Virus record (IMG/VR): IMGVR_UViG_3300025284_000001
Span: 1-63,580 of that record
Source of the DNA: a virus
Reading direction: 5' to 3' (one strand)
DNA: 63,580 nt
Within the stretch, counting starts at the first letter, position 1, and each line of letters opens with the position of its first letter. Positions 1 to 63,580 of this stretch are shown here, one piece after another. Both the position numbers and the translations under genes were made by a program. The notes beneath the pieces are model-generated. The model was not told the DNA's origin. It saw only the letters and a program-made list of their open reading frames with translations, and ran no database searches.

Positions 1-127
1 CTAACTTCGATAGTGCCCGAGTACATACGAATCTAGTAGTCGTGAATACTCGCGAGATAAACGCCAGGTCAAACGGAGCATTATGCGCAACTATTGTCGT
101 ACCAAACGCGAAGTAATCCAACGCTGA
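1..127. repeat. Terminal direct repeat copy 1 (identical to 63454..63580); circular-closure overlap
   Basis: All 127 nt match 63454..63580 base for base; one ORF reads through the junction. Confidence 0.95.
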
Positions 128-355
128 CAACGCATCCCACTCGCACATTCCACCTGTTAAATCTTCGCCCTTGATTCCGGTTAGTTCCGTAATTTCTGGC
201 GGAATCACGACTCCGTCTGGCAATCTAACGAGCGTGTGAAATCGTCCAATCTCGCGTATACCATCCGTTCGGATTGCGGCAATTTCCGTTATGTGATCCG
301 TCTCGTGATCAAGTCCGGTCGTCTCGATGTCAACTACCGTGCATATTTCGGACAC
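1..355 (-). CDS. DnaQ/DEDDh-type 3'-5' exonuclease, 5' part (gene crosses window junction and continues 63453..63212)
   Basis: GTG at 355 with GGAGG 7 nt upstream; translation VSEICTVVDIETTGLDHETDHITEIAAIRTDG... (Exo I DIETTG) runs in frame into ORF 63212..63574 through the repeat; 597 nt in the circle. Confidence 0.8.
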   Translation of the reverse strand, partial: MSEICTVVDIETTGLDHETDHITEIAAIRTDGIREIGRFHTLVRLPDGVVIPPEITELTGIKGEDLTGGMCEWDALSALDYFAFGTTIVAHNAPFDLAFISRVFTTTRFVCTRALSKL

Positions 356-636
356 TAAACCGCCTCCCAAACTTCGATTGTCTTCGGGACTTTCACGACT
401 TCCTCGCATTCCACGAAGTCTTCGTATTCCCACGGCGTTTCGCTTTGACATTCCGTAGCGCCCTCGGAGTATTCCGTTCTATACGTCTTTCCATCAATCC
501 AGCGGAACACTAGCGTATGGTGGATAGACCACCGCGAAGTATTCGTGATTGTATCTTCGAGGACTTCCACCCCACCAAACCCACAGTCAGGAAGTCCATA
601 CTCGCGCAATTCATCGCTTGATATTTTAATTTCCAC
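355..636 (-). CDS. hypothetical protein (93 aa)
   Basis: ORF track; same strand as operon, stop overlaps next start (TAGTG), abuts upstream ORF. Confidence 0.6.
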   Translation of the reverse strand: MEIKISSDELREYGLPDCGFGGVEVLEDTITNTSRWSIHHTLVFRWIDGKTYRTEYSEGATECQSETPWEYEDFVECEEVVKVPKTIEVWEAV

Positions 637-888
637 TTACTCGCCCTCGCTTTCATCGATAAATTTGTACTCGTAAGTCTCGCCGCGTTTTCCAGCTTCA
701 TAAGCAGCCTTGACGAGAGCTGCGATCTTGTATGCGCCATTCAGATCGCGATTGAACGTGTTGTCTTCAGGCTCTCCCGCGCAGATAACCACACTTGCGA
801 TACGCTTTCCTTCATTATCATATAGCGTGACATACACGGAACCTTTTCCATATTCCTCATCGATATTGTGCGTCTCAACAACTTTCAT
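637..888 (-). CDS. hypothetical protein (83 aa)
   Basis: ORF track; directly follows polymerase stop, tightly packed. Confidence 0.6.
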   Translation of the reverse strand: MKVVETHNIDEEYGKGSVYVTLYDNEGKRIASVVICAGEPEDNTFNRDLNGAYKIAALVKAAYEAGKRGETYEYKFIDESEGE

Positions 889-3705
889 TTACGCTGCCCC
901 CTTCGGTTTTCTCTTCTCAAAATCCCAATCTTCCGCGCCATACTCGCTCATCCACACGATCTCAATGACTGTATCGCACTCTAACGGAGTTTCCAGCGTC
1001 ACCGTATTCGTCATGATGTCGTCATATAGCGCGATAGCTTCCGGCGTAAGCTCTTCGATCGGCAGACTATGCTTCTGCTCGTCATGAAGCGTCAAGTTAA
1101 ACTCCCATCCGCGAGCAAGCGTCAGTTCGTAATAGCTGCGGATCATACACAATTGGAGAACGTTCGCGCCCGATCCTTGAATCGTATGGTTGAACGCCTG
1201 TCTCTCCGCGCGGCCGGTCGCCTTGATAAGCTCCCAAAACTCCGAACGCTCTTCCCATTTGAGCTTCGACGATTTCTTGCCGAGTTCAGGGTCGTTCTTA
1301 TCGCGGATTCCGGCTTTACGCATGAGCTGACATAGTCGTTTCCATTGCTTGACGTATTCCGGAAACCTCCGCTTTTGCCCCCACAGAGTCGCGACCCATC
1401 CGTGAGTCCGCAAGTGTTCGAAGGTCGTCTCGACCATCCGTTTGAATCCCGGCAATACTTCGTCAAACTTGGCGTAAGCTCTCCGCGCCTGTTCCTCGGA
1501 TACTCCGTAAGGCTGAACGGACTTGTAGAATTGTTCGAAAGCCTGTCCGTAACCTTCCGCGAGGAACAATTGTTTCATGAGCTTCCGGTATGGCGGAACG
1601 GCGTTAGGTGTTCCCTTGACGGATTTGTAATACGCCTCGTAACAGACCTCTTTCGGAACCTCGAATAAAATAGCGGCAAATTCAACGTATGGCTCGAAGC
1701 CATTTCGGTACATGTCCGCAAATATCTGATCATTAAACTCCGCCGCCATTCGATGAGCTTGAATACGCGGCTCTATTGATGAAAGATCTGATCCAAGAAA
1801 CACGTATCCTTCACGAGGTTTAAAAGTCTTACGAACTCGCACCCCCTCTTCGTTCCGCGACGGGATGTTCTGCAAGTTCGTCCCTTTCGGAACCTTCGTC
1901 TCACACTCGACAAGCCGCTGCATGATCTCGATGAAATTGCCGTCGTTAACTTCTCGCGGCATCATCTCGTTAGGCTTGCCGCTGTATCCACTAGATCCGT
2001 AGCGTCCGGTCGATACCGTCTTGAGCTGCGTGTGCAATCGTCCATCAACGTCCAGCGCGTCCGGAATCTTATCGACGTACGTCCCGAGCAGCTTATCGAA
2101 CTTTGCGTACTCGGCCAGCGGCTTCAACGATTCCTCCTCGTCGAAATAACGCTGTAACACGTCGTTGGATACTGCGCGTACCTTCTTCTTGTCCTTTACG
2201 ATGTCTTTCGTACGATCCTTGATTCCGAGATGGTCGTAAATCAGATACGCAATGTGGTCGTTGGACGAGATGTTAAATTCCGCGATATAATCCGGAGCAT
2301 TCTGCGGAATTGGCTCCGCGAGTTTCTCCGTTTCATATCGACTGATCCGTTCTTTCAATTGCGCGTACTTCTTCGTCGATGGATTCGCGGTAGACAGTTC
2401 CGCACGACATTTCGTCAACATATCGGATTGTTTCGCAATACGTTGCGTCTGCTTCTCTATCCACTCGCGAATCTTATCGCCTTTCAACACCATCGACATG
2501 TCGAGTAGAAACGCATCGTCGATGTTGTACGCCTGGAACAGATCTACTCGCGCTTGTTCGAGTCGTTCGCGATACTCAACGCCTAATCCCGCGAGTCCAT
2601 CGAGGTCGATTTCGAATCCAGTACGTTCAATCGTGACGTTGACTTCCGGTAGATACTGTCGAATCTCGAAGTATGGAACGTGAAGGTCATCGTGCTTACG
2701 TAACATGTCGATTTGCCATTTCGTCAGGAACCATCCTTTGTGGACGTCTTTGATCGCGTATATTCCAACAACTTCGATTTCGTAAACCATCGGCGAGCCT
2801 TTATCGAACAAGTCCTCGAATGTAAAGTCATCCATTTCGAGAGCAGCTCCGCCGATCATCCGTTTGTATTTCGTGAATAATTGTTTTAAGCCATAGCTTT
2901 CTTCGTGATCGTTGAGAATGTTCTGCGCATCCATCGAGTCATAACGGACACCCTTCGCGTCGATCCCGTCATTTCGAAACATCGACAAGTCGAACGGTGC
3001 GTTGTGGAACGACTTGATTTGACGCGGACTCTCCATGAACTGACGAATAGCTCCGAGTGCTATCGAACGGCGACATTGTTTCTCTCCCGTCAGATGTCCG
3101 TACGCGACGTAATATCCTTCATTAAGTAGCGGAAGCCATAGCGAGTAGCCCCCCGTTAAATCAATTCGCTGATCAACTCCGGATGTCTCCGTATCCCACA
3201 CCGTAAGGGACACGACTGCGGGAATCTCGACGCCGCGTTCGACTAACTTCCGACGAATCAACGTATTGTTGAACAAGTCGAACACTTCGCGGAACCAATC
3301 GTCTTGTTGCTGCAATCGGATTTCCTCCCGCAGACGAGCGATCATCTGCGGAAGATCCGTTTCATCCGTGATTATGTGATAATTCTCCGGCTTAGTCCGG
3401 AGAGTTTCCGAGATGCGACGTTGCCGCGCCGCACTCTCGTTCTCCCGTTTAACTTTCGTCCCCATTGCGAGGACTTCGCCCTTGGTCAGCGCACCCTCGG
3501 AAAGTCTGCCTGTCACTCCCGAGAAGTACGCCCGTTTTGCTATTCCGTAGAGTTCGCGTTCTTTGTCCGACAGCTTCATGCCGCCGACCCGTTCAAACGC
3601 TTCCTGGATGCTTTCCTTCGCCTTGCTGCGTCGCTCAACCGCTTGTTTAACGGCGTCCCGCGCCTTGGAGTCGTTCGGCGAGCGCAAGGTCAGTTTGACC
3701 TCCAT
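889..3705 (-). CDS. polA: Family A (Pol I-like) DNA polymerase with 3'-5' proofreading domain
   Basis: 938 aa; Exo I VWDTETSGVD, Exo II HNAPFDL, Exo III YAIKDVH; pol motif A GSDLSSIEPR, motif B RKLMKQLFLAEGYG, motif C TLHDE. Confidence 0.9.
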   Translation of the reverse strand: MEVKLTLRSPNDSKARDAVKQAVERRSKAKESIQEAFERVGGMKLSDKERELYGIAKRAYFSGVTGRLSEGALTKGEVLAMGTKVKRENESAARQRRISETLRTKPENYHIITDETDLPQMIARLREEIRLQQQDDWFREVFDLFNNTLIRRKLVERGVEIPAVVSLTVWDTETSGVDQRIDLTGGYSLWLPLLNEGYYVAYGHLTGEKQCRRSIALGAIRQFMESPRQIKSFHNAPFDLSMFRNDGIDAKGVRYDSMDAQNILNDHEESYGLKQLFTKYKRMIGGAALEMDDFTFEDLFDKGSPMVYEIEVVGIYAIKDVHKGWFLTKWQIDMLRKHDDLHVPYFEIRQYLPEVNVTIERTGFEIDLDGLAGLGVEYRERLEQARVDLFQAYNIDDAFLLDMSMVLKGDKIREWIEKQTQRIAKQSDMLTKCRAELSTANPSTKKYAQLKERISRYETEKLAEPIPQNAPDYIAEFNISSNDHIAYLIYDHLGIKDRTKDIVKDKKKVRAVSNDVLQRYFDEEESLKPLAEYAKFDKLLGTYVDKIPDALDVDGRLHTQLKTVSTGRYGSSGYSGKPNEMMPREVNDGNFIEIMQRLVECETKVPKGTNLQNIPSRNEEGVRVRKTFKPREGYVFLGSDLSSIEPRIQAHRMAAEFNDQIFADMYRNGFEPYVEFAAILFEVPKEVCYEAYYKSVKGTPNAVPPYRKLMKQLFLAEGYGQAFEQFYKSVQPYGVSEEQARRAYAKFDEVLPGFKRMVETTFEHLRTHGWVATLWGQKRRFPEYVKQWKRLCQLMRKAGIRDKNDPELGKKSSKLKWEERSEFWELIKATGRAERQAFNHTIQGSGANVLQLCMIRSYYELTLARGWEFNLTLHDEQKHSLPIEELTPEAIALYDDIMTNTVTLETPLECDTVIEIVWMSEYGAEDWDFEKRKPKGAA

Positions 3706-3723
3706 CGTATCGCCCTCCGTTCT

Positions 3724-5271
3724 TTAGTTGGCTACCGCGAGACTGACGACGGATCCGGCTGGCGCGATCAATGTTAAATGATTACCTCTCGCCCATGTTC
3801 CAGATGAGTTCTGAACAAATACCGGCTTTTCTAGACGGTAGCGAGGAGAATTCAAGACTCCGTTGACCTCTACGATCGTTGTGACGATGCCATTGTATTC
3901 ATTAAGAGCATTTCCGCCAGTGTTGCTGTTGTATCTAACGACATCACCCTTCTTAAACTCGCCTACCTCGCGTCCGATTGCCGCCCACTTCGCGACTTCT
4001 TCGGCTTTTGCTTTTTCCTCTTCAAGTTTGCGGCGCGCTTCCGCGACCTCTTCGACAGTTGCGCGGACGACGTTTTTCTCATGTTTCCAACCGATGCGTG
4101 CGCCGTCAAGAGCGTATACTTTAAACGGAAGCGTGGATTTATCATCAAGTCCGACGATTACGATATCCCCGACGCGGCCGGTACTGCCCCCGATAACCTT
4201 CGCATACTCCCCGACTTTCAATCGATCCATCTCCGCGATTTCCTGTTCGGATAGCTTCGCGAGCTGCGAAGGGAGTGCGTACCCAGTCTGTTGCTCACCG
4301 CCTGTAATTTGGATCTTGTTACCGATGAGATATCGCGGATTATTTACGGTGTACACATTCCCGTTTTTATACCCGTACAACGGACTCACACCACCGCCGC
4401 TAACCAATCGCACCTTGTCGCCTTTTTCGAAAGCAATGCGTGGATCTTTCGCCTTCTCTTCCTCCGCCTTCTGCGTTGCCAGTTTCGATTCGGCCTCGGC
4501 AAGTTGCGATTGCAACTCGGAAACTTGGCGTTGGAGGTCGTCGGCCGTTGCGATGCGCTCTACGAGAATACGTCCTTTTGATGTACCACTGTTGCAGAAA
4601 CTGCGCTCGTCATCCATGTCGTCGAAGAATACGCCTCGTTCTGATACGCCCAATCGTTTAATTTCGTAAACTTTTCCCTTTGTTAGATCCGTTTCATTAT
4701 GGAGCATATAAACGAAGTCACCAACTTTCGGCTTACGATCAACCTTGCGGTATTTCACGCCGTCCACTTCGATGATGTCATCCGATTGTTCCACGATTGG
4801 CTCAAGGACAACGTAATCTCCGTACGTATGAACCAACGTTTGTACATAACCGTCATCTCGTCTAAAGCGAACGCCGTTTGTCACATATGACTGTTCCGTG
4901 ATTGCAACTACGATATCGCCTCGTTTAAACGAATGCGAATATCCTCCAACTACCTTCGCTTTCTCACCAACTTCCGCCTTTCGATTCACCTCGCGATACT
5001 GCTGCGTCTGCGGCACGGATACTTTACGGAACAGCGTGTACTCGATGAAATACCCGTCAAAATCATCGCCGATGTTATCAATAATCTGCGGATCGTCGTT
5101 AGAGTCAATGCCTTCTACTTTGTAATACGCACCCGTTGTCACATATTCGGAACCCGTTTCATCAACGCGAAGGATGTCGCCAGCTTTCGGAGTCACGTCG
5201 ATCTTCTCGTACTTCACACCGTTGTACGCGATTGCTTCCGCCGTCAGAACTACACCGTTTAATTTCGCCAT
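3724..5271 (-). CDS. Repeat-rich protein of unknown function (multiple small beta-barrel-like modules); paralog of 53951..55081
   Basis: 515 aa; repeated Y-R/K-x-V-D/N-R-K-x-x-V-G-D/E modules (VKYRKVDRKPKVGDFV, QQYREVNRKAEVGEKA), central coiled coil. Confidence 0.7.
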   Translation of the reverse strand: MAKLNGVVLTAEAIAYNGVKYEKIDVTPKAGDILRVDETGSEYVTTGAYYKVEGIDSNDDPQIIDNIGDDFDGYFIEYTLFRKVSVPQTQQYREVNRKAEVGEKAKVVGGYSHSFKRGDIVVAITEQSYVTNGVRFRRDDGYVQTLVHTYGDYVVLEPIVEQSDDIIEVDGVKYRKVDRKPKVGDFVYMLHNETDLTKGKVYEIKRLGVSERGVFFDDMDDERSFCNSGTSKGRILVERIATADDLQRQVSELQSQLAEAESKLATQKAEEEKAKDPRIAFEKGDKVRLVSGGGVSPLYGYKNGNVYTVNNPRYLIGNKIQITGGEQQTGYALPSQLAKLSEQEIAEMDRLKVGEYAKVIGGSTGRVGDIVIVGLDDKSTLPFKVYALDGARIGWKHEKNVVRATVEEVAEARRKLEEEKAKAEEVAKWAAIGREVGEFKKGDVVRYNSNTGGNALNEYNGIVTTIVEVNGVLNSPRYRLEKPVFVQNSSGTWARGNHLTLIAPAGSVVSLAVAN

Positions 5272-5295
5272 TAATAAATTCCTCCCGAATTTGTA

Positions 5296-5676
5296 TTAGT
5301 TGCGTTGATATGCCGTCTCCAAACGTGTCCACTTATCGTCGATCAAGTCGGGTCGTGCCCAATACTCGGTCTGCTCCACGTTTGGAATCAAATACACCGC
5401 ATCTTCCGTCACGCCTGCGATATAATCGCAATCTTCGCGTGTGTAAATTTGCCCGTTTGATTTCCGAGCTTGGATTACGATTGCTCTGTCGCGATCCTCC
5501 CGTACGCGAGCCGTTTTCACCTGCACTCGGAAGTGCTCGCCGTTTCTCGGATCGCGCACCGTCAGATCGTAAGGCTCGGGTGCAATCGGCTGTGACACTT
5601 CGTACCCATTCGCGAGCAACGCTAACATCACTCGCAACTCCGAATGAGTCCCGATATTCGTGGACTCACTTGCCAT
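5296..5676 (-). CDS. PD-(D/E)XK-type endonuclease-like protein
   Basis: 126 aa; GTHSELRVMLALLANGYEV ... PYDLTVRD ... FRVQVKTAR (D...Q-V-K core). Confidence 0.5.
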   Translation of the reverse strand: MASESTNIGTHSELRVMLALLANGYEVSQPIAPEPYDLTVRDPRNGEHFRVQVKTARVREDRDRAIVIQARKSNGQIYTREDCDYIAGVTEDAVYLIPNVEQTEYWARPDLIDDKWTRLETAYQRN

Positions 5677-5830
5677 GTTCCGCCTCCTCTACGTTGTGGA
5701 GCATCGGGACGGCGAAGACGAATGCCGCCCCAAACGCAATGATTGCTACGCCGATTCCGCCACGTTCCAGGACGAATCCACCCGTTGCCGCAAGCGCTAG
5801 AACCGATATGATTTCGAGTAATCGATACAT
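5666..5830 (-). CDS. small membrane protein (54 aa, below ORF-track cutoff)
   Basis: ATG at 5830 after GGAGGTGA; MYRLLEIISVLALAATGGFVLERGGIGVAIIAFGAAFVFAVPML...; stop overlaps next ATG. Confidence 0.45.
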   Translation of the reverse strand: MYRLLEIISVLALAATGGFVLERGGIGVAIIAFGAAFVFAVPMLHNVEEAEHGK

Positions 5831-5846
5831 TCGCGGTCACCTCCGA

Positions 5847-6623
5847 TTAAAAAGGAAGATCATCGGCCGAGATGTCGATCGGCTTCCCGTCGTCCGAGAA
5901 CGGCTCACTCGTAGGAGCCGACGTTGCCGCAGCGCCGAGTACCGATTTGTCCAACTTCGCTTCGTCCGATGCTTCCGATAGAATCTTCGTGATGTCGTCA
6001 ACTTCTCGGAAGTTTGCGAGTTCAGCGTAATCAATCGGTTGTCCGAGGAGCTTCTTCGCGGCTTCAAGGACGGCATCATCAAGTTCACCGGAGGACATTT
6101 CGTATGACTTTCCGTCGGATGTCTTTCCGATTACCACCGCGTCGCCAACAAGCGTGTAGTCCTTCTGGAACTTCTTCGCGGCCTTTTCGAGCTTGTCGAA
6201 ATCCCCGATAATGTTCGACGCGTGGAATTCTTTTAAGTCCAGCACGCGCCACTCGTTATACTCCGGATCGAATACAGGAACCATAAAGTACAATTTGCGT
6301 TTGGCCTTCGCAGCGCACGAGATGCACGCGGCTTTATCCGGCTTTTCATACTTCGTAAAATCTTCGCCAGTTCCGCGAGGACTGTGGAGACACGTATGCT
6401 TGCGTACATAAGTCGATCGTGTCGCAAAGTCTCCGTCTTCATGCGTATAGTAGAAGAACCATTTGTCCGGATCGGCGAGCAAGACGAATGTCTTTCCGTC
6501 TTTTAGCTCTTGGCCGAGTCGTACGTATCGCGTTACGCCTTCCGGAAGATTACTGTTACTTCCGCCATTTGCTGCTTGGTCGCGCTTTTCCTCACGCTGT
6601 TTTAGTACATTACGAATGCTCAT
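5847..6623 (-). CDS. putative ssDNA-binding protein
   Basis: 258 aa; Cys/His cluster HTCLH...CISC; disordered acidic C-terminus ending DISADDLPF, like the SSB DDDIPF tail. Confidence 0.5.
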   Translation of the reverse strand: MSIRNVLKQREEKRDQAANGGSNSNLPEGVTRYVRLGQELKDGKTFVLLADPDKWFFYYTHEDGDFATRSTYVRKHTCLHSPRGTGEDFTKYEKPDKAACISCAAKAKRKLYFMVPVFDPEYNEWRVLDLKEFHASNIIGDFDKLEKAAKKFQKDYTLVGDAVVIGKTSDGKSYEMSSGELDDAVLEAAKKLLGQPIDYAELANFREVDDITKILSEASDEAKLDKSVLGAAATSAPTSEPFSDDGKPIDISADDLPF

Positions 6624-6791
6624 CTACGCATTCCTCCCGCATAATTATTGTCGAACTCGGGATATTCCCGCGTCCGCGATACGGCACTAACGCCTACTTC
6701 CCACGACCTCGGCCTAAGGATCATTTACGTGGGCATAAATTCAACGCTAATGCCGTATGGCCGACGCGGACATAAAGTCCGTGTCATTGCG

Positions 6792-7331
6792 TCATACATA
6801 AGCTGCTTTCGTATAGACCGCACTCTTCCACTCGGCCTCCGCGCTCTCAAGTAAGATACGAAACTCCCGTATCTCTTCGTAAAGTGCTGCGATACGTCCA
6901 TCACACGCAAGCTTTACCGCTTCACTTCGCGCTTTGACTTTACGCAAGTTTATTTCCGCAATCTCTACGTTAAGCTCCGCTATTTTAATGGTAGATTCTC
7001 GTCTGATTTTTTCGAGTTTCCGACCAATCCGACGAGCTTCCTTCTCCACGAGGTCGGTGACTTTATGCCTAATTTCACGATTCCTTCTTTCCGGCTTATA
7101 TACCGAGTGGACACGCAACTCCTTCGCGTTTACAACGATAAGAACAGAACCGTTGCTGAAAATCCGACGAAGGTTACCGAGCTTATCGAACGTGTCGCCG
7201 ATATAAACCGATGTTGCAAATTGTTCGCGAATCCAATTCCCAGCTTTGTCGTTCTCGACACCGAACCTTTCTCTTGCACGTTTACATGCATGTGGTTCGA
7301 TTTTTATTATCGTTTCTGACACCTCGCCCAC
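6792..7331 (-). CDS. hypothetical coiled-coil protein (179 aa)
   Basis: ORF track; C-terminal heptad-like E/K/R/I-rich region. Confidence 0.6.
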   Translation of the reverse strand: MGEVSETIIKIEPHACKRARERFGVENDKAGNWIREQFATSVYIGDTFDKLGNLRRIFSNGSVLIVVNAKELRVHSVYKPERRNREIRHKVTDLVEKEARRIGRKLEKIRRESTIKIAELNVEIAEINLRKVKARSEAVKLACDGRIAALYEEIREFRILLESAEAEWKSAVYTKAAYV

Positions 7332-7337
7332 CTCCCG

Positions 7338-7496
7338 TTATCCGAGCCGAACGCCGCCGATAGAACGGAGATAATCGGCAGGATCGTCTTCAGGCGAAAT
7401 TTGATCGAGTTCGTTGCGCGATGTGTAATCGGAAACAACGTCGGACACTTGCGAAACTTCTCGCGATATCATTCGTATATATGATTGAATGTTCAT
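7338..7496 (-). CDS. small hypothetical protein (52 aa)
   Basis: ATG at 7496, GGAG 8 nt upstream; MNIQSYIRMISREVSQVSDVVSDYTSRNELDQ... Confidence 0.4.
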   Translation of the reverse strand: MNIQSYIRMISREVSQVSDVVSDYTSRNELDQISPEDDPADYLRSIGGVRLG

Positions 7497-7559
7497 ATAT
7501 TCATCTCCAAAAAGTAGTTATTTTGTATTGAAAACCCCAAGTAAGTGAATAATTTGTTT

Positions 7560-7588
7560 GACAACTGGGGATAACTTAGATATATTAG
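7560..7588 (+). promoter_or_regulatory. Orphan sigma-A-type promoter TTGACA-17-TATATT
   Basis: Perfect -35 at 7560-7565, 17-nt spacer, TATATT at 7583-7588; no plus-strand ORF downstream. Confidence 0.45.
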
Positions 7589-7827
7589 AAATAGTTTAAG
7601 TGCTTTAAATTGCTGTAATTCTTTTGAAGACGCACTCAAACAAGCCTACCTATCATCATTTTCAGTTTGATGTCCGGCTGCGGTTTGTGTACAATATGCT
7701 AGGAGCCGAGAAAGACATCGTGCTTGATTGCCTTTCTCGTTCCTATAGTTAAGCGTAAAGATAGTCGCGAGACATTTTGAGATTGCCGTCTCTTGTGTTC
7801 GAACCTCTATTCGCTTAACACGAAGAG

Positions 7828-8367
7828 TTAAGCTGTTTGCCGCAGCTTCTCTCGACATTCTTTTCTAAAGCGCTGGATAAACTTGCGTTGGCCACTATTA
7901 GTGCCGCCAAACTGTTCCGCCAAGAACATTGCAAGCTTGGATTCTTCATAGAATCCTTCAGACCACGCCTTTAGAATAAAAACCCTACGGGAATCACCTT
8001 CCGCCAAGAAGGTGATTCTTTCACTTACTAGGAAACTATCATCGACGACCGCCAAATCGTCTGGTAATTCTCTTCGTTCCTCACCGTAATCTCTCTTGTC
8101 TATGGGGTCAAATTCCTCCCACGGTACTTGATTCTTTTTCAATACATTCGATCTCGCATTCCATATCGACTTTTTGACAAGTGCATCTATACTTCCTTTA
8201 CGATTACTATATCTCCTTACAGCTCTTTCTAAACTGTTGTAGCACCTCATCTGGAAAACTGTCTCATCTCTCACTCTATACCAAAGGGACAATGATGTTT
8301 TGTTTATCTCGGGTAAATAGCGAATTAATACATCCTCAAAAGTAAGCTCCTTCGCTTTTTCTGTCAT
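7828..8367 (-). CDS. sigma-70/ECF-like transcription factor (tentative)
   Basis: 179 aa; C-terminal region-4-like segment SKLAMFLAEQFGGTNSGQRKFIQRFRKECREKL; AAAAGGAG RBS. Confidence 0.45.
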   Translation of the reverse strand: MTEKAKELTFEDVLIRYLPEINKTSLSLWYRVRDETVFQMRCYNSLERAVRRYSNRKGSIDALVKKSIWNARSNVLKKNQVPWEEFDPIDKRDYGEERRELPDDLAVVDDSFLVSERITFLAEGDSRRVFILKAWSEGFYEESKLAMFLAEQFGGTNSGQRKFIQRFRKECREKLRQTA

Positions 8368-8395
8368 CTTACTTCTCCTTTTCTCTTCAGTTTAA

Positions 8396-8440
8396 CCTCT
8401 CTACTATATATATGGCACTCATTGCTTCGTTTTGGGACAT
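8396..8440 (-). promoter_or_regulatory. Conserved 45-bp upstream element, copy A (see 16716..16759)
   Basis: Minus sense ATGTCCCAAAACGAAGCAATGAGTGCCATATATATAGTAGAGAGG aligns without gaps to copy B. Confidence 0.45.
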
Positions 8441-8522
8441 GTGTTCATAAATTCTTTTAAACTTTTTTTCGATTGCCTTTTTTGATATGCTAGAATTGTT
8501 CTAACATATCGGAGGGCAGCGT

Positions 8523-8750
8523 ATGGACATCGAAGTCACACGTTGTCACCTCTACGAAATAATCCACTCGCGCGGACTATCCCCGCAGCAATTCGCGGAC
8601 ATCATCGGAGTCAAGGTGCAGCAACTTAGTATGTATAATAGTTTGGATAGAATGATGGGCATGAACAATGCTCTCATTTACTCGTCCATCCTAAACTGCT
8701 CCGTAAATGATTTTTATAGTTACCGCGTAAAGCGTAGAGATGGCGGATGA
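8523..8750 (+). CDS. XRE/Cro-like helix-turn-helix regulator
   Basis: 75 aa; GLSPQQFADIIGVKVQQLSMYN HTH; GGAGGG RBS; divergent from 7828..8367. Confidence 0.75.
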   Translation: MDIEVTRCHLYEIIHSRGLSPQQFADIIGVKVQQLSMYNSLDRMMGMNNALIYSSILNCSVNDFYSYRVKRRDGG

Positions 8751-8827
8751 GGATTGCCGTCCTCGTCTAGCATCTACTTAACGCTTTCGTTAACTTACTT
8801 TATACTCATATTTTACCATGTTAAATA

Positions 8828-9874
8828 TTAGTTTACCAACATCAAAGTTTTACTTATCTTAGTAGAATTGTAAACCATTGAGTTTATGGTATTTGAATCC
8901 CCGACATCGCACGGATCTTTACATCCCTCCGGATACACCACCTCCTTTAAAGTTACGAAACCATCGAGAAGCTCGATAGCCTTACGCTTCATCTCCTCGC
9001 CTGGCGCGTCATTGTCCGTGAACAATATGACCTCCTCGATACCACTACGAACGATCAAATCTCGCTTGGCCTCGTTGAACGCAGTTCCTCCGACAGCTAC
9101 CGCAGGGATTCCGCATGTCATGAGGAATGCCGAATCTATCGGAGCCTCTACTAGCGCTGCTCGTTTTACCTTCTTACGATAGATAACGTCAATCCCGTAC
9201 AACATGTTGCGGATCGGCATACCCTCGATGGGCTGTGCTGGCTCCTGTCCGCAAGCTTTGCAACGATATGTCACGTTATCTCGCGTTAGATGTCCGTGAC
9301 CGCACGATGGACATGCCTTCGCGAACCAGAACACCTTCGAGTTGACACTACGATACATGACGTTGCCGAGGCGACCATCCGGAAGGAACCACGGAATAGT
9401 TACGGCTTGTCTCACGCGATCATATCCGATGCGTAGCACTCGCTGGACTGCGTCGGAAATCCCACGCTGTTCCAGATACGGATGTCGATACGTGTATTGG
9501 TTGAGCAGGCGCATGTCTAACGGTCGACTCACGGTTTCGAGCGTCAACTTCGGCGGACTAAGCGTCAACTCCTCTTCGCTTGTCCACTCAGTCGCGTAGG
9601 TGTAACGTAAATATTCGGCAGTCTCTGCGTAACTCTCTCGTCGGAGAAACGACAGGAGCTTCGTAAAATCTCCGCGTCGCCACTCGTCATCTATTGCACC
9701 GCTATCGCCCCAATCGCCTGCCCTCGCATGGAATCGCGGATTGTCTTCGAGCCAAACATAAAATGAGGCCGAGGAATCGCCCGTACGAAACGGTGAACTT
9801 GCGGTAAACTTGTCGGATGACCAGCTAGGATTGTCCCATTGATATTGTTCTATCTCGACGATTATATTATTAAT
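8828..9874 (-). CDS. DNA primase (TOPRIM) with N-terminal primase-type domain; proposed ATT start
   Basis: TOPRIM ALVEAPIDSA and ILFTDNDAPGEE; inserted CxxC...CxxC ribbon; frame stays open upstream of track start 9568 (..SPFRTGDSSASFYVWLEDNPRFHARAGDWGD..) with no ATG/GTG/TTG; AGAGGTGA then ATT at 9874. Confidence 0.7.
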   Translation of the reverse strand: MNNIIVEIEQYQWDNPSWSSDKFTASSPFRTGDSSASFYVWLEDNPRFHARAGDWGDSGAIDDEWRRGDFTKLLSFLRRESYAETAEYLRYTYATEWTSEEELTLSPPKLTLETVSRPLDMRLLNQYTYRHPYLEQRGISDAVQRVLRIGYDRVRQAVTIPWFLPDGRLGNVMYRSVNSKVFWFAKACPSCGHGHLTRDNVTYRCKACGQEPAQPIEGMPIRNMLYGIDVIYRKKVKRAALVEAPIDSAFLMTCGIPAVAVGGTAFNEAKRDLIVRSGIEEVILFTDNDAPGEEMKRKAIELLDGFVTLKEVVYPEGCKDPCDVGDSNTINSMVYNSTKISKTLMLVN

Positions 9875-9880
9875 TCTTTC

Positions 9881-10312
9881 TCACCTCTTTTTGAGTATGG
9901 ACCTTTTTCTTGCTGTGAAAAAGTCACACATTTCATCGGCGATTAGTTCAATTTCTTTATAACTGAGACCTTCTTCATTTTGTACTAACCAATTAACTAT
10001 ATTTCTCTTCATAGACACTTCTATTCTGTAATCAGAGGTTGATTCTTTTATCATTGGGAACGATCCAGGGTACAGATGCTTGAACTCGCTGATATCATCG
10101 CTGACGAAAGTGCTATATATCTTTTCGATCTCATCATTCGTGAAGTGCAACGCACTCAAAATCGCCATTAATGTGTTGGATGCGGGTCTGCTGTCCCCTC
10201 TTTCGATTTTACTTAATTGAGAATGACTGATAGAGGCCAAAACAGCAACATCCCTCAACGATAGCCCTAAATCAATTCTTCTTTTCCTTATAATCTCTCC
10301 AACTTCATGCAT
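9881..10312 (-). CDS. XRE-family HTH regulator with C-terminal domain (repressor-like)
   Basis: Start trimmed to ATG 10312 (GGAGGAACCAAGAAT upstream); RIDLGLSLRDVAVLASISHSQLSKIERGD; visibly AT-rich. Confidence 0.7.
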   Translation of the reverse strand: MHEVGEIIRKRRIDLGLSLRDVAVLASISHSQLSKIERGDSRPASNTLMAILSALHFTNDEIEKIYSTFVSDDISEFKHLYPGSFPMIKESTSDYRIEVSMKRNIVNWLVQNEEGLSYKEIELIADEMCDFFTARKRSILKKR

Positions 10313-10351
10313 ATTCTTGGTTCCTCCAAAGAAACATCTAAGGTTTATTTG

Positions 10352-10380
10352 ATAATACACCAATGAGTGTTATTTGTAAA
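10352..10380 (-). promoter_or_regulatory. sigma-A-type promoter TTTACA-17-TATTAT for the 9881..10312 regulator
   Basis: -10 overlaps one of three (GA)TAATACA half-sites (10351-59, 10400-08, inverted 10430-36). Confidence 0.45.
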
Positions 10381-10551
10381 TACAATAAGTGTTTCTTTAG
10401 ATAATACAACTCAATTTAAATTTGTTGATTGTATTACTTTTTACAAGCTTATTTGAGCTTATAGTTCCCTAAAGACCTGTAATATCGCCTATTACTGGCA
10501 CTATTCTTGCATCACTTCATCCCGATCCTGCATCGTTAGTCTTCAAAAACA

Positions 10552-11895
10552 TTAGGGGGAAAATTGGAATCGTTCCGCAGTTTCCTCGACACTATTTTCT
10601 TTGAGTACTCCGTAATCAAGTAACGCGATTAACTCAAGAACCACGTCCTCCGCACCGTTCCTTCCTTTTTCGACTCCTAACTTTGCTAACCCGTCGACTG
10701 AGTCAAACGAGAACAGGTTGGTTGCTATCTCCACCACGGCCTTGGTCGTCTTTACGCGGTCGCGAGTCGGTAGTACAATCTCTCGCTTCTCTTCTTCTGT
10801 CCTCTTTTTCTCGTCAATTGTTGCTTGTATCGTGTATATCCCGACAACATCGTACTCACCGATGATCCACTCTAATTTGCGAGCTGCGTAATCGGCTGCA
10901 CCACCTGTCACGTTATTTGCGTTTCTCCCATAAACATCCGATAAGCTATAGAAAGGATCGATAACTACGACATCAATCTCCGGATTGAGCTGCAATTCTT
11001 GCTCTAGCTCGCGCAAGGAGCGCGTGAGTTCGGGATCGCCTTTCGCTTGTAAATATAATTTTCCGGGATAATACTCGTTGATCCTATCGAGCATTTCGAT
11101 AAAGTATTGTTCGAGTTCCTCATCGAGCTTCCCCGTCAATATCGCCTTATTTGGCAGTCCTACAACTTGCGAAGTATCGTCCATAGTGATGACACCGTCC
11201 TCCGCAGTCATTACGGAAATCAATCTAGATAACCATCCATATGCTTTAACTTCGAATGATTTTACGAACACATTCGCGCCTTGACGTAGTAGTGAATCGA
11301 TAAACTTTATCGTGAGGTATGTCTTACCACGTCCTGACTCAGCCATAACACCGTAGATATCGCCTGAGAACAGTCCACCTATCTCGGTATTCAACGTATT
11401 AAACGGTGTTTTCCACATCTTGAAAGACTTACCTTCCTTGCGCCGTTGATACTCGGTTTTGATTAATGTTCCTAAATCTTCGAATGTGTTCGCAATTTTA
11501 GTGCGAACGTGTGTTCTTAGTATAATCTCTTCCGCTCGCTTTTTCAATAATTCGGCAGCCGTAATTCCGTCATTTTCTTCAAATATTTGCTTAGATTCTT
11601 GCTCTATAAGCTTCTTTGTTTGAAGCTTCGCGGAAAATGACTTGATCTGACGCGCCATATACTCAAATGAGTCTGTCACGTCTGGAATGTACATTATATC
11701 CGGATTCTCCGCTTGGAACGTCGCGTATGACGGTGCTTGTCCGCGATTCTGTTCGGAATATTCGCGAATGAATCGATACGCCTTACGTTCGGCCTCCGTC
11801 GGAAAGTCGGACTCTTCAATGCCGAATCGGACGAACGCTTGGACGTCGTTGTTGTCTACAACTTTCGAGAACATCTGTTCACCGTAATTTGCCAC
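10552..11895 (-). CDS. dnaB: DnaB-like replicative helicase
   Basis: Start trimmed to GTG 11895 (AAGGAGGA RBS); Walker A MAESGRGKTY, Walker B DVVVIDPF. Confidence 0.85.
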   Translation of the reverse strand: MANYGEQMFSKVVDNNDVQAFVRFGIEESDFPTEAERKAYRFIREYSEQNRGQAPSYATFQAENPDIMYIPDVTDSFEYMARQIKSFSAKLQTKKLIEQESKQIFEENDGITAAELLKKRAEEIILRTHVRTKIANTFEDLGTLIKTEYQRRKEGKSFKMWKTPFNTLNTEIGGLFSGDIYGVMAESGRGKTYLTIKFIDSLLRQGANVFVKSFEVKAYGWLSRLISVMTAEDGVITMDDTSQVVGLPNKAILTGKLDEELEQYFIEMLDRINEYYPGKLYLQAKGDPELTRSLRELEQELQLNPEIDVVVIDPFYSLSDVYGRNANNVTGGAADYAARKLEWIIGEYDVVGIYTIQATIDEKKRTEEEKREIVLPTRDRVKTTKAVVEIATNLFSFDSVDGLAKLGVEKGRNGAEDVVLELIALLDYGVLKENSVEETAERFQFSP

Positions 11896-12050
11896 TGTTT
11901 TCCTCCTTAGCGCATAGTAACGATAACATACTAGATAATTGAAGGTCAACACCAAAAACACAAGATGTTGATTTCTAGATATCGTAATAACGATATATTG
12001 AGATTCTTTTCTCATTATTCACGGCAAAACACTCATTATTAAAGAAAAAA

Positions 12051-12788
12051 TTACCTAATTCCGCGCTTGCTCTCGCCTTTAAACGGAACGACCATCGTCA
12101 TGTCCCGAATTCGATCCGCAAGTCGCGGGTCTAATATGCGTTTCAACTCTTCGATAGTTACGTTGCTCGTATAGATCGTCACCATTCCGTTCGCGACTCG
12201 ATGGTTTATAACCGCGTGTAAATCACCACGGAATCCATCCGTATATTCCCGAACGCCGAGATCATCCATGATGATGAACGGAGCTGCCTTCGCGTGTTTC
12301 ATTCTCCGGTAGTATTCGCGTGATGCCGGTTCAGCCACAGAATCCGGAACATGTTTCCGATTGAACGTGTTGTAAAGCTCCTGCCACTCGTTCACATCGA
12401 GAAAATACGCAGGCCGTTCGAGCGGCCGCTTTCCGCGTTGTACCGAACCAACGTAGTGAACGATGAGCCATTCGTTGAGCAACGCAGCGGCCGTCGTTGT
12501 CTTCCCCGTACCAGGCTCGCGACTGAACAAGTACATCGACTTGATTCGTTCGCCATCCGGTTCGAACTGGCGTGAGAACGTCGGCACATACGCGCTCTCT
12601 AAAATCCGATACGCTTCCGATTGCTCTTCGCGTGCTGGTGAAGTACCGAGCGTCACATTGCGATACTCTGACGGCACGCCTGCCGCGCCTACTCGTCCGC
12701 CATTTCCGGAATGTCCGTGAGTAGCGATATACGACGAGCATAAGCGCGTGCATTGTTCGGTTCCTGCGAGTTTGCACACTCGCGACAA
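12051..12788 (-). CDS. DnaC/IstB-like AAA+ helicase loader
   Basis: 245 aa; Walker A SREPGTGKTT, Walker B FIIMDDLG; Cys-rich N-terminus. Confidence 0.8.
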   Translation of the reverse strand: MSRVCKLAGTEQCTRLCSSYIATHGHSGNGGRVGAAGVPSEYRNVTLGTSPAREEQSEAYRILESAYVPTFSRQFEPDGERIKSMYLFSREPGTGKTTTAAALLNEWLIVHYVGSVQRGKRPLERPAYFLDVNEWQELYNTFNRKHVPDSVAEPASREYYRRMKHAKAAPFIIMDDLGVREYTDGFRGDLHAVINHRVANGMVTIYTSNVTIEELKRILDPRLADRIRDMTMVVPFKGESKRGIR

Positions 12789-12804
12789 AAGGCAATTTCC
12801 TGCG

Positions 12805-12993
12805 TTACTTATGGTCGCTCACCTCGCTTGGTTTCATTGATTTTAGGCGATCGTGCCACTCTCGCAGCTTTGCGTTGAGTCTTTCCATCTTCTCGATATT
12901 CGTGTCATAAAGCGCGTCAAAAATTAAAGTAGTGTAACTTAACTGTTCTCGATAGCAATAATCCCACTCAGCTTCCGATAATGGTTGCCCCAA
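12805..12993 (-). CDS. hypothetical protein (62 aa)
   Basis: ORF track; packed in operon. Confidence 0.5.
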   Translation of the reverse strand: MGQPLSEAEWDYCYREQLSYTTLIFDALYDTNIEKMERLNAKLREWHDRLKSMKPSEVSDHK

Positions 12994-13162
12994 GACTCCA
13001 CGCTCCTTCTCGTTCTTCTTTCGTCATGCCTGCCGTTGTATACGACGCGCACCGATTGCTCGTCCATATAGGCGCGAGCATATCCGGCGTGTGTCGTTTA
13101 CCTGTGCACGATACAATAGCTTTCCCGTGTGCCGCCGCTTGGATCGCGTCAAGTAATTTCAC
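12968..13162 (-). CDS. hypothetical protein (64 aa)
   Basis: ORF track; GTGA overlap with upstream mini-ORF. Confidence 0.5.
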   Translation of the reverse strand: MKLLDAIQAAAHGKAIVSCTGKRHTPDMLAPIWTSNRCASYTTAGMTKEEREGAWSLGATIIGS

Positions 13163-13287
13163 TTCGAATCACCTCGCAAGTTAGCGAGAATCACACACCG
13201 GTTACAATACGCCGCGCTTCCGTCCATAAATCGAAGCAACGTTCTTGTTCCGCAACATGCGCACTTGTATCGTTTAATTTTGATCAT
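13159..13287 (-). CDS. small zinc-ribbon protein (42 aa)
   Basis: ATG 13287 after GAGGTGA; MIKIKRYKCACCGTRTLLRFMDGSAAYCNRCV (CxxC...CxxC). Confidence 0.45.
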   Translation of the reverse strand: MIKIKRYKCACCGTRTLLRFMDGSAAYCNRCVILANLRGDSK

Positions 13288-13460
13288 CCGCTCACCTCTC
13301 GTTGGCCGCCCCGTCCGTTGCCGCGAACAGGGCGGTGATTATCCGTTAATGCCGTTGCTTGTTCGGCACTAGATTGCTCGGTATTACCTTAGAATACTTA
13401 TTTTCCGCTGTAAACAGACGTTGTATCGAAAGGACGGATTTCATGTCTGAAAGGACAAAA

Positions 13461-13859
13461 TCACAACCAATTCGCCAACTCCGCATAGTCCAACGGAGCC
13501 TCCTCGACTTCCTGCGCCTGTCCCATTTCCGCTTGCAACTTCGGAATGATCACGTTTATCCGATAGCTTATCGCGAACCCTGCGGTCAACAACGGATATT
13601 CCCTCGTCGGCCGATAAGTCCGGAAGCATTCGTCGAACGCGCGATGAAGCAATTCGGCTCCGTGATCGTTCAGCGCTTGCTTAATGCGGCCTTGCTCGAA
13701 GCGCCAGTTCCGCATCGGAAGGTATTCGGACACTCCGTAATGCTCCCGATTCATATCCGCGAAATAGGCATGTACCGAATGTGTATTCCACTGGTCATAC
13801 GGAAGATTGCGCCAGTCCTTTCGTTGTTCTGCGGTGATTCGTGGTTTCTTTGTTGCCAT
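13461..13859 (-). CDS. hypothetical protein (132 aa) ending in LDYAELANWL
   Basis: ORF track; GGAGGTG RBS; C-terminal motif shared with the SSB-like protein. Confidence 0.65.
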   Translation of the reverse strand: MATKKPRITAEQRKDWRNLPYDQWNTHSVHAYFADMNREHYGVSEYLPMRNWRFEQGRIKQALNDHGAELLHRAFDECFRTYRPTREYPLLTAGFAISYRINVIIPKLQAEMGQAQEVEEAPLDYAELANWL

Positions 13860-14004
13860 CGTTCAGCACCTCCGTCATAAACTTTTCCGCTGCTTCGCGC
13901 CAACTCAACGATTGATGTCGCGGATTATCGAATAGCCATAGATTCATCCGCTGAATCTCATCTGCAGTCATCGAGATTTCTCCGGTTAGCCTGTCGATTG
14001 ACAC
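13795..14004 (-). CDS. hypothetical protein (69 aa)
   Basis: ORF track; overlaps next gene by 65 nt, so end or reality is uncertain. Confidence 0.4.
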   Translation of the reverse strand: MSIDRLTGEISMTADEIQRMNLWLFDNPRHQSLSWREAAEKFMTEVLNDGNKETTNHRRTTKGLAQSSV

Positions 14005-14134
14005 TGACGCAACGCCTCCTTTCCGTCCCTTGCATCATGTAATTCACCCACAATCGCCACTGCTGCTTTGTGCGCGGATTGCCAATCTACTCCCGTAGTT
14101 CGTTGGATTATGTCAATCAATCGAGCAATGTCCA

Positions 14135-14497
14135 CTAGGTATTCACCCCTTCGATATCAATATTTAGTGTATTGAGCGTAAATTTGATTCCGTCAGCGAA
14201 CGCACGATCCTCGATACTTATCTCGTATCCTCCGTTTCCCCGACGGTGAACGTCGAACTCTTCGCGAATAGTCGCGTGTACTCGTTGCTCCTCCGTCAGC
14301 TCGCGCTCGTATCCGTTCACTAGCGCGATTATTAGTGTGTCGAACGGGATTTCACGTAAAATCCTAGTCGCTTCGATATCGTATCGTTTCATATTTCGGC
14401 ATTCGAGAATTTGTTCATACGACCAATTCTTATCACTTCGTAAATACTCGATTACGTCTGCGACCTCATTCGGAATTGTCGGTTTCATTCGCTTCAT
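14135..14497 (-). CDS. hypothetical protein (120 aa)
   Basis: ORF track; GGGAGGATGAAGCGA upstream region. Confidence 0.6.
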   Translation of the reverse strand: MKRMKPTIPNEVADVIEYLRSDKNWSYEQILECRNMKRYDIEATRILREIPFDTLIIALVNGYERELTEEQRVHATIREEFDVHRRGNGGYEISIEDRAFADGIKFTLNTLNIDIEGVNT

Positions 14498-14611
14498 CCT
14501 CCCGTTTATTATCGTTTTGCTTTTCGTAGTGCTCGATGATATCGTTGATTGTTGCGAATTTCATGTCGTAAATTCTCCGTCATATAATAGTTGTACAGAA
14601 GTGTGGCGAAA

Positions 14612-14824
14612 TCACACGGCTTTTACGTTTAAGGTTCGGATAAAGTGTCGGAATTCGCACTCGTCCATATGCCGCTGTTCGTTACATTTCGTACAGCCAA
14701 TCGTATAAAACAGATCAAGGTCAGCGGATACTCCGTTATAGCTTTCGACCGTTCTCGTATCAACTAGATGCCAATCGTGCAAACAAATCGGAGAGGTTGC
14801 CTTCCGTTTGAACCAACGAAGCAT
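14612..14824 (-). CDS. hypothetical Cys/His-rich protein (70 aa)
   Basis: Track ORF 14612..14908 trimmed to ATG 14824 (GGAGGTG 8 nt upstream); ...CLHDWH...CTKCNEQRH. Confidence 0.5.
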   Translation of the reverse strand: MLRWFKRKATSPICLHDWHLVDTRTVESYNGVSADLDLFYTIGCTKCNEQRHMDECEFRHFIRTLNVKAV

Positions 14825-14882
14825 CACGCAACCACCTCCGTCACCATAATCCTCAATCGGCATGCCGCGGAATTTTATCAAT

Positions 14883-15254
14883 CTACTCACTCGCCGACTC
14901 CTCCTCACCGCTTACTCTCGCATAATCTGGACGAGGAATTAGCGCCTCTATCTCCGCCCGAATAGATTCCCCTAGTTCGCGGATAGAACGGCTAAATTCA
15001 CGTAAATTCTCCGCGTCCGACACGGCAACTGTCCGATAGATAACCGCCGTGATTGCTGTCGTCAGACCTCGCTCATTCAACGAGTAGAATCCGTCGTTCT
15101 CCCACGTTTCGTACGGAGTTGGATCGGCTCCTTCCGCGAATCGTTTCGTCCAATTCGGTGCTTTTGTTGGATCAACCATTTTGCGGACTTGCAGTATAAA
15201 TTGCGTGCCGTCGGATGTCAGGCGATAATCTTCAGTAATCGTAACGTTAATCAT
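14883..15254 (-). CDS. hypothetical protein (123 aa)
   Basis: ORF track; ATGA overlap with upstream gene. Confidence 0.6.
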   Translation of the reverse strand: MINVTITEDYRLTSDGTQFILQVRKMVDPTKAPNWTKRFAEGADPTPYETWENDGFYSLNERGLTTAITAVIYRTVAVSDAENLREFSRSIRELGESIRAEIEALIPRPDYARVSGEEESASE

Positions 15255-15544
15255 TTCGACTCCTCCTTCGTTAACTTTGCGATGCTAAGTACAGCGTATT
15301 GCTCTTCGACTGACTGTCTGATCCGCGGAATAATATTGTCCACCTTCGTAATTGCTTGCATCAAAATTTCGGTCTTACGTTGCTCTTTTTCGATCTGAGC
15401 GAGCAACACTTCGAAGATCGATTCGAGGTCATAAATTGGCGAAGCCGGAAGGAAAGCGCGGCCGGATCGATCAATCTCCTCGGAGTGTCTCATCACATCG
15501 AATGTCGAACGCATTTTCTCTCGGGCTAACTCAACGTTGAACAT
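15251..15544 (-). CDS. hypothetical protein (97 aa)
   Basis: ORF track. Confidence 0.6.
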   Translation of the reverse strand: MFNVELAREKMRSTFDVMRHSEEIDRSGRAFLPASPIYDLESIFEVLLAQIEKEQRKTEILMQAITKVDNIIPRIRQSVEEQYAVLSIAKLTKEESK

Positions 15545-15667
15545 TTAGCATGCTCCTTTCGTATTTGCGTGAAATTGTCGAGGAATTAGGCGTGCATCCT
15601 ACTCGGTAGACTCATTAGTCTCGCGAAGGATGAAGGCGGCTAATTCGACGGGAGTTTTGCGGTAGAA

Positions 15668-16003
15668 TCATGCGTTGATGCCTTCGATTAATTGACTGGT
15701 CGCGGTAAGTGCTTCGAGTACGCCAGCGCAATAACAACGAGCGCGACTATCTTCGGCTGACTCTGCCCATCGCTCGGCGTAATTCTCGCGAAGCACATCA
15801 ACCGGTGACTTCTCGACTTCCCATCCGTTCGTGAGTGCGGCGGCAAGCGTCATGATGTCGAGTCCGTTTAGCGCGCCCATCGGAGTGTACGCGAGCCAAC
15901 CGTTAGGATTCTGCGCGTGTTGGCGTAATACACCTGATTTTCCGTGAAAGACGAGAGCTGCGTTGAGTGATGCGGACTGTTCGGGAGTAAGCGTTGGTTT
16001 CAT
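15668..16003 (-). CDS. hypothetical protein (111 aa)
   Basis: ORF track; GAAGGAGGAATTAACG RBS. Confidence 0.6.
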   Translation of the reverse strand: MKPTLTPEQSASLNAALVFHGKSGVLRQHAQNPNGWLAYTPMGALNGLDIMTLAAALTNGWEVEKSPVDVLRENYAERWAESAEDSRARCYCAGVLEALTATSQLIEGINA

Positions 16004-16258
16004 CGTTAATTCCTCCTTCGTGAGTTAACGTATATTTGCGTTGCTTATGAGGCTGACGCCTCAAGCCTTCGTGTCTTTGACACTCGGCATCAACTATCGC
16101 GAACAAGTATCTATTACATACACCTTCGCGCGAGAATATATGTAAGGTATTTCCTTTTCTCAAATCGCCCGTGAGCAATAGTGCTTTTCTAGTGCGAGCG
16201 TATTATTTATGGTTCTTCTTAAAACATTAGTTCTAGTTAAAACCTTAGTTCTTCTTAC

Positions 16259-16308
16259 TGTGTAGCCGACGCCATGTGGCGTGCGTGCCGTGTGGCGTAG
16301 ACTACACA
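16259..16308. repeat. Origin-like element: 7-bp inverted repeat enclosing two 12-bp direct boxes
   Basis: TGTGTAG (16259-65) ... CTACACA (16302-08) around GCCATGTGGCGT (16271-82) and GCCGTGTGGCGT (16287-98); AT-rich tract with TTAGTTCT x2 at 16200-16258. Confidence 0.5.
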
Positions 16309-16315
16309 TGGTGGA

Positions 16316-16663
16316 TTATTTAGATTTGTCAAATATCGCAAGTCCGCTGATAGGAAGAACGGTGTATCGGTTGTTATCAAAAGCACCTCCTTTGCGGTCT
16401 TTCACGACGGTGACGACCGGTCGCCCATTCCAGCGGTAGTCCAACAGCTTTTTAATACGCCTACTCGCGGCTGTTCTGGACGTGCCTATCCCGCGTGCAA
16501 TTTGCGCCTGTGTCGGATAACATTCGCCCTTTGCGTTCATGTACGAAGCAATCGCGCATAACGTATGCCATCTCTCCGCACCCATGTCCGCGAGCAATCC
16601 GGATTTAACCGCGTCGACGTACATCTTCACGAAGATGCGCGTTTCGGAAGTTCCGGACATCAC
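16316..16663 (-). CDS. winged-helix DNA-binding protein (possible replication organiser)
   Basis: 115 aa; YPTQAQIARGIGTSRTAASRRIKKLLDY HTH; canonical GTG 16663 has no RBS; in-frame ATA at 16705 lies 6 nt after AAGGAGGTGA. Confidence 0.55.
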   Translation of the reverse strand: MMSGTSETRIFVKMYVDAVKSGLLADMGAERWHTLCAIASYMNAKGECYPTQAQIARGIGTSRTAASRRIKKLLDYRWNGRPVVTVVKDRKGGAFDNNRYTVLPISGLAIFDKSK

Positions 16664-16715
16664 GGAGTATTCTGTTTGCGATTCGATGCTGACTAGTTTA
16701 TCTATCGTTGTTCAC

Positions 16716-16759
16716 CTCCTTACTATATGTATGGCACCCACTTTGTTAAATTGGGACAT
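16716..16759 (-). promoter_or_regulatory. Conserved 45-bp upstream element, copy B
   Basis: Minus sense ATGTCCCAATTTAACAAAGTGGGTGCCATACATATAGTAAGGAGG; about three quarters identical to copy A, same length. Confidence 0.45.
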
Positions 16760-16828
16760 TAGAGTTTAATTTTTTTAACGTCTAATGAATAGTACCGACG
16801 AGAGAGTACGCGTTGGGCATTCGTGACG

Positions 16829-16864
16829 AAAAAAAATAAGCGCCGACCGAAATTGGCCGACGCT
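16829..16864 (-). terminator. Intrinsic terminator after the recombinase gene
   Basis: Minus sense AGCGTCGGCC-aatttc-GGTCGGCGCT (10 bp with 2 G-U) followed by TATTTTTTTT. Confidence 0.8.
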
Positions 16865-16870
16865 CTTCCG

Positions 16871-17833
16871 TTATATTTTATTTACTCGTTTCACGTCGGG
16901 CGCGAGCCGGTGGAGAGGCGTTGCTTCCGCGTGTTGATGTTTCAAATCTTGATTCGCCAGGTTAACGTAATTTTCCGTCATCTTCAGCGTAGTGTGTCCG
17001 AGTAGATCCTTCAATGCGAAAACGTTCCCGTTACCGCGCAAGAAGTTTAGCGCAAAAGAATGACGAAGATCATACGGACGGATGTGTACCCCGAGCTTGT
17101 TGCAGTACATTTCCATACGGTCGCCCCACGTATGGCGCGTGAGATGCTTGCCTTCGTATGTGCAGAATATTGGCACGCTACTCCCCCATTCGGAAGGTCG
17201 GACGTGAATCAACCGTTTGATTGCCTTCACCGTTTTTGGTGAGAGCGGCAGTCTCCGAAATGTACGAGACTTCGCGGTTTCCTCGGGGATATACAGTTCC
17301 GACTCCTTCTCGCGAAAGTCTTCGGGAATTAGCCGAAATGCTTCGGATGGTCGAATACCTGTATCATAAGTAAGGAGAATTAATGTATAGTCGCGAAGCC
17401 CCGCAAAAGAACCTTGATCCGGCAATGTAAGAAGCTTCTTCAAAACATCGACGTCTATATCAACCTTGCGTCCCGTTGTTTTCTTTTTCTTTATTCCCGC
17501 AAGCGGATTTGATGACAGTTCGCTTTCTTCTACGCAATGATCGAGAAACGAGCGAAGATATACTAAGCGATTGTTGTACGTGGACGCCGCGATCTCTTCT
17601 GAGAGATGCGCAAAACATGAGTTTTTGAGTTCGTCGAATGAGTCCGGAGCATTCGGAAACCTCCGGAAAAAGAGGGATACGTGTTGCTGGTAATCGTTAA
17701 GAGTATGATCGGAGACTTTCTGTGCCCGTTTAAGGCGGAGGAAATCAGAGAGGAGAAACTTCCAGTCTAAACCACTTAAGTCGTCGTCTGCACTTATGCG
17801 TAATAATCGTGCCAAATAAAAAACCCCTTTCAC
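16871..17833 (-). CDS. int: Tyrosine recombinase / integrase
   Basis: 320 aa; catalytic Arg (DTGIRPSE), LRHSFA (H-x-x-R), LLGHT, TENYV (Tyr); start uncertain (GTG 17833 lacks RBS, TTG 17815 follows AAAGGGG). Confidence 0.9.
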   Translation of the reverse strand: MKGVFYLARLLRISADDDLSGLDWKFLLSDFLRLKRAQKVSDHTLNDYQQHVSLFFRRFPNAPDSFDELKNSCFAHLSEEIAASTYNNRLVYLRSFLDHCVEESELSSNPLAGIKKKKTTGRKVDIDVDVLKKLLTLPDQGSFAGLRDYTLILLTYDTGIRPSEAFRLIPEDFREKESELYIPEETAKSRTFRRLPLSPKTVKAIKRLIHVRPSEWGSSVPIFCTYEGKHLTRHTWGDRMEMYCNKLGVHIRPYDLRHSFALNFLRGNGNVFALKDLLGHTTLKMTENYVNLANQDLKHQHAEATPLHRLAPDVKRVNKI

Positions 17834-17882
17834 GTTATTCGCGAAGGGTTCTCGTAAAATGCTATCGAAATGCTGACGGATA

Positions 17883-18049
17883 TTTATGCAACGGAAGGCT
17901 ATCGTTTATGCAATCGTTATGCAAACGAATCTACGAATCTAGCAACGTTTTTTAAGTCCTGTGCGTCTGCCAATTCCGCCACCCCGGCATATAAAGCGCG
18001 TTGTTACGCGATTTGTACGCCATATTCCGTAATGCTTCCGTTTATGCAC
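17883..18049 (+). repeat. CGTT(T)ATGCAA motif cluster 1 (4 direct copies)
   Basis: TTTATGCAA 17883-91 and 17905-13, TTATGCAA 17917-24, TTTATGCAC 18041-49; same motif recurs at 45772-46017. Confidence 0.7.
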
Positions 18050-18334
18050 TCGTTAGGCTCACGAGGACTCTCCGCATTCGGATCATTTCGTTAGGACATT
18101 CTCGAAGAAGTCCTGTGAGTAAGATTATAGCACGGTATGCTTACGTGATGCAACATCTAAATTCGTAGAAAAATATTACAAAAATCCTGTGCGGTATTTT
18201 TCCTTCTATTATATATACACAGGATTACGAAAGTCCCGTTTAGGCATATCGTATAAATATTCGCGGAAAATAACATTGATCGAAATTAGGCACGGTATTA
18301 TAATAAGAACAAACGTTCCTGTCGACGCACAGGA
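17957..18334. repeat. TCCTGTG(C/A)G motif family (3 direct, 2 inverted copies)
   Basis: 17957-65, 18111-19, 18185-93; inverted 18218-24 and 18326-34; last pair forms TCCTGT-N6-ACAGGA at 18317-18334. Confidence 0.65.
18276..18304 (+). promoter_or_regulatory. sigma-A promoter TTGATC-17-TATAAT for the plus-strand cassette
   Basis: -35 at 18276-81, 17-nt spacer, consensus -10 at 18299-304; palindromic operator just downstream. Confidence 0.6.
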
Positions 18335-18362
18335 TCAAAAATCAAGCATGAGGTGATTAACG

Positions 18363-18761
18363 ATGCCTCCTACGATGGCAACCGGAGAGGAACTCGAATT
18401 GATTAAATCTTACGTACTACTCCCGATGATATTATCCGCATACGAACGCGATAAGCAGATTATCGAGGAGTCCGTGAGAAATCCGGAAATATATACGGAT
18501 ATGATTTCGGCCGCAATGGATCGCGTTACGAAGATGTTGACGGAAATTAGACGAGAGTTTCGAGCGCGCGGGATAAAGGTATACGAAATAACTCGCAATA
18601 TGGAAGGAATACGCGCGGATTTTGTGTGTCGCGGATATACGAGTAACATACGGATGTTGTGGTCGTTAGTGAGAGCGCAGGCTAACGAAAGGATGCGTGT
18701 ATACATGAGCGCGGATACAACAACGGGAAATCTAGATCTGCCGGAGCGTTTGCGGACATAG
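18363..18761 (+). CDS. hypothetical protein (132 aa)
   Basis: ORF track; GAGGTGA RBS 6 nt upstream; no motif recognised. Confidence 0.7.
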   Translation: MPPTMATGEELELIKSYVLLPMILSAYERDKQIIEESVRNPEIYTDMISAAMDRVTKMLTEIRREFRARGIKVYEITRNMEGIRADFVCRGYTSNIRMLWSLVRAQANERMRVYMSADTTTGNLDLPERLRT

Positions 18762-18889
18762 TTTTCCAATAAATTTATGCTGCGTTCGTATATTGTTCGG
18801 TTGTGCAACACAACCTATTTTGGTATATTTAAATCAACAACAAGATATGCGGATGAGCCGATAGGCCAGAAAAACTGGATGAGGAAGTA

Positions 18890-19240
18890 ATGAGAGGAGT
18901 CAGTCGTACTATGAAAATCAAGGTACTAAATACCACTCGTAGCCAGCCGTTAGAAAGCAGGTCACTAATCATTGCCGAGGATTGCTTAGCGAAAGAAGGA
19001 TTCTCAATTGCAGAGGAGTGTTATCCAGGTATTTGGGTGACGATGAATCTCGATGTTGTCGAGGTTGAATTAATACCAGTATCCCATCCTTACCTTTCAG
19101 ATGCCAAACAAGCAAACTCGCATGACATTTCGGATATTTACTCCTATGTGGGTGGACGAAAAGGAGCTGAACAGATGTTGCAGAGATTAATCGAAGAGAT
19201 GACAGAAAAAGGAATCGAGTTTGTGCGCGAGGGAAACTAA
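18890..19240 (+). CDS. hypothetical protein (116 aa; likely starts at ATG 18911)
   Basis: ORF track; GAGAGGAG upstream of 18911. Confidence 0.6.
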   Translation: MRGVSRTMKIKVLNTTRSQPLESRSLIIAEDCLAKEGFSIAEECYPGIWVTMNLDVVEVELIPVSHPYLSDAKQANSHDISDIYSYVGGRKGAEQMLQRLIEEMTEKGIEFVREGN

Positions 19241-19254
19241 CACAGCCCCTCGAA

Positions 19255-19446
19255 TTGATTGGCGCGGCAGGATTCGCCAAGCTCCTAAACACGACTCAGC
19301 AAAACGTTAGTAAATCCGGGAAACGAGCACTCGAATCCGATTATCGCGGGGACATGTTACGACCGGATGCGGTCTGCGAGGGGCGGCCGCTGTGGATTAA
19401 AGTAAAAGCCGAAGAATATGCGATGAAAAGCCGCGAGGAACGTTAG
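19255..19446 (+). CDS. small DNA-binding-like protein (possible Xis/HTH)
   Basis: 63 aa; AAGFAKLLNTTQQNVSKS resembles an HTH; TTG start without clear RBS. Confidence 0.4.
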   Translation: MIGAAGFAKLLNTTQQNVSKSGKRALESDYRGDMLRPDAVCEGRPLWIKVKAEEYAMKSREER

Positions 19447-19500
19447 CTCCCCGACGGCTTTTTCGTTTGCACCGGTGCTTCCGGATACATTTCCATTATA

Positions 19501-20172
19501 TCACATTACCGCGACGATAGAATAGACATTTCGTCCATCTCCGCGCAATCTCACGCTATCACAACGCATTTGCGACGATCCGGAACCGTCGAGGAATATT
19601 CCGTCGACTAACGTGCCACTCCCGATTCTCTCCTTTATGGCTGCGCGAAACTGCGACGCAGTACACGGTGTATTCGTAACGACTAACCAAACGCTCAGGC
19701 CGGAGCCGTAAACGAGTGCCGTCCGATACACACTCGCAGTCATGCTCGGCATGTTCTGAGCGCGGGCAATCCCTTCCCAACCAGCATCGTCCCGCAATGA
19801 CATCGAGATCCCACCTTGTGCCCAATAGCGCGAACGATCGGATACGACGATATCACTCGCAGAACTAACGACCTGGACGGAATACTTCCGCGCAGCTGCG
19901 TCCCACACGAGAGTTCCCCGCGCATATTTAGCGTTGAACCATCCACTTCCGTATGCGCCACGCTTGCCCGCGACTGGCATATCGTTCTGTACCGCGATGG
20001 AAAGTACATCGCCGCTGCCGAAACTAAAAAAGCCGCCATTGACGGCGACATCTGAGCGTGAGTACACGTTTGAACGATTGGATTTTAGCGCGATGTTGTT
20101 TGGTGACGTTTTAATCGCGTGCAGTACGACGCCATTGGACGCGACACATTTCGTATAGTTGTAATTACTCAC
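19501..20172 (-). CDS. Phosphodiester glycosidase (DUF2233/NAGPA-like) lysis accessory enzyme
   Basis: Trimmed to GTG 20172 (GGAG RBS); VNGGFFSFGSG and LDGSGSSQM motifs. Confidence 0.65.
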   Translation of the reverse strand: MSNYNYTKCVASNGVVLHAIKTSPNNIALKSNRSNVYSRSDVAVNGGFFSFGSGDVLSIAVQNDMPVAGKRGAYGSGWFNAKYARGTLVWDAAARKYSVQVVSSASDIVVSDRSRYWAQGGISMSLRDDAGWEGIARAQNMPSMTASVYRTALVYGSGLSVWLVVTNTPCTASQFRAAIKERIGSGTLVDGIFLDGSGSSQMRCDSVRLRGDGRNVYSIVAVM

Positions 20173-20389
20173 GCGAATCTCCTTCCGACTTCTCCTCGCG
20201 CTTACCATCGACGTAAGCCTCCGCGAAGATATACGCAATCACCGCACCAACTGCGCCAATCACTCCGGTAACTTGAACGATTGCTTCCTCGCCTGCTCCG
20301 AATGCAACGAGGACACTCGTCCCTAGCGCGGCCACTAGTGCCCAAAACTTCCGACTTGCGAGTTTACGCGTCCAATTAATCTTTTCCAT
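20165..20389 (-). CDS. holin-like membrane protein
   Basis: 74 aa; two hydrophobic spans (FWALVAALGTSVLVAF, VTGVIGAVGAVIAYIFA), charged C-terminus; directly after the amidase. Confidence 0.6.
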   Translation of the reverse strand: MEKINWTRKLASRKFWALVAALGTSVLVAFGAGEEAIVQVTGVIGAVGAVIAYIFAEAYVDGKREEKSEGDSRE

Positions 20390-20391
20390 CG

Positions 20392-21078
20392 TTACTTCGC
20401 TCCCTTTGTCGTTATTTTCACGGTCTTCGTGATGTTATCCCACGATATCGTTGCGCCAATTGCCAACGCAACCGCACGCCCCGGAAAGTATGTAACGCCG
20501 TCGATGATGATCCCGTCGTCGATGCGCTTGCCGTCGACATACAGCTTCGCGGATGTGGTCGGAGTCGTTGGCGGCTTCACTTCCGTTTTCAATCGCTTTT
20601 CCACCTCCGCTTTAAATGCGAACCAGCCCGTCCATTTACCACCGTCGTACATCTTGCTCGGGCAAATTTTCCCCGACCAATCGAAATGGCGGCGCAGTCT
20701 ATCAACGCCCCATCCGCGTTCTTTCAGCATCTTGGCTACGAGGTCGGCCGCATTTTCGAGAGTCTTCGCGTAGTTTCCACTCTCGCAAATCTCGATGCCG
20801 ATAGACTTCCGATTACCATCGCCATTTCCGTCTCCTGCGTGCCATGCGTTTTCATTGAGCGGCAACACTTCGATGGCATCGTGTTCATCGACGACGATGT
20901 GATACGATGCTGTCCGGCCGTTAGATGGATTCGTCAACCACGCACGTTCATTTCGCGCGGTGGACGTTGGGTTCCCCGTATTGTGAATCGTAATCGTCGT
21001 CGCGGACATTGCGTTTCCTGGACGGCGATTACACGGAGTATTGCGTGGTATATGGTCGATTCGATATTCGTAATTCAT
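20392..21078 (-). CDS. N-acetylmuramoyl-L-alanine amidase endolysin
   Basis: Amidase_2-type ITIHNTGNP, AWHAGDG, IGIEICE; C-terminal Cu-amine-oxidase-N1-like wall-binding segment. Confidence 0.9.
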   Translation of the reverse strand: MNYEYRIDHIPRNTPCNRRPGNAMSATTITIHNTGNPTSTARNERAWLTNPSNGRTASYHIVVDEHDAIEVLPLNENAWHAGDGNGDGNRKSIGIEICESGNYAKTLENAADLVAKMLKERGWGVDRLRRHFDWSGKICPSKMYDGGKWTGWFAFKAEVEKRLKTEVKPPTTPTTSAKLYVDGKRIDDGIIIDGVTYFPGRAVALAIGATISWDNITKTVKITTKGAK

Positions 21079-21082
21079 ACGA

Positions 21083-21289
21083 TTATTCCCCCTTGTCTCG
21101 TGGTAAGCGTTCTTTCATGTCGCGAATCTCTCCGATAATGAGATCGTATTTCTCGGAGAATTTGTCGAGCAAATCTTGCAAACGTCCCTCGCGCTCTCGA
21201 TTCGTTTTCATGACGTAGATTAAGAGCCAAACAAAAAGAGCCGCGAACGGCCCTTGCGTAAGAAAATATTTAAGCATGTCGATCTCCAT
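21083..21289 (-). CDS. bhlA: BhlA/UviB-family holin-like protein
   Basis: 68 aa; LTQGPFAALFVWLLIYVMKTNREREGRL matches my memory of BhlA (TQGPFAVLFCWLLFYVMKTSKERE). Confidence 0.75.
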   Translation of the reverse strand: MEIDMLKYFLTQGPFAALFVWLLIYVMKTNREREGRLQDLLDKFSEKYDLIIGEIRDMKERLPRDKGE

Positions 21290-21292
21290 CCG

Positions 21293-21487
21293 TTACACCT
21301 CCGTCTCCTCCGCAATATCCTTCGATTCAATATCCGCGAGAGCCATTGCGATTTGCTCGTCCAATGCGCGTAGGATTTCCGTTTGCTTGTCCGGATGGCA
21401 TCCGATGACGGACGAGATTACCGCGGCAAGCTCCGGAACCGGATCGGATATGTCGATAGTGCATTCGATAAGCTGTCGTAGTTTCAT
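21293..21487 (-). CDS. hypothetical protein (64 aa)
   Basis: ORF track. Confidence 0.5.
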   Translation of the reverse strand: MKLRQLIECTIDISDPVPELAAVISSVIGCHPDKQTEILRALDEQIAMALADIESKDIAEETEV

Positions 21488-21579
21488 ATGAATCGCGTCT
21501 CCTTTTTTGGAATTATTTGAAGGTATTCTTGATTCCGTGTCGAATTAATAACCGCCCAATCAAGATAGGAGGTTGTAAA

Positions 21580-22020
21580 ATGCAAGACCTGGAAATTAGA
21601 TCAAAAGTCGTAGACAACAAGATAGACATTAAAGAATTAAGCCTTTATGCATTCAGCGAAGGAATCGCTGGTGTTCGATCCGGTGATATTACAACTCTCA
21701 AACTAGACGAGGGTTCAAGAGTGTTGCTTTATGTTCCTTTTGGAATTTTCGAGTGTGATATTATTTTAGGGAAGGATGAAGGAGCAGCGTTTGATTATCT
21801 CCACGATTTTGTTCTTCCAGTAAGAAATGGTTTTATTCGAGAAGCAGAAGAACGTATAGGACCAGAAAATTCCAACATCGTTAATGGGTCGGAAATTCTA
21901 CATTTAAAAGACGTAATCTTTATGCCGTATGCTCATCCAGGAACTAGGACGGAAATGAGCAGGATGTACGTTTTCTCTGACCAGATAATAGGCTTCAGTA
22001 TTGGAAAGTTGAACAAATAG
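21580..22020 (+). CDS. hypothetical protein on the opposite strand (moron)
   Basis: Trimmed to ATG 21580 (AGGAGG 7 nt upstream); 146 aa; visibly AT-rich. Confidence 0.6.
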   Translation: MQDLEIRSKVVDNKIDIKELSLYAFSEGIAGVRSGDITTLKLDEGSRVLLYVPFGIFECDIILGKDEGAAFDYLHDFVLPVRNGFIREAEERIGPENSNIVNGSEILHLKDVIFMPYAHPGTRTEMSRMYVFSDQIIGFSIGKLNK

Positions 22021-22036
22021 TCTTTCGTTATTGACA

Positions 22037-22456
22037 TTATCCATACAAAAGCTTGATTGGGCACATTCGTTCTGTTTCTGCGAAAAGCGTGTGAACATCA
22101 CAACCATCGTTGAGGCCGACCTCAGTTACCGATATTGTTATCTTGCTTCCCTCGTCTGGAATCCTTTTCGTGAGAACATCGTAGTCAACATGTACTTTAC
22201 GTAGCTGATCAGCTACTCGGGTTCTTTCCTCGAATAATTCGTAGACACCATACGATTTGTCTTCGGATCTCATCGCTTCCTCTTTCTCATACATAATGAA
22301 CCCTGCGCGATCAAACGTATCCGAATCTAGGCGCAGGTACGATTCAAACTCGAAATCATCGTCCTGTGACGCGATTAACACCGTCAATGCCTGTTCGTTA
22401 GGCGCGCATACCAAGCTTCGATCTCCGTTCTTCTCCGTTACGATAAAATATTGCAT
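22037..22456 (-). CDS. hypothetical protein (139 aa)
   Basis: ORF track; GGAGGGATGACGAT RBS region. Confidence 0.6.
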   Translation of the reverse strand: MQYFIVTEKNGDRSLVCAPNEQALTVLIASQDDDFEFESYLRLDSDTFDRAGFIMYEKEEAMRSEDKSYGVYELFEERTRVADQLRKVHVDYDVLTKRIPDEGSKITISVTEVGLNDGCDVHTLFAETERMCPIKLLYG

Positions 22457-22488
22457 ATCGTCATCCCTCCGTTATATTTTCGTTGGGC

Positions 22489-22521
22489 AAAAGAAAAAGC
22501 CCACGGTTGGATTCCGTGAGC
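22489..22521 (-). terminator. Intrinsic terminator after 22542..23111
   Basis: Minus sense GCTCACGG-aatccaa-CCGTGGGC followed by TTTTTCTTTT. Confidence 0.65.
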
Positions 22522-22541
22522 TTAGTCGATTACTATTCGTT

Positions 22542-23111
22542 TTATTTTGCTGTTTCGAGTGCTTCGTTAACTAGGCGGAGTTCCTCGTTTGCCTTTTCGA
22601 TGATTTCGTCGTACGAACGTATTTGTTTTTCTGTACTCACGATTGCAGGCGAAGGCTCCGCACCTTCCCACGATTTTTTCAATTCGTCCAGTCCCGCGAC
22701 GAGACGTGCTCGTTCTTCAGTTCTTGGCTTGAGTGTATTAGTTTCAAGACTTGCTTTTAGTTCTTCTAAGCTTTTCTTTGACCCACCGATATATTTGTTT
22801 GAATCAGTAGAAGTCTCAGAAGAACTTCCAGCGGACGGTCTTTCTTCTTTCTCTAGTGTTACTAATATCTTTTTCCCCTCCACCTTTATATCAGCTCCTA
22901 TTGCATTTGCTAGGGAGCGCACCGGTACGTTCGCACGTCCGTTAATGGCCGCACCTTTATCTTGCAGTACCTTTCCGTTAACAACGACATCATACTCCGC
23001 GGTTACTTGCTTTCCAACTAATGTCTTTACCTGTTCCGCAAATACACTTCCGGCGGTGGCAACTAGTGCGCCGATGACAACTCCACTTAATAAGTAAGTC
23101 CACTTTTTCAT
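22542..23111 (-). CDS. secreted protein with Cu-amine-oxidase-N1-like domain and coiled coil
   Basis: 189 aa; signal-like MKKWTYLLSGVVIGALVATAGSVFA; VVVNGKVL...VPVRSLANAIGADIKVEG. Confidence 0.65.
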   Translation of the reverse strand: MKKWTYLLSGVVIGALVATAGSVFAEQVKTLVGKQVTAEYDVVVNGKVLQDKGAAINGRANVPVRSLANAIGADIKVEGKKILVTLEKEERPSAGSSSETSTDSNKYIGGSKKSLEELKASLETNTLKPRTEERARLVAGLDELKKSWEGAEPSPAIVSTEKQIRSYDEIIEKANEELRLVNEALETAK

Positions 23112-23152
23112 ATCAGTCTACCTCCGTTGGATTATTTATCCTCATATTATCA

Positions 23153-25390
23153 CTACGGAGTAGTCGACGTAAATGTTCCACCACCAGAATTTTCGTTTTG
23201 CGGATTGCCGTGATTATGATTTGGAACAGAAACAGAATGTCGGTGATTATTATGAGCGGATCTAAGAGAATCTATCTGAGACTGTAGTGAAGTTAATTGC
23301 GCGCCTAGTCCTCGAATGTTTTCAATTTCAAGTGACAACCCTCCGACGTTCCCATTAAATTGAACGCTGCTATTAAACGTTGAAGGCCCTGCGAATCGCG
23401 CAGCTCCGTTCATCCGGATAGGATTCGAAGTGTCATTCGAACCGATCATTATATCGCTTCCGTATATCGTGAGTTGGCTCGATGAGTTGTACGAGTTGAT
23501 CTCCCCGACATGGTTTCCGCTAGAACCGTAGAACGATATCGCAGATACTCCGGAATCTGATCCGGTGTTAATAACGATGCGATTTCGTCCTCCTCCGTCA
23601 TATGTTCGCAGTCCGCTACCGTCTACCTCTATGCGCCGACCACTCGCTGATGTACGAATTAATGAACCAGTAATCGTTCCGCCAGTAAACGTCGATGCCG
23701 AAATATCCCCGCGAAACTGGCCGTTACCTGCGTACATGTTTCCGTTTCGGTCAACCGTAAACTGACCGTTACCGACGTTAATACTCGAACCAGTAATTGC
23801 ACCGTCCTGGAAGTTGGACGAGAATATCTTCGCATAATTAGCCGTCAGACTGTTTGCAACGAGATTCCCTTTCATGTCGAGTCTAAACGGAGCTGACGAC
23901 CAATTCGCGTGACCGGCCGCGATACCGTTTGTGTTAATCTGCACCACGTCGTTCCCCGCGCCTATGAGCATCGATACGAAGCTACCGAGCTGTCCGACGA
24001 TTTGTTCCGCGACAATCCCACGAGCAGTTATCGCAGCTCTCGCGGATTGCAATCCATCAGTGGATATGACAATGCCGTTCGATGTCAACGCGACTTGATT
24101 TCGATTGTCCGTCTTGTCGATGAGGATAATCCCACGATCATCGTATTTAATCTCCGTCTTCGACGCGTGGATGTCCTGTACGGCGAGCTTGGCGAAGTTC
24201 TCAAACACGTCCGTTCGAATCCGTCCGCCCGAGAACATATTATCGACCACACGTTTGCTCCGTTCCAAGTCCGCGATGATATCTTGGTAATCGCGAAGCA
24301 TGACGTTTGAAACGGTGACTTGCGCATGCTTGTCGAGCGCGAACGGGTACTCCGTCAACTCCGTTATCCGCGCGGATGTGTGATCGAGTCCGAGTTCCGG
24401 GTCGATGCACTTAACCATATCACCAAGCCCCGGACGCGGCTCCGTCTTGTCGAGCTTGAATAGGTCAGCGGCGGACACTGCGACTTCCAAAGACGGAACC
24501 TCTTGCTCGCGTAATGCCTTCCGAGTCGCTTCGAGAAGCTTCACGGGATCTTCGAGATCCTGTTCAATAATCTCGCCGTCGAAATATAGAATGGACTCCG
24601 ATGCCCAATACGCTTGATACGGCGAGATAAGATAGTTCACGGCAAGCTTTCCGTTGGCGATTGCGCCAGGAATCTGTAAAAGGAGCGCGCGTTCCTCATC
24701 GGTCAAATACGACGCGTCCAATCCGATGAATGTCCGGCCGTCCTTCATTTGCGCGTACATACGTGTGACAAGTGAGCCGACTTCATCGCGAAAGTTCGTC
24801 GATACGATATTCTTCCGGATACGATACTGCAATCCGTTGTCCTCGCCGATTTTCTTCCGCAGATGGATAACGAAATTATCCGGATCAACTTCGACGCGAT
24901 ACATTTTGATGACGTCATTCAACGCCTGGAGCGCATTGCCTCGACCCCAGTCTTTTACATCGTATAGGTCGAAGGAATCGTCGATGGAGAACCGGAACTT
25001 TCCGTTAGTCGCCGCCGATATCGCGTCAGTCAGCCGTGAAACATGAACGCCGTACGCCTCGGAAATATACGAGGAATACGGCATTTTGTAATCGGTCAAT
25101 TTGAACACTACGTGAGTGGCGACGATGTTCGCCGTCAACTTGCGACCATCTCGTACACGTTGTCGCGAGTTAATGACGTAATACTGTCCGCGTTCATCTC
25201 GCACATGTCCCTTGAGTTGTACTTTATCGCGGAAGTCCGCGCTAGTCATCGGCAATAAAAAAGACAGCTCATAGTCGGAATTGAGCCGTCTTCGCCGTTG
25301 TATATCCGTTGCATCGACGAGAATGCCGACGCGCCGCATGTTTTTATCATAGGTTTCGAGGTACGAACGCAATCGTACACCTCCCGTCAA
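23153..25390 (-). CDS. Tail-tip / tail-fibre protein (Tal-like, prophage tail endopeptidase-type N-terminus)
   Basis: 745 aa; last large tail gene; C-terminal HNNHRHSVSVPNHNHGN His-x-His tract typical of fibre tips. Confidence 0.65.
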   Translation of the reverse strand: MTGGVRLRSYLETYDKNMRRVGILVDATDIQRRRRLNSDYELSFLLPMTSADFRDKVQLKGHVRDERGQYYVINSRQRVRDGRKLTANIVATHVVFKLTDYKMPYSSYISEAYGVHVSRLTDAISAATNGKFRFSIDDSFDLYDVKDWGRGNALQALNDVIKMYRVEVDPDNFVIHLRKKIGEDNGLQYRIRKNIVSTNFRDEVGSLVTRMYAQMKDGRTFIGLDASYLTDEERALLLQIPGAIANGKLAVNYLISPYQAYWASESILYFDGEIIEQDLEDPVKLLEATRKALREQEVPSLEVAVSAADLFKLDKTEPRPGLGDMVKCIDPELGLDHTSARITELTEYPFALDKHAQVTVSNVMLRDYQDIIADLERSKRVVDNMFSGGRIRTDVFENFAKLAVQDIHASKTEIKYDDRGIILIDKTDNRNQVALTSNGIVISTDGLQSARAAITARGIVAEQIVGQLGSFVSMLIGAGNDVVQINTNGIAAGHANWSSAPFRLDMKGNLVANSLTANYAKIFSSNFQDGAITGSSINVGNGQFTVDRNGNMYAGNGQFRGDISASTFTGGTITGSLIRTSASGRRIEVDGSGLRTYDGGGRNRIVINTGSDSGVSAISFYGSSGNHVGEINSYNSSSQLTIYGSDIMIGSNDTSNPIRMNGAARFAGPSTFNSSVQFNGNVGGLSLEIENIRGLGAQLTSLQSQIDSLRSAHNNHRHSVSVPNHNHGNPQNENSGGGTFTSTTP

Positions 25391-25905
25391 TACAAGAATT
25401 TGTCGCGGTGCGTGATCCGCGTTAATATGTTCCGCGCACCTTCTCCGTCTGAATACGTGATTTTGTTTGTCCCGAGTACCAATTCGAAGAAGTCGCCGTC
25501 CAACAAGTGAATCGCGTTTTGCCCGTTCAAAGTAACGGTCATTTTCCGCGTGTCGATAACGAGCTTGTCCCCCGGCCTAAAGTCGCCAAGGAAACGTATT
25601 TCGTCTACGTGCGAATGAGTGACGGTAACATCGAAGGAGGTTGCTGAATCCACATGCGAAGTATGTAGCAACCTTTCGCGAATCAATTGCGTAATAAGTT
25701 CAGCAGCCGTTTCGATCACCGTTGAATCGAGAGTATATTCCCGCAACATCGAGGACGTCATTTCGCTGGTACTTTCGAAAACAATAGCGACTGGCATGTC
25801 GATACTCAGTCTCGCGGATATACCCGTCTGAGATTCAATCATAACGTTAAAGTATGTCTCTGCGGTGAAAGCTCCGTTAAATGGAATTAGGTTAAATGAA
25901 AACAT
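25387..25905 (-). CDS. tail protein with Dit C-terminal-like domain
   Basis: 172 aa; IRFLGDFRPGDKLVIDTRKMTVTLNGQNAIHLLDGDFFELVLGTNKITY; 4-nt overlap with Tal-like gene. Confidence 0.55.
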   Translation of the reverse strand: MFSFNLIPFNGAFTAETYFNVMIESQTGISARLSIDMPVAIVFESTSEMTSSMLREYTLDSTVIETAAELITQLIRERLLHTSHVDSATSFDVTVTHSHVDEIRFLGDFRPGDKLVIDTRKMTVTLNGQNAIHLLDGDFFELVLGTNKITYSDGEGARNILTRITHRDKFLY

Positions 25906-25915
25906 TATACCTCCT

Positions 25916-25944
25916 AAAAAAATAACGCCCCCGCGGACGTTATT
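25916..25944 (-). terminator. Intrinsic terminator after the acyltransferase moron
   Basis: AATAACG...CGTTATT stem followed by a 7-T run on the minus strand. Confidence 0.7.
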
Positions 25945-25949
25945 GATTA

Positions 25950-27059
25950 TTATGAACCAAAGTTTGTTTTATGTGTGTTCTGAATGGTTAGTTTATCTCT
26001 TAATCGTAAAAATGGACTCTCATAATATTTATAAATAATGAACGATATTACATAAGTAATAATTATTAAGACTGCAAGCAATAGCAGTTTTGTTAGAACA
26101 CCATACATCATAATATACGGACGAACAAATACAAACAATTCATAATGAACTAAGTATACTGAATAACTAGTCACACTTACAAAATAAATAAATTTCACCG
26201 ATCTCTTATTGCGAGGAAACGACTCAATCCAGCTACTGCTCGACAAAGAAAGTACGACTAAAGCACAACTTAATGGAATTACATTGAAGAAAAAAGTCCT
26301 TCCGAACAATGAAGAATCCATGACATTTCCGCCAGCATCTAAAGTAAATATATAAAATACGATAACAAAAATGAAAGAGGATAAAGCAAGTAAGTTTAAC
26401 ATTATCCTGTTTTTCGTTAATTTGTTATAGAAGTCGGAGTAGTACAACTTTATACCTGCCAATAACACACCAACCATTATCGAATCAAATCTCAAATAGA
26501 TCTGTTTTCGTACTCCAAAATCCCAAGATGGACTGTATGTAAAAACAACGGTAAACCTAATCACAGTGAATATTAATATTATCGCAACACAAGCAGACAC
26601 AAACCAAAATCCAGTGCGACTTTTTGATTTGAACAACGCAATAATAAAGACAGGAGGTATTATAAGATAAAACCATTCTTCTATTGATAAGCTCCACGAT
26701 ACAGGCAAAAAGAAGTCACCGTTAAAATTCTGCATAAAGAGAAAGTTTGTCCAGTGTGGATTTCTCTTTGACACGACAGCCACAACCATCATTACTAAAA
26801 AATACACTGGTAAAGTTCTAAACCATCTTCTTTGATAAAAAGTATATAATGATTTATATGAGCCTTTAAATAGTACATCTTTAATTATAATCTGACCAAT
26901 TAAAAAACCACTCAGCACAAAGAACAACTCAACCCCAATTAAACCATTAAAAGAAACCCACTGGAGATTAACTTCGTCAAAGAACATTCGACTATGGCTT
27001 ATTAACACCATGACAATAGCGAGACTTCTTGCAAGATCGAGTCCTATGTTTCTTGACAA
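25950..27059 (-). CDS. Acyltransferase family 3 (OafA-like) integral membrane protein
   Basis: 369 aa; about 10 hydrophobic spans; N-terminal LDLARSLAIVMVLISHS; strikingly AT-rich versus neighbours. Confidence 0.85.
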   Translation of the reverse strand: MSRNIGLDLARSLAIVMVLISHSRMFFDEVNLQWVSFNGLIGVELFFVLSGFLIGQIIIKDVLFKGSYKSLYTFYQRRWFRTLPVYFLVMMVVAVVSKRNPHWTNFLFMQNFNGDFFLPVSWSLSIEEWFYLIIPPVFIIALFKSKSRTGFWFVSACVAIILIFTVIRFTVVFTYSPSWDFGVRKQIYLRFDSIMVGVLLAGIKLYYSDFYNKLTKNRIMLNLLALSSFIFVIVFYIFTLDAGGNVMDSSLFGRTFFFNVIPLSCALVVLSLSSSSWIESFPRNKRSVKFIYFVSVTSYSVYLVHYELFVFVRPYIMMYGVLTKLLLLAVLIIITYVISFIIYKYYESPFLRLRDKLTIQNTHKTNFGS

Positions 27060-27092
27060 AACAACCCCTCCTGATGTAAAAAATCCACGTAA

Positions 27093-27122
27093 TTATACCA
27101 CACCATTACATCATATTGGAAG
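27093..27122 (-). promoter_or_regulatory. Extended -10 promoter (TGgTATAAT) for the acyltransferase moron
   Basis: TATAAT = revcomp 27093-98, preceded by TGG; weak -35 TTCCAA; lies in the 3' end of the upstream gene. Confidence 0.4.
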
Positions 27123-28581
27123 GGTCGGCAAGAAAGCTAATCCCATCAAAAGACACCCATTCTACTTCCGGAGGTAAAAATGGTATCACATGTCCCTTCA
27201 AATCAGGAGTCGTACTATTATTACCGACAACAACTAATCTACAAACACCAAGGTTAGTGCATGCACATATATTCAAACTGAACTCCGGAATGTATGATAG
27301 AGGTAAGGCAAATGCTTTGGCATCGCGTATAGTAGATGTAGTCGGTTTACATATTCCGGAGAAGTGAATGCGGCCTTCAATATCCTGATAAAACTTTGGC
27401 GAGCGGTCATAAGTCTTGTCATATACTTCATAGTTATTGACTAACACTGCTCTTACGAAACTCTGGCGTAGCGATATCGATTTTCTCTTATTGACGTTGC
27501 CTTGTCGTAAATTCTTTACAATAACTATCCCATTGTTCGACCGATCGTTAAATAAGTACACTCCTTTCCAAGCACACATTCCTTGAGTAGTTCCAAAAGT
27601 CGGTGGTGTAATACGCTCCAGAAGAACAAATGCTTCATTATCAAACTGGAAAACATCAATATGCCCCTCGAAGTCATCTCCGTGAAAGTTAGGGCCGTGC
27701 ATGTTAGCGTGCAGAAGTCCATTCTCCCAAAACAGCCCTTGGTATCCACCATAACGGCTTATTGCAGTAGGTAAAGGATACTCTTTTACCAGTGCCAGAC
27801 TAACATCAAACTTACGTACTATTTGTCTGTCGTGATAACTCATCCAAAGGAATCCATCTGAATCTCCTGCAACGCACTCTGCTACTCCATCGCCGATGTC
27901 AGTCTCTTGAATCATATTTATACCAGCTTCCGGGGAATATGACGAATAGGTTATTACCCTAGATTCATAAGGATGTGCTCCCCCTCCGTTTATGTTATAC
28001 GCAGTTACATATAACACATTATTTATAAAACTGATATCTCCAAAAGACATTTGTTTTCCGTCACTATCGACTCTAGAATAGGCATTTCGTTTTTCATATA
28101 TAAAATTACCTTCTAGGTCATAAACACTAATTATGTTTTCATGATCTTGTATCCCAGTTTCCGGATTGTCGGTAACAAGATAAATATACGTACCGTCAGT
28201 ACAAACACCTTGCCAAGCTCGAAATGGTTCGTGTGCAGGTATAAACACACTCCCATTACTCGCGAGTGAAGTGCCAAACAATGCTTCTACATTCTCACGA
28301 AACGCATCGTGATCGTACGCGGTGAAGTATCGAGCAACTTTCGTCCCTGCGCTCCATGATTTAGAAATACCTTGAAACCCACGCTCAACCGTCAACTTTT
28401 TTCCGTCAACTTTCGAATACCTAACCGTCTCCGCCGTCTCATCGATGCCAATCGTCAACATGTTCGGCGCAGGCGGAAGTCCCGCTGTAGATATTACAGT
28501 GATCTCTGTCGCATCTACTGTAATATCCGCTGCCAATTCGGTGCTTGGACTGTTGACAACTGCTGGATACATCGGCTTCAT
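27106..28581 (-). CDS. Tail fibre / receptor-binding protein
   Basis: Trimmed to ATG 28581; N-terminus MKPMYPAVVNSPSTELAADITVDATEITV...LPPAPNMLTIG...ETVRY typical of prophage fibre proteins; AT-richer C-terminal domain. Confidence 0.6.
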   Translation of the reverse strand: MKPMYPAVVNSPSTELAADITVDATEITVISTAGLPPAPNMLTIGIDETAETVRYSKVDGKKLTVERGFQGISKSWSAGTKVARYFTAYDHDAFRENVEALFGTSLASNGSVFIPAHEPFRAWQGVCTDGTYIYLVTDNPETGIQDHENIISVYDLEGNFIYEKRNAYSRVDSDGKQMSFGDISFINNVLYVTAYNINGGGAHPYESRVITYSSYSPEAGINMIQETDIGDGVAECVAGDSDGFLWMSYHDRQIVRKFDVSLALVKEYPLPTAISRYGGYQGLFWENGLLHANMHGPNFHGDDFEGHIDVFQFDNEAFVLLERITPPTFGTTQGMCAWKGVYLFNDRSNNGIVIVKNLRQGNVNKRKSISLRQSFVRAVLVNNYEVYDKTYDRSPKFYQDIEGRIHFSGICKPTTSTIRDAKAFALPLSYIPEFSLNICACTNLGVCRLVVVGNNSTTPDLKGHVIPFLPPEVEWVSFDGISFLADPSNMM

Positions 28582-28607
28582 CGTCATTCTCCTCGCCTTC
28601 TTTCTCG

Positions 28608-29006
28608 TTAGTTTGTGAATCGGACGAGTGTGCCGTCTTTCAAAAACTTCGGTTTGTCTCCGGATTGAATCGTACGCGGATTCGGAACAGATGTAGACCA
28701 TAGCAAATTCCCGCCTGTAACAGCCGTTCGCAATCCAATATGCGTCACGAGCCCCCAATCCGATGATGCGATCGGAAACTCTACGTCAGCTGTGTTTTTA
28801 ACCGTTTGTTTTCCGTTCTCTACCGCAGGAGCCGCGAAGGAAATCGCCATACGCTTGTACCCACCTCCGTTAACTTCCGTCCCTGTGTCGGCAGGTGTCG
28901 GGTCACTCGTATACAGCGCGAGATAAACCGTTGTAGGCGAAGAGAACGCCGTGTTGCGAAGCGTCGCGTTTAGCAACGCCGCCGATAGCCAGTTCGATAT
29001 ATTCAT
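28608..29006 (-). CDS. tail-associated hypothetical protein (132 aa)
   Basis: Trimmed to ATG 29006 (GGAGGAATACG); TVYLALYTSDPT...EVNGGGYKR motif common in prophage tail regions. Confidence 0.55.
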   Translation of the reverse strand: MNISNWLSAALLNATLRNTAFSSPTTVYLALYTSDPTPADTGTEVNGGGYKRMAISFAAPAVENGKQTVKNTADVEFPIASSDWGLVTHIGLRTAVTGGNLLWSTSVPNPRTIQSGDKPKFLKDGTLVRFTN

Positions 29007-29016
29007 CGTATTCCTC

Positions 29017-29568
29017 CTATGTCGTGTATTCGTTCGTAATCCGGAAGCTCCGGATCGTATTCGTTCCCGTATTCGTAAGCACCAATACCGGTTGTGCGCG
29101 GACATCTCCCGATGACTCTACGCTAATCGTTTCTGGCGATCGCGTTATCGTCACTTCCGTCACCTTTTCGTTGGACTCCGGCCATGGATCGTTAGCCTTT
29201 AGCGATACCACGACCATCCGACTGCCGACTTGTCCGTCCAACGCGAGTGTGCCGTTGTTCACCGCGCGATAGATTCGCCCGGAAATATCCGAGAACTCAA
29301 CGGTAATCTCACGACGACCTCCGTTAAATACCCGAGCCAGTCGCGCAAGAGTCGTATGGAACTCCGATGGCGGCGAGGTGATGTATAACGTCAGTTCGAT
29401 CAATCTCGGCGCGTACGTAGAGCCGAAGTCAAGCTCTCCGTCAGTTCCTGCGATTTTCAACACGTTTTCCTCAACTTCCGGCAATATGGGAAGACGCCGC
29501 TCATATAGAGCAGCGCCTACCGTCGAGAGCCACGTACCATTCACGCGGACATCATATTCGAGTGTCAT
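29017..29568 (-). CDS. Distal tail protein (Dit), N-terminal-type portion
   Basis: 183 aa; 4-nt overlap with tape measure; ends ...AQPVLVLTNTGTNTIRSFRITNEYTT where Dit C-domains usually continue. Confidence 0.6.
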   Translation of the reverse strand: MTLEYDVRVNGTWLSTVGAALYERRLPILPEVEENVLKIAGTDGELDFGSTYAPRLIELTLYITSPPSEFHTTLARLARVFNGGRREITVEFSDISGRIYRAVNNGTLALDGQVGSRMVVVSLKANDPWPESNEKVTEVTITRSPETISVESSGDVRAQPVLVLTNTGTNTIRSFRITNEYTT

Positions 29569-32500
29569 ACGGATTTCACTCCCATCGTTTGGAGACGTCT
29601 AGCCGTCCGTTCGCGTTCGGAGTATAACGTCTGTACGTCCGCGCCGTCCTCGAAGACTGCGTCATTTACGGACATGTCGATGTGGTTAACAACGGATTGC
29701 GGAGCCGCCGAAGGACGGTCATATCTCATCGCGGAGACAGGAGCGTCAAGCATCGCAAACAATCGCGAGAGCTGACGTTGATTAAAGAACGCTTCGCCAC
29801 CGTGAACCACTGCAAACATCGGATGTCCAACGGGTCCTGGAACAACGCCGCCAACGTCGAAGCTCGGAAGCTTTCCGGTATCTTTTCCGATTCCGTATTT
29901 CTGCCGAATCTCTTCGTTCCGAGCGTTCAGCCGTGCCATTTCAGCGGAATCCCCACGAGCTTTTGCTGAAGACCACGCATCCTTATTCGCGTTATACTCG
30001 TCCAACTCGGAGCTGTGCGCGGACATCGATTGGATTTGCGACATCTTTGCGTTGTACTTCGACACGAATGTATCTAAATCCGAGAGGATCGTCGCGTTAG
30101 TCTCTTCGTTGGACTTGATGCGGAACTCGGAAATCGCGGACTCTATCGTTTTGACATCGCCGGTGAAATCTTCGAATGCCGTTTTAAGCGCGTCATACTT
30201 CGCCTCGACATCGGATTTCTCGCGCTCGAACGACTTCTCACGCTCGGACTTCTCGTCTTGCAGCCCTTGCTTCTGCGATTCCAATTCGCGTTTGCGAAGC
30301 TCACGGTCGTGTTCGAGCTGCATCCGTTCGATTTCCTTCGCGATGTCCTCGCGCTCTTTGATTCCGTCGGGTCCGACTGCGGATTGAAGGAGATCGAGTC
30401 GAGCGCGTTTCTCCGCAAGCTTCGTCTCGTAGTCGGCATCTGCGTTGAACTCCGCTTCCTTCGCGATGAGAGCGTCGATTGCCTTGATTCGCGCGTCATA
30501 ATCGGATAACGCCGCTTTCTTCCGTTCCTCTATCGCCTTGAGATCGGCTTTCTTTGCGTCCTCTATTGCGGATTTTTGCTTCTTGTACATCTCGTCGGCG
30601 AGCTTCTGCGTATCCTTGATCGCCTTCTCGTTCTCCGCGATAAGCTTCTTCTTCGCTTGGTAGACCTGTTCGTCCGCCTTCTTGTAAAACTCCGAATCCT
30701 TTGCGTAACGATCACGAACGCGCGTCCAAGAGTCGAGCTTCATCTTCGCAATCTCTGCTTCGGACTTTCCGGCCTCTTCCATACGACGAGACTCTTTCGC
30801 GATCCAATCGGAGGAAAAGTTAAATTGCGCTTGGACGAGTTTCTTTTTCGACTGGTACACTTGCTCGTCGGCTTTTTTATACTCGTCCGAATCCTTCTTG
30901 TACCGGTCGCGAAGTCTAGTCCATGCGTCAATCTTCGTCTTCTCGATGTCAATTTCCGATCGATTGGCGTCCTGCATACGGCGTTCTTCTTTCGCGATCC
31001 ATTCGGCAGAGAAGTCATATCGGGACTTTGCGGAATCCTCACGAAGACGTTTGAGCTGAAGGAGCATCGTCCGGTTGTCCTCGACGGTTTCCTTGAGATG
31101 CTGCTTGTGTTTCTCGCGAACCTTTTCGTATTCCTTCGTTTGCCGATCCGCGTCCCAATCGTACATGTCCGACTTGAATCGCACGGATGCGATGTCGGCG
31201 TCATATGCTTCCTTCCGGAGTTGCGCTGCTGTCTTTGCTTTCTTCTCTTTTGGTTTCTTTGTTTTCGATGACCCAAGTGGATCTTTCGTGATCGGGATAA
31301 AATTACCCGAGCTGAGACTTTGTTTTTTCTGCCCCATCTCTTTGATAGCATCGTCATACCTCGCCGACTGCTCTTTTGCTATTTTCATATCCTTATCGGC
31401 CTGTTCGGTAATGTAATCCCTGAATCCAGACTCGTATTGATCCATACCAGGTAGATCAACACCAAACCTCGTCTTTGATTTACCTTCCATTAAAGGCCCT
31501 GTTTGTTGTGCATTCGCAACTTCTTGCATAACTTCAATGAGCCTTTGATAGTTGTTTATTTGAGCTTCAATAGCGGCTTTATTCGCTTCAGTTACCTTTA
31601 TTAAATTGTCAATTTCCGCTTGCTTTGTCCTAACAGACTCATCAAGCAAATCGCGTTCAGCCTGTATCTGATCACCAATAATATCGATGTTTGTGATTCG
31701 CGCGCGACCTTGCTCGTCAATCGCCCAAGTCAAGTCCGGATACTCTTTCTTGAGATCGTTGATGGTCTGCTTCATATCGTTGTTTTGCGACTCGGTTAAC
31801 TTTGTCTGCGCGTTCAACGTTTTATATCGTTCCATTAGCGCTTCGACTTCGTCTTGATGTTCGCGCTTAGCCTCGATTGCGTCGTATTCTTCTTTATTCA
31901 TCTGGTACATTGCAACCGATGACTTGTCGATTTCCTCGCGCATCCTCTTCGCGTTTTGCGTAGCTTCCTCGAAACTTCCGTGACCTGCGGTCTTTAACTG
32001 TTCGTCTATCTCTTCGAGTTTATCCCGTAACGTGTCCAACTCCGGAAGTAGATCAAAGTTATTCCCCGACATAGACTCGATTTGATTGGCTCTCTCTTGC
32101 ACTTTTCCTCGCTCTTCTAAAAGCGAAGTCAGCTCTTTTTCTTGTTCTTGCAACTGCTTCAGTTCGTTTACGTTTCGGTCAACTGGCGACTTGTCCAATT
32201 GATCGTTGAGCTTACGCTGCGCTTCCGTCATTTCTTCCGCAGCTTTCGCGGCGTCTCGTGCATGTGCGGTGTATGCTGCGATACCTCCGGCAACTAGTCC
32301 GATAGCTGCGATTGCCCATCCAAGCGGACCCATTGAGAGGTTTAATGCTGTAAGAGATACCCTAACGGCGTCTGCTACTAATCTCCAAGTCGTCATTGCA
32401 CCGACAACGATACCTATGAGAGCGACGAACCCAGTCACTGCGGTTGCCGCTCCGGCAATTCCCGCGACTAGCTCTTTATTTTCAACGACCCATCCAGCGA

Positions 32501-33827
32501 GAGCTTGGATAATTGGCGTGATTGTTTCAAGTAATTCCGCAAACAACGGTTTTAACGCATCCCCAACGCCAGCCTCTAACGACTGCATCGCTTGGTCATA
32601 TTTCGCGACGCTGCCCGTATAATCCCCGAGTGCAACCGATGCGTTTCCCGCGAATATTTCGGATTCTTTCAAGAACCCGTTATATGCCGCTTGTACCTTT
32701 TGCGCGTCTGTTAACTTAGCCGCAGTCGTTCCGATAGACTTCGCGTATTCCGCTTGCATTACGGAGAGATTTTTCGTAACGCCGACCGAGTCTGTGAGCG
32801 TAGAGTTTCCGTTCTTGATGCCCTCCATCGCGACGACGATTGATTCGCCCCATGAGTAATGAGCCTGTCGATTATATGCGGCGGCGTCAGCCATTGCGTA
32901 GATAAGTTTCGTTGTCTGTTCGATGTTTAAACCCATCGCAAGAGCCGTTTTATATGCCTGCGCGGATTCTGTCGCGTTCATGAATCCTTCCTTAGTCATG
33001 TTTTGAACGGCACTGGTCGTTTCATTGACGTTGTATCCCAAGTTCTTTGATACTTCGGCAAGTCCGCGAGTGGCGTTATAGACTTTCTCCGATTCCGCGA
33101 CAAGAGATTTCATCTCATCAATCAGGCCTTTAAATGCGACACCCGCGCCGATTGCCAAGAGCGCCGATTCAAGTCCGTTAAGTTTGCCCGTTGTCTTATT
33201 TGCTTGTTCGTCCGCTTCGGAAAGCTTCTTCGTTATCTTATCGATCTCATCGCTACTAATCCCAAGGCGGCGCATTTCGTTGCGGACTTCTTCAATCTTC
33301 TGCTGGAAGAGTTCGGGATTCGCCTTTTTTATTGCTTGGTCAATCTTCGAAATATCCTCGTCAGTCATCCCGAGTTGCTTAAGCTGATCCGTTAGCTTCT
33401 TAATGCTATCGCCAGTGACTGCGGAGCTATCTTCGATCTTCCATATTTTCTGCGCGAGTTGATCCGACGTGTCGGTTAGTCGAAGGAGTGTTGCTTCGGT
33501 GTTTAGTATCTGCTCTTGAAGCTTCGACTTCTTCGCTTCATTGAACGTGCTGTCATATGACTCTTTCAACGATGCTAGCTTGGACTTTTGTTGGTCGATC
33601 TTCGCGTTCACGTTGTCGAGCTGCGTGGTGAGCTTGCCGATCCTCTCACTCGACGATCCGACATTATCGATTGCAGTCGTCACACTCTTAAAGTCGCTCG
33701 CGGTCTTTTGCCCTTGTGTGCCTAACTCCTCGACCTTGGCTTTGGCCTTGTCGATCCCCGCGGTATAGCCCGAAATGTCAACTTCCAAGCGAGCCTTGAT
33801 GCCGCCAATTTCTACTGCATCACCCAT
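29565..33827 (-). CDS. Tape measure protein
   Basis: 1420 aa; coiled-coil rich; central hydrophobic segment (GWAIAAIGLVAGGIAAY); follows the chaperone genes. Confidence 0.9.
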   Translation of the reverse strand: MGDAVEIGGIKARLEVDISGYTAGIDKAKAKVEELGTQGQKTASDFKSVTTAIDNVGSSSERIGKLTTQLDNVNAKIDQQKSKLASLKESYDSTFNEAKKSKLQEQILNTEATLLRLTDTSDQLAQKIWKIEDSSAVTGDSIKKLTDQLKQLGMTDEDISKIDQAIKKANPELFQQKIEEVRNEMRRLGISSDEIDKITKKLSEADEQANKTTGKLNGLESALLAIGAGVAFKGLIDEMKSLVAESEKVYNATRGLAEVSKNLGYNVNETTSAVQNMTKEGFMNATESAQAYKTALAMGLNIEQTTKLIYAMADAAAYNRQAHYSWGESIVVAMEGIKNGNSTLTDSVGVTKNLSVMQAEYAKSIGTTAAKLTDAQKVQAAYNGFLKESEIFAGNASVALGDYTGSVAKYDQAMQSLEAGVGDALKPLFAELLETITPIIQALAGWVVENKELVAGIAGAATAVTGFVALIGIVVGAMTTWRLVADAVRVSLTALNLSMGPLGWAIAAIGLVAGGIAAYTAHARDAAKAAEEMTEAQRKLNDQLDKSPVDRNVNELKQLQEQEKELTSLLEERGKVQERANQIESMSGNNFDLLPELDTLRDKLEEIDEQLKTAGHGSFEEATQNAKRMREEIDKSSVAMYQMNKEEYDAIEAKREHQDEVEALMERYKTLNAQTKLTESQNNDMKQTINDLKKEYPDLTWAIDEQGRARITNIDIIGDQIQAERDLLDESVRTKQAEIDNLIKVTEANKAAIEAQINNYQRLIEVMQEVANAQQTGPLMEGKSKTRFGVDLPGMDQYESGFRDYITEQADKDMKIAKEQSARYDDAIKEMGQKKQSLSSGNFIPITKDPLGSSKTKKPKEKKAKTAAQLRKEAYDADIASVRFKSDMYDWDADRQTKEYEKVREKHKQHLKETVEDNRTMLLQLKRLREDSAKSRYDFSAEWIAKEERRMQDANRSEIDIEKTKIDAWTRLRDRYKKDSDEYKKADEQVYQSKKKLVQAQFNFSSDWIAKESRRMEEAGKSEAEIAKMKLDSWTRVRDRYAKDSEFYKKADEQVYQAKKKLIAENEKAIKDTQKLADEMYKKQKSAIEDAKKADLKAIEERKKAALSDYDARIKAIDALIAKEAEFNADADYETKLAEKRARLDLLQSAVGPDGIKEREDIAKEIERMQLEHDRELRKRELESQKQGLQDEKSEREKSFEREKSDVEAKYDALKTAFEDFTGDVKTIESAISEFRIKSNEETNATILSDLDTFVSKYNAKMSQIQSMSAHSSELDEYNANKDAWSSAKARGDSAEMARLNARNEEIRQKYGIGKDTGKLPSFDVGGVVPGPVGHPMFAVVHGGEAFFNQRQLSRLFAMLDAPVSAMRYDRPSAAPQSVVNHIDMSVNDAVFEDGADVQTLYSERERTARRLQTMGVKSV
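30641..31011 (-). repeat. Tandem duplication of about 58 aa inside the tape measure
   Basis: SAEWIAKEERRMQDANRSEIDIEKTKIDAWTRLRDRYKKDSDEYKKADEQVYQSKKKL vs SSDWIAKESRRMEEAGKSEAEIAKMKLDSWTRVRDRYAKDSEFYKKADEQVYQAKKKL. Confidence 0.8.
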
Positions 33828-33850
33828 CTATTTCACCTCTTTCGGACATG

Positions 33851-33873
33851 AAAAAGCGCCCTTCATAGGGCGC
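33851..33873 (-). terminator. Intrinsic terminator after the AT-rich mini-moron
   Basis: Minus sense GCGCCC-tatgaa-GGGCGC followed by TTTTT. Confidence 0.75.
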
Positions 33874-34098
33874 TTAGTTATGTATTGTCTTTACTGTTCC
33901 ATCAGGTGTCTTTACGTGCCTAGTTTTACATTTCCTACATTTTGAACTATCGAACTTTAGTTTAAATGAGTGCCCACAAACAATGCATTGAATTACAGGC
34001 ATTTCATCCATAACTTTGTTAATCTTTTTATTAAATTTTACAGCAACAATTATTGGGAGAACTATAAAAGAAAGAAAAAGGAAGATACTAAGTAGCAT
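33874..34098 (-). CDS. membrane-anchored zinc-ribbon mini-protein
   Basis: Trimmed to ATG 34098 (AGGAGGAG RBS); MLLSIFLFLSFIVLPIIVAV...CIVCGHSF...CRKCKTRH; AT-rich. Confidence 0.55.
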   Translation of the reverse strand: MLLSIFLFLSFIVLPIIVAVKFNKKINKVMDEMPVIQCIVCGHSFKLKFDSSKCRKCKTRHVKTPDGTVKTIHN

Positions 34099-34146
34099 GC
34101 CAACACTCCTCCTAGACATTTCCTTAATTCTACCACACAAATACGA

Positions 34147-34829
34147 TTATATTCCCATTTTTAACTGCATTTTCAACGCTTCGAAGCCGGTTTCATCAAA
34201 TTTCGGTGTTTGCTTCGTTTCATATCCGGCCATCTTGCGGAAACTGATATTTAACTTCCGGAAATCCTCTTCGTTCATATTTGGCGCAAGTTGTACGCTC
34301 AATTGCGTGAGCCAATTTTCCGCGTCTACTTTTCGTTGCGCGTCGAGCACATCGAATATGTCCATCACGTAATATCCGTTTTCAAACTCAACTTGGGTTT
34401 TCCCAAGCCGAATCGCGCATTCGATGAAAAATTGGTCAAGCGTTAATTTGCGTCTTGGCTCGTCTCCTGTTTCGTCGTTACTTTCTCCAAGACGCTCTGT
34501 ACGTTTTTTAGCATTTCCCCGAAGTTATTCAGCTTCGCAATTTCTGTGTAGTAAGCAACTAATTCGTCAATCGACGCATGCTCCTCGATATAGTCAACGT
34601 CAATTCCCGTAAGTATCGAAGTGATCCGAACCACTTCATCGAATGATTCGCGGATTGCGATCATAGCGAACGCTACTCGCTGCTCGGACGGCGCGGATAT
34701 CACCGATAAGATTAACTGTGGCAAAATCTGAATCGAGTCGAAGAGTCGGCGCCACTGGGCGACCGTAATCTTACGCACTTGCACCGTTTTATCTCCGATT
34801 TTTACTGTATCTGAACGCTTAAATAGCAT
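34147..34829 (-). CDS. Tail assembly chaperone -1 frameshift product (G-T-like)
   Basis: -1 frame is open from the slippery A_AAA_AAC through ...RRKLTLDQFFIECAIRLGKTQVEFENGYYVMDIF... to the stop at 34147. Confidence 0.55.
34443..34829 (-). CDS. Tail assembly chaperone (G-like)
   Basis: 128 aa between major tail and tape measure genes; carries a slippery site near the 3' end. Confidence 0.7.
   Translation of the reverse strand: MLFKRSDTVKIGDKTVQVRKITVAQWRRLFDSIQILPQLILSVISAPSEQRVAFAMIAIRESFDEVVRITSILTGIDVDYIEEHASIDELVAYYTEIAKLNNFGEMLKNVQSVLEKVTTKQETSQDAN
34503..34509 (-). other. Slippery heptamer A_AAA_AAC (programmed -1 frameshift site)
   Basis: G frame cta-aaa-aac; plus strand gtttttt at 34503-34509. 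Confidence 0.5.
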
Positions 34830-34845
34830 TTATATTCGCCTCCAT

Positions 34846-34877
34846 GAAAAGAGATAGGCGGCGCATAACGCACCGCC
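34846..34877 (-). terminator. Intrinsic terminator after the major tail gene
   Basis: Minus sense GGCGGTGC-gttat-GCGCCGCC followed by TATCTCTTTTC. Confidence 0.6.
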
Positions 34878-34885
34878 GCTTACGA

Positions 34886-35422
34886 TTAAGGTGTTGACTT
34901 AACTTTTTCGTCACCGAGAATGAGGATGAGATCCTCGTCCGTAGGTGTCGAGTTTAATGTGATATTCGTGATTCTCTCGTTGTCATTATCGAAATTGTAC
35001 TGCAAATCTGTTTCCGGATAAGCCATCGGAAGGGTCGCCCATTTGGATGGATCAGTCTTCGCGGCTACAGGTTTTATCACGACTTTCTTCGCCTTCGTGA
35101 TTAGGTCTTGCCCGACAGCGGTCGTAATTTCGACCTTCTTACCGCCACCAGTCGTGTCCTCAACCAAAGTTGCGCCGACCATAATTTGCGGGATTTTGTC
35201 CAAATCGTATTCCGCGAACGGTACGGTTACTTTCGCATTGCGTCCCGTGATCCGTTTAGAGACGACCGTCTCGCCTTTCTGGTCGATTTTCTGCTCGCGA
35301 TATGTCGTTTCGACCGTAAGTACGACACCTCCGATGGTTGTTTCGAAAAGTACCGTGTCTTGTCCATCACCGTACTCTACGATTGCGGGCCCGAGTTCGA
35401 TCTTTTTAACATCACTAGCCAT
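34886..35422 (-). CDS. Major tail protein
   Basis: 178 aa; position before the chaperones; bracketed by terminator hairpins. Confidence 0.7.
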   Translation of the reverse strand: MASDVKKIELGPAIVEYGDGQDTVLFETTIGGVVLTVETTYREQKIDQKGETVVSKRITGRNAKVTVPFAEYDLDKIPQIMVGATLVEDTTGGGKKVEITTAVGQDLITKAKKVVIKPVAAKTDPSKWATLPMAYPETDLQYNFDNDNERITNITLNSTPTDEDLILILGDEKVKSTP

Positions 35423-35436
35423 GTGTGCGCCTCCTT

Positions 35437-35472
35437 TGAAATAGAAAGAGCGACCCCTAAATGGAGTCGCCC
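35437..35472 (-). terminator. Hairpin / possible attenuating terminator before the major tail gene
   Basis: Minus sense GGGCGAC-11 nt-GTCGCTC followed by TTTCTATTTC. Confidence 0.45.
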
Positions 35473-35485
35473 GTAAGTGTTCGTA

Positions 35486-35851
35486 TTAAATTGTCGTTAC
35501 TGTGAAATTCAACGAGTACATCGCGCGACTGTTCGCATCCTTTCCGAGGTAGATCGGCGAGGACTGGTCGGCCATGCATTTTACTATCCGCGTAGTCCCG
35601 ATGTAGAACTCGCTTTTTCCGTGAAGATGCGTGAATATTTCCGTCGCCTTCGCGTCAGCAACCGAAGCCTTCCCGCGGACGACGATTTGAAACGACGGCT
35701 TACTTTTCGTTGTCCACTCGGAAGGGCGAAGACCGCCGGTCAATCGCGTATACGCGCAGTCATCCGGATTTCCCGTTTCGAATTCGTTGCCGACGTAAGT
35801 GTACGGCGCGGCCTTGCGAAGATATGTGTTTATGTCAGGAACCGTAAGCAT
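35486..35851 (-). CDS. tail terminator-like protein
   Basis: 121 aa; position immediately before the major tail gene. Confidence 0.5.
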   Translation of the reverse strand: MLTVPDINTYLRKAAPYTYVGNEFETGNPDDCAYTRLTGGLRPSEWTTKSKPSFQIVVRGKASVADAKATEIFTHLHGKSEFYIGTTRIVKCMADQSSPIYLGKDANSRAMYSLNFTVTTI

Positions 35852-36276
35852 TACGTCAGCTCCTTTCGGATAGCATCCGCGACAAGTTGCTTGTATCTGT
35901 CCGCGTTCTCCTTCAGCGGCCGTTCGAGATATTTCGGCTGAGTTCCGGGAGTCTTCGGATTCTTAAATCGAAACCCGGAATAACCATCGCCGCTGTGTAA
36001 TTCGTGTGTGATGAGTGCGTAGTTTACGAGTTCGCCGGACTCCGTTTCCTCAGTTGCGGTAAAAAATACCTCGCCAGTTACGCCATTATTCGAAATATCG
36101 ACGTTCTTTCCGGAGGTCTTCCGCAACGTACCTTTGTCCAGCGGAGCTAGGTCGCGAGATACGCGGAGTAAATCGTCGGTTGCGTCATTGAGTCCCATCG
36201 CAGCTCCCGCCTGAACTTCCGTCTTCGACCAGTCCAGCGATTTGAAAAACGCATCGAAGTTAAAATCCATCTTCAT
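35851..36276 (-). CDS. HK97 gp10-like tail-completion protein
   Basis: Trimmed to ATG 36276 (ATGA overlap); position-based call. Confidence 0.5.
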   Translation of the reverse strand: MKMDFNFDAFFKSLDWSKTEVQAGAAMGLNDATDDLLRVSRDLAPLDKGTLRKTSGKNVDISNNGVTGEVFFTATEETESGELVNYALITHELHSGDGYSGFRFKNPKTPGTQPKYLERPLKENADRYKQLVADAIRKELT

Positions 36277-36590
36277 ACGCTTACCCCCGTCAAGATCGGC
36301 TTCCCGTTGAGCGCCCTTTTTACGCTGATTGCGATTGGCGTGTACGTTGTTTCCGTCCCGTGTTCGTCGGTATACGTAAATTTGTCGTCGATTGTTATGC
36401 GTGGGAATCGATCGAAAAGGAACGTTCCGACACTCGCGACTTCTTGTCCATGTCGATTGCGCACGAGCTTTACGCCTTCTTGGAAACGACATCTCATCGG
36501 AACAGGTGAGTCGTGTTGCGGCTCGTTATAGTCGGGATCATTACCGAGAAATGGCGCGACGAGGACGGTCTGTTTAAGCTGCACATACAT
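36273..36590 (-). CDS. head closure / head-tail adaptor protein
   Basis: 105 aa; position-based call. Confidence 0.5.
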   Translation of the reverse strand: MYVQLKQTVLVAPFLGNDPDYNEPQHDSPVPMRCRFQEGVKLVRNRHGQEVASVGTFLFDRFPRITIDDKFTYTDEHGTETTYTPIAISVKRALNGKPILTGVSV

Positions 36591-36593
36591 CGG

Positions 36594-36980
36594 CTACAAC
36601 ACCGTCCATTTCGCTTGCCGCGCGCCAATCTTGACGCCGTTCTCGGCTCCGATAATATCGAGCGCAGATTGCGGAATCCAGTTCTCTACGCCGCTCTTCG
36701 CCCAATCCTTGAATGTGAATGACGCCACTCCCGTAATGGAGAACGCGGCCATTCCTTGCATCTGCAATCGGTTCGTATCGTTGAACGCGATTGCTAATTC
36801 GTTTGCAAACTCGTACACCGCAGCGTCTGGAATCGTATATCGCGGATACTTGGTCGTCAGCGTCCGAGATGCGACGTTAACTATCCGTTGTTTTTTCGCC
36901 TCGTCAGCGTCCGTCCAATCCTCGATATCGATACAATTTGCCGCGATGTAATCGTTAGCTTCCGTTATGTTTACCGCCAC
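36594..36980 (-). CDS. gp6-like head-tail connector protein
   Basis: 128 aa; ITEANDYIAANCIDIEDWTDADEAKKQRIVNVASRTL resembles gp6-type connectors. Confidence 0.6.
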   Translation of the reverse strand: MAVNITEANDYIAANCIDIEDWTDADEAKKQRIVNVASRTLTTKYPRYTIPDAAVYEFANELAIAFNDTNRLQMQGMAAFSITGVASFTFKDWAKSGVENWIPQSALDIIGAENGVKIGARQAKWTVL

Positions 36981-36994
36981 TTACGCCACCTCCG

Positions 36995-37276
36995 TTATTT
37001 TGCGGAGGCTTTGCGTCGCGTGGACGGCTTATCCTCCGTTTTTACTTCGTCTGCCTTCGGATGCCCCACTTTAGGAGCGACCGGTTCGGGCTCGTCCTCT
37101 TCTGGAGCGATTGGTTCTGGTTCGTCGATGTGTTGGACGTACGATGGGACGAGAGAGTCCAAAAGTGAAATCTCCGCCATGCAATCTGTCTCATACTGAC
37201 CGAAGTAATCAAACTCAATCGTTAGCGTGTTGTCAATCCTAACCGCGTAAAACGGGCGTGCTTGATATTTTGCCAT
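36995..37276 (-). CDS. hypothetical head-module protein (93 aa)
   Basis: ORF track; acidic Pro-rich C-terminal half. Confidence 0.5.
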   Translation of the reverse strand: MAKYQARPFYAVRIDNTLTIEFDYFGQYETDCMAEISLLDSLVPSYVQHIDEPEPIAPEEDEPEPVAPKVGHPKADEVKTEDKPSTRRKASAK

Positions 37277-37563
37277 TACGGATTTTTCGCCTCCAATGCG
37301 GTTACGCGTTTTGCCAAATCGTCAAGCGCCGTCTTTGTGGAGTACTTCGCGTCAGCTTCGGACTTTGTATATGCGTCACCTACCTTCGCGTAATTCCCCT
37401 TCGCCTGAAACTTCGCATCTGTTTCCGTTTTGGTATACGCGTCAATAGTTCCACCGCCGCTTGACGCTTGTAGATCAACAATGATATCACCGAGTTTAAC
37501 GTCATTCGCGACCGGCATTGAGTAGTTCAACCGCTCTTGTTCTTGCTTCGTTAACTTCGCCAA
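37276..37563 (-). CDS. head fibre / decoration-like protein
   Basis: 95 aa; repeats DAYTKTETDAKF and DAYTKSEADAKY; directly after the capsid gene. Confidence 0.5.
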   Translation of the reverse strand: MAKLTKQEQERLNYSMPVANDVKLGDIIVDLQASSGGGTIDAYTKTETDAKFQAKGNYAKVGDAYTKSEADAKYSTKTALDDLAKRVTALEAKNP

Positions 37564-37580
37564 TTCACACTCCCCTTTCC

Positions 37581-37608
37581 ATAGAAACAGGGCGCCCGAA
37601 AGCGCCCC
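37581..37608 (-). terminator. Intrinsic terminator after the major capsid gene
   Basis: GGGCGC-6 nt-GCGCCC stem followed by TGTTTCTAT on the minus strand. Confidence 0.55.
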
Positions 37609-37615
37609 TCGCTAA

Positions 37616-38743
37616 TTAAGATACAGACGTCGAGATATTTTCCAAGACCGCAATCTTCTCGGCCGCGTTTTTAACCTTCGCACCAAGTTCACCGCGAATC
37701 TGACGAGCAACAAAGTCTGCGCCAGGAATAGAAGCGTCAGTGTCGTAGATATTGCGGAGTGCGTGCAGGCTCAAGATGTTGCGGTCAAACAACATCATTT
37801 TGTTCTTCGGCATGTTCGGATCAACGATTACCGTCGCGTCACTGCCGCCGACGATGTCGCCTACAAACGTCGAGATGCGATGACCTGTCGCAGTATCCGT
37901 ACGCTCAACGCGAATTGCATCTTTCGCCAATTTCGAGATTTGACGCGCACCTGCCGTGTTTGTCAAGATCGTGTTCACGTTACCGCCGCGTTGGAACACC
38001 TTCTCCATGACGTCATTCAACGCTTTTGCGGAGACTTCATCACCGTTAAGGTTTTGAGTTGCTGCGTTTTTCTTCTGTGCGAAGTACAACAGACCGCCCG
38101 TCATGCTCGGTTGAACATTCTTACGGCCTTCGATACGACGACCGTAGATCAACCAGTCGTTCAACTCGCGCGCCATCTCCTTCAAACGGAGCTGTACTTG
38201 GTAGTCCAATTCGTTCGTTACGTTGTAAGTACCTACCGCTTGTTGCGTATTGGATACGGATGCATAGCGCTCGATAATCTGCGTAAAGTTGAAGTCGACA
38301 TGACGGTCGTGACTCTCGTCCTGACCAGGCATCGCGCCTTGGTGTTGCGGACGGGAAACAATACGAACCTCATCACCGGCTTTGTGTGCTGTCGCAGAAG
38401 TTCCGTCGAAGCCGCGCTCAACAGTAACCGCGTCACCTGCGATAGAAACGACTTTTACGTACTCCTCGCCGATTACAACGAGTGCGTTTACGCGGAATTT
38501 CTCGCCGTCATCTGTCGCAACGGTCAATGTAGTCGCTGCGTTATCTACATCAGTCGCAAGAGTTGCGCGATTGGAGTTCAAATTGTCGGACATCCATTCG
38601 TACTTCGTTTGCATAAGCGGCTCGCCGTTGATTCCGATGAGGCTGAGCAATGTAGGTTCGTCGTCGATGATAAGAGAGATACCCGCGGATAAGTCACGAA
38701 TTTGATCCTTAAAGTCATAAGTTTGTGCGCCTGTAAATGTCAT
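37616..38743 (-). CDS. Major capsid protein
   Basis: 375 aa; between scaffold and connector genes; flanked by terminators. Confidence 0.85.
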   Translation of the reverse strand: MTFTGAQTYDFKDQIRDLSAGISLIIDDEPTLLSLIGINGEPLMQTKYEWMSDNLNSNRATLATDVDNAATTLTVATDDGEKFRVNALVVIGEEYVKVVSIAGDAVTVERGFDGTSATAHKAGDEVRIVSRPQHQGAMPGQDESHDRHVDFNFTQIIERYASVSNTQQAVGTYNVTNELDYQVQLRLKEMARELNDWLIYGRRIEGRKNVQPSMTGGLLYFAQKKNAATQNLNGDEVSAKALNDVMEKVFQRGGNVNTILTNTAGARQISKLAKDAIRVERTDTATGHRISTFVGDIVGGSDATVIVDPNMPKNKMMLFDRNILSLHALRNIYDTDASIPGADFVARQIRGELGAKVKNAAEKIAVLENISTSVS

Positions 38744-38774
38744 TAATAAATCGCTCCTTTAGTGTTTGTGAAAT

Positions 38775-38805
38775 CAAAAAAGTCGCCAGCATATTAGCTC
38801 GCGAC
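38775..38805 (-). terminator. Hairpin plus T-run between the scaffold and capsid genes
   Basis: Minus sense GTCGCGAGC-taatat-GCTGGCGAC (1 mismatch) followed by TTTTTT. Confidence 0.55.
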
Positions 38806-38806
38806 C

Positions 38807-39493
38807 TTACTTAATGAGTCCCTTTAATTTGTTAGATAACTCAACCACTTTACTGAAATCCTTGCGCTTCTTCGCGTCTTCGAGCTGTGCTTCGAGAGTT
38901 CGCGCTTTCTCATCGATAGTTGGAGGTGGGTCGCCGATAGTCTTCGGCTTGGTCGTATTTGTCGCGACCAGGAACGGCTTGCTCTCGACAAGTGACGCAA
39001 TCACTGCGTCGATCCCAACGACATTTCCATCGTCGCCAACGCTGACTCCGGAACGATCCGCAAGCGACCACGCATCGTCGACATACGCGATATTCGCCGC
39101 TGTCGCTGCCGTGATAAACGCGTTTCGGATGCGTTCTTGCTTTACGGATTCGCGAAGAGTGGACAATTCGGATTCAAGCGTTTGTTTCGACGTTTGTTCC
39201 TTTTCCAAATCCGCCTTGTAACGTTCAATCTCCGTAAGTTCACCGCGCTTGCGTTCGTCTTCTGCCGCTTGTAGTTCGGTTAACTTCGTTTTTAAATCAT
39301 CGTAATCCCCGTATTTCTTCCGCTCGCGATCGAGTCGTTTCGCAACGATATCGTCAAGTTCTGCCTGTGTGAACGTCTTTGCCGGTTCCGGCGTCGGATC
39401 GGCCGGTGGATCTTGCGGAGTTGGCTCCGGATCTCCTTCCGCGAACAATTGGAGATTCAGCGTATATTTCAATCGTTTCGATTCGTTATTCAT
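38807..39493 (-). CDS. Scaffolding protein
   Basis: Trimmed to ATG 39493 (GGGAGGA RBS); N-terminal LNLQLFAEG; acidic, coiled-coil rich. Confidence 0.75.
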   Translation of the reverse strand: MNNESKRLKYTLNLQLFAEGDPEPTPQDPPADPTPEPAKTFTQAELDDIVAKRLDRERKKYGDYDDLKTKLTELQAAEDERKRGELTEIERYKADLEKEQTSKQTLESELSTLRESVKQERIRNAFITAATAANIAYVDDAWSLADRSGVSVGDDGNVVGIDAVIASLVESKPFLVATNTTKPKTIGDPPPTIDEKARTLEAQLEDAKKRKDFSKVVELSNKLKGLIK

Positions 39494-39580
39494 TCGTAAT
39501 TCCTCCCATTTAAAGCCCGTCGGCGGTCGATTCCGAAAGTTTAACGCCATTCCGTAAGGCAACGACAAATAAACCACATC

Positions 39581-40417
39581 CTATTTCGGATCGGCTTCGA
39601 GTAGTTTTGGGTCGCGTAGTGGTGATATTGTGTGTCGGCAATTCGGATGAAATATTTCGCGGCGAGGCAAATCACCGACATATGGATAATCCCCAGGAGC
39701 ATCCATCGTCAGCTTCACGATGCGGCCTTCCCAGTGACGGCAAGCATCCGTCGCACCATGCCGCGAAATAACGCCATAATAAGCCTTTCGCGAAACGGCC
39801 TCGTTGATCGTCGCTTCTCTGTGCGCATGAGACATCTTCGTTCGAGTAATCATATCGACGTAAATTTCCGGCTTCCAACGACGTCCTGCCGAGTCAACTA
39901 TTCCGGTATTAACGGTATCTCCGAGTTTCTTCCGAAGTCCTTCGAGAATATCGCGATTCATCGTCTGTCGTCCGTTTATCCCGCGAGTCATGTTCGCCCG
40001 CATCGATTCCGCTGTCACATTCCGGATGGTCGTACGTACCTTCCGGTCGATGTTCTGCGTCACCGCGAGCAAATCAGATTGTGTATCCGCGACGACTGCT
40101 TCGATGAGCTCCTTGTTCAATCGGCTGAATGCCGTAATCTTCTCGGCATCCTTTACGTCGAGAGCAACTAGCGCAGTCAGCGCACCATTTCGGACAGCAA
40201 CGGGAATATTCTCCGCAACCCATGCCGCAGACTCTTCGTTTAGTGACGACAATATTTCCGCGACCTCTTTCAACGTTGCTGCCGATTGTGCTCGAGTCAT
40301 ATTCGAGATATCGATTCGGTCGAGTGTTCGGTAGATGTCGCGTACTGCGCGCTTGTACGCCTTTACCAGCCGTTCAACGCGGTAATCGTATTTCGGTTCG
40401 GGAATCTGCACTGTCAT
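39581..40417 (-). CDS. Head morphogenesis protein (SPP1 gp7 / Mu F-like)
   Basis: 278 aa after portal; C-terminal ...EIFHPNCRHTISP characteristic motif. Confidence 0.8.
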   Translation of the reverse strand: MTVQIPEPKYDYRVERLVKAYKRAVRDIYRTLDRIDISNMTRAQSAATLKEVAEILSSLNEESAAWVAENIPVAVRNGALTALVALDVKDAEKITAFSRLNKELIEAVVADTQSDLLAVTQNIDRKVRTTIRNVTAESMRANMTRGINGRQTMNRDILEGLRKKLGDTVNTGIVDSAGRRWKPEIYVDMITRTKMSHAHREATINEAVSRKAYYGVISRHGATDACRHWEGRIVKLTMDAPGDYPYVGDLPRREIFHPNCRHTISPLRDPKLLEADPK

Positions 40418-42030
40418 TCGATTACCTCAACCTCGTTAAAGACGGTGGAGTCGACAGTTCCGTATGCGTCCTTTTCGTCTTTTGTGATTCGCGTCATCAT
40501 CGCGGACGCATGTGAATCGTCGAGGTTGTCCAAGCGTTTGATAGCGTCATGAACCGCCAGTGTCGGCTTTCCGCCTGTTCTGATTTGTGCGATTTCCGCT
40601 TGTTCCTTCTCGTCTACTGGAAGTCCGTCCTTCCAAGTGATGGTCGGATATACCGGCTCGTAAGGTTCGAATCCGTCTACGCCTCGATTCGCGAAGTTTT
40701 CGAGTTCCATTGCAGTCCATAACGCATCACGTATTACCTTGTCAACGTGGACTCTGATCCGATTCACCTTCGCGAGTATCGGCATGAACCTCGCCTTAAT
40801 TGCGCCGGAATCCGTATGTGATGTACCGGTTCCACCGCGAGTATCGCCTGCAAGCGTCGTACCGAATAACCATTGTGGAGTCTCCGACATCTGGAACACC
40901 ATTCCGAGAAGATAGTCGAGTTCCTTAAACGCTCCATCAAGCTGCGAATTCCACGTCATATAGCCCGGTGTTACGTCTTCCTTCGTGGTCGTAATGTACT
41001 TGCCGCTAAACTTAACGGATACTCCGTCGTCTTCTTCGATATCAGGTCCATACGCAGTTGGATCGGAATGTTTCCACAGGATGTAATCGATCTGGACGAG
41101 ACGGTCGTTAATCGCGGCCAATAGTGATTCGATCTTCTCGATTCCCGAAATCCCGTACCAACGATCATCAACGGATTTGTACGGAATGTGGAACACGAGC
41201 GGCCTTGCGACGCCTGTCTCGACGATATCCTTTTCGCGACCAGTCTCGATTTTTTCACCGATTCGGAAGAGTTCGATCGGCGCTCCGTATTGATTATCGA
41301 TGCCGTTCGGATGTAGCCGATAACGCTCATAGATGATGTAGCCCGGAACGTGGCGCTCAACGTTCAGATACGGGATGGCATTCATTTTCTCGCGCGAGAA
41401 TCTCGACGTGAAGAATCCGTTCGGCTCCTCGACCCATTCGACCCATGCGATGCTGACCGCCTTGAACTTTTTTTTGCTCCCGCGAGCCAATTCCGGAAAA
41501 ACAATCGACGCGTCCACCGGCTCGATAATCGGCTCTTGTTTCGCTTCCGGCGGTTCCAGCCCTTCCGGAATAGCCGAAAAGTCTTGCGCGTAGCCGTATC
41601 GGACTTTGAAGAATGCATCACCGCGATAGCCTGCGCCGATAACCGATTCGTGAATCCTCGCGGTCAAGTCGTTTTCCTCGACGATGCTATTCAGCGCCTT
41701 TTGTTCGGTAGAATCGTCGGGCTTTCCGCTCTCATACGTCGGCGGCTCACCGACAAGCAAGTCGGACGGCTTCGTGAGCAGGACATCTACAATATTGCAC
41801 GCGATGTACAACGTTTTGAGCTGCGGAGCCGCTGGCGTATCTTTTAGTAACGCGGCTGCTCGGTCGAACATCTCGTAAGGCTTCCCGTCGAATATGGTTT
41901 TGCCACGTAGATATCGCGCCAACCGCTCAACATGATCTTGCGGCGGGAACTGTTTTCCCGTTTCGATCATCTTCGTTGTTTTCGTGATAAAATCCGTTAT
42001 TCTCTTCGCCTCCTTTCCGTTTACATCCAC
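40414..42030 (-). CDS. Portal protein
   Basis: 538 aa; directly after the large terminase with overlap. Confidence 0.85.
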   Translation of the reverse strand: MDVNGKEAKRITDFITKTTKMIETGKQFPPQDHVERLARYLRGKTIFDGKPYEMFDRAAALLKDTPAAPQLKTLYIACNIVDVLLTKPSDLLVGEPPTYESGKPDDSTEQKALNSIVEENDLTARIHESVIGAGYRGDAFFKVRYGYAQDFSAIPEGLEPPEAKQEPIIEPVDASIVFPELARGSKKKFKAVSIAWVEWVEEPNGFFTSRFSREKMNAIPYLNVERHVPGYIIYERYRLHPNGIDNQYGAPIELFRIGEKIETGREKDIVETGVARPLVFHIPYKSVDDRWYGISGIEKIESLLAAINDRLVQIDYILWKHSDPTAYGPDIEEDDGVSVKFSGKYITTTKEDVTPGYMTWNSQLDGAFKELDYLLGMVFQMSETPQWLFGTTLAGDTRGGTGTSHTDSGAIKARFMPILAKVNRIRVHVDKVIRDALWTAMELENFANRGVDGFEPYEPVYPTITWKDGLPVDEKEQAEIAQIRTGGKPTLAVHDAIKRLDNLDDSHASAMMTRITKDEKDAYGTVDSTVFNEVEVIE

Positions 42031-43790
42031 GACGGCTTACGTCGGATTTTTCGTGATCCTTTTTTCAACGACGAAATCGACATTTCCATCGCGTCAGGTA
42101 GGTCGTCATGCCAATTGCTACCGTATCTCTCGAACTGCTCAAGCAGTAGCGCATGGTCGCGATTGAACCGAATAGTCTCGTTTTCAATGTCGGGCAACAT
42201 CGCCTCTATCCGCAATTCCTTACGTGTACGTTGGTGAATCTCCTTAACGCGATTCCTCGCAGGGTAGCCCTTCGATTGAAGCTCTTGCTTGAGTTTGTGG
42301 ACGAAAAACTCCTGTGCCATTTGCGCTTCTGCCGCGATTGAATCCGGCTGATAGTGCATTACTTTTTCGACGATGACTCGCATAAATTCGTCTGGATGTA
42401 TTCGAGCACCAAACGCGTCCACAACGTAAATAAGACCAAGCTTCTTGTGCTTGGCCGTAACAACGATAGCAGAGTAGTCCCCGCGTTGTTTACCCATCGC
42501 GAAGTCTATTCCCATCCCGATATAGTAGTCCGAGTGATCGAACTTCGTTATTGAATCGTAGTACTTGAACCGTTCGATCTTGAAAATCTGCGACTCTTCG
42601 TCGATCGGATTATTCTGAAACTCGGTATTAAACGCTTTGTTGCCGTAGTTCATCTTTTCCAATACGAGAAACTGAATCGGGAATCGCGACGGCCACAGCA
42701 CCTCCGCGCCCTTCTCCATTTCTTCGCGATGAGATTCGAAGAAGGCCAATGCAGCCTTAACGTTTGGAGCTGCCGTCTCGTCGTCCATCTCTTCCATTGC
42801 GGCAATCTCTTCGTCTGACGGTTCGTACTCTTTATATATCCGTTCGAACTCCGCCCATAAATCGGAGCGTTCCGGTTGTTTGATTATCGCAGGGAAACTA
42901 TTCTTAACGAAATCTTTCCGTTCTTTCAAAACGTAATTAAGCAAACTATCGTGATGGACAAGTGTTCCCATGAAAATAATCGCTGTCTGCGTTGGGTCGT
43001 ACGCAGGCATCAAGTCCTGATTAAGCCAATCCTTCGCCTTTTGCCGCAACTCGGGCGTATTGTTTGAGTCACGCGATTCCAAGTCGTCTAGGAGGATCAA
43101 GTCGGGACGCTGCGAACCATTACGGAAACCGCGAATCTGCATCCCGAGAGATGTCGCTTCCATCTTCGCACCAGATGTCGTCAGGAACGCCTCTTCCGAA
43201 TCCTTCTCGTTCATCGTCTTCTTTTCGTATAAAAGTTCGCCAAAATCTGCTCGAAGCTTGGTGTTGTACTTGAGTTGTCCGGCAACCCACTTGATAAACT
43301 TCTTCGATCCTGCGTTCGTCTCCGAAATAATTAAGATCATCCGACGCTTACGATATGCGATCTCGTGTACTGGGAATGCGTTCGACAGATACGCGGATTT
43401 GGCGTGACCGCGAGATGCAGCCCACGCTATACGTGCCGTTCGGTTAACGTTCGATACCGAATCAAGAATCCGCGAAAGCTTCCGGTGAAAGTTCGGCGCT
43501 CCGTCCATGTCGACGTCTTTAGTCGGCACGAGATTGTCCGGATTGCCTGGATTCCGAGCTTCGGAAAAATACTCGTAGAAGAAATAGAGCATATCTACTT
43601 CTGCGCGGTGAATCCGCGTCAGCCGCTTCAACTCCGCTATATCTTCGCGGAGCATTTCAATGTGATACTCGGTCGCGCGCCCGGACTTAACAAGCTTTTT
43701 CAGTTTCGACGCGCGTTCGGAAATAACGACGATGCGCTCGGCGCGTTCTTCACGGTCAAGCCATCGTCCGTCTACGTATGCCAAGTGCAA
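42021..43790 (-). CDS. terL: Terminase large subunit
   Basis: 589 aa; ATPase Walker B-like DLILLDDLE; RNaseH-like nuclease segment GIDFAMG... Confidence 0.9.
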   Translation of the reverse strand: MHLAYVDGRWLDREERAERIVVISERASKLKKLVKSGRATEYHIEMLREDIAELKRLTRIHRAEVDMLYFFYEYFSEARNPGNPDNLVPTKDVDMDGAPNFHRKLSRILDSVSNVNRTARIAWAASRGHAKSAYLSNAFPVHEIAYRKRRMILIISETNAGSKKFIKWVAGQLKYNTKLRADFGELLYEKKTMNEKDSEEAFLTTSGAKMEATSLGMQIRGFRNGSQRPDLILLDDLESRDSNNTPELRQKAKDWLNQDLMPAYDPTQTAIIFMGTLVHHDSLLNYVLKERKDFVKNSFPAIIKQPERSDLWAEFERIYKEYEPSDEEIAAMEEMDDETAAPNVKAALAFFESHREEMEKGAEVLWPSRFPIQFLVLEKMNYGNKAFNTEFQNNPIDEESQIFKIERFKYYDSITKFDHSDYYIGMGIDFAMGKQRGDYSAIVVTAKHKKLGLIYVVDAFGARIHPDEFMRVIVEKVMHYQPDSIAAEAQMAQEFFVHKLKQELQSKGYPARNRVKEIHQRTRKELRIEAMLPDIENETIRFNRDHALLLEQFERYGSNWHDDLPDAMEMSISSLKKGSRKIRRKPSWM

Positions 43791-43799
43791 TCACCTCCG

Positions 43800-44057
43800 T
43801 TAAACTTTTTCGTAAGTAGCTTCGAAAATGTCGGGTTTGCACGGATAAACCTCGCCTTGTACGCCTTTGATTATGTAATCTCCCAGCGCAGCCTTCATCG
43901 TGCCTTCGAGCGTATTTATAAACATCTCCCCGCCACTAAAACTCACCGCTCCGGATTTGATTCTCTCGCAAATCCACGTCGGGTCCTCCGTTTGATCTCG
44001 TCCACCCGTCCACTGGAACGCCTCAATAACCACAGGTTTTTTACGATACTCCGCCAC
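43800..44057 (-). CDS. hypothetical protein (85 aa)
   Basis: Track ORF 43800..44138 trimmed to GTG 44057 overlapping the terS stop; KKPVVIEAFQW... Confidence 0.5.
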   Translation of the reverse strand: MAEYRKKPVVIEAFQWTGGRDQTEDPTWICERIKSGAVSFSGGEMFINTLEGTMKAALGDYIIKGVQGEVYPCKPDIFEATYEKV

Positions 44058-44511
44058 TGCCTTCGACTCCTTCCGCAAGCAATTCGTCCAACTCTTCAAT
44101 ATCCTTCGCGATATCATCCGTGCTGCGCGAGCTTCCAACCTCGCGAGTCTCTACAACTTGCTTATCCGTCAGCAATCCGTGACGACGCAGATACAAGTCG
44201 ATTCCCTTGACGGACGGCATCGCGTTTTCCCCTTTCGGGTCGATGAGCTTCATTAGGTTGCGATATACGACCACGCGCTTAGATTCGAGAAAGTCGTCGC
44301 AAAGTAAGTTCACGTATTCAATAAACGCTTTATTCTGCGTACGCCATTTCCATAGCTCCTTGCGAGAATAACCGACCCGTTCCGCAATCTCTGCGATAGT
44401 CATCCGCGAATCTGTATCTTCCGCAAGTTCTCGTTCAACGCAAAGAAGCGCAGCCTCACGTTGCTTAACGGTTAGCTTCGCCTCTAGCGCTCTTTTTCGT
44501 TGTTCGGACAA
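44041..44511 (-). CDS. terS: Terminase small subunit (HTH type)
   Basis: 156 aa upstream of terL; TIAEIAERVGYSRKELWKWR HTH; GAAGGAGG RBS, TTG start. Confidence 0.65.
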   Translation of the reverse strand: MSEQRKRALEAKLTVKQREAALLCVERELAEDTDSRMTIAEIAERVGYSRKELWKWRTQNKAFIEYVNLLCDDFLESKRVVVYRNLMKLIDPKGENAMPSVKGIDLYLRRHGLLTDKQVVETREVGSSRSTDDIAKDIEELDELLAEGVEGSGGVS

Positions 44512-44639
44512 TGTTCGAACCTCCTTCGCTTGATTTTGACGTAAAATTTACGGCGAATTAGCCGTTTTCTATGTTCGGGAGTGTAATCGGTCTAATTGCA
44601 TATGAAATGCGCTAATTTCACGGGAATTTTACGGTTAAA

Positions 44640-45590
44640 TTACGCCGTCGTCACGAAGCAGCCGCAACCTCCGATATCATCTCTATCTATCTCCGCGCGT
44701 CTCTTCCCGTCCTCGTATATTTCACGAAGCCGCGAAAGAGAAAGTCTCTCAACTTTTTTGTTCCGAGTCCGCTTTAGGATCGTAACGTCCTTACCAAGGT
44801 GTTTTTGAATCTCTCTCTCCCTCTGCTCGTGGTATGCAAATTGTTCAGGAAAACGTTCGAGTAAATTTACGTAATGTCCTTGTCCTGCGCGTACACAAAA
44901 CCCGCCGCAGTTGTTGTGCGCGAAGCCGAGTCCGTAAAGTCGAGGTCGAGCAATTCCAACGAAATCTAAATGCGAAAGCATATCCGTTTTATCTATGTAT
45001 GGTTCGTCGCACATCGGAAACCTCACCAGATATGGTGACCAGTTTGCGACTGGAGCGGTAGTCCGATGATCCTCCGTCCAATCAATTCCGAGATACAAAA
45101 CGACGTCTGGCGCTTTATATTCGCGAATTCCATCCGAGCCTACCTCGACAAGCGGAAATGTTGATTTAACCCACTTTGCCGCGACTTCTTGCTTTAGCTT
45201 GTGTGAACACTGTGCCAATCTCGAATTGCCGAGATATCGCACGTTGAAAAACACGTCCCACGGAGTTCTCCCGTCAATCACCCAAACCAATCCGGGAATC
45301 AAACGCATTGCCTCCGACGCAATTTGCGGAATCAGTTGCTTCCGCAAATCTACGTCTGATTCGCTATGAATATCCGGAATCTCTTCGCATCGCGACAGAA
45401 GCTCGTCAGGTCGAGGCAAACCGTAGGCTTACGCGGTAGTTTCGATTAAGAAACGATATAGATCGCGATCCTCGATTAAGGTATCCGTAAATAGGTTGAT
45501 TACGTCGCCGGCCCCGTACTGAGCAATAATCCGCTGCAATGCCGACCAGCTTCCGATGCCACCCGAGTTGAAGTTTATATGTTTCGTCAA
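44640..45590 (-). pseudogene. PP-loop ATPase / PAPS-reductase-like gene interrupted by an in-frame TAA (45429-45431)
   Basis: TTG 45590 (AAAGGAG RBS) gives MTKHINFNSGGIGSWSAL...RFLIETTA then TAA, then the same frame continues AYG-LPRPDELL... as track ORF 44640..45419. Confidence 0.65.
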
Positions 45591-45771
45591 ATCGACGACT
45601 CCTTTCGTATCCCTTACGTTAGACCCCCGACTTCAAAAAATTGTGCGCAAGTTACAATCGTCTGTTGCAGCCCTCCGAAGCCACCCCTTTGGGGGGCTTT
45701 ATCGCGGTACAGTATTGACGTTTCGCACGAAAGGGGGTTTACCATTTCGTTGGCAATTCGTAATGATTACG

Positions 45772-46017
45772 TTATGCACCGTTTATGCAAGCACTTGTGC
45801 ACCAAATCCGGATTTTGACCTATAGTGTATCGTCATCAACCCGCATGGTTACGGCATTTATCAGAGTATGCATAAAGTACCGTTATGCAACGAATATTCA
45901 TTACCAGTGAATAGCGAAGCATATCCGCATAACCACGCGGTATCCCGCCGATTCTCTACGCGAGTCACTGGCAATTTATACAACGTGAGTAATACGAATG
46001 TCCGTTCGTTTATGCAA
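45772..46017 (+). repeat. CGTT(T)ATGCAA motif cluster 2
   Basis: 45772-79, 45782-90, 45883-90, 46009-17; weaker 45866-75; inverted copy at 46440-48. Confidence 0.7.
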
Positions 46018-46158
46018 TGGTTATACAGAACGCAGTCTCACGGAGAACTGCGTAGTTCCGTTGGATACCGATAAGTCAACGTCGACCCCCGTGAGTTTGG
46101 CGAGGGCTTCCGGTCTGACCTCTCTTGCAGATGAAACGCTAAGATCTCGGTAACCAAC

Positions 46159-46188
46159 GGATACCCTACGTATCCCACTCCGATACCC
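46159..46188 (+). repeat. GRTAYCC triple repeat at 10-12 bp spacing
   Basis: GGATACCC 46159-66, GTATCCC 46170-76, CGATACCC 46181-88; related copies near 45940 and 46063. Confidence 0.6.
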
Positions 46189-46278
46189 ATCGCTTCCTAT
46201 ATAAATACCGTTGAATCAACGCATACTTAACGCAGGTTACACTCGCTTGCTTATGCCTTAAAATCCACGTCAAATAAG

Positions 46279-46415
46279 CCGCTTAATCTCTCGCGAATAG
46301 GAACGTACCTAAACGGGAATCAAGCGGTTAATCTGACGGGAATCATACGGGATAATCATGCGTATACTAACGGCAATCACTCCGTTAATCATCCGCGAAT
46401 CATCCGTACAATCTA
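46279..46415 (+). repeat. Iteron-like array: nine CG-N2-3-AATC(A) units, mostly 11-13 bp apart
   Basis: AATC at 46285, 46318, 46330, 46341, 46354, 46375, 46387, 46398, 46410. Confidence 0.7.
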
Positions 46416-46667
46416 TCGTTGTAAAGTGTAGGTATAACGTTGCATTTACGTAGAGCTGGTAAGCTCATCGATAATGCAAAGATAAAAGATAGCCTGCGCG
46501 CCAAGGCGCTCGGCAATGTATTTACTTAATACTTTCCTCGCGTTCTCTTTATCGCGCGAAGAATTATTTATACCTAACCTGTTCGCGAGGAATAGTGTTC
46601 TTCTATTCCGAGTGCTATGTTTTGTTTCTCTTTTACTACTTGCTATTTTACTTCTTTCTATCTTTAC

Positions 46668-46709
46668 ACATCCGATATAGCATGTACCGTAACATCCGAT
46701 AACGGATGT
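46668..46709. repeat. ACATCCGAT half-sites including palindrome ACATCCG-ATAA-CGGATGT
   Basis: 46668-76 direct copy; perfect 7-bp-arm palindrome at 46692-46709. Confidence 0.65.
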
Positions 46710-46830
46710 ACTGATGCGTCCGTTATTGGACGTTAGGAAGACGTGTATAAGATAAGAATCAATTTCTCGATTTTTACGAGAAAAACGCCGAAATCCCTTT
46801 CTACGTAAGGCTTGCGAGGTTTTACGTCGT

Positions 46831-46884
46831 GTGCAAAAAAGGGTACCTAATTGGCCGATATCGTGCAAAAAAGGGTACCTAATT
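46831..46884 (+). repeat. 22-bp perfect direct repeat GTGCAAAAAAGGGTACCTAATT x2
   Basis: 46831-52 and 46863-84; the second copy covers the stop codon of the Rep-like gene. Confidence 0.85.
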
Positions 46885-47748
46885 TTCGTTAGGCACTCGA
46901 TAGCTTGCGAACATTGCACGTAAAGTTGCGTCAGGTTCACCGCTCTTACGATAGAAAACGTATGGATTAAGTACCGTTAGCTTCTCGCGCTTGTCCTCTA
47001 CGTTAATCCATTCGCCAATAATCTTCGCTTTACGCAAGCGCGTCAGCGCCTCTTTCGTCTTGGACTCGGTTAGACCGACTATATCCCCGATCTCCTTATC
47101 CGGAAGGAAACGGATATCTTCAGGAGCAACGAAAGGATCAGCGCATACCATGTTCGTTTCGTAATGAACGTGCTCTAACAACTTGAAGACGAATCCGAAA
47201 TCTGCCGCGCTAAGTTTGAACTTACGTAGCGGAGAGAAAAACGTCTTAATCAACGCATCTACTCCGTTAGCTTTGTCGCGAAAGTGATAACGCTCGTTTA
47301 TCGAAAAAACTCCGTCAACATCGAAAATGATGCTGCGGAGTTCAAATTCGCGGATTGCCGCTTGAGCCGTTCGTTTGGACACTTTCCATACCTTCGCGAT
47401 GTCTTGGACAGTTAATGGACGCGGCGTCCTTCCTTGCTCGACGAGTCTTCCCGTCTTATATTCGATATGCGGCTGTAACAAGAGCAAATAACCGCAATAT
47501 TTATTCGATAGTTCTCGCGTAATCTCTCGGATATTATGCATGTGTGTAAACGAGAAATCCCGTTTGTCTCGGCTTACTTGTGCGCGACGTCTACCGGCTT
47601 CTATCGATTCCATCGACTGGATACGATATATCCTTCCGTATGTATCTCGCGCATATCCGTTAGTTCCAACTGGCGTAAGCGTACCGACCGGCGCTTCCCT
47701 TCGAATGTCTCGTACTCGTTTCGCCAATTGCGCATTATTCATCGGCAT
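46879..47748 (-). CDS. Rep-like protein with two winged-helix-like segments (tentative replication initiator)
   Basis: 289 aa; VSKRTAQAAIREFELRSII and TESKTKEALTRLRKAKIIGEW; adjoins the iteron hub. Confidence 0.45.
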   Translation of the reverse strand: MPMNNAQLAKRVRDIRREAPVGTLTPVGTNGYARDTYGRIYRIQSMESIEAGRRRAQVSRDKRDFSFTHMHNIREITRELSNKYCGYLLLLQPHIEYKTGRLVEQGRTPRPLTVQDIAKVWKVSKRTAQAAIREFELRSIIFDVDGVFSINERYHFRDKANGVDALIKTFFSPLRKFKLSAADFGFVFKLLEHVHYETNMVCADPFVAPEDIRFLPDKEIGDIVGLTESKTKEALTRLRKAKIIGEWINVEDKREKLTVLNPYVFYRKSGEPDATLRAMFASYRVPNEN

Positions 47749-47899
47749 TCATCACCTTAATCGCGCTTTCCAATTCGCGAAGAGTTACCGTTAGATGCTT
47801 TGCCTCACGCGCTAACGCCTTTAATCCCGTGAGTGCTTCCGAAACGTCAACGTTTACCTTTAGTGTTAAGTCGCTTAATTCGCGAGAAGATTCCGCCAT
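47735..47899 (-). CDS. small coiled-coil protein (54 aa)
   Basis: ATG 47899; MAESSRELSDLTLKVNVDVSEALTGLKALAREAKHLTVTLRELESAIKV...; overlaps the Rep-like start. Confidence 0.4.
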   Translation of the reverse strand: MAESSRELSDLTLKVNVDVSEALTGLKALAREAKHLTVTLRELESAIKVMNADE

Positions 47900-47930
47900 T
47901 TACAACGCCTGCCTTTCGAATAGTTTGCGA

Positions 47931-48033
47931 AGAAGCGCAGGGACTCGAACCCTAACGCACGCCGACCGTGAACGCCGCCCCATTTCGTTTCTTGTCGGAT
48001 TCGAACCGACACAGGAGCGAGCCAGCAGAAACG
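47931..48033 (-). ncRNA. Two tandem tRNA-like minihelices (T-arm plus acceptor-like stem, no D or anticodon arms)
   Basis: Minus sense CGTTTCT-16 nt-GTCGG TTCGAAT CCGAC-A-AGAAACG, then ...TAGGG TTCGAGT CCCTG CGCTTCT. Confidence 0.4.
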
Positions 48034-48068
48034 CAAAAAGACCCAACCAGAGATAATCCGATCGGGTC
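48034..48068 (-). terminator. Intrinsic terminator after 48135..48827
   Basis: Minus sense GACCCGATC-11 nt-GGTTGGGTC (9 bp with 2 G-U) followed by TTTTTG. Confidence 0.6.
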
Positions 48069-48134
48069 AATATGTCTTTCTATAATACATAGCCAAGTTA
48101 AGGGCAAAAAGGCAACCTATCCTGCGTAAATAAT

Positions 48135-48827
48135 TTATATTTTTCCTAGCGCGCGACATCCGATGACTCGGCCTTGCTCGTCACGAACGATGTCATCCGG
48201 AATGAATATGTCATCTCTGTCCGGAACAGCTTGTGCGGTAATGGACGATACAATATAAATCGTGTCCTTCTGCGGTTTAGGTAGTCCTTGGACAGCTCCG
48301 AATCTCGTACGGTAAATTTGAATCCCGTTGATTGTTCCGTAATGCTCTCGTGTTGTTGTCGCGCGAGCTTCTCCAGATGACGGAATTGACGTGATCTCTC
48401 CGTCAGAGCCGTCTGGCATTATGTTGATCGTGTGCGGCGTTAAGTTGACGATATCTACCGCCTCTTGTGCGTGGAGTCCGCGAAGAGTGCGGATTATTTC
48501 GTCGATACTTTCGATGTCCGCCGTCATTCCTACGCCAATGCCTACGAACATATAGTATGGAGCTTCGTCGTCGCGTCGGGCATAATAGAACGATAGTACG
48601 AGATCGCCGAGGACATCGTCGTATCTTTCCGTATCTAACAACCAAGATTCGCCGTCACTGTCTCCGTCCCAATACATTTGAAGGCTCTTTCCGACCAATT
48701 CAACGATACTCTTCCGGTGGCGCTTCTTCAGTTCGGAAAACTCCGTTTCTCCTTCGCGGATGATGACTGACTTAATATATTCGAGAACACCGATAATCAA
48801 CTCGACTTGCACTTTCGGACTTTTCAT
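48135..48827 (-). CDS. hypothetical protein (230 aa)
   Basis: ORF track; C-terminal LTPHTINI...GLPKPQKDTIYIVSS...VRDEQGRVIGCRAL resembles a family seen in many phages, function unknown. Confidence 0.65.
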   Translation of the reverse strand: MKSPKVQVELIIGVLEYIKSVIIREGETEFSELKKRHRKSIVELVGKSLQMYWDGDSDGESWLLDTERYDDVLGDLVLSFYYARRDDEAPYYMFVGIGVGMTADIESIDEIIRTLRGLHAQEAVDIVNLTPHTINIMPDGSDGEITSIPSSGEARATTTREHYGTINGIQIYRTRFGAVQGLPKPQKDTIYIVSSITAQAVPDRDDIFIPDDIVRDEQGRVIGCRALGKI

Positions 48828-49105
48828 ATACGCACGCTCCTCGATAATAGTATGCGGATATCCGCGACCATCCCGGCGTCTGCCGGTAGGTTTCGTCCCG
48901 TTCCGTCCAGGACTCGTCAGGCGGCGCGAGGTAGTCGTTATACATTTTCCACTTCGATAGTATCGATCTTTTCGAGGAGATTCGTTAATTCCAGTTTCCG
49001 TCTGTCTGATGAACTTTCTTCGCGCATCTTTTTAATTGCGACTTGTAACAAATACACGTCTCTTGAGTTAAGTGTAGCACCCGACCTTACCTAACAGCCT
49101 CCTAG

Positions 49106-49192
49106 CTATTCTTTATCTTTGAAAACATACACCAACGCGACAATACTCAAAATCAATGCTGCAAGCGAAATACCTAATGTGATCAAATCCAT
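49106..49192 (-). CDS. 28-aa hydrophobic peptide (holin-like / type I toxin-like)
   Basis: ATG 49192 with AGGAGG 10 nt upstream; MDLITLGISLAALILSIVALVYVFKDKE. Confidence 0.5.
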   Translation of the reverse strand: MDLITLGISLAALILSIVALVYVFKDKE

Positions 49193-49317
49193 GCTTGTCC
49201 AACCTCCTGCATATATTGATCTGAGGTGAGGTTAGTGATAAGATTTGGAGAGAGGCCATCTTGCGGACTGACCTCTCCGGTACTTACTTTGCGTGGGGCG
49301 CAACGATAAGTACCTTT

Positions 49318-49401
49318 TTACTTTTTACGGCTATTGCGAAACAAGATGAATGCAGTAACACACTGGATGATCGCCGTAATCAGTTGAACCAAATCTTTCA
49401 C
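49318..49401 (-). CDS. 27-aa Fst-like hydrophobic peptide (type I toxin-like)
   Basis: GTG 49401 with GGAGGTGA 7 nt upstream; (M)KDLVQLITAIIQCVTAFILFRNSRKK. Confidence 0.5.
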   Translation of the reverse strand: MKDLVQLITAIIQCVTAFILFRNSRKK

Positions 49402-49453
49402 TTGTCCTCACCTCCATCTGTTCGGTGACCCGTTTAACGTATCACCTATATAT

Positions 49454-49482
49454 AATATAACATGACCCTTTTAGCGTGTCAA
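49454..49482 (-). promoter_or_regulatory. sigma-A promoter TTGACA-17-TATATT (leftward, early operon)
   Basis: -35 = revcomp 49477-82, inside the palindrome; -10 = revcomp 49454-59. Confidence 0.6.
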
Positions 49483-49496
49483 TGTTTATTTGACAC
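49476..49496. promoter_or_regulatory. Operator palindrome GTGTCAA-TGTTTAT-TTGACAC
   Basis: Perfect 7-bp arms; each arm supplies the -35 TTGACA of one divergent promoter. Confidence 0.65.
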
Positions 49497-49518
49497 TTTT
49501 TCCGTATCAAGATATATT
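49490..49518 (+). promoter_or_regulatory. sigma-A promoter TTGACA-17-TATATT (rightward, Cro-like gene)
   Basis: -35 at 49490-95, -10 at 49513-18, then AGGAGG and ATG 49539. Confidence 0.65.
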
Positions 49519-49538
49519 TTCAATAGGAGGTCAATAGC

Positions 49539-49748
49539 ATGTCAGTAATAAAATCGAATCTTAAGTTTTTTGTTGATAAAAAAGGAATATCAGTTAGACA
49601 GGTGGCGCGGGATATAGATTACCGACTAGAGTCCGTACAAAATATGTACAACGACACTATGGAGAGATATCCTCGCGAGCTGTTAGTCAAATTGTGCACG
49701 TATTTTGATTGTGAAATAAACGAGCTATTAGTAATAGATGATAATTAG
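49539..49748 (+). CDS. Cro/XRE-like HTH regulator
   Basis: 69 aa; KGISVRQVARDIDYRLESVQNMYN HTH. Confidence 0.75.
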   Translation: MSVIKSNLKFFVDKKGISVRQVARDIDYRLESVQNMYNDTMERYPRELLVKLCTYFDCEINELLVIDDN

Positions 49749-49784
49749 AGCCGCGGAGATGACCCGAGGCTCTTTTCGTTTTAT

Positions 49785-50330
49785 CTATCCGGTTGCCCAA
49801 CGTTCGCCAAGTCCGCGACAACCCACGAAGTCATCCGCAAACGCTCCGCCGGTATCGCGCAGATTGTACGAGATCACCGCCCCTGGCGAAGTGTCTCGTT
49901 TGTACTGCGCGCTGCGTTTCCGGTTCTTAATCTGCGCAAGTTTATCGACGAATCTTGATTCCTTCGCAGTCCTACGTCGTCTAATCGGAGTCGCGCGATT
50001 CCTTCCTTCTGTATCGTGATTCTCCGCGATTTCTAATCCGCATTCCCGTTCGAATCGGCGCGCCATTTGGCGCTCGCTTAGAATCGGATACTCATCGTTT
50101 ATCTTATCCGTCCGCATATCCCCTTCGAGTTCTTCGAATAGGATGTAGGCCGTTAATTGTTCGAGAATGCCACCATCTGGCCGCTCACCTATTTGCGCTA
50201 CATACTCGGCAATCAGCGCTTGTACTGCCGCCATGCGCTCGTCTCTGTCTTCGACCATTGCGTCAATCAAACGCGTTGCCGCGCGTTCGAAAGCCGCTTT
50301 GTAATCGGAATCCCCTCGGAATGTTGTCAA
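49785..50330 (-). CDS. hypothetical protein (181 aa), basic C-terminal half
   Basis: ORF track; ATGA-type overlap with the methyltransferase gene. Confidence 0.6.
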   Translation of the reverse strand: MTTFRGDSDYKAAFERAATRLIDAMVEDRDERMAAVQALIAEYVAQIGERPDGGILEQLTAYILFEELEGDMRTDKINDEYPILSERQMARRFERECGLEIAENHDTEGRNRATPIRRRRTAKESRFVDKLAQIKNRKRSAQYKRDTSPGAVISYNLRDTGGAFADDFVGCRGLGERWATG

Positions 50331-51724
50331 ATAACCGCCTCCACTCGTTGATTTTCCGAAGCCTGTCCGTTGCCGCCGACAGACTCCGTTAGTAACCGCT
50401 GTATCAAACGCCTGCTTGTCGCGCTGATAACGTTAACTGTGACGGCATTCCCCGCCTGCTTATACAATTGCGAATCGCTCACGCCAGCAGCTCGTACCTT
50501 ATCGAACTGCGCGTCGGTAAATCCTTGTAGACGCCAACACTCACGAGGTGTAAGCTTACGAATGCGATAACGTGGCTTTTCAAGTAACGCATGCTCTATC
50601 GTTTGCGTTGCAGTAACACAATTAGATAACCCATCTGTGCGCGGAACTATGACTTTGCCGCGTCTCGGCGAGAAATCACGGCCAAGTTTTCGAGACTCCC
50701 TTCGAATAGCTTTCGCCTCTTCCGACCGTCTTTCCGTGAGTGCGCACGCTTCAATTACGTGAGTTCTACGCCCCTTACCAACGTCTCTGGGCGAAGTTCC
50801 TTTCGCGTAACTTGCGTCTACTGTATAAGCTACACCAGAACCATCCGAATATTGTTGCAATTGAGGTTCCGCAATCTTTTGTGCACGCCCACCTCCACTA
50901 ACGACTGTGAGCGTAGGCGCGACGCCATAGACATCATACACGCGATTCATTTGATCGTTACCGTAGTGTTCGAGTGAACCGAAAATTACAGGGCTGGTCG
51001 AGTCATTCCGTTCGTTGAGTTGCTCGATAAGTTTCACTGTCTTCTCCTCGGACAGGTAGTATTTCTCGTCGACCTCCGATTCTAGGACATCTCGCAGGCG
51101 TTTAGTAACCGCGCTATTAGTCGGCCAATCGAAATTAAACGTTTTAACACCTAACGCCTGGATGCGTTTTTTCGCCTTGGATACAACGTCCTTACCTTCG
51201 ATATCCCACGGCTCATGCTGTGTGTCACGAGCACATGCGAGGATTATTCTTTCGCGATTTTGCGGAACGCCGAAGTATTTCGAGTTCAACACCACGAAGT
51301 CAATCGCGTATCCGATATCGTTGAGTGCTTGCGCCATAACTTCGATAGTACGTCCTTTGTCGTGTGACAATAAGCCTTTCACATTCTCAAGGAGCATCAT
51401 TCTCGGACGTTTCTCTTTCGCGATACGTGCAATTTCGAAGAATAATGTTCCGCGAGTGTCATCAAACCCCTTACGCTGTCCTGCGACGCTGAATGCCTGA
51501 CAAGGAAACCCCGCCACAAGCAAGTCGTGATCCGGAATTGTTCGCGCGTCAATCTTCGTTATGTCGCCGCGTAGTTCTGGAGCTCCGTCGTACAACGCTT
51601 TGTACGACTGTTGCGCGAATCTATCGATTTCACACGCGAAGACGCACCGGCCGCCTAGCTCGTCCAACGCAGAACGGAAGCCACCAATTCCCGCGAACAA
51701 TTCGATATAGTCGAATCTACTCAC
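50327..51724 (-). CDS. DNA (cytosine-5)-methyltransferase
   Basis: Motif I FAGIGGF, IV GFPCQAFS, VI LLENVKGL, X YKQAGNAV; long variable region. Confidence 0.9.
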   Translation of the reverse strand: MSRFDYIELFAGIGGFRSALDELGGRCVFACEIDRFAQQSYKALYDGAPELRGDITKIDARTIPDHDLLVAGFPCQAFSVAGQRKGFDDTRGTLFFEIARIAKEKRPRMMLLENVKGLLSHDKGRTIEVMAQALNDIGYAIDFVVLNSKYFGVPQNRERIILACARDTQHEPWDIEGKDVVSKAKKRIQALGVKTFNFDWPTNSAVTKRLRDVLESEVDEKYYLSEEKTVKLIEQLNERNDSTSPVIFGSLEHYGNDQMNRVYDVYGVAPTLTVVSGGGRAQKIAEPQLQQYSDGSGVAYTVDASYAKGTSPRDVGKGRRTHVIEACALTERRSEEAKAIRRESRKLGRDFSPRRGKVIVPRTDGLSNCVTATQTIEHALLEKPRYRIRKLTPRECWRLQGFTDAQFDKVRAAGVSDSQLYKQAGNAVTVNVISATSRRLIQRLLTESVGGNGQASENQRVEAVI

Positions 51725-52118
51725 GCAATCCCTCCGCTTCCTCTACCGCCATATCAGCGCATACCTCGCCGTAATCCCAATCGCGAAAGACTCTCGCAAT
51801 CTTCCTACATGCTTCCGAGTTAAACTTCGTTACGGCTTGCCTTGTAACGGACATCTCTTCCGCAGACTCTTCGTGGGTCAAACCACATCCGTATAGATAC
51901 GTAATGGCTTCCGCTTGCCGCCTCGATAGTTTCGCTCGGTCGATAGCTTCGTTTAGATCGATGATGATGTCGCATGCGACGTAATCGCCGGTAAACCTAC
52001 GTGCGGCAATCTTATGCCGGTCGCGAAGCAACTTCTCGACTCCTTTCGAAGTGTTTAACGCGTATGATTGCGTGTACTTGCGGGAATCCTTCGCAATGTC
52101 GACTTTTACTGCGCCCAT
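51717..52118 (-). CDS. sigma-70 region-4-like transcription regulator (late activator candidate)
   Basis: 133 aa; LSRRQAEAITYLYGCGLTHEESAEEMSVTRQAVTKFNSEACRKI. Confidence 0.5.
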   Translation of the reverse strand: MGAVKVDIAKDSRKYTQSYALNTSKGVEKLLRDRHKIAARRFTGDYVACDIIIDLNEAIDRAKLSRRQAEAITYLYGCGLTHEESAEEMSVTRQAVTKFNSEACRKIARVFRDWDYGEVCADMAVEEAEGLRE

Positions 52119-52129
52119 TAAACCGCCTC

Positions 52130-52672
52130 CTATTCTCTTTTCCCTCGATAGATAACGACAGCACTCGGAAACGGGGCGGTGTGTCTAGCATCGCCGAACT
52201 TGAGCCGCCCCGTTACAAGTCGCACCTCGCTCGCATGGTTAACTTGCGTTCCCGTTTCCCAATCGTAATACCCAACATTGTCACGCCACCACTCTGTATC
52301 TGTTCGCGCAGGGACGAGGCAGACAACAGTCGCCCCCTCAAGGCTTGATTCGTAAGCCTTTCGCATCCAATCGATGATTCCCGGAATATATGCGTCGGTG
52401 TGCCATCCGCGCTCTGCACATTTCTTTTTCGTACAATTCGGCTTGCACGGATGTTCCGGAGATCCATACGGAGGATTCATAAATACCGTATGCCCGCGCC
52501 AGTCTTGCGAGAGTCCGTCGTCGTCCTTCGTAAAATACAGCGAGCATTTTGCGTTTTCATGAGTGGCGCACGGGTCGAGTGTGAATCCAAATTCCTTGTT
52601 AAGAGCATTGAAGAACCACTGCGGCGTCGGATGCTCGTCCGTTTTTGACGAAAACAATACGTCAGTGATCAT
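52130..52672 (-). CDS. dam: Phage-type DNA N6-adenine methyltransferase
   Basis: 180 aa; DEHPTPQWFFNALNKEFGFTLDPCA and catalytic FMNPPYG. Confidence 0.8.
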   Translation of the reverse strand: MITDVLFSSKTDEHPTPQWFFNALNKEFGFTLDPCATHENAKCSLYFTKDDDGLSQDWRGHTVFMNPPYGSPEHPCKPNCTKKKCAERGWHTDAYIPGIIDWMRKAYESSLEGATVVCLVPARTDTEWWRDNVGYYDWETGTQVNHASEVRLVTGRLKFGDARHTAPFPSAVVIYRGKRE

Positions 52673-52851
52673 GAGGTCACCTCGCTTCCTTCTACTTCGT
52701 CTTCCTCAAACTCGTAGTATCCGGAGGGCGGCGTTGGGTCGATATGTCCGTGTCGACCGTGAGCCATCCCCGTAAAGTATCCGAGTTGATATCCTCGTAC
52801 AAAAGCCCGACGCAAGGCCGCGAGATGTTCCCGTTCATCAAATCCGTTCAA
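52669..52851 (-). CDS. hypothetical protein (60 aa)
   Basis: ORF track. Confidence 0.45.
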   Translation of the reverse strand: MNGFDEREHLAALRRAFVRGYQLGYFTGMAHGRHGHIDPTPPSGYYEFEEDEVEGSEVTS

Positions 52852-53404
52852 CGCCGATCGCCTCCATTACCTCGTCTATCTTCGCGTGAAGTTGTTCGAG
52901 AGTCCCGTCGTTCGATATCTCGTAATCCACTTCGAAAGAGTCCACGTGTGATTCCGTCTCGTGTACGAGATCCGTATACATAAACTTGTCGCCGGACTCT
53001 ATCGCGCGGTGGATGCGGATGTCATCCGGAGCTGTCACACGGATGATGACGAAGCCTTCCGCACGGCAACGTTCATATTCGTTTGGTTGGCGTAGGTCGG
53101 AGATAACTGCTCGATGCTCCCAACCAAAACGAAGATCACCGTAACAAACGGGACGCCCTGCGTACATTTCGACTCTCTTGAAGCACTTCCGCACCCAAAT
53201 GTCCGGATCACGCTCTCTCATCGTCTGCCCGAACCATTGGTAGAGTTCACGGCGTTTGCCGCCGCCATGAACTCCGAACAATTCGTCTGCATATCGTTTC
53301 AATTCGTCGCCGAACGCGAATTGTGTATAGCTGTACGTTTTGCAAAGATACCTGCTTGTCGCATCCTTGCCTGACCGCATCTTTCCGGTGATTGCGATGT
53401 TCAT
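52838..53404 (-). CDS. Deoxynucleoside monophosphate kinase
   Basis: 188 aa; P-loop ITGKMRSGKD; phage dNMP-kinase-like layout. Confidence 0.6.
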   Translation of the reverse strand: MNIAITGKMRSGKDATSRYLCKTYSYTQFAFGDELKRYADELFGVHGGGKRRELYQWFGQTMRERDPDIWVRKCFKRVEMYAGRPVCYGDLRFGWEHRAVISDLRQPNEYERCRAEGFVIIRVTAPDDIRIHRAIESGDKFMYTDLVHETESHVDSFEVDYEISNDGTLEQLHAKIDEVMEAIGVERI

Positions 53405-53616
53405 TCGGACACCCCTTTCGCTACGTATGGAACAACCTCGTATCGTCTCCGTTCTGCCTCGACTTTCTCTGCGTTTTCCTCGCGCCCGGAGTAACGAACA
53501 GAAGCATTTTCGCGTTTAGTAATCGCAGCATTCGCGTCTCTTCTCGTGTAGTAAGCGGCGCGGTTTCCTTTGAACGGCTCTCCATCGTAATAGATAACGT
53601 AAACTTTGTGACTCAT
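53401..53616 (-). CDS. hypothetical protein (71 aa)
   Basis: ORF track. Confidence 0.5.
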   Translation of the reverse strand: MSHKVYVIYYDGEPFKGNRAAYYTRRDANAAITKRENASVRYSGREENAEKVEAERRRYEVVPYVAKGVSE

Positions 53617-53954
53617 TCGGACACCTCCGTTTTCTTGCGTAATCGTTGCTTCAGCTCATCCCTTGCGCGTTCGTGTTCTTCCTCGTTTTGATATTCGCCC
53701 GTTAGTGCTTCGACATAAGTAAACCGCAGCTCATTGCGATCATATAGCGCGAGGAAGTAGCGAGATTTATAGGCAAACTCCGATTTCGGCAACGATTGAT
53801 AGAACCGATATAGAATGCGGAACATCGGAAGCCATCGCATCGTACTGCGTTCTATCATTTGAAGTAGGTATGAACCTAGTAGTATCGTAATGGTTAAAGC
53901 GATCGCCCCTACGCAACCAAGACCGATCCACGCGAGAGTATTCGTTAAGGTCAA
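53613..53954 (-). CDS. membrane-anchored hypothetical protein (113 aa)
   Basis: N-terminal TM LAWIGLGCVGAIALTITILLGSYLL. Confidence 0.55.
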   Translation of the reverse strand: MTLTNTLAWIGLGCVGAIALTITILLGSYLLQMIERSTMRWLPMFRILYRFYQSLPKSEFAYKSRYFLALYDRNELRFTYVEALTGEYQNEEEHERARDELKQRLRKKTEVSE

Positions 53955-55081
53955 ACACTGTACACCTCCCCGTAACGACCGTCGCGGGAGTCGTCGAGGA
54001 TTCTTCCATTGCGAGCTACATAACTACCGACTGCGCAACTACCACTTGTGTAGTAATAAACTCCCTCCGACGGCTCGACCTTTACAACATAACCCTCATA
54101 CTCCACATAATCGCCAACTTGCGGCTCGTCCGGATGCGGCATACTCACGTATTCCAGCGGAATGTCCAACCCGAGTGCGCGACGAAGGGCAATCGCCTTG
54201 CCGATATGAACGTTGAATACGTCGTTAGGCGCGCACTTTGCGATGCCTTTCTTCCGTATAATGTCAGTGCCTTCACTACGAACCAATGCGACTACAGTGC
54301 GTTTATTTCGGTTGACTATGAATTGCACGTATTCCGAGCGTAAGTACCCGTCTTTTTCCGCGAACCATACAAACTTATCCTCGTAATTATCGGACATCAA
54401 CTCCGCAACGTCCGCCTTCGCCTTTTCGATGATCTCTTCGCTTACGCCATCCTCGATCAATACGATGTCCTCACAAACAACTCGCAACTGCGTTTCAGCC
54501 TCCGATAGTCTCCGCGCTAGATTCGCAACGGTTTCGATCAGACCGTCAATGTTGGACTGTATGGAGTCTTCCATTGGTTGTTCAGGAGTTGCGGAAGTTA
54601 GCGGTTCAAGAACGCGGTACCACTCTGTCTTTGCGTACAGTTCTGCACCTTCATAGTCGAAAAGCGCATCTCCGTCGTGATCAAATCCCGTAATTTTAAC
54701 GTCCTCAAATCGCGCGTAATGGATTTCGTGTGTAATAACCACGCGCTCGCCAACGTTTGCCTTACGTTCGACCAGTCGGAATCGTTCACCGTTGACGTGG
54801 ACGATGTTGGTCGGTTCGAGGACGATGTATTCACGCAGACCTTTCCAGTCTGGCGAGAATAGTCCATCAATGAATCGCTCCTTTACTTCGATAACATCGC
54901 CGTCATCATTAACCCACTCAACGGTAAATATTTCGCCGATCTGCACCTTGTTGTTTTTGTTTGACTCCGGACTAATCGCGACTACCTTGATCATTTCACC
55001 GTCTCTCGCATTACGCTTGATCTCGCGATACTCACGTTGCAATCCCAACTCATCCGTTAATACCGTTACATTTGCGCTCAT
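53951..55081 (-). CDS. Repeat-module protein, paralog of 3724..5271
   Basis: 376 aa; IVHVNGERFRLVERKANVGERVVITHE aligns with IIEVDGVKYRKVDRKPKVGDFVYMLHNE; C-terminal GIAKCAPNDVFNVHIGKAIALRRALG. Confidence 0.7.
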   Translation of the reverse strand: MSANVTVLTDELGLQREYREIKRNARDGEMIKVVAISPESNKNNKVQIGEIFTVEWVNDDGDVIEVKERFIDGLFSPDWKGLREYIVLEPTNIVHVNGERFRLVERKANVGERVVITHEIHYARFEDVKITGFDHDGDALFDYEGAELYAKTEWYRVLEPLTSATPEQPMEDSIQSNIDGLIETVANLARRLSEAETQLRVVCEDIVLIEDGVSEEIIEKAKADVAELMSDNYEDKFVWFAEKDGYLRSEYVQFIVNRNKRTVVALVRSEGTDIIRKKGIAKCAPNDVFNVHIGKAIALRRALGLDIPLEYVSMPHPDEPQVGDYVEYEGYVVKVEPSEGVYYYTSGSCAVGSYVARNGRILDDSRDGRYGEVYSV

Positions 55082-55479
55082 TCAACCGTCCCCTTTTCAT
55101 CTAATATTCGGATTCTCCGTTCCTGCCGCCCGAAACGCTGCATCTCGTCAGCATTCCTGATAAACACGTCGAGTCGCTTGCCTTTTATCGCGCCGCCTAC
55201 GTCCTGGCAAACGCGGACTCCGATGTCTTCGATTTCAATTTCGGTGCCAAACGGAAGGGATTTCGGACATGCGAGCGTATAGTCATCGCGGAACTCATCG
55301 CCGCTCGCAGTAATCGTCCAACCTCCGTTTTCTTCCGGCGAATCGCCGTATGCCGTAAGCACCCACGTTTCCCACTCCGGTTCCTCTTGCGCGGACTCAA
55401 TCGTAACTTTTTCGATGGGTTTAGTCGTCTTAACGTCTACAAGCGTTGTGTCAACGTTGCTGATCGCATGGAGCAACAA
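55078..55479 (-). CDS. 3D-domain (MltA/YuiC-like) protein
   Basis: 133 aa; TASGDEF...ACPKSLPFGTEIEIEDIGVRVCQDVGGAIKGKRLDVF. Confidence 0.6.
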   Translation of the reverse strand: MLLHAISNVDTTLVDVKTTKPIEKVTIESAQEEPEWETWVLTAYGDSPEENGGWTITASGDEFRDDYTLACPKSLPFGTEIEIEDIGVRVCQDVGGAIKGKRLDVFIRNADEMQRFGRQERRIRILDEKGTVE

Positions 55480-55560
55480 CGCGAGATAAACGATTATATG
55501 ACCGCCTCCTTTTCGTTGGCTATAAGATAATACCGATGAGACTGCGTTGGTTGGGCGTTA

Positions 55561-56352
55561 TTACTCGAAAAACTTCGATGTCCACGGATCTACACCCACG
55601 ACTTCTTCGCGGAGACGTTCGGCCAGCTCGGAAATTTCGTGTTGAGCGCCATTCCCACGCTTGCGTTTCGCGTAGAAGTCGTGCAATGCGCGCAGATTGA
55701 CGGTCATGACGATATTACATGCGGCGGCGTTCGGAAGGATCATTCTCGCGTCTTCCGGAGGAACGCCTGCCTTTCGTAATTCGTCGTATGCCGCTTGTAG
55801 CCCTCGCATAACCGAGGCGTAAAGCTCTGTTGCCGTTCCGCAATAGACCGGAGATCCGCCGATATTAACAGGTGTGGTTTTACCCTCTAACGATTCCGGC
55901 GTCACATACTCGAAGCCTCCCGACTTATCATCGCTGCCGAAACGCACGTATCGCTGCGACTGCACCGAATACGAGAATCCGACGCGGTGACGCGTGAGCT
56001 GCGCCAGGAGCGAACGGCTAACGCCTTCGATTGCGAATGTGTACGTGATATGTTCGAGTGTGGACGTGTGCTTGCTCGCGACAATGTGGCGGATCAATCG
56101 GTCGGCTTCCGTACCTTCCTCGCCATCTGTTGCGGATTGACCGAAATACTTCTCACCTTCCTGCGCGACTATTTCCGAAGGCTTCAGCGGCGAGTAGCAA
56201 CATCGTATTGCGGCGAGCGCTACGACTTGACTATCCTCGACGCCCCAATCGTCCAAATGATTGCCGTCCCATCCGGAATGGCCGCCAGGCTTATCGTACT
56301 TATCGTGAAACTCCTCGGATAACTGCGTATGTGCGATTAGCTCAATTTTCAC
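55561..56352 (-). CDS. thyX: FAD-dependent thymidylate synthase ThyX
   Basis: Trimmed to GTG 56352 (AAGGAGG RBS); signature LTRHRVGFSYSVQSQRY. Confidence 0.9.
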   Translation of the reverse strand: MKIELIAHTQLSEEFHDKYDKPGGHSGWDGNHLDDWGVEDSQVVALAAIRCCYSPLKPSEIVAQEGEKYFGQSATDGEEGTEADRLIRHIVASKHTSTLEHITYTFAIEGVSRSLLAQLTRHRVGFSYSVQSQRYVRFGSDDKSGGFEYVTPESLEGKTTPVNIGGSPVYCGTATELYASVMRGLQAAYDELRKAGVPPEDARMILPNAAACNIVMTVNLRALHDFYAKRKRGNGAQHEISELAERLREEVVGVDPWTSKFFE

Positions 56353-56506
56353 TCTGCGTCCTCCTTTTGTTCGATTCGACGAGCATCCATCCGACGATAA
56401 ATCCGAGTAAGTATCCGACAAATCCGTCGAACCGGTTCCCGTCGAAGTAATGTATCGCGAGCATCTGCGTAAATAATCCCGTCATCACTGCGATAACTGT
56501 GTTCAT
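56342..56506 (-). CDS. small membrane protein (54 aa)
   Basis: Trimmed to ATG 56506; MNTVIAVMTGLFTQMLAIHYF...GYLLGFIVGWMLV. Confidence 0.45.
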   Translation of the reverse strand: MNTVIAVMTGLFTQMLAIHYFDGNRFDGFVGYLLGFIVGWMLVESNKRRTQSEN

Positions 56507-56646
56507 ACTACGTCCTCCTCTTCGGAGATTTCCCATTCGATAGATTCTTCCGTATCCGTGTTGAATAGCGCGCCGTCAACTCTGCGCCATACTGTTCTCG
56601 CGTCATCTTGCGACGCTGAGCGAACTTTAATTGTCGTAATAATCAC
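56503..56646 (-). CDS. small acidic protein (47 aa)
   Basis: GTG 56646 overlapping the dut stop (GTGA); ends in ATGA overlap with the next gene. Confidence 0.4.
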   Translation of the reverse strand: MIITTIKVRSASQDDARTVWRRVDGALFNTDTEESIEWEISEEEDVV

Positions 56647-57227
56647 GCGCTCACCCCCGTTCTAACTCCGGTTGATCCGAAGCCGCCGTCGCCTCTTTTC
56701 GTCTCGCCCAACTCGTCAACTTCGATAAAGTCTGCGCGGTAGACCGGAGCGATTACTCCTTGCGCGATCCTCGTTCCTTTCGGAATGTAATGAGTTCCGG
56801 AAGGGAAGTAATCAGTATTCGCGAAGGTAACATCGTCATTACGTCCGCACATCGATACCACCACGTCAGTCATCGCCAACTCACCGGACTTCTCGTAAAT
56901 GGGCGGCTCGATGTTATCAACGATTACCTTCACTTCCCCGCGGAAATCCCCGTCCACAGTCCCCGGACTGTTACCAACGCGAAGCTTCGTCTTCCACGTC
57001 ACTCCCGAGCGCGGCCGGACTTGAAACTCGAATCCATCCGGAATCTCCACCGCGAATCCCAACGGCATCAGCTTCGTTTCACCTGGCTCGATGATGACAT
57101 CCTCAACCGCAACTAAGTCGAAGCCTGCCGCAAGATCCGTCGCATACTTCGGAATGACTGCGTCAGGATGCAGACGCTTGATCTTGACGGGGATTTCCCG
57201 TAAACCTTTCGCGTGTTCAACGTTCAC
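56643..57227 (-). CDS. dut: dUTPase (trimeric type) with a large insertion
   Basis: Motifs AAGFDL, PRSG, GTVDGDFRGEV, RIAQGVI, RGDGGFGSTG; about 40 extra aa between motifs III and IV. Confidence 0.85.
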   Translation of the reverse strand: MNVEHAKGLREIPVKIKRLHPDAVIPKYATDLAAGFDLVAVEDVIIEPGETKLMPLGFAVEIPDGFEFQVRPRSGVTWKTKLRVGNSPGTVDGDFRGEVKVIVDNIEPPIYEKSGELAMTDVVVSMCGRNDDVTFANTDYFPSGTHYIPKGTRIAQGVIAPVYRADFIEVDELGETKRGDGGFGSTGVRTGVSA

Positions 57228-57431
57228 TTATTCGCCCTCCTCGTATCGCTTAACGTCGCCAATAACATCGTCAACGCGAACGGTGTGTTTATAGATTTTG
57301 AAGATGCGGAAGCCCTCGCCGCGTAACGAGTTGATTCGAGACTCGACGTCAAACTCACCATCTAGCTCGCATACGCATGCTTGTTCAAACGTGAACCCCT
57401 CGTCTTTTCCAGCGATAAGTAAAAAGCTCAT
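57228..57431 (-). CDS. hypothetical protein (67 aa)
   Basis: ORF track. Confidence 0.5.
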   Translation of the reverse strand: MSFLLIAGKDEGFTFEQACVCELDGEFDVESRINSLRGEGFRIFKIYKHTVRVDDVIGDVKRYEEGE

Positions 57432-57563
57432 CTATTCGCGCCCCTTTCGGTTTCTAATTGCGAATGCTCTCGCCCATTCCCCAACGCCTGATTCAATCGC
57501 AGCGACGATCACTAGAAACAGGAAGGTCGTAAGAAACGGATGTTCCAGCGCCCATTCTTTCAC
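57432..57563 (-). CDS. small membrane protein (43 aa)
   Basis: GTG 57563 after AAGGGTGA; VKEWALEHPFLTTFLFLVIVAAIESGVGEW... Confidence 0.4.
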   Translation of the reverse strand: MKEWALEHPFLTTFLFLVIVAAIESGVGEWARAFAIRNRKGRE

Positions 57564-57621
57564 TCGTCGTCACCCTTTCCGCAAAGTAATAACTCGATAG
57601 TTCTCGCGATGATGTCGAACA

Positions 57622-57954
57622 TTATTCGGATGCCTCCCGTTCTTGGATAACGAAAATCTTCCCGCGCTGCTCAATGATCTCGTATTTGGTCGCGTCAATG
57701 ACGGCTCCTTCGCGGAGAAGGACTTCGTACTTTGTCGGGGTGAGCCTATCTGTTTCTTGCGTTCCAACTCCGTTCACAAACAACACAATAACAACAATCA
57801 CCGTAACTACACCAAACAAGAAGCAAAGAAGGTCACCTTCATCAAAAGAAAAGAAAACGAGCGCGACCCCGAGCATTAGAAGGAAAAATAATACGTAGCC
57901 CCAAAACGTCACTTCACTAATAGGCGCGCCGCCCAGTGTATTGATTATCTCCAC
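57622..57954 (-). CDS. membrane protein, two TM spans (110 aa)
   Basis: FWGYVLFFLLMLGVALVFF and LLCFLFGVVTVIVVIVLFV. Confidence 0.55.
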   Translation of the reverse strand: MEIINTLGGAPISEVTFWGYVLFFLLMLGVALVFFSFDEGDLLCFLFGVVTVIVVIVLFVNGVGTQETDRLTPTKYEVLLREGAVIDATKYEIIEQRGKIFVIQEREASE

Positions 57955-58103
57955 GGTTTATCTCCTTTCCTAAATCCCTTCGCAATCATCGCGTCTACTT
58001 CTCGCGTTTCTCCTTCGGACAGCCGGTGGATCTCGGCTGCCGTCAGGAGAAACGGATGTAATCGTATGCTCGTCAATATCTCGTACATGACTATCGATGC
58101 CAT
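57945..58103 (-). CDS. small hypothetical protein (52 aa)
   Basis: ATG 58103 with GGAGG 7 nt upstream. Confidence 0.45.
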   Translation of the reverse strand: MASIVMYEILTSIRLHPFLLTAAEIHRLSEGETREVDAMIAKGFRKGDKPWR

Positions 58104-58121
58104 TCGAAAACCTCCGTTTGA

Positions 58122-60401
58122 TTACCGAATAGGGCACGCTCCCGTCGAGCAGTCTACGTCGTCAGTCGCTAAATCGCTCAGTCCGTCCGTCTCATATCGC
58201 TGCAATATCGAAGGATCAAACGACTTCATCTTCGCGGATAACTCTTCGTATTGTTCGCGTGTAATCGCCTCATACGGCGCAAGTTGATACGTACCGCCGT
58301 CCAGCGCGAGGAACGATACCGCCGTAAACTCGTCCCATTTCTCGTAAACTATCGATTCTACTTCCGCCCATTCATGCGGCCTGACCGTAATCGTGTTCGA
58401 CGAATTATGTTCCGTGTAATGGCGTTGGAACGCGAAGTATGTGTCGAGTTGTTCCGCGGCAGACACGTCGTCCTTCGTTCGTGTTGCTCCAGATGCGACA
58501 GGGAAATCTATTACGTACGTTCTCGCGTTTGCCATGCGCTCTTCATGCGTTTCACCTGGCGTTCCTACTTCGGGATTCACTGTCCATCCGAGGTCGATAA
58601 CTGCGCGAGCCAGCGGATCGGCAGCGTTAATCCGGATTCTGCGGATGTAGTACGGCGAATGCGACCAATGTAGACCAGACGATACACCACCGGCTACTTG
58701 CGAGAGTGTTCCTTCGGGCTTAACGGTGGTGACGAGGAGTGGCGCCGATACACGTAGTCGCTTCGCGTAATTGTCGGCTTCTTCGCGGGCTAGCTCGCCT
58801 AGTGTCCCAAGGAACCCCGATTCTTTAAAGGTAGAAAATGCGACAGCTGCTAGCGCATCCTTCACGCCTGTTAACGACGTTCCTAGCAGTCTATCTCGCT
58901 GTTGAACTGCGTTCCAGTGCGGAATCTCAAGCTCGGCGAGCGTCATACGTATACCGCAGCGAGCAGACAGGCGTTGGGCTTCGGTCAACTCGCGCACATC
59001 AAACTCGCCGTCCCGCACAAAAGCCATCATATTGACGGTCGTCAAATTACACACGCCATAACTATCGAGAAGAATTTCCGCACAGGGGTTAAGTCCTTCT
59101 GCATTCGGACGTCGTCTTCGCGCTTCTTCGAGGTTTACGAATCCCGGCTCACCTTCGCCTTGCATCATCTCGAAGATGAGGTTTAGCATCTCGCGAGAAG
59201 GCTTCGACTCGAACGCGATGGAATTGTTACTCATCCGACGATGATGCAACGGACGAGCATTCGGATCGAATAGCGGCAAACTCTCTAGGAATCGCGCCTG
59301 TTCTTCGAGTCCCAACGCCCGAGTCTTCTCGATTACTTTCACGTGCTTCGTCTCGTCCCATATTCCGTTGATTCCGTACTTAGCGAAGATACATTCGTAA
59401 TCGTCTGCGTCGAATAACGCAATTTCCGCAGTTCGTCGAACGCCCCCGACCACGACGTTATTTCCGATGAGATTCGCGATATCAAGGATGTGAATCGGAC
59501 GTACCTTGCGGTAATCTTCGTAAGGACGATCATCGTCTCTACCAGCGAGATACCCTAACGGATCGGGATAAGCGACATCCAACGGTTCCAACGTCGGATC
59601 AATCCGATTCTTCAGTACACTGTCGATACCTTCGAACATCTCACGAAGTGGTTCGTGACCCGACGCGGTTCCCCCGAAAGTATTCAAGCGCTCGCCATTC
59701 GGACGAACCGAGTTGTACGAGATTTTCACCGTATGGATATGCTCGTACTTGGCTTCCGTCAAGATTTCGAGATATATCCGTAGACTCTCGACCCAACCTT
59801 CCTTCGAGTCGCCGACGTAAATCTTCGCATAGCCGTTCTCCATATCGCGGAGTACGGAGTGTTCGTATCGTGCGGATTTCGGTACTGGTTCATAATCGGA
59901 ATGCAAGAGCGTTGTATTCGTTCGGATCGGTGCGAGTCCAGCCGCGAATGCTTTCGTACACTTAAAGCCGGTTCCAGTACCGACAAGTAATAAATAGAAC
60001 AAATCGCCCAAGTCTGACCATGATCGGATATTAGTAAACGAACAATTGAAATTTGACAGTGGATACTTGTCCGCGACTCCGTTTTCCGCACCGCCTACCC
60101 ACAACGTCCGTCCCGATAGGAATTGGCGCAAGTTGAACATATTATCGAAAAGCATCTCGGCTTCTTTTCGATGCCATTCGTAATCCACCGGATACCCGAT
60201 TTTCTTCGTATGCTTCACACCGAGCTGTACGTTATATTCCGCAGCTCTTCGGCATGTCTCCTTCCACGTCTCGCGCCGTCCCTTAGACGGAAGCCAGCGC
60301 GAGTAAGTGCGGAAATACACGAAGGTTCCAAGTGCGTTCATATGTGCCGGAAACTCCGGATAATTTTCGATAAATGTGTCGGTTAACAATTGATTTGTCA
60401 C
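58122..60401 (-). CDS. nrdJ: Class II (adenosylcobalamin-dependent) ribonucleotide reductase
   Basis: 759 aa, single chain; active-site region NPCAEILLDSYGVCNL; C-terminal CSTGAC redox pair. Confidence 0.85.
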   Translation of the reverse strand: MTNQLLTDTFIENYPEFPAHMNALGTFVYFRTYSRWLPSKGRRETWKETCRRAAEYNVQLGVKHTKKIGYPVDYEWHRKEAEMLFDNMFNLRQFLSGRTLWVGGAENGVADKYPLSNFNCSFTNIRSWSDLGDLFYLLLVGTGTGFKCTKAFAAGLAPIRTNTTLLHSDYEPVPKSARYEHSVLRDMENGYAKIYVGDSKEGWVESLRIYLEILTEAKYEHIHTVKISYNSVRPNGERLNTFGGTASGHEPLREMFEGIDSVLKNRIDPTLEPLDVAYPDPLGYLAGRDDDRPYEDYRKVRPIHILDIANLIGNNVVVGGVRRTAEIALFDADDYECIFAKYGINGIWDETKHVKVIEKTRALGLEEQARFLESLPLFDPNARPLHHRRMSNNSIAFESKPSREMLNLIFEMMQGEGEPGFVNLEEARRRRPNAEGLNPCAEILLDSYGVCNLTTVNMMAFVRDGEFDVRELTEAQRLSARCGIRMTLAELEIPHWNAVQQRDRLLGTSLTGVKDALAAVAFSTFKESGFLGTLGELAREEADNYAKRLRVSAPLLVTTVKPEGTLSQVAGGVSSGLHWSHSPYYIRRIRINAADPLARAVIDLGWTVNPEVGTPGETHEERMANARTYVIDFPVASGATRTKDDVSAAEQLDTYFAFQRHYTEHNSSNTITVRPHEWAEVESIVYEKWDEFTAVSFLALDGGTYQLAPYEAITREQYEELSAKMKSFDPSILQRYETDGLSDLATDDVDCSTGACPIR

Positions 60402-60433
60402 GCGATTCCTCCTAAACAGCTATTTTCTACTGC

Positions 60434-60910
60434 TCAAACTACTTCCTTATAGTAAGTACCGTTTCTGATTCTATAGATTGTCTGCTTACTTACTCCGTAC
60501 CTCTCCGCGATTTTACTAGACTTAATTCCAGTTGATAGCATTGATCTAATATCTCTTACGTCTCCGTCCGAGAACTTCCGGTTAGTGACTGTTCTCAATC
60601 CCAAACGAAAGGCATGTTGAATGTTTTCACTTCCCGTCACAACCTCTAAGTTTGAAATACTATTATTGAGTTTATTTCCATCAATATGGTTGATTTGAAA
60701 TCCAATAGGACAAAGACCAGCAGCTATGACGATAATTTGATGTTGTTTGAAAGTATAGCTTCTGCCATCTATCCGAGTAGTGATTAGGCTATAGCCTCTA
60801 CAACCAACGGTACTTGCCAAACCTTGTCTTGTTCGTATAGTCCCGTCGTAGATATTAATTTCCCAATTTCTCATTGCACGTAGTGCTAGTTCGTATTTAT
60901 ACCTATGCAT
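60434..60910 (-). CDS. HNH homing endonuclease
   Basis: 158 aa; INHIDGNKLNNSISNLEVVTGSENIQH; C-terminal HTH-like tail; AT-rich. Confidence 0.8.
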   Translation of the reverse strand: MHRYKYELALRAMRNWEINIYDGTIRTRQGLASTVGCRGYSLITTRIDGRSYTFKQHQIIVIAAGLCPIGFQINHIDGNKLNNSISNLEVVTGSENIQHAFRLGLRTVTNRKFSDGDVRDIRSMLSTGIKSSKIAERYGVSKQTIYRIRNGTYYKEVV

Positions 60911-61412
60911 TGTCTATCAATCCTTCTCGAATTAGGTACACTATGCAAACGGCCACGGCGTCCGCCTCGTCCCCTTCCTTGTTCAAGGGCAACGTCGGAT
61001 TGCCGAAGTATTTTCGGACAGCTTCAACAACCATCGCCTTGTCCTTCCGACTTCCCGGCGATCCTGTAACACGTCGCGCCCACGCCTTCACCGTCTGGAT
61101 ATTCACGTCGGCGATATCGTAATCTGCCAACGCGAATTCCGTCGTTCCATGCGCCTTGAAGACTTGACGTGTTGCGAGATTGTATCGGACGATGCCTTCT
61201 TCGCGAGGAATAGTACGTTCAATCATTGGATACTTTTCGATGATTCCGGTGATACCTGCGTGAATCTGCCGTAAGCGTTCGCCATCCGATAACTTCGCGT
61301 TGGATTTGATGAGTCCGTAGTCAATGAGATAAGCGGTTCGTTGGGCAACTCCAATGAGTGCCCATCCGCTTTTCGTGAGTGACGTGTCCAATCCGAGGTG
61401 ATACGTAGTCAA
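60903..61412 (-). CDS. RuvC-like Holliday junction resolvase
   Basis: 169 aa; LGLDTSLTKSGWALIG (first Asp) and EGDEADAVAVCIV. Confidence 0.75.
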   Translation of the reverse strand: MTTYHLGLDTSLTKSGWALIGVAQRTAYLIDYGLIKSNAKLSDGERLRQIHAGITGIIEKYPMIERTIPREEGIVRYNLATRQVFKAHGTTEFALADYDIADVNIQTVKAWARRVTGSPGSRKDKAMVVEAVRKYFGNPTLPLNKEGDEADAVAVCIVYLIREGLIDNA

Positions 61413-61630
61413 ACGCTCACCTCCACGCGAACGATTTCGCCGTTTTTGATAAGCCAGCTAACGATACATGACGGACTGCAAAAGTCTATCTCGTCGTACA
61501 GGCGAAAGTACACGCCGTCGAATCCGTTCTCCGTTCTGCACGTCTTGCATCGAGTGACATCTGAAGGCTGCGTCTGCGGTCGTGGATATCCCGTTAGATT
61601 CACGCGAGTAATGTCGGGATGCTCTAACAC
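61409..61630 (-). CDS. zinc-ribbon-like protein (73 aa)
   Basis: CKTC ... CSPSC. Confidence 0.5.
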   Translation of the reverse strand: MLEHPDITRVNLTGYPRPQTQPSDVTRCKTCRTENGFDGVYFRLYDEIDFCSPSCIVSWLIKNGEIVRVEVSV

Positions 61631-61938
61631 GATACCACCGCCTCACGCTCAGCTCTCGCAATCTGCTCGTTTATGTCATTGTCCGTAAGAACTTGATAGA
61701 GTACGTTAGCTACACGATTAATAACGTCCTCGTCCTGCTCGTTGTACCCAGCTTCGTGGAACACTGCGTGCAACAATTCGTGAATTAGCGTTTGGCCTAC
61801 GCGAGTAGGCGACAAATCTTCGTCGATTCGTATCCGGTGAGTGATATAATTAACATCGCCATAAATTCCATTACCTGCCGCAAGTCCTTTTTCGCGAACA
61901 ACTTCGTAGTTCGTTCCGGCTACTTTAACGCGCATCAC
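61624..61938 (-). CDS. small HExxH zinc-metallopeptidase-like protein
   Basis: 104 aa; LIHELLHAVFHEAGY. Confidence 0.5.
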   Translation of the reverse strand: MMRVKVAGTNYEVVREKGLAAGNGIYGDVNYITHRIRIDEDLSPTRVGQTLIHELLHAVFHEAGYNEQDEDVINRVANVLYQVLTDNDINEQIARAEREAVVSC

Positions 61939-62909
61939 ACCGCCTCCCCTCGTAATCGAACGATGTCATCGAGACATCTCGCATAATCCCGTTTCTTCGC
62001 GTCAGTCATCCGTGACCGGAGAACCTGCGCAACCTTACGTTCGAGCTGTGCGAACTCCTCATCACTTAACGACCGAGCAATCGCCGTTTTGAAACCGTTG
62101 AAAAGCCATTTCTCCGGGTTGACCGGCGGAGGATTGCCGTCCTCTACCGCTTGGATTACGTCCGTAAATTCGTCGAGAAGCGCCTGCTTGTCGCGCTCCG
62201 TGATGTGAATGTGAAATGCACGTACATCCGGATTCTTTGCGTATTGCTCGTCGTTCATATTCCAGCCTGATTTTGCCGCGTTAACGTACAGGATGATGTA
62301 ATGGTCGACATCGTACATTAACGAGTATGTCACGCATTGCTTAACGTGGCTTTCGTCTGGTGCGCGCATCGAGTAGTGCGATGTCTTTGCGGCCGTCGTT
62401 TGTTTCGACTTAATTTCGAGGCCGACACGGATTCCGCCGTAATTCAGAATGCCGTCACATGTTCCGTGGAGAGCGAACGTCTTGTCGTTATGATTGACGA
62501 GTTGGTTCTTCTTCGCGAAGTCTTCGAACATCGGCTCTCCGCGCTCGTTTCTATCCAACGTAAACGCCGGATTCTCTCCCGTATGACTCGCGTAATGCTT
62601 CTCGATGAAGAGTAAATCGCGCTGAATCGAATCGCCGATCACGGTTCCGAAGCGAGTCCATCGACCTTGGTGCGGAGGTTGAGCACGCTTGTCCCTCGGA
62701 GATTTCCGCATCTTCTCGTATAACTCTCGTCGGCAACTATTTGCGCTGGAAGGCGAGAAGTACGGCATGTTCCTCGGCGGCCATATCTTACGTGATTTAT
62801 TCGTCAAGATATCCGCGTACCATCGGTGAATCTGCGCATCCAGCTCGTCGTCGTACACTTCGGGAGCTGTATGCCATGTATCCAGCATCGCGAGGAAATC
62901 GGATACCAT
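61935..62909 (-). CDS. RecB/Cas4-family PD-(D/E)XK exonuclease
   Basis: 324 aa; HGTCDGIL...VGLEIKSKQ (D...ExK) and QCVTY motif. Confidence 0.7.
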   Translation of the reverse strand: MVSDFLAMLDTWHTAPEVYDDELDAQIHRWYADILTNKSRKIWPPRNMPYFSPSSANSCRRELYEKMRKSPRDKRAQPPHQGRWTRFGTVIGDSIQRDLLFIEKHYASHTGENPAFTLDRNERGEPMFEDFAKKNQLVNHNDKTFALHGTCDGILNYGGIRVGLEIKSKQTTAAKTSHYSMRAPDESHVKQCVTYSLMYDVDHYIILYVNAAKSGWNMNDEQYAKNPDVRAFHIHITERDKQALLDEFTDVIQAVEDGNPPPVNPEKWLFNGFKTAIARSLSDEEFAQLERKVAQVLRSRMTDAKKRDYARCLDDIVRLRGEAV

Positions 62910-62980
62910 TAGGTCACCTAGCGTGAGTGCCTCGTCTGCTTGTGTTCGTTCACGTAATACTTGTGCACCTGTTTTCGTAA

Positions 62981-63211
62981 TTACTGTTGAAATACGACCG
63001 CCTCCTTAGAAAGTAATGTTTGCTCAAGAAGTAACCAAAGGCCGGCTCTTTCGTCCGTGTTTGAACACGGTATTGAATACTTAGCGGCTTCTTGGTCGAT
63101 TTCTCGTTGAATCGAAGTACCCAGTGCGAAGACAATCGTCGCCAATTCCTTTTCCGTAAATTCAAATGTAATTTTTCTACTAGAGTCGATGTCCGAGATT
63201 ACTTTCGCCAC
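62981..63211 (-). CDS. hypothetical protein (76 aa)
   Basis: ORF track; abuts the exonuclease stop. Confidence 0.55.
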   Translation of the reverse strand: MAKVISDIDSSRKITFEFTEKELATIVFALGTSIQREIDQEAAKYSIPCSNTDERAGLWLLLEQTLLSKEAVVFQQ

Positions 63212-63580
63212 CTACTTCGCCTCCTTCCGCATAGTCCGCACAATCGCATGTGGCGGAACGTACCGCAGTGGACGCTCGTCCGAATCTATCACGACGTTCC
63301 GGTACAGGACACGCCGGACTTCCGCCATTGATTGCAGCACTTCGAATACTTTTACCGTAGCTTCAACGTCGTTCATCGCGCGGTGATGTCCGTTCAATTC
63401 GATCCCATGACGAGAGCATGCGTCTTTTAAGCTCGCGGATTCTTTCGGTTCTACTAACTTCGATAGTGCCCGAGTACATACGAATCTAGTAGTCGTGAAT
63501 ACTCGCGAGATAAACGCCAGGTCAAACGGAGCATTATGCGCAACTATTGTCGTACCAAACGCGAAGTAATCCAACGCTGA
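63212..63580 (-). CDS. DnaQ-like exonuclease, 3' part (5' part is at 355..1 via the circular junction)
   Basis: Exo II HNAPFDLAF and Exo III HRAMNDVEA; the track start M is an internal TTG. Confidence 0.8.
   Translation of the reverse strand, partial: SALDYFAFGTTIVAHNAPFDLAFISRVFTTTRFVCTRALSKLVEPKESASLKDACSRHGIELNGHHRAMNDVEATVKVFEVLQSMAEVRRVLYRNVVIDSDERPLRYVPPHAIVRTMRKEAK
63454..63580. repeat. Terminal direct repeat copy 2
   Basis: Identical to 1..127. Confidence 0.95.

Follow-up and report, generated by a model that had tools for sequence, protein, structure and literature searches.

We found that the segment preceding the packaging operon in a 63,580-nt viral DNA (the window) is best read, with moderate confidence, as the early-to-late boundary of a temperate siphophage built of three independent modules and not as a plasmid replicon. 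A preliminary description had taken it for a plasmid-style maintenance island, an iteron-type replicon joined to a killing locus. All the elements listed there were found at or near the positions given: divergent switch promoters, two hydrophobic peptides, a 230-aa open reading frame, a terminator, a tRNA-like pair, overlapping 54-aa and 289-aa frames, two winged-helix units, and a repeat-rich non-coding stretch. The plasmid interpretation was partly supported: the direct repeats, plasmid homologues, toxin-like peptides, and phage-plasmid relatives spoke for it, while the lack of a Rep family match, the syntenic setting, and the identity of the 230-aa protein spoke against it.

The first module would be an accessory cassette (49.5 to 47.9 kb) that has sigma-A promoters of its own as well as a divergent regulator of the Xre type. 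Two small, type-I-toxin-like membrane peptides and a ring nuclease of the Crn4b type would be encoded in it, and it would also carry a terminator, tRNA-like processing elements, and a candidate hammerhead ribozyme:

49539-49748, plus strand: 69-aa Xre/Cro-type HTH regulator (Pfam HTH_26, E 1.6e-12), divergent from the peptide operon
49482-49454 (minus) and 49490-49518 (plus): divergent sigma-70-type promoters, both TTGACA-17-TATATT (11/12)
49318-49401, minus: hydrophobic peptide 1, 27 aa (MKDLVQLITAIIQCVTAFILFRNSRKK), with a good Shine-Dalgarno sequence (SD)
49193-49317, minus: structured inter-peptide RNA of three hairpins, the third pairing with the SD of peptide 2
49106-49192, minus: hydrophobic peptide 2, 28 aa (MDLITLGISLAALILSIVALVYVFKDKE), with a good SD; type-I-toxin-like candidate
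48860-48926, minus: candidate type I hammerhead ribozyme (Rfam RF00163) in the leader of the 230-aa gene
48135-48827, minus: 230-aa protein (p230), whose residues ~125-229 form a C-terminal Crn4b-type ring nuclease domain after an N-terminal domain of unknown function
48040-48068, minus: intrinsic terminator after the 230-aa gene, a 12-bp stem with 6 GC pairs, then TTTTTGCGTT
47925-48035, minus: ~112-nt insertion with two tRNA-like T-arm/acceptor minihelices, GGTTCGAATCC and GGTTCGAGTCC

The peptide cassette is common to the window phage and the unrelated phage Pd_22F. The latter keeps two blocks of the minus-strand promoter at the equivalent place, -35 (TTGAC) and -10 (TATATTATAT), as well as the peptide 1 frame and its SD with coding-type substitutions, and the peptide 2 frame. 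In the fold predicted for the window, the SD of peptide 2 is sequestered. A Cro/C1 HTH gene occupies the matching divergent position in Pd_22F, and relatives of the window phage carry a similar regulator gene at the equivalent position. The inter-peptide RNA is nearly invariant between the two phages, with changes that preserve the stems, and has a minimum free energy of -42.5 kcal/mol (z -4.9; none of 200 shuffles was as stable). This mRNA is predicted to hide the second ribosome-binding site, a type-I-toxin-like trait, and the two peptides resemble type I toxins; peptide 1 matched no family in Pfam, NCBIfam, or PADLOC. Read on the plus strand, hairpin 1 is followed by a T-run and thus could terminate an antisense RNA.

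We found that p230, listed earlier as an unknown protein of the maintenance island, is by homology a Crn4-type ring nuclease and a likely anti-CRISPR. It matched PADLOC Unk_01 (E 1.8e-29), and its structure model (pLDDT 90) matched Crn4 (9r7b) in Foldseek with E 1.4e-9, 38% identity, and TM 0.75. Among homologues, T130 is invariant, H132 is nearly invariant, and the arginines are conserved. Unk01 has been identified as Crn4, with phage orthologues carrying N-terminal extensions (PMC12830947). The predicted activity of p230 would probably destroy cyclic-oligoadenylate defence signals. The hammerhead candidate in its leader scored 27.7 bits against a gathering score of 34 (E 8.6e-4), and a syntenic copy in the related locus L004 (25.9 bits) has compensatory changes in stem III. 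The minihelices carry the T-arm motif GGTTCGARTCC at 47997-48007 and 47941-47951; ARAGORN called no tRNA, and the sole Rfam match to them, the tRNA-like mascRNA at 47932-47976, was weak (E 0.74). Only the closest relatives, L008 and L009, share this insertion, and L004 and L006 lack it between conserved flanks.

The second module centers on the 289-aa protein (p289) and its adjoining DNA:

47735-47899, minus: 54-aa protein (p54; phrog_27153, E 4.7e-11)
46879-47748, minus: p289, tandem winged-helix DNA-binding protein (phrog_9501, E 1.1e-35)
46831-46884, minus: two perfect 22-bp direct repeats (AATTAGGTACCCTTTTTTGCAC), 32 bp start to start, the first overlapping the p289 stop codon
46781-46820, minus: conserved hairpin with a T-run and an upstream A-run, terminator-like and possibly bidirectional
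46745-46762, minus: promoter-like motif TTGATTCTTATCTTATAC, heading the late region; single copy and unique in the window

With two winged-helix units in its AlphaFold2 model (pLDDT 88), p289 is confidently predicted to be a tandem winged-helix protein of phrog_9501. Its family comprises 1294 representative clusters at E<=1e-3, and BFVD matches reach TM 0.61. The p54 and p289 frames overlap by 14 nt and are probably translationally coupled; in many loci p54 immediately precedes the p289 homologue, and it is often the better conserved of the two. The order sigma-like gene, 181-aa gene, (54-aa gene), p289, TerS/TerL was found in every relative retrieved and, among 38 IMG/VR loci, in at least 30, so that p289 is a syntenic core gene and not part of an island.

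The perfect 22-mer pair has 0 matches expected by chance; no other repeat pair in the window is spaced at 31-33 bp, and 10 shuffles gave 0. Exactly one pair spaced at 31-32 bp, and no other match, was found in 42 of 44 p289 loci (391 kb), 33 of the pairs lying between -8 and +50 nt relative to the p289 stop. Subfamilies of p289 differ in their repeat sequence but keep the spacing. Such a pair is the hallmark of the p289 family, and from linkage and co-variation we infer that the repeats are binding sites of p289. One molecule would bind each repeat, three helical turns apart, just past the stop codon.

The terminator-like hairpin always accompanies the repeat pair. Distant relatives have a homologous one, CCTT-loop-AAGG within a CGCC/GGCG stem and then a T-run; L048, L051, and plasmid Bt p3 carry it in inverted orientation. 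In phages, the promoter-like motif heading the late operon also travels with the repeats; it is conserved as A(A/T)TTATTTCTTA(G/T)nCTT, and where a gene comes next, the motif precedes that gene's SD by ~10-15 nt. In phi18-2 and DY4 p1, the repeats, hairpin, and motif stay at the late-region head despite 2.3-2.8 kb of other genes separating them from p289, and in DY4 p1 they persist with a different packaging module (P27 family TerS and HNH, RefSeq annotation). The proposed role of p289 is to control the transcription that enters the late (packaging-head-tail-lysis) operon, with the conserved sigma-like and 181-aa gene pair upstream acting alongside it. Counting against this role, the repeats lie ~75-110 nt upstream of the motif with the terminator between, an unusual geometry for an activator.

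The third module comprises the packaging genes and the DNA preceding them:

46520-46744, minus: window-specific segment of ACATCCG(A/T)TA repeats (repeats D6, I4, and I5) and a purine-rich tract
46265-46413, minus: ten GATT motifs phased at ~11.5 bp (spacings 12, 11, 12, 21, 13, 11, 12, 33, and 23)
45774-46016, minus: five clustered TGCATAA/TTATGCA motifs
45618-45703, minus: element X, an 85-nt C-rich hairpin and GCGCACAATTTTTTGAAGTCGGGG, the proposed terminase recognition/cleavage region
44640-45590, minus: PAPS-reductase-like gene (phrog_424), first of the packaging operon
42021-44511, minus: TerS (44041-44511), a 112-aa protein, and TerL (42021-43790)

The ~1.3 kb described as non-coding (45591-46878) indeed has no gene-strand frame above 50 aa, although opposite-strand frames of 51-89 aa exist, and its short repeats exceed chance by far. 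The GATT array, with 10 motifs per 200 nt (genome mean 1.46), is the densest GATT cluster in the genome (periodicity z-score 10.3); L006 and L010 retain it, and L008 does so in part. The window-specific segment replaces an 89-aa frame of relatives and has no homology in L004, L006, or L008. Clusters of TGCATAA like that of the window lie between p289 and TerL in L006, L008, L010, L038, L043-45, L069, L071, and L074, and one copy falls within the direct terminal repeat (DTR) of phage Tripp. In L004 and L010, the packaging genes are accompanied by the block 45982-45774. An in-frame TAA (45429-45431) interrupts the PAPS-reductase-like gene; L008 has Gln at this codon and an intact 316-aa protein. 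TerS matched Pfam HTH_Tnp_1_2 and phrog_7344, and TerL is 70% identical to that of Bacillus phage KLEB27-1 and 41% to those of Halcyone-cluster DTR phages.

Searches with nhmmer found element X once in each locus, preceding TerS/TerL and on the gene strand, and its 3' variant co-varies with TerL lineage. L004 keeps p289 (88%) and identical repeats with a TerL of 50% identity and the other element X variant; L066 has the window's variant and a TerL of 79% with p289 at 32% and different repeats. By sequence comparison, these two loci show natural module swaps. In Tripp, Ash, and Halcyone, element X (347-422) spans the DTR end at 377/378, with DTR lengths taken from PMC6070908; these phages are ~90% identical at the element and therefore count as one observation. 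Its association with terminase lineage and the Tripp DTR boundary points to packaging. Bridging sequences are needed to link the window's element to the Tripp DTR: once the Tripp-type variant is left out of the model, Tripp is missed, and the direct BLAST match is not significant. We propose that the GATT array, TGCATAA cluster, and element X (46.4-45.6 kb) would be the cis-acting DNA of the packaging module, where the terminase would recognize and cut concatemers and where a terminal repeat, a few hundred bp long, would lie.

An alternative is that p289 is a replication initiator, which we consider rather unlikely. It is kept in play because two Bacillaceae plasmids of 16 kb carry distant homologues, each with a 32-bp repeat pair and adjacent to a large non-coding region rich in repeats; one of these plasmids (PL16) has no recognizable Rep. 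A tandem winged-helix monomer reading direct repeats is the mode of iteron initiators, and p289 very probably recognizes its repeats as they do; some BFVD structural neighbors are auto-named replication proteins (TM 0.40-0.44). However, only generic winged-helix models matched p289 in Pfam and the PDB, with no match to Rep_3, RepA_N, or RepB by Pfam or fold search and no plasmid initiator among the top 50 PDB fold matches. A plasmid replicon spanning the whole region, despite peptides with type-I-toxin hallmarks and existing phage-plasmid relatives, was not favored, since p289 matches no Rep model and is a syntenic core gene in phages, element X follows the terminase lineage and not p289, and p230 is a ring nuclease without a maintenance function.

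Our preferred reading, an early-to-late boundary, places the region in a Paenibacillus siphophage akin to the Tripp/Halcyone DTR phages, with a circular assembly of ~63.45 kb (127-nt end overlap in the window). A separate replication module (PolA, Toprim primase, DnaB-like, and DnaC-like) and a tyrosine recombinase (16871-17833), both reported before, are present. Because of this integrase and the lack of partition genes among the proteins scanned (part of the proteome), the lifestyle is most simply integrative. Homologues of p289 were found on contigs of 0.29-5.3 Mb, and these copies are therefore integrated prophages. A p289-family gene is also present in Halcyone-cluster genomes, of which four lack an identified integrase (PMC6070908), and both occurrences argue against the plasmid reading. 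So does the ParA-bearing phage-plasmid relative JNUCC32, in which partition and maintenance genes occupy the integrase position, away from an unchanged p289 cassette. Thus, the synteny chain, including the repeats, terminator, and promoter-like motif, is kept across integrated prophages, integrase-less phages, and a ParA phage-plasmid and is therefore core phage equipment.

All of the elements that the preliminary description had listed between positions 45591 and 49520, including the promoters, peptides, terminator, T-arm motifs, open reading frames (ORFs), and repeats, were present. Their interpretation as a plasmid-style maintenance island was in part supported as a mechanism, but not as a replicon or as evidence for a phage-plasmid. 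We instead favor, with moderate confidence, a mosaic at the boundary between the early and late genes, which combines an accessory cassette, packaging signals, and the tandem winged-helix protein p289, which in this model would act as a late-boundary regulator. The minus strand carries nearly all genes of the window, and their order along transcription is integrase, replication module, nucleotide-metabolism and methylase genes, the studied region, TerS, TerL, structural genes, and lysis genes. Positions 1 to 127 are identical to 63454-63580; this overlap of 127 nt marks a circular (or terminally redundant) assembly, and its removal gives a true genome length of ~63,453 bp (~63.45 kb).

Features of the window (coordinates, strand where noted, description)
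16871-17833, tyrosine integrase, XerC/D-like
Replication module, in the order DnaC-like, DnaB-like, Toprim primase, PolA
20392-21078, amidase (lysis)
51717-52118, minus strand, sigma-like protein of 133 aa with sigma-70 region 4 only
49785-50330, minus strand, 181-aa protein, phrog_13088
49106-49482, minus strand, promoter, two peptides, and hairpins (peptide cassette)
48860-48926, minus strand, candidate type I hammerhead (RF00163)
48135-48827, minus strand, 230-aa protein (p230)
47925-48035, minus strand, tRNA-like insertion of ~112 nt
46879-47748, minus strand, 289-aa tandem winged-helix protein (p289)
46831-46884, two 22-bp repeats
46745-46762, promoter-like motif
46520-46744, window-specific DNA of 225 bp
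46413-46265, GATT array
46016-45774, five TGCATAA/TTATGCA motifs
45703-45618, element X, 85 nt
44640-45590, minus strand, PAPS-reductase-like gene

The two winged-helix segments ascribed to p289 appeared as two units in its AlphaFold2 model (pLDDT 88, pTM 0.77), and the 54-aa ORF (p54) indeed overlapped the p289 gene, by 14 nt. The protein fitted phrog_9501, whose function is not annotated (E 1.1e-35, residues 60-281), and 74 homologues were collected; the family is large, with 1294 representative clusters at E <= 1e-3. Homologues were found in Paenibacillus, Brevibacillus, and Bacillus prophages, several of them on contigs of 0.29-5.3 Mb (e.g., P. abyssi and P. apiarius), as well as in Tripp, Halcyone-cluster phages, and Bacillus phage phi18-2. 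The profile comparison with the plasmid initiators Rep_3, RepA_N, and RepB gave no family match. Rep_3 (PF01051) did not match p289 at E<=1 and was absent from the 25 families most often matched by 56 family members, while RepA_N (PF06970) and RepB-type profiles matched neither p289 nor figured among the commonest matches of its relatives. In Pfam, p289 matched generic winged-helix families only, with HTH_Crp_2 just reaching the threshold. A search of solved structures returned nothing with the single sequence and winged-helix proteins only at E>0.2 with the profile. Similarly, full-chain Foldseek against the PDB yielded generic winged-helix proteins at a TM of at most 0.24, with no plasmid initiator in the top 50 matches. 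Among predicted viral structures (BFVD), the best match (TM 0.61) was unnamed, and a few at TM 0.40-0.44 had been automatically named "Replication initiator protein" or "Replication protein O". By these profile and full-chain fold searches, p289 falls outside the known initiator families.

The order sigma-like protein, 181-aa protein, (54-aa protein), p289, 1-3 kb, TerS/TerL was found in at least 30 of the 38 IMG/VR loci, and the sigma-70 region 4 protein and the 181-aa protein were conserved as a pair 5' of p289 in most loci. Because p289 is a syntenic core phage gene across these loci, it does not represent an acquired plasmid island.

At the end of the p289 gene lie two perfect 22-mers set 32 bp apart (AATTAGGTACCCTTTTTTGCAC). 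They form the sole pair with a spacing of 31-33 bp in the 63.6 kb, as compared to none in ten shuffles, and the window holds no extra copy of the repeat at <=3 mismatches. We scanned 44 p289-bearing loci (391 kb) blindly for repeats with 31-33 bp spacing and at least 16 of 18 positions identical, and found exactly one pair in 42 of them, with no other match; 33 pairs lay within -8 to +50 nt of the p289 stop codon. A pair with the same spacing also occurred in plasmids PL16 and Bt p3, and in phi18-2, DY4 p1, and JNUCC32. The spacing is constant (31 or 32 bp) while the repeat sequence varies by subfamily (CTATCGGTAAATTCGCGGAC and AGTGTGCGCTGATTCGGACACT in others, AAAAAGTTGCGCTTATTCGTACA in Tripp), and the short sequence between the repeats (about AATCGGC) is partly conserved. 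A monomer with two DNA-reading heads would fit direct repeats set three helical turns apart, and we infer that one p289 molecule would occupy each repeat via both winged-helix domains. A role of the repeats as plain terminators was ruled out, as those of most subfamilies have neither a hairpin nor a U-tract.

The repeat pair is followed on its 3' side by a conserved hairpin with a T-run (CCTT-loop-AAGG within a CGCC/GGCG stem) and then by a single-copy, promoter-like motif, which reads TTGATTCTTATCTTATAC in the window and has the general form A(A/T)TTATTTCTTA(G/T)nCTT. Wherever a gene follows, the motif sits 10-15 nt 5' of its ribosome-binding site; its identity as a DnaA box was ruled out on sequence. 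The 133-aa sigma-like protein and its 181-aa partner could constitute a two-part late sigma factor that reads this motif. In phi18-2 and DY4 p1, p289 and the repeat cassette (repeats, hairpin, and motif) are 2.3-2.8 kb apart, with other genes in between, and the cassette still heads the late region; DY4 p1 keeps this placement despite a different packaging module (P27 family TerS and HNH, per RefSeq). We also observed, 3' of the p289 cassette from Tripp to the close relatives of the window, a 17-mer (GTCACTTCGTTCCTTGC) whose hairpin keeps the same loop while its stem varies; it had no match in the window at <=3 mismatches.

Copies of the 17-mer in related loci
L002, 6924-6940
L004, 11071-11087
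L006, 11112-11128
L010, 11484-11500

A tblastn search of PLSDB with p289 returned five "plasmids". Paenibacillus sp. JNUCC32 unnamed1 (NZ_CP062261.1; L076/L084; 62.9 kb) is a complete phage of the family, which at the position of the window's integrase carries ParA, FtsK/SpoIIIE, Replic_Relax, and an unrelated wHTH protein, and it is a genuine phage-plasmid. The wHTH protein beside ParA was rejected as a p289 paralogue (hhalign probability 17%, HTH segment only). B. paralicheniformis DY4 p1 (NZ_CP126497.1; L077; 65 kb) is a complete phage with an integrase deposited as a plasmid, and a third candidate is B. cereus NZ_CP133652.1 (67.7 kb). The other two, Halobacillus PL16 (L078, NC_017669.1) and B. 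thuringiensis HM-311 p3 (Bt p3; L079, NZ_CP040785.1), are 16-kb plasmids with full-length p289 homologues of 25-27% identity; the Bt p3 record contains its 16.6-kb unit in duplicate. In both plasmids, a repeat pair with the same 32-bp spacing is found 25-180 nt ahead of the p289-like gene, beside 1.6-2.1 kb of repeat-rich non-coding DNA. PL16 carries in addition three ~41-bp tandem repeats and has no recognisable Rep. Bt p3 encodes a CHC2 primase and a Cch-like (DUF927 + HTH_56) helicase and also has element X, a combination that suggests a satellite-like plasmid. An atypical context was also seen in the viral genome L051 (IMGVR_UViG_3300042138_000026), whose p289 homologue (44% identity) stands in the order FtsK/SpoIIIE-like, Replic_Relax, integrase, p289 with the repeat pair at its 5' end, HNH, and DnaC-like loader.

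Another explanation, which we consider rather unlikely, is that p289 is a replication initiator and that the repeat pair, the hairpin, and the adjoining repeat-rich DNA form an origin. This would be the phage's own origin and not a second plasmid-type replicon, and the protein would represent a new family in Bacillales phages and small plasmids. Only tentatively, then, might p289, repeat pair, and hairpin be described as an undescribed iteron-like initiator system, unrelated in sequence to Rep_3, RepA_N, or DnaD/O, and spread over >1000 protein clusters and plasmids like Halobacillus PL16. The tandem winged-helix architecture would suit an initiator, as would the names of the BFVD neighbors and the weak, partial winged-helix matches that many family members gave with Phage_rep_O, DnaD_N, RepL, and Replic_Relax; however, no curated initiator family reached the threshold and none stood among the top PDB folds. 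The repeats are direct, asymmetric, and of iteron size, they keep a constant helical phasing and co-vary with p289, and the gene adjoins its proposed sites, like those of cis-acting initiators. Yet there are only two of them (three in one relative), no DnaA box was seen by eye around them, and no consistent AT-rich unwinding element adjoins them. The plasmids are equally two-sided. The non-coding DNA beside the pair in PL16 and Bt p3 is AT-rich or iteron-bearing, and in PL16 no Rep could be recognised, but Bt p3 has a helicase and primase of its own and its element X again suggests a satellite. Likewise, the L051 homologue lies between an integrase and a DnaC-like loader, while ~35 kb separate p289 itself from the module of helicase, loader, primase, and polymerase, a separation that the preliminary description had already noted, and this module has its own small "replication initiation protein" (phrog_154). 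Furthermore, the site just 5' of terS is the canonical place of a late regulator, the repeats of phi18-2 and DY4 p1 stay at the head of the late operon away from the p289 gene, and the pair is upstream of a long co-directional operon in every case, as would be predicted for a transcription factor. Of the iteron-type replicon that had been proposed, recognition of the repeats would still be iteron-like, while its standing as a plasmid replicon gained no support.

As described before, the stretch 45591-46878 downstream of p289 contains no gene-strand ORF above 50 aa and is rich in helically phased repeats: the spacings of 10 GATT are multiples of ~11.5 bp (periodicity z = 10.3), and the array is the densest GATT cluster in the genome. 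In phage T7, phased short repeats flank the terminal repeat. Many loci likewise have a cluster of TGCATAA/TTATGCA motifs between p289 and TerL, and the motif also occurs inside the Tripp terminal repeat. The non-coding kilobase is 73-83% identical to close relatives over most of its length. The window-specific 225 bp stand in place of an 89-aa ORF of L007/L008/L010; here we observed three ACATCCG(A/T)TA copies, direct and inverted, and a ~55-nt purine-rich tract. All 19 matches of an exact non-coding 16-mer in IMG/VR were chance hits in unrelated DNA, and a ZMP-ZTP riboswitch match at 46493-46565 (E 6.7) was weak and taken as noise. At the head of the packaging operon, the PAPS-reductase-like gene has an in-frame TAA at 45429-45431 where L008 has Gln (CAA), which reflects a nonsense mutation, a pseudogene, or a sequencing error.

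Profile searches placed element X once per locus, on the gene strand and upstream of TerS/TerL. With a pooled model it was located at 347-422 in Tripp, Ash, and Halcyone, which are ~90% identical to one another around it, and there it spans the end of the terminal repeat at 377/378. A profile built without the Tripp-type variant misses Tripp; the link between the window's element X and the Tripp direct terminal repeat (DTR) therefore rests on bridging loci like L004, whose element X resembles that of the window in its 5' half and that of Tripp in its 3' half. Neither direct BLAST nor local alignment gave a significant match between the non-coding DNA of the window and the Tripp terminal repeat. 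The window TerL is 70% identical to that of Bacillus phage KLEB27-1, and the next-best phage group is the Halcyone cluster (Ash/Heath; 41% identity over 99% of the length), so that by sequence comparison it falls in the same lineage as the TerL of Halcyone-type DTR-packaging phages. The Halcyone-cluster phages of Paenibacillus larvae package via direct terminal repeats of 377-378 bp (PMC6070908).

The strongest argument comes from natural module swapping. L004 combines an 88% identical p289 and identical repeats with a TerL of 50% identity and another variant of element X, whereas L066 combines a TerL of 79% identity and the window's variant of element X with a p289 of 32% identity and different repeats. 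Thus, two cis/trans couples appear to exist independently of each other, one of p289 and the repeat pair and one of terminase and element X, and hence the 1.3 kb is for the most part packaging-module DNA, probably the concatemer junction.

The same loci bear on the proposal that p289 is a packaging-specificity factor, which would mark phage DNA at the repeats so that terminase starts at the nearby element X, with Bt p3 as a borrowing satellite. In nearly all loci the gene immediately precedes the packaging module, each lineage has its own repeats, as self-recognition would predict, and Bt p3 joins a p289-like gene, repeats, and element X (E about 1e-5) with a SaPI-like primase and the Cch-like helicase in a plasmid without terminase. 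Nevertheless, we regard this proposal as very doubtful: repeats and element X assort independently, DY4 p1 keeps the repeat cassette with a different type of terminase that lacks element X, PL16 and L051 have the repeats and no detectable element X, and an HTH domain is already present in the TerS of these phages.

In the mosaic that we favor, the genes upstream of p289 make up the accessory cassette. The C-terminal domain of p230 (residues 125-229) matched PADLOC Unk_01 (E 1.8e-29), and its model (pLDDT 90) matched the Crn4 structure 9r7b in Foldseek (E 1.4e-9, 38% identity, TM 0.75 on target). Across 36 homologues, T130 was invariant and H132 nearly so, and R155, R204, and R215 were invariant; the catalytic residues of A. 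procaprae Crn4a are T13, H15, and R112 (PMC12830947). The same study equated Unk01 with Crn4, and it considered Crn4b orthologues of phages and plasmids that bear an N-terminal extension to be likely anti-CRISPRs (PMC12830947). The 230-aa protein, which had been listed as an unknown protein of the maintenance island, is thus probably an enzyme directed against type III CRISPR and its cOA signal, as judged from its profile and predicted fold. Its gene ends at the expected terminator, which has a 12-bp stem.

Its leader contains the candidate hammerhead, which scored 27.7 bits against a gathering threshold of 34 (E 8.6e-4); the core CUGAnGA ... GAAA ... GUC is present over the full model (1-45), and stem I has ~4 bp. 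A syntenic copy in L004 (8174-8237, 25.9 bits) shows compensatory changes in stem III, whereas L007 and L010 lack the element. The tRNA-like minihelices fared less well. Two T-arm-like motifs GGTTCGARTCC are indeed present at 47997-48007 and 47941-47951, but ARAGORN found no tRNA gene and Rfam no tRNA, the second motif gave a weak tRNA-like match only, and only T-arm and acceptor-like parts are present. They belong to an insertion common only to the closest relatives L008/L009; L004 and L006 have 6-9 nt between the conserved flanks. The minihelices may represent remnants of tRNAs or sites for processing by RNase P/Z. No known RNA family reached the Rfam gathering threshold in the region. The folding energies of the tRNA-like insertion, hammerhead region, and element X were no better than those of shuffles (z -0.5 to +0.4), so energy alone gives them no support.

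The peptide cassette was ~79% identical to DNA of the otherwise unrelated 86-kb phage Pd_22F, in which both peptide ORFs are conserved. In Pd_22F we noted it as an unannotated mobile unit (L081, ~2380-2800) that consists of a promoter, a 27-aa peptide, three hairpins, and a 28-aa peptide, and its neighbor in either phage is a divergently oriented gene for a Cro/C1-type HTH protein. The divergent promoters that had been described both read TTGACA-17-TATATT, and both peptide ORFs have good ribosome-binding sites. The RNA between the peptides is unusually stable (z -4.9), and in the predicted fold the ribosome-binding site of peptide 2 is base-paired within its third hairpin. Since sequestration of the ribosome-binding site, as predicted here, is a hallmark of type I toxins, the earlier idea of a toxin remains reasonable, while neither peptide matched a known toxin family in Pfam, NCBIfam, or PADLOC. 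Candidate antisense signals comprise a promoter-like site (9/12) on the plus strand at 49119-49147 and a hairpin with a T-run readable on the plus strand. Alternatively, control of the cassette may come from the divergent Xre-type regulator.

The reading first offered for the region, a plasmid-derived Rep with iterons and post-segregational killing in an extrachromosomal, two-replicon phage-plasmid, is highly improbable: the p289 module is core and also present in integrase-less phages and chromosomal prophages (PMC6070908), the partition module of the sole clear phage-plasmid, JNUCC32, is located elsewhere, no partition gene (ParA/ParM/TubZ) was found among the scanned window proteins, p230 is a predicted anti-defense enzyme, and the peptide cassette is mobile and shared with an 86-kb phage that has a serine recombinase. 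In its favor, relatives are deposited as circular "plasmids" of 63-68 kb, JNUCC32 carrying ParA and DY4 p1 an integrase only, and the window assembles as a circle, but a terminally redundant virion genome would equally yield a circular assembly. The peptides resemble type I toxins; however, integrated Bacillus prophages often carry type I toxin-antitoxin loci. Also in its favor, the XerC/D-like integrase has no relative above 58% identity, so that no junction could be aligned and attP could not be traced via integrase relatives. Chromosomal integration would be the simplest lifestyle reading for the window phage, and the presence of p289 is uninformative in this respect.

Together, our analysis reveals no hidden plasmid in the phage; the region is ordinary phage architecture with accessory genes. 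On the sequence evidence, p289 and exactly one phased 20-bp repeat pair would form a highly regular and so far unstudied pair of protein and DNA site that is conserved where early and late genes meet in many Bacillus, Paenibacillus, and Brevibacillus phages and a few plasmids. Its role in late transcription or in replication, once settled, would annotate >1000 clusters now labeled "hypothetical" or "MarR/AsnC-like", and the natural module swaps, which separate the sites of p289 from those of terminase, provide ready-made controls. The accessory genes add two subjects worth testing, a phage Crn4-type ring nuclease as a candidate anti-CRISPR and a mobile two-peptide cassette.

Compared with known systems, p230 resembles phage and plasmid Crn4b in that its 105 C-terminal residues match in profile and fold and the Thr, His, and Arg residues are conserved, and it differs in its N-terminal extension of ~120 aa, as compared to the 60-80 aa reported for phage Crn4b (PMC12830947). 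The viral ring nuclease AcrIII-1 is the other closest known system for p230, whose activity is predicted. Type I toxin-antitoxin loci from prophages and plasmids of Firmicutes include fst/RNAII, bsrG/SR4, and txpA/ratA. The peptide cassette shares with them hydrophobic peptides of <30 aa, a structured mRNA, a sequestered ribosome-binding site, and possibly a convergent antisense RNA predicted to end at a shared hairpin; unlike them, it has two tandem peptides and no toxin-family match. The phage-plasmid JNUCC32 has the same backbone as the window, with the p289 cassette and element X unchanged, and differs in that the window has a tyrosine integrase in place of the ParA set and no partition-type protein among those scanned.

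The Halcyone-cluster phages Tripp, Ash, and Halcyone share with the window homologues of p289 (30%), p54, and TerL (41%), the order methylase, sigma-like protein, p289, and terminase, the cassette of repeats, hairpin, and motif, and element X upstream of TerL. In contrast, their repeat sequence and the 3' variant of element X are different, and TerS is upstream of the terminal repeat in Tripp and downstream of element X in the window. The Rep_3 initiators (RepE of F, pi of R6K, and RepA of pPS10) have two winged-helix domains in a chain of ~290 aa, as predicted for p289, and p289 probably recognizes, as they do, direct rather than inverted repeats of ~20 bp that adjoin the gene and co-vary with it. 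Unlike Rep_3, p289 has neither a PF01051 match nor such a structure among its top PDB folds, and two repeats 32 bp apart stand in place of a tandem array of at least three iterons. A terminator hairpin follows the repeats, with no consistent AT-rich unwinding element and no DnaA box seen by eye, and p289 is a syntenic core gene that heads the phage late operon. Last, the late activators RinA, ArpU, and LtrC of Gram-positive phages (PMC3152322, PMC3753634) are, like p289, encoded by the last gene before the packaging genes, have a single target upstream of the late operon, and are conserved over Firmicutes temperate phages. They are small sigma-like factors, whereas p289 is an unrelated tandem winged-helix protein of 289 aa, and its repeats and the promoter-like motif are, unlike in those systems, separated by a terminator. 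The better analogue of ArpU and RinA in the window is the sigma region-4 protein, which has a gene of its own.

Follow-up and report, generated by a model that had tools for sequence, protein, structure and literature searches.

The Halcyonevirus phages of Paenibacillus larvae (Halcyone, Heath, Scottie, Unity and Tripp) carry repeats of 377/378 bp, mapped as terminal repeats from read coverage in Halcyone and Tripp (PMC6256684, PMC6070908). The terminal repeat of the Bacillus phage 268TH002, like the repeat of its companion 268TH007, measures 310 bp by PhageTerm (PMC9476937). P. larvae is also host to cos phages, with a 9-base 3' overhang (CGACTGCCC/CGACGGCCC) about 50 bp upstream of terS (PMC6070908). 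The general mechanism of terminal-repeat packaging has been set out elsewhere, together with the fact that collapsed assemblies show such a repeat as a single copy (PMC10438801). A further repeat, of 437 bp, is annotated in the sequence record of the Sporosarcina phage Lietuvens.

At the concatemer junction of T7 the terminal repeat is flanked by arrays of short repeats, and the packaging signal lies inside the repeat. Activator-dependent late promoters are known from Gram-positive phages, such as that of TP901-1, with Alt and upstream direct repeats, and that of phi29, with p4.

In this work we analyse part of a viral genome of 63,580 nucleotides (IMG/VR record IMGVR_UViG_3300025284_000001, this whole stretch being called the window), in which a preliminary description had pointed out, at 45591-46878, a hub poor in open reading frames and rich in short repeats. 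The gene-free stretch of about 1.3 kb is genuine and is conserved in related prophages. Most likely it holds the packaging cut site, the predicted direct terminal repeat measuring about 465 bp and having phased short repeats on its flanks. More broadly, the hub is probably a non-coding mosaic with control functions, placed where the early genes give way to the late ones in a temperate siphophage whose DNA would be packaged via short direct terminal repeats. We regard it as a fresh instance, in a Paenibacillus-type phage, of a known kind of region, and not as an unprecedented one.

Setting and composition of the region

The genes around the hub all lie on the minus strand, and the features below are listed in that reading direction.

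46879-47748, minus strand: gene of the 289-aa tandem winged-helix (wHTH) protein, the last gene before the hub
46745-46895, minus strand: module M1, formed by the family-e repeat pair, a TTCGGCGTTTTT block (46792-46781) and the box ATTGATTCTTATCTTAT (46763-46747)
46831-46852 and 46863-46884: family e, perfect 22-bp direct repeats, 32 bp start to start
46565-46744: variable slot, A/T-rich; a 15-bp tandem repeat occupies 46631-46667, the family-d palindromes 46668-46709
46420-46564: module M2, a GC palindrome (46492-46514) and a 48-nt imperfect palindrome (46436-46483) with TTGCAT-type arms
46257-46418, minus strand: array c, GATTnnCCG units (minus-strand reading) at about 14 positions
46129-46256, minus strand: conserved block before the predicted repeat, with the family-b array (46145-46188) and GATCTTAGCGTTTCATCT abutting the predicted cut site
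45664-46128, minus strand: predicted direct terminal repeat, about 465 bp, single copy, enclosing all family-a copies of the hub, with the left-end motif CCCTCGCCAAACTCACGGGGG (46106-46086) and, near the right end, the G/C hairpin (45698-45679)
45591-45663, minus strand: the block past the predicted repeat, comprising TTGCGCACAATTTTTTGAAGTCGGGGG (45650-45624) and then the ribosome-binding site of the gene that comes first on the packaging side
Beyond the hub, minus strand: the packaging-side genes, namely a PAPS-reductase-like gene, terS, terL and the portal gene
44540-44636, minus strand: array c', a second phased array, of ATTnnCCG-type units, just upstream of terS

The hub thus sits between the last regulatory/DNA-metabolism gene and the packaging genes. 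The position given in the preliminary description, between an early/Rep operon and the packaging operon, holds in outline; nothing identifies the gene upstream as a Rep gene, its product being the uncharacterised tandem winged-helix protein. The genome has the gene order of the Paenibacillus phage Halcyone over its whole length (terL, portal, head, tail, lysis, replication, nucleotide metabolism, sigma factor, wHTH, terminal repeat).

All five repeat families described for the hub are present, as is the G/C hairpin. Enrichment was controlled with 1000 dinucleotide shuffles of 45591-46878, a comparison named beforehand as one that might refute the families and in which all of them proved enriched:

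Family a, CGTT(T)ATGCA: four exact direct copies, at 45770, 45780, 45881 and 46007; shuffle mean 0.02, 0/1000 reaching four
Family b, GRTAYCC: six matches, three of them in 46159-46188; shuffle mean 0.58, 0/1000
Family c, CG-N2-3-AATC: nine matches in 46209-46413; shuffle mean 2.2, 0/1000
Family d, ACATCCGAT: exact at 46668 and 46692, with an inverted CATCCG at 46703; 0/1000

The hairpin (AGCCCCCCAAAGGGGTGGCT, 45679-45698; -9.3 kcal/mol as DNA) stands modestly above shuffles (z -1.5). In family a the supposed inverted copy at 46440-48 is a degenerate arm only (TGCATTTACG), belonging to the strong 48-nt imperfect palindrome of M2 (z -5.7; 0/200 shuffles). An inverted TTATGCA is found at 45869 and, together with the family-a copy at 45883, makes up a palindrome that is conserved (DNA fold z -2.4). 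The three clustered copies of family b are part of four GGTAnC units phased at 11 bp (46145-46188). The units of array c recur about every 11.5 bp, and their autocorrelation peaks at 11-12 and 23.

These families do not make up a single hub system but belong to at least four separate modules that differ in their pattern of conservation. Array c is 79-87% identical in the relatives L008, L007 and L042, and its copy number varies by whole units, the array being 51-57 nt shorter in L042 and 23 nt shorter in L007. Conservation of M2 extends to L042 and, in part, to L007 and L008. The slot at 46565-46744 (DNA fold z -3.0) has no homologue in any relative; an 89-90-aa open reading frame takes its position in L042, L008 and L004. 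This slot, family d included, is lineage-specific and has no conserved role. By blastn against deposited phages, the hub region gave matches in the coding flanks only.

The predicted terminal repeat

The terminal-repeat prediction rests on collinearity with mapped phages, on the relatedness of the large terminase and on the offsets of boundary motifs. The repeats of Halcyone, Tripp and 268TH002 are located where the hub is here, with the wHTH-gene side on one flank and terL on the other. TerL matches the Pfam family Terminase-T7_RNaseH-like (35 bits, against a cut-off of 27) and is 41-47% identical over its full length to TerL of Halcyone, Tripp, 268TH002 and Lietuvens (41% for the Halcyonevirus phages; 47% for 268TH002/268TH007, phi18-2 and Lietuvens).

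We infer the boundaries to within about +/-5 nt from motifs of about 20 nt in otherwise diverged sequence. The left motif, CCCTCG..AAAC..CGG, begins at about nucleotide 23 of the repeat in Tripp, Halcyone, 268TH002, phi18-2 and Lietuvens (equal offset also in 268TH007), at 46106 in the window, and at the same offset from the start of the virome contig L036. It led us to replace a first left-end candidate at about 46056 by 46128. The right end lies 30-32 nt past CCCCCAA in Tripp, Halcyone and Lietuvens and would lie 31 nt past it in the window; a CGCGCA..A/T-run block then follows. As these motifs are short, they are supportive of the boundaries and not proof. An 18-mer from the predicted repeat found seven matches among viral contigs, one of them in a true relative (L036).

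The block before the predicted repeat is 72-80% identical to L007 and L042. In L042 the sequence that spans the predicted left boundary hardly varies over about 75 nt, after which similarity falls abruptly. The 27 nt of TTGCGCACAATTTTTTGAAGTCGGGGG are identical in L007 and show two differences in L042. Tripp, Halcyone, 268TH002 and Lietuvens carry a related block, CGCG(Y)A(Y)CAAAAAT, after their mapped repeats, and L036, L005 and L008 have it too; of these relatives, L007 is carried by P. dendritiformis and L005 by P. apiarius. The interval is alike in length (478 nt in the window, 475 nt in L042 and 475 nt in L007), and a TGCATAA/GATGCAT element occurs inside every mapped repeat.

The Halcyonevirus phages share with this phage a collinear genome, the left-end motif, an internal GATGCATAAACGATGCAT element, a CCCCCAAGGG hairpin whose distance to the right end is about 30 nt and, past the repeat, a CGCGCACCAAAAAT block; nucleotide similarity is, however, confined to short motifs. 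In them an HTH-type terS, along with two small genes, is placed between M1 and the repeat, and there is one TGCATAA-type site where this phage has 5-7. No 150-bp array of family-c type was noticed upstream of their repeat, in a comparison that was not a systematic search; Halcyone has a AATTTCCCGTGAATTTCCCG array after its terminal repeat, which may be compared with array c'. The group of 268TH002/268TH007, phi18-2 and Lietuvens likewise has GATGCAT/TGCATAA elements inside the repeat and a related block after it, but a small tyrosine-recombinase gene lies between repeat and terL, and in 268TH002 a gene block on the opposite strand separates the wHTH gene from the repeat. The predicted 465 bp differ from the length in all mapped relatives (310, 377/378 and 437 bp), exceeding the Halcyonevirus repeat by about 90 bp. 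A second terS annotation is found downstream of the repeat in Halcyone.

Contigs with the same proteins, which are the source contigs of the window, have identical DNA that is circularly permuted relative to the window and unbroken at the hub, with a single internal copy of the predicted repeat. A single copy is what is expected here, of a collapsed assembly or of a prophage.

In the mechanism that we propose, the terminase would cut concatemers at the boundaries of the repeat, which would be duplicated during packaging. Family a, read as TGCATAA(A)CG, would be a conserved internal element of the repeat, with the G/C hairpin about 30 nt inside its right end. By analogy with the flanking arrays of T7, the phased arrays c, b and c' may organise or bend DNA at the concatemer junction; array c', which lies upstream of terS in L007 as well, places similar arrays on both sides of the predicted repeat. 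Array c and family a are common to relatives with an HTH_Tnp_1_2 and with an HTH_23 terS, and are therefore probably not terS-specific sites. The likeness to T7 would extend to fixed cutting sites at a short terminal repeat, used by a terminase whose nuclease domain is of T7 type, to short phased arrays on both sides and to palindromes near the boundaries. The two phages are nonetheless unrelated, this one being a temperate Firmicute siphophage with other unit sequences and without a phage RNA polymerase.

Should the boundaries be right, the motif rules (left motif at about nucleotide 23 of the repeat; right end about 31 nt past CCCCCAA) would place genome ends in metagenomic and prophage copies of this group of Paenibacillus, Brevibacillus and Bacillus phages.

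Packaging alone is an insufficient role for family a, which also clusters at the integrase gene: four more copies on the same strand lie beside it (17884-18048), and CGTT(T)ATGCAA is found only there and in the predicted repeat. Family a may be bound by the integrase or by another site-specific factor. A possible role is in circularisation: the two repeat copies of the linear genome would recombine on its entry, in the manner of Cre-loxP in P1. A hint in this direction comes from five related Bacillales phages (Lietuvens, 268TH002, phi18-2, PK2 and KLEB27-1), which have small tyrosine recombinase genes directly next to the repeat. The absence of a second cluster of family-a-type motifs in Halcyone counts against it; no integrase gene was seen in the Halcyone annotation. 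Also against it, these recombinases were rejected as orthologues of the integrase of this phage, the similarity being generic (22% identity). A reading of family a as DnaA box was dropped as well, agreement being limited to TTAT.

Module M1 and the winged-helix protein

The core layout of M1 is the 22-bp pair followed by a CTTATCTTAT box. The module is conserved in all relatives, with a nucleotide identity above the amino-acid identity of the adjacent gene, and can be aligned in 14 loci, inverted copies included. Its coupling to the wHTH gene is directly observed: 22 of 22 loci have a repeat pair flush with that gene, either upstream or downstream of it, the two repeats being spaced 31-32 bp and matching at 17-20 of 20 positions. 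The distance from pair to box is quantised, being 74, 83-86, 94 or 105 nt, which corresponds to 7, 8, 9 or 10 helical turns. Moreover, the variable half of the 22-bp repeat (TAGGTACCC here) changes identically in both copies from locus to locus.

The 289-aa protein matches Pfam HTH_Crp_2 and other wHTH families, and its AlphaFold model comprises two winged-helix domains (pLDDT 77). A Foldseek comparison with PDB structures gave no strong match, and neither this nor NCBIfam or a PDB sequence profile provided a functional name. M1 is the predicted cognate DNA site of this protein, which would bind two identical 22-bp sites three helical turns apart. From the whole helical turns between pair and box we infer that the pair-bound protein and a partner at the box lie on one face of the DNA and touch each other. 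RNA polymerase at a promoter of the packaging/late genes would be the likeliest partner.

A late promoter was one of four functions proposed for the hub, and M1 as a regulatory, possibly late-promoter, module beside the upstream gene is plausible. Features of such a promoter are present, namely an adjacent putative activator gene and helically phased candidate sites upstream of a core element. As in TP901-1 and phi29, the gene of a DNA-binding protein lies just before the late/packaging genes, and repeated, phased candidate sites precede a weak core element. In contrast to those systems, the protein family is unrelated, the sites stand 7-10 turns from the box, and the promoter in M1 is putative. 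M1 contains no good sigma-A -35/-10 pair, a weak TATCTT hexamer resembling a -10 being present without a -35, and in the sigma-A promoter/terminator scan promoter-like sites were fewer than in shuffles. Terminator-like hairpins in M1 are not conserved. The box has no second occurrence in the window, and was accordingly rejected as a late-promoter motif repeated through the genome. M1 is inverted and upstream of the wHTH gene in five relatives (L017, L018, L019, L020 and L022), and in L017 it is directed away from the downstream structural genes; such inversion does not agree with a simple late promoter.

In this phage, as in Halcyone, 268TH002 and KLEB27-1, the wHTH gene goes together with a sigma-factor cluster where early and late genes meet; this phage also encodes a 133-aa sigma-like protein. 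The Halcyonevirus homologue (30% identity) is followed by a direct-repeat pair and a CTTAT(A)TCTT box. The homologue in the three Bacillus phages (34-35% identity), which lies in the sigma-factor cluster in 268TH002, differs in that no 32-bp-spaced repeat pair was detected beside the gene in the 268TH002/phi18-2 group.

The protein and M1 could form a self-contained and widespread regulatory or nucleoprotein module of Bacillales phages that has not been described before. It would be marked by a pair of identical 20-24-bp sites spaced at exactly three turns, by whole turns between these and the CTTATCTT box, and by a specificity half of the site that co-evolves with the protein. Together with the reading of family a as a site, for a recombinase or a regulator, that the predicted repeat has in common with the integrase region, this one is tentative and unlikely.

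Alternative readings of the region

The absence of a credible gene from the hub, as first described, is borne out. Nevertheless, conserved DNA of this length could be a decayed protein-coding region or encode structured RNA, e.g. a large ornate phage RNA or an antitermination element. For decay speak the nonsense mutation in the neighbouring PAPS-reductase-like gene and the presence, in the equivalent interval of some relatives, of the 89-90-aa open reading frame or of a 135-aa HTH gene. However, substitutions relative to L042 and L007 show no 3-base periodicity in any module, while those in the adjacent coding gene fall 8/1/30 by codon phase in the same comparison (p = 2e-8). All three frames of the hub are full of mixed stop codons, its only long open reading frame (46446-46940, minus strand, 164 aa) has no family match, and the closest relatives are likewise non-coding here, the equivalent 1365-bp interval of L007 being without a called gene. 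The PAPS-reductase domain begins at its PP-loop motif at 45590, so that no N-terminal part is missing into the hub, and a hidden N-terminus of that gene was rejected on this ground; stop-codon recoding was rejected too, its single TAA being CAA in L042 and the stops of the hub frames mixed. An intact homologous gene, which had been named as possible refutation of the hub, is thus absent from the closest relatives at this place, except that some carry the open reading frame at the family-d slot, the sole position (46565-46744) where a gene could have been replaced. Decay is already largely refuted and extremely improbable. Structured RNA, which would agree with the long non-coding conservation, with its invariant blocks alternating with variable ones, and with several local hairpins that fold better than shuffles, is highly improbable: there is no Rfam match at gathering thresholds or at E <= 1, RNAalifold gives 0 pairs as consensus structure for M1 (14 sequences), and the covariation term of the predicted-repeat alignment is unfavourable (+1.58). 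Furthermore, M1 occurs in both orientations with its DNA helical phase kept, which points to a role at the level of DNA.

Two further readings keep the DNA as a functional site. Of the functions first listed for the hub, packaging or termini is the best supported, as a direct terminal repeat rather than as the cos or pac site then named. That the hub instead holds a cos site or headful pac site, with the phased arrays as binding sites of the small terminase, is very unlikely. A site just upstream of terS/terL is also typical of cos and pac, the terminal-repeat ends are here predicted, and terS lies downstream of the predicted repeat, unlike the HTH-type terS-annotated gene upstream of the repeat in 268TH002 and the Halcyone cluster. 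Against these points stand the T7-type nuclease domain of TerL, the direct terminal repeats of those of its relatives whose ends are published or annotated, both boundary motifs at the right offsets, and the lack of any match in the whole window to the P. larvae 3'-cos overhang motif CGAC(T/G)GCCC. An origin of replication, second or main, in which the 22-bp repeats would be iterons, the A/T-rich box an unwinding element and the 289-aa protein the initiator, is quite unlikely. Two winged-helix domains in about 290 aa recall plasmid Rep proteins, some family members match Phage_rep_O (8/24), HTH_36, DnaD_N or RepL weakly, and site and gene form a unit that resembles a self-contained origin module in occurring both ways round and in other phage contexts; plasmid origins, moreover, are known to keep iterons and the unwinding element in helical phase. 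Yet there are only two repeats, 32 bp apart, and no contiguous iteron array in the 22 loci, the Pfam matches are all to generic winged-helix families and mostly below cut-offs, and no replication initiator emerged from the Foldseek or PDB profile search. The wHTH gene goes with the sigma-factor cluster, GC skew shows no inflection at the hub, and a full replication module (initiation-protein matches, DnaC-like loader, DnaB-like helicase, primase and DNA polymerase I) is located about 30 kb away, at 1-16.6 kb. The origin suggested earlier is therefore disfavoured, and for the centromere-like site also suggested we found no support.

The reading that we prefer remains a control region that joins a predicted terminal repeat to a candidate regulatory module. 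Its value is that of a useful annotation and a good experimental lead and not of a new biological principle. The pairing of M1 with the winged-helix protein would offer a clear and testable example of co-evolution between a protein and its site with helical phasing strictly kept, and a first functional handle on the wHTH family. No close relative of the 289-aa protein was found among viral contigs, and its 74 homologues occur in prophages of Paenibacillus and Brevibacillus, among others. The family is currently annotated as hypothetical, MarR-like or AsnC-like only.

The hub and its genome setting

The gene-poor stretch termed the hub most likely belongs to a kind already known, the concatemer junction of phages with terminal repeats, to which one uncharacterised, widespread module is added: a tandem winged-helix (wHTH) protein together with a phase-locked site. 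About 63.5 kb long, the window represents a temperate, Paenibacillus-type siphophage that has nearly all of its genes on the minus strand. In gene orientation, that is by decreasing coordinates, the order around the hub is:

51717-52118, minus, small sigma-like factor
50327-51724, minus, C5 methyltransferase
between these two genes and the wHTH gene, unknown genes
46879-47748, minus, 289-aa tandem wHTH protein
46878-45591, hub
45590-44640, minus, PAPS-reductase-like gene (phrog_424)
44511-44041, minus, terS
43790-42021, minus, terL
42030-40414, minus, portal gene

The replication module (1-16.6 kb) contains initiation-protein hits, a DnaC-like loader, a DnaB-like helicase, a primase and DNA polymerase I, and the integrase gene lies at 16871-17833. 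Across the hub and its surroundings the window is identical to two metagenome contigs, both of them circular permutations of it by coordinate and both unbroken at the hub.

Two neighbouring features were also observed. The PAPS-reductase-like gene is interrupted by one in-frame TAA at 45429-45431 (minus), found in both source assemblies; since this codon is CAA in the related locus L042, where the gene is intact (316 aa), the gene is a nonsense mutant or pseudogene in this phage. At 49440-49748 a lone plus-strand 69-aa XRE/HTH_26 gene follows the palindrome GTGTCAATGTTTATTTGACAC and a good sigma-A promoter (TTGACA-17-TATATT); a plus-strand XRE-type HTH gene is kept in the relatives. It looks like a local repressor or switch, situated some 2.7 kb upstream from the hub.

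The five repeat families of the preliminary description are all present where it placed them, with counts and coordinates corrected in places; when the hub was shuffled 1000 times with dinucleotides preserved, no shuffle reached the frequency of any family. Its statement that the hub holds no credible gene also stood, as the sole long ORF has no family hit and substitutions relative to two relatives are spread evenly across the three phases in every module, against 8/1/30 by phase in the adjacent coding gene (p = 2e-8). The hub is thus non-coding, and the absence of phase bias in any module disfavours a decayed gene, the family-d slot alone being a possible replaced gene. Searches of the hub for tRNAs and Rfam families found none. 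A structured RNA is likewise disfavoured by this Rfam result, by RNAalifold, which predicted no pairs in M1, the module that carries family e and a conserved box, and by an unfavourable covariation term (+1.58) for the alignment of the predicted terminal repeat.

Mosaic conservation among relatives

We found 74 homologues of the 289-aa protein, with Paenibacillus and Brevibacillus prophages among the carriers, and a homologue is encoded in the majority of the 47 loci (L-numbers) that form our comparison set. The order wHTH gene, 1.2-3 kb, terS/terL is kept in L005-L016 and L024; at the hub position L007 has a 1365-bp interval in which no gene is called. Comparison with these loci reveals that the hub is a mosaic of modules that differ in conservation:

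46895-46745, M1, aligns in every relative
46744-46565, A/T-rich segment with the palindromic family-d repeats, no counterpart in any relative
46564-46420, palindrome module M2, common to L042 and partly to L007 and L008
46418-46257, array of family-c units (CG-N2-3-AATC(A)), common to L042, L007 and L008, copy differences being whole units
46256-45591, end-to-end match in L042 and L007, about 64-84% identity by segment

The nucleotide identity of M1 often exceeds the amino-acid identity of the adjoining wHTH gene. The family-d slot is occupied by an 89-90-aa ORF in L042, L008 and L004, and the core of family a (CGTT(T)ATGCAA) is also found in L005, L006 and L008, between a 135-aa HTH gene and terL.

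A strong 48-nt imperfect palindrome (46436-46483; DNA fold z -5.7) with TTGCAT-type outer arms, 96% conserved in L042, looks like an operator. In L004 (P. alvei LDHX01000057.1) the draft contig ends at 7185, 321 bp past the wHTH gene and within the variable slot, which may be an assembly break caused by repeats.

A predicted direct terminal repeat and its flanking arrays

Deposited phages were searched by tblastn with TerL and the wHTH protein. Both were matched in P. larvae phages of the Halcyone cluster, which encode TerL close to the left end and wHTH close to the right end, as well as in Bacillus phages 268TH002/007 and phi18-2, while Sporosarcina phage Lietuvens matched for TerL alone. 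Halcyone as a whole is collinear with the window. Read coverage has mapped direct terminal repeats (377/378 bp) in the Halcyone cluster, base 1 being the first repeat base (PMC6256684, PMC6070908), and repeats of 310 bp by PhageTerm in 268TH002/007 (PMC9476937); the Lietuvens record annotates a 437-bp repeat. We verified exact end repeats in the records of Tripp (378 bp) and 268TH002 (310 bp).

The repeats of Tripp, Halcyone, 268TH002, phi18-2 and Lietuvens share a CCCTCG(A)AAC..TTTCGG-type motif that starts at about nt 23, and virome contig L036 carries it at an equal offset from its first base. The corresponding motif of the window, GCCCTCGCCAAACTCACGGGGG, lies at 46107-46086, which places the predicted repeat nt 1 at 46128; about 75 nt around this position are almost invariant in L042, and similarity drops sharply beyond. 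At the other end, the repeats of Tripp, Halcyone and Lietuvens stop 30-32 nt past CCCCCAA, with a CGCG(Y)A(Y)CAAAAAT block 11-16 nt further. The window shows the order CCCCCCAAAGGGG (the hairpin of the preliminary description), GGGCTGCAAC and TTGCGCACAATTTTTT, from which the last repeat base is predicted at about 45664. From the predicted start to the block that follows the repeat there are 478 nt in the window and 475 nt in each of L042 and L007, internal divergence notwithstanding. Both ends are predicted from short boundary motifs. In terminal-repeat phages the concatemer carries one repeat copy; the terminase cleaves at fixed positions, and the other copy is made by synthesis (PMC10438801). 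The single copy in the window agrees with this behaviour, one copy being what collapsed assemblies are expected to show (PMC10438801). The terS gene is downstream of the predicted repeat here, whereas the HTH-type gene annotated terS is upstream in 268TH002 and the Halcyone cluster.

All hub copies of family a fall inside the predicted repeat, and a GATGCAT(AA) element is found inside every mapped repeat; in Halcyone and Tripp, 75-100 nt separate it from the right end. Family b (GRTAYCC) and the family-c array are directly upstream of the predicted left boundary, and on the other side stands a further array:

44636-44540, array c', ATTnnCCG-type units in about 11-bp phase, just upstream of terS, resembling family c

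L007 and Halcyone carry array c' as well. With b and c on one side and c' on the other, the predicted repeat has phased short-repeat arrays on either flank, recalling phage T7, whose terminal repeat is flanked by short-repeat arrays. The family-c array and family a are kept across relatives with differing terS types and are therefore probably not sites specific to terS.

Four same-orientation family-a copies are clustered at 17884-18048 (plus), between the integrase start (17833) and a plus-strand gene at 18363. Nine of the 14 TTATGCA sites of the window fall within this cluster or the predicted repeat. The integrase-side copies may serve as arm-type sites of the integrase, or as operators that the repeat has in common with this region; a second cluster of this type was sought in Halcyone and none was found. 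Five related Bacillales phages (Lietuvens, 268TH002, phi18-2, PK2 and KLEB27-1) have, just upstream of terL, a gene for a small tyrosine recombinase of ~180 aa that consists of the catalytic domain alone; in the first three it lies between terminal repeat and terL. These recombinases, encoded as follows, show only generic similarity to the window integrase:

L045, 590-1138
L033, 1100-1651
L046, 985-1536
L047, 1022-1555
L034, 7831-8376

Module M1, the winged-helix protein and rival readings

M1 contains a pair of 22-bp direct repeats whose starts are 32 bp apart; the first overlaps the TAG stop of the wHTH gene. Their TTTTTTGCAC half is constant; the remaining 8-9 nt vary between phages, yet match in both copies within each phage. 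A conserved TTCGGCGTTTTT block follows, then the box ATTnnTTCTTATCTTAT, which occurs once in the genome. All 22 loci examined have a pair (17-20 of 20 positions matched, 31-32 bp spacing) set flush against the wHTH gene; among them are Halcyone and L023-L025, whose proteins have only 30-36% identity and whose repeats are quite different in sequence. The module as a whole is inverted in L017, L018, L019, L020 and L022 and stands directly upstream of the wHTH start codon, facing away from the genes downstream (virion-structural ones in L017). Moreover, the second repeat is 74, 83-86, 94 or 105 nt from the box (14 loci), that is 7.0, 7.9-8.2, 9.0 or 10.0 turns of 10.5 bp. M1 is thereby shown to be a DNA-level module, strictly phased by helical turns and coupled to the wHTH gene. 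From this gene linkage and phasing we infer that the wHTH protein would bind the repeat pair and communicate with a factor at the box. The modelled protein has two winged-helix domains (pLDDT 77); structure and sequence searches with it returned no informative relative. As a possible core promoter, M1 offers a weak TATCTT hexamer only, with no -35.

Among the functions initially proposed for the hub, a packaging site is likely, as one of terminal-repeat type, and a late-control element plausible, while the origin and centromere readings were unsupported. Packaging by cos or headful is disfavoured by the TerL type, as the window TerL has a T7-type nuclease domain, and by the published or annotated ends of relatives, which are terminal repeats; the P. 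larvae cos motif, sought in the window, is absent. That M1 and the wHTH gene form an iteron-type origin is weakened by the presence of two repeats only, by the lack of an initiator signature in the protein, by the distance to the replication module and by the linkage between the wHTH gene and the sigma-factor cluster located at the early/late boundary.

L017 carries two tandem M1-like units (4841-5124 and 5732-5967), one ahead of an XRE-family gene and the other ahead of the wHTH gene. Each comprises a 73-nt segment (99% identical between units), a GA(T/G)AAGATAAG box and its own 21-22-bp repeat pair with 32-bp spacing, the repeats ahead of the XRE-family gene being of different sequence. Three 23-bp tandem repeats are also found in L017, at 4671-4739.
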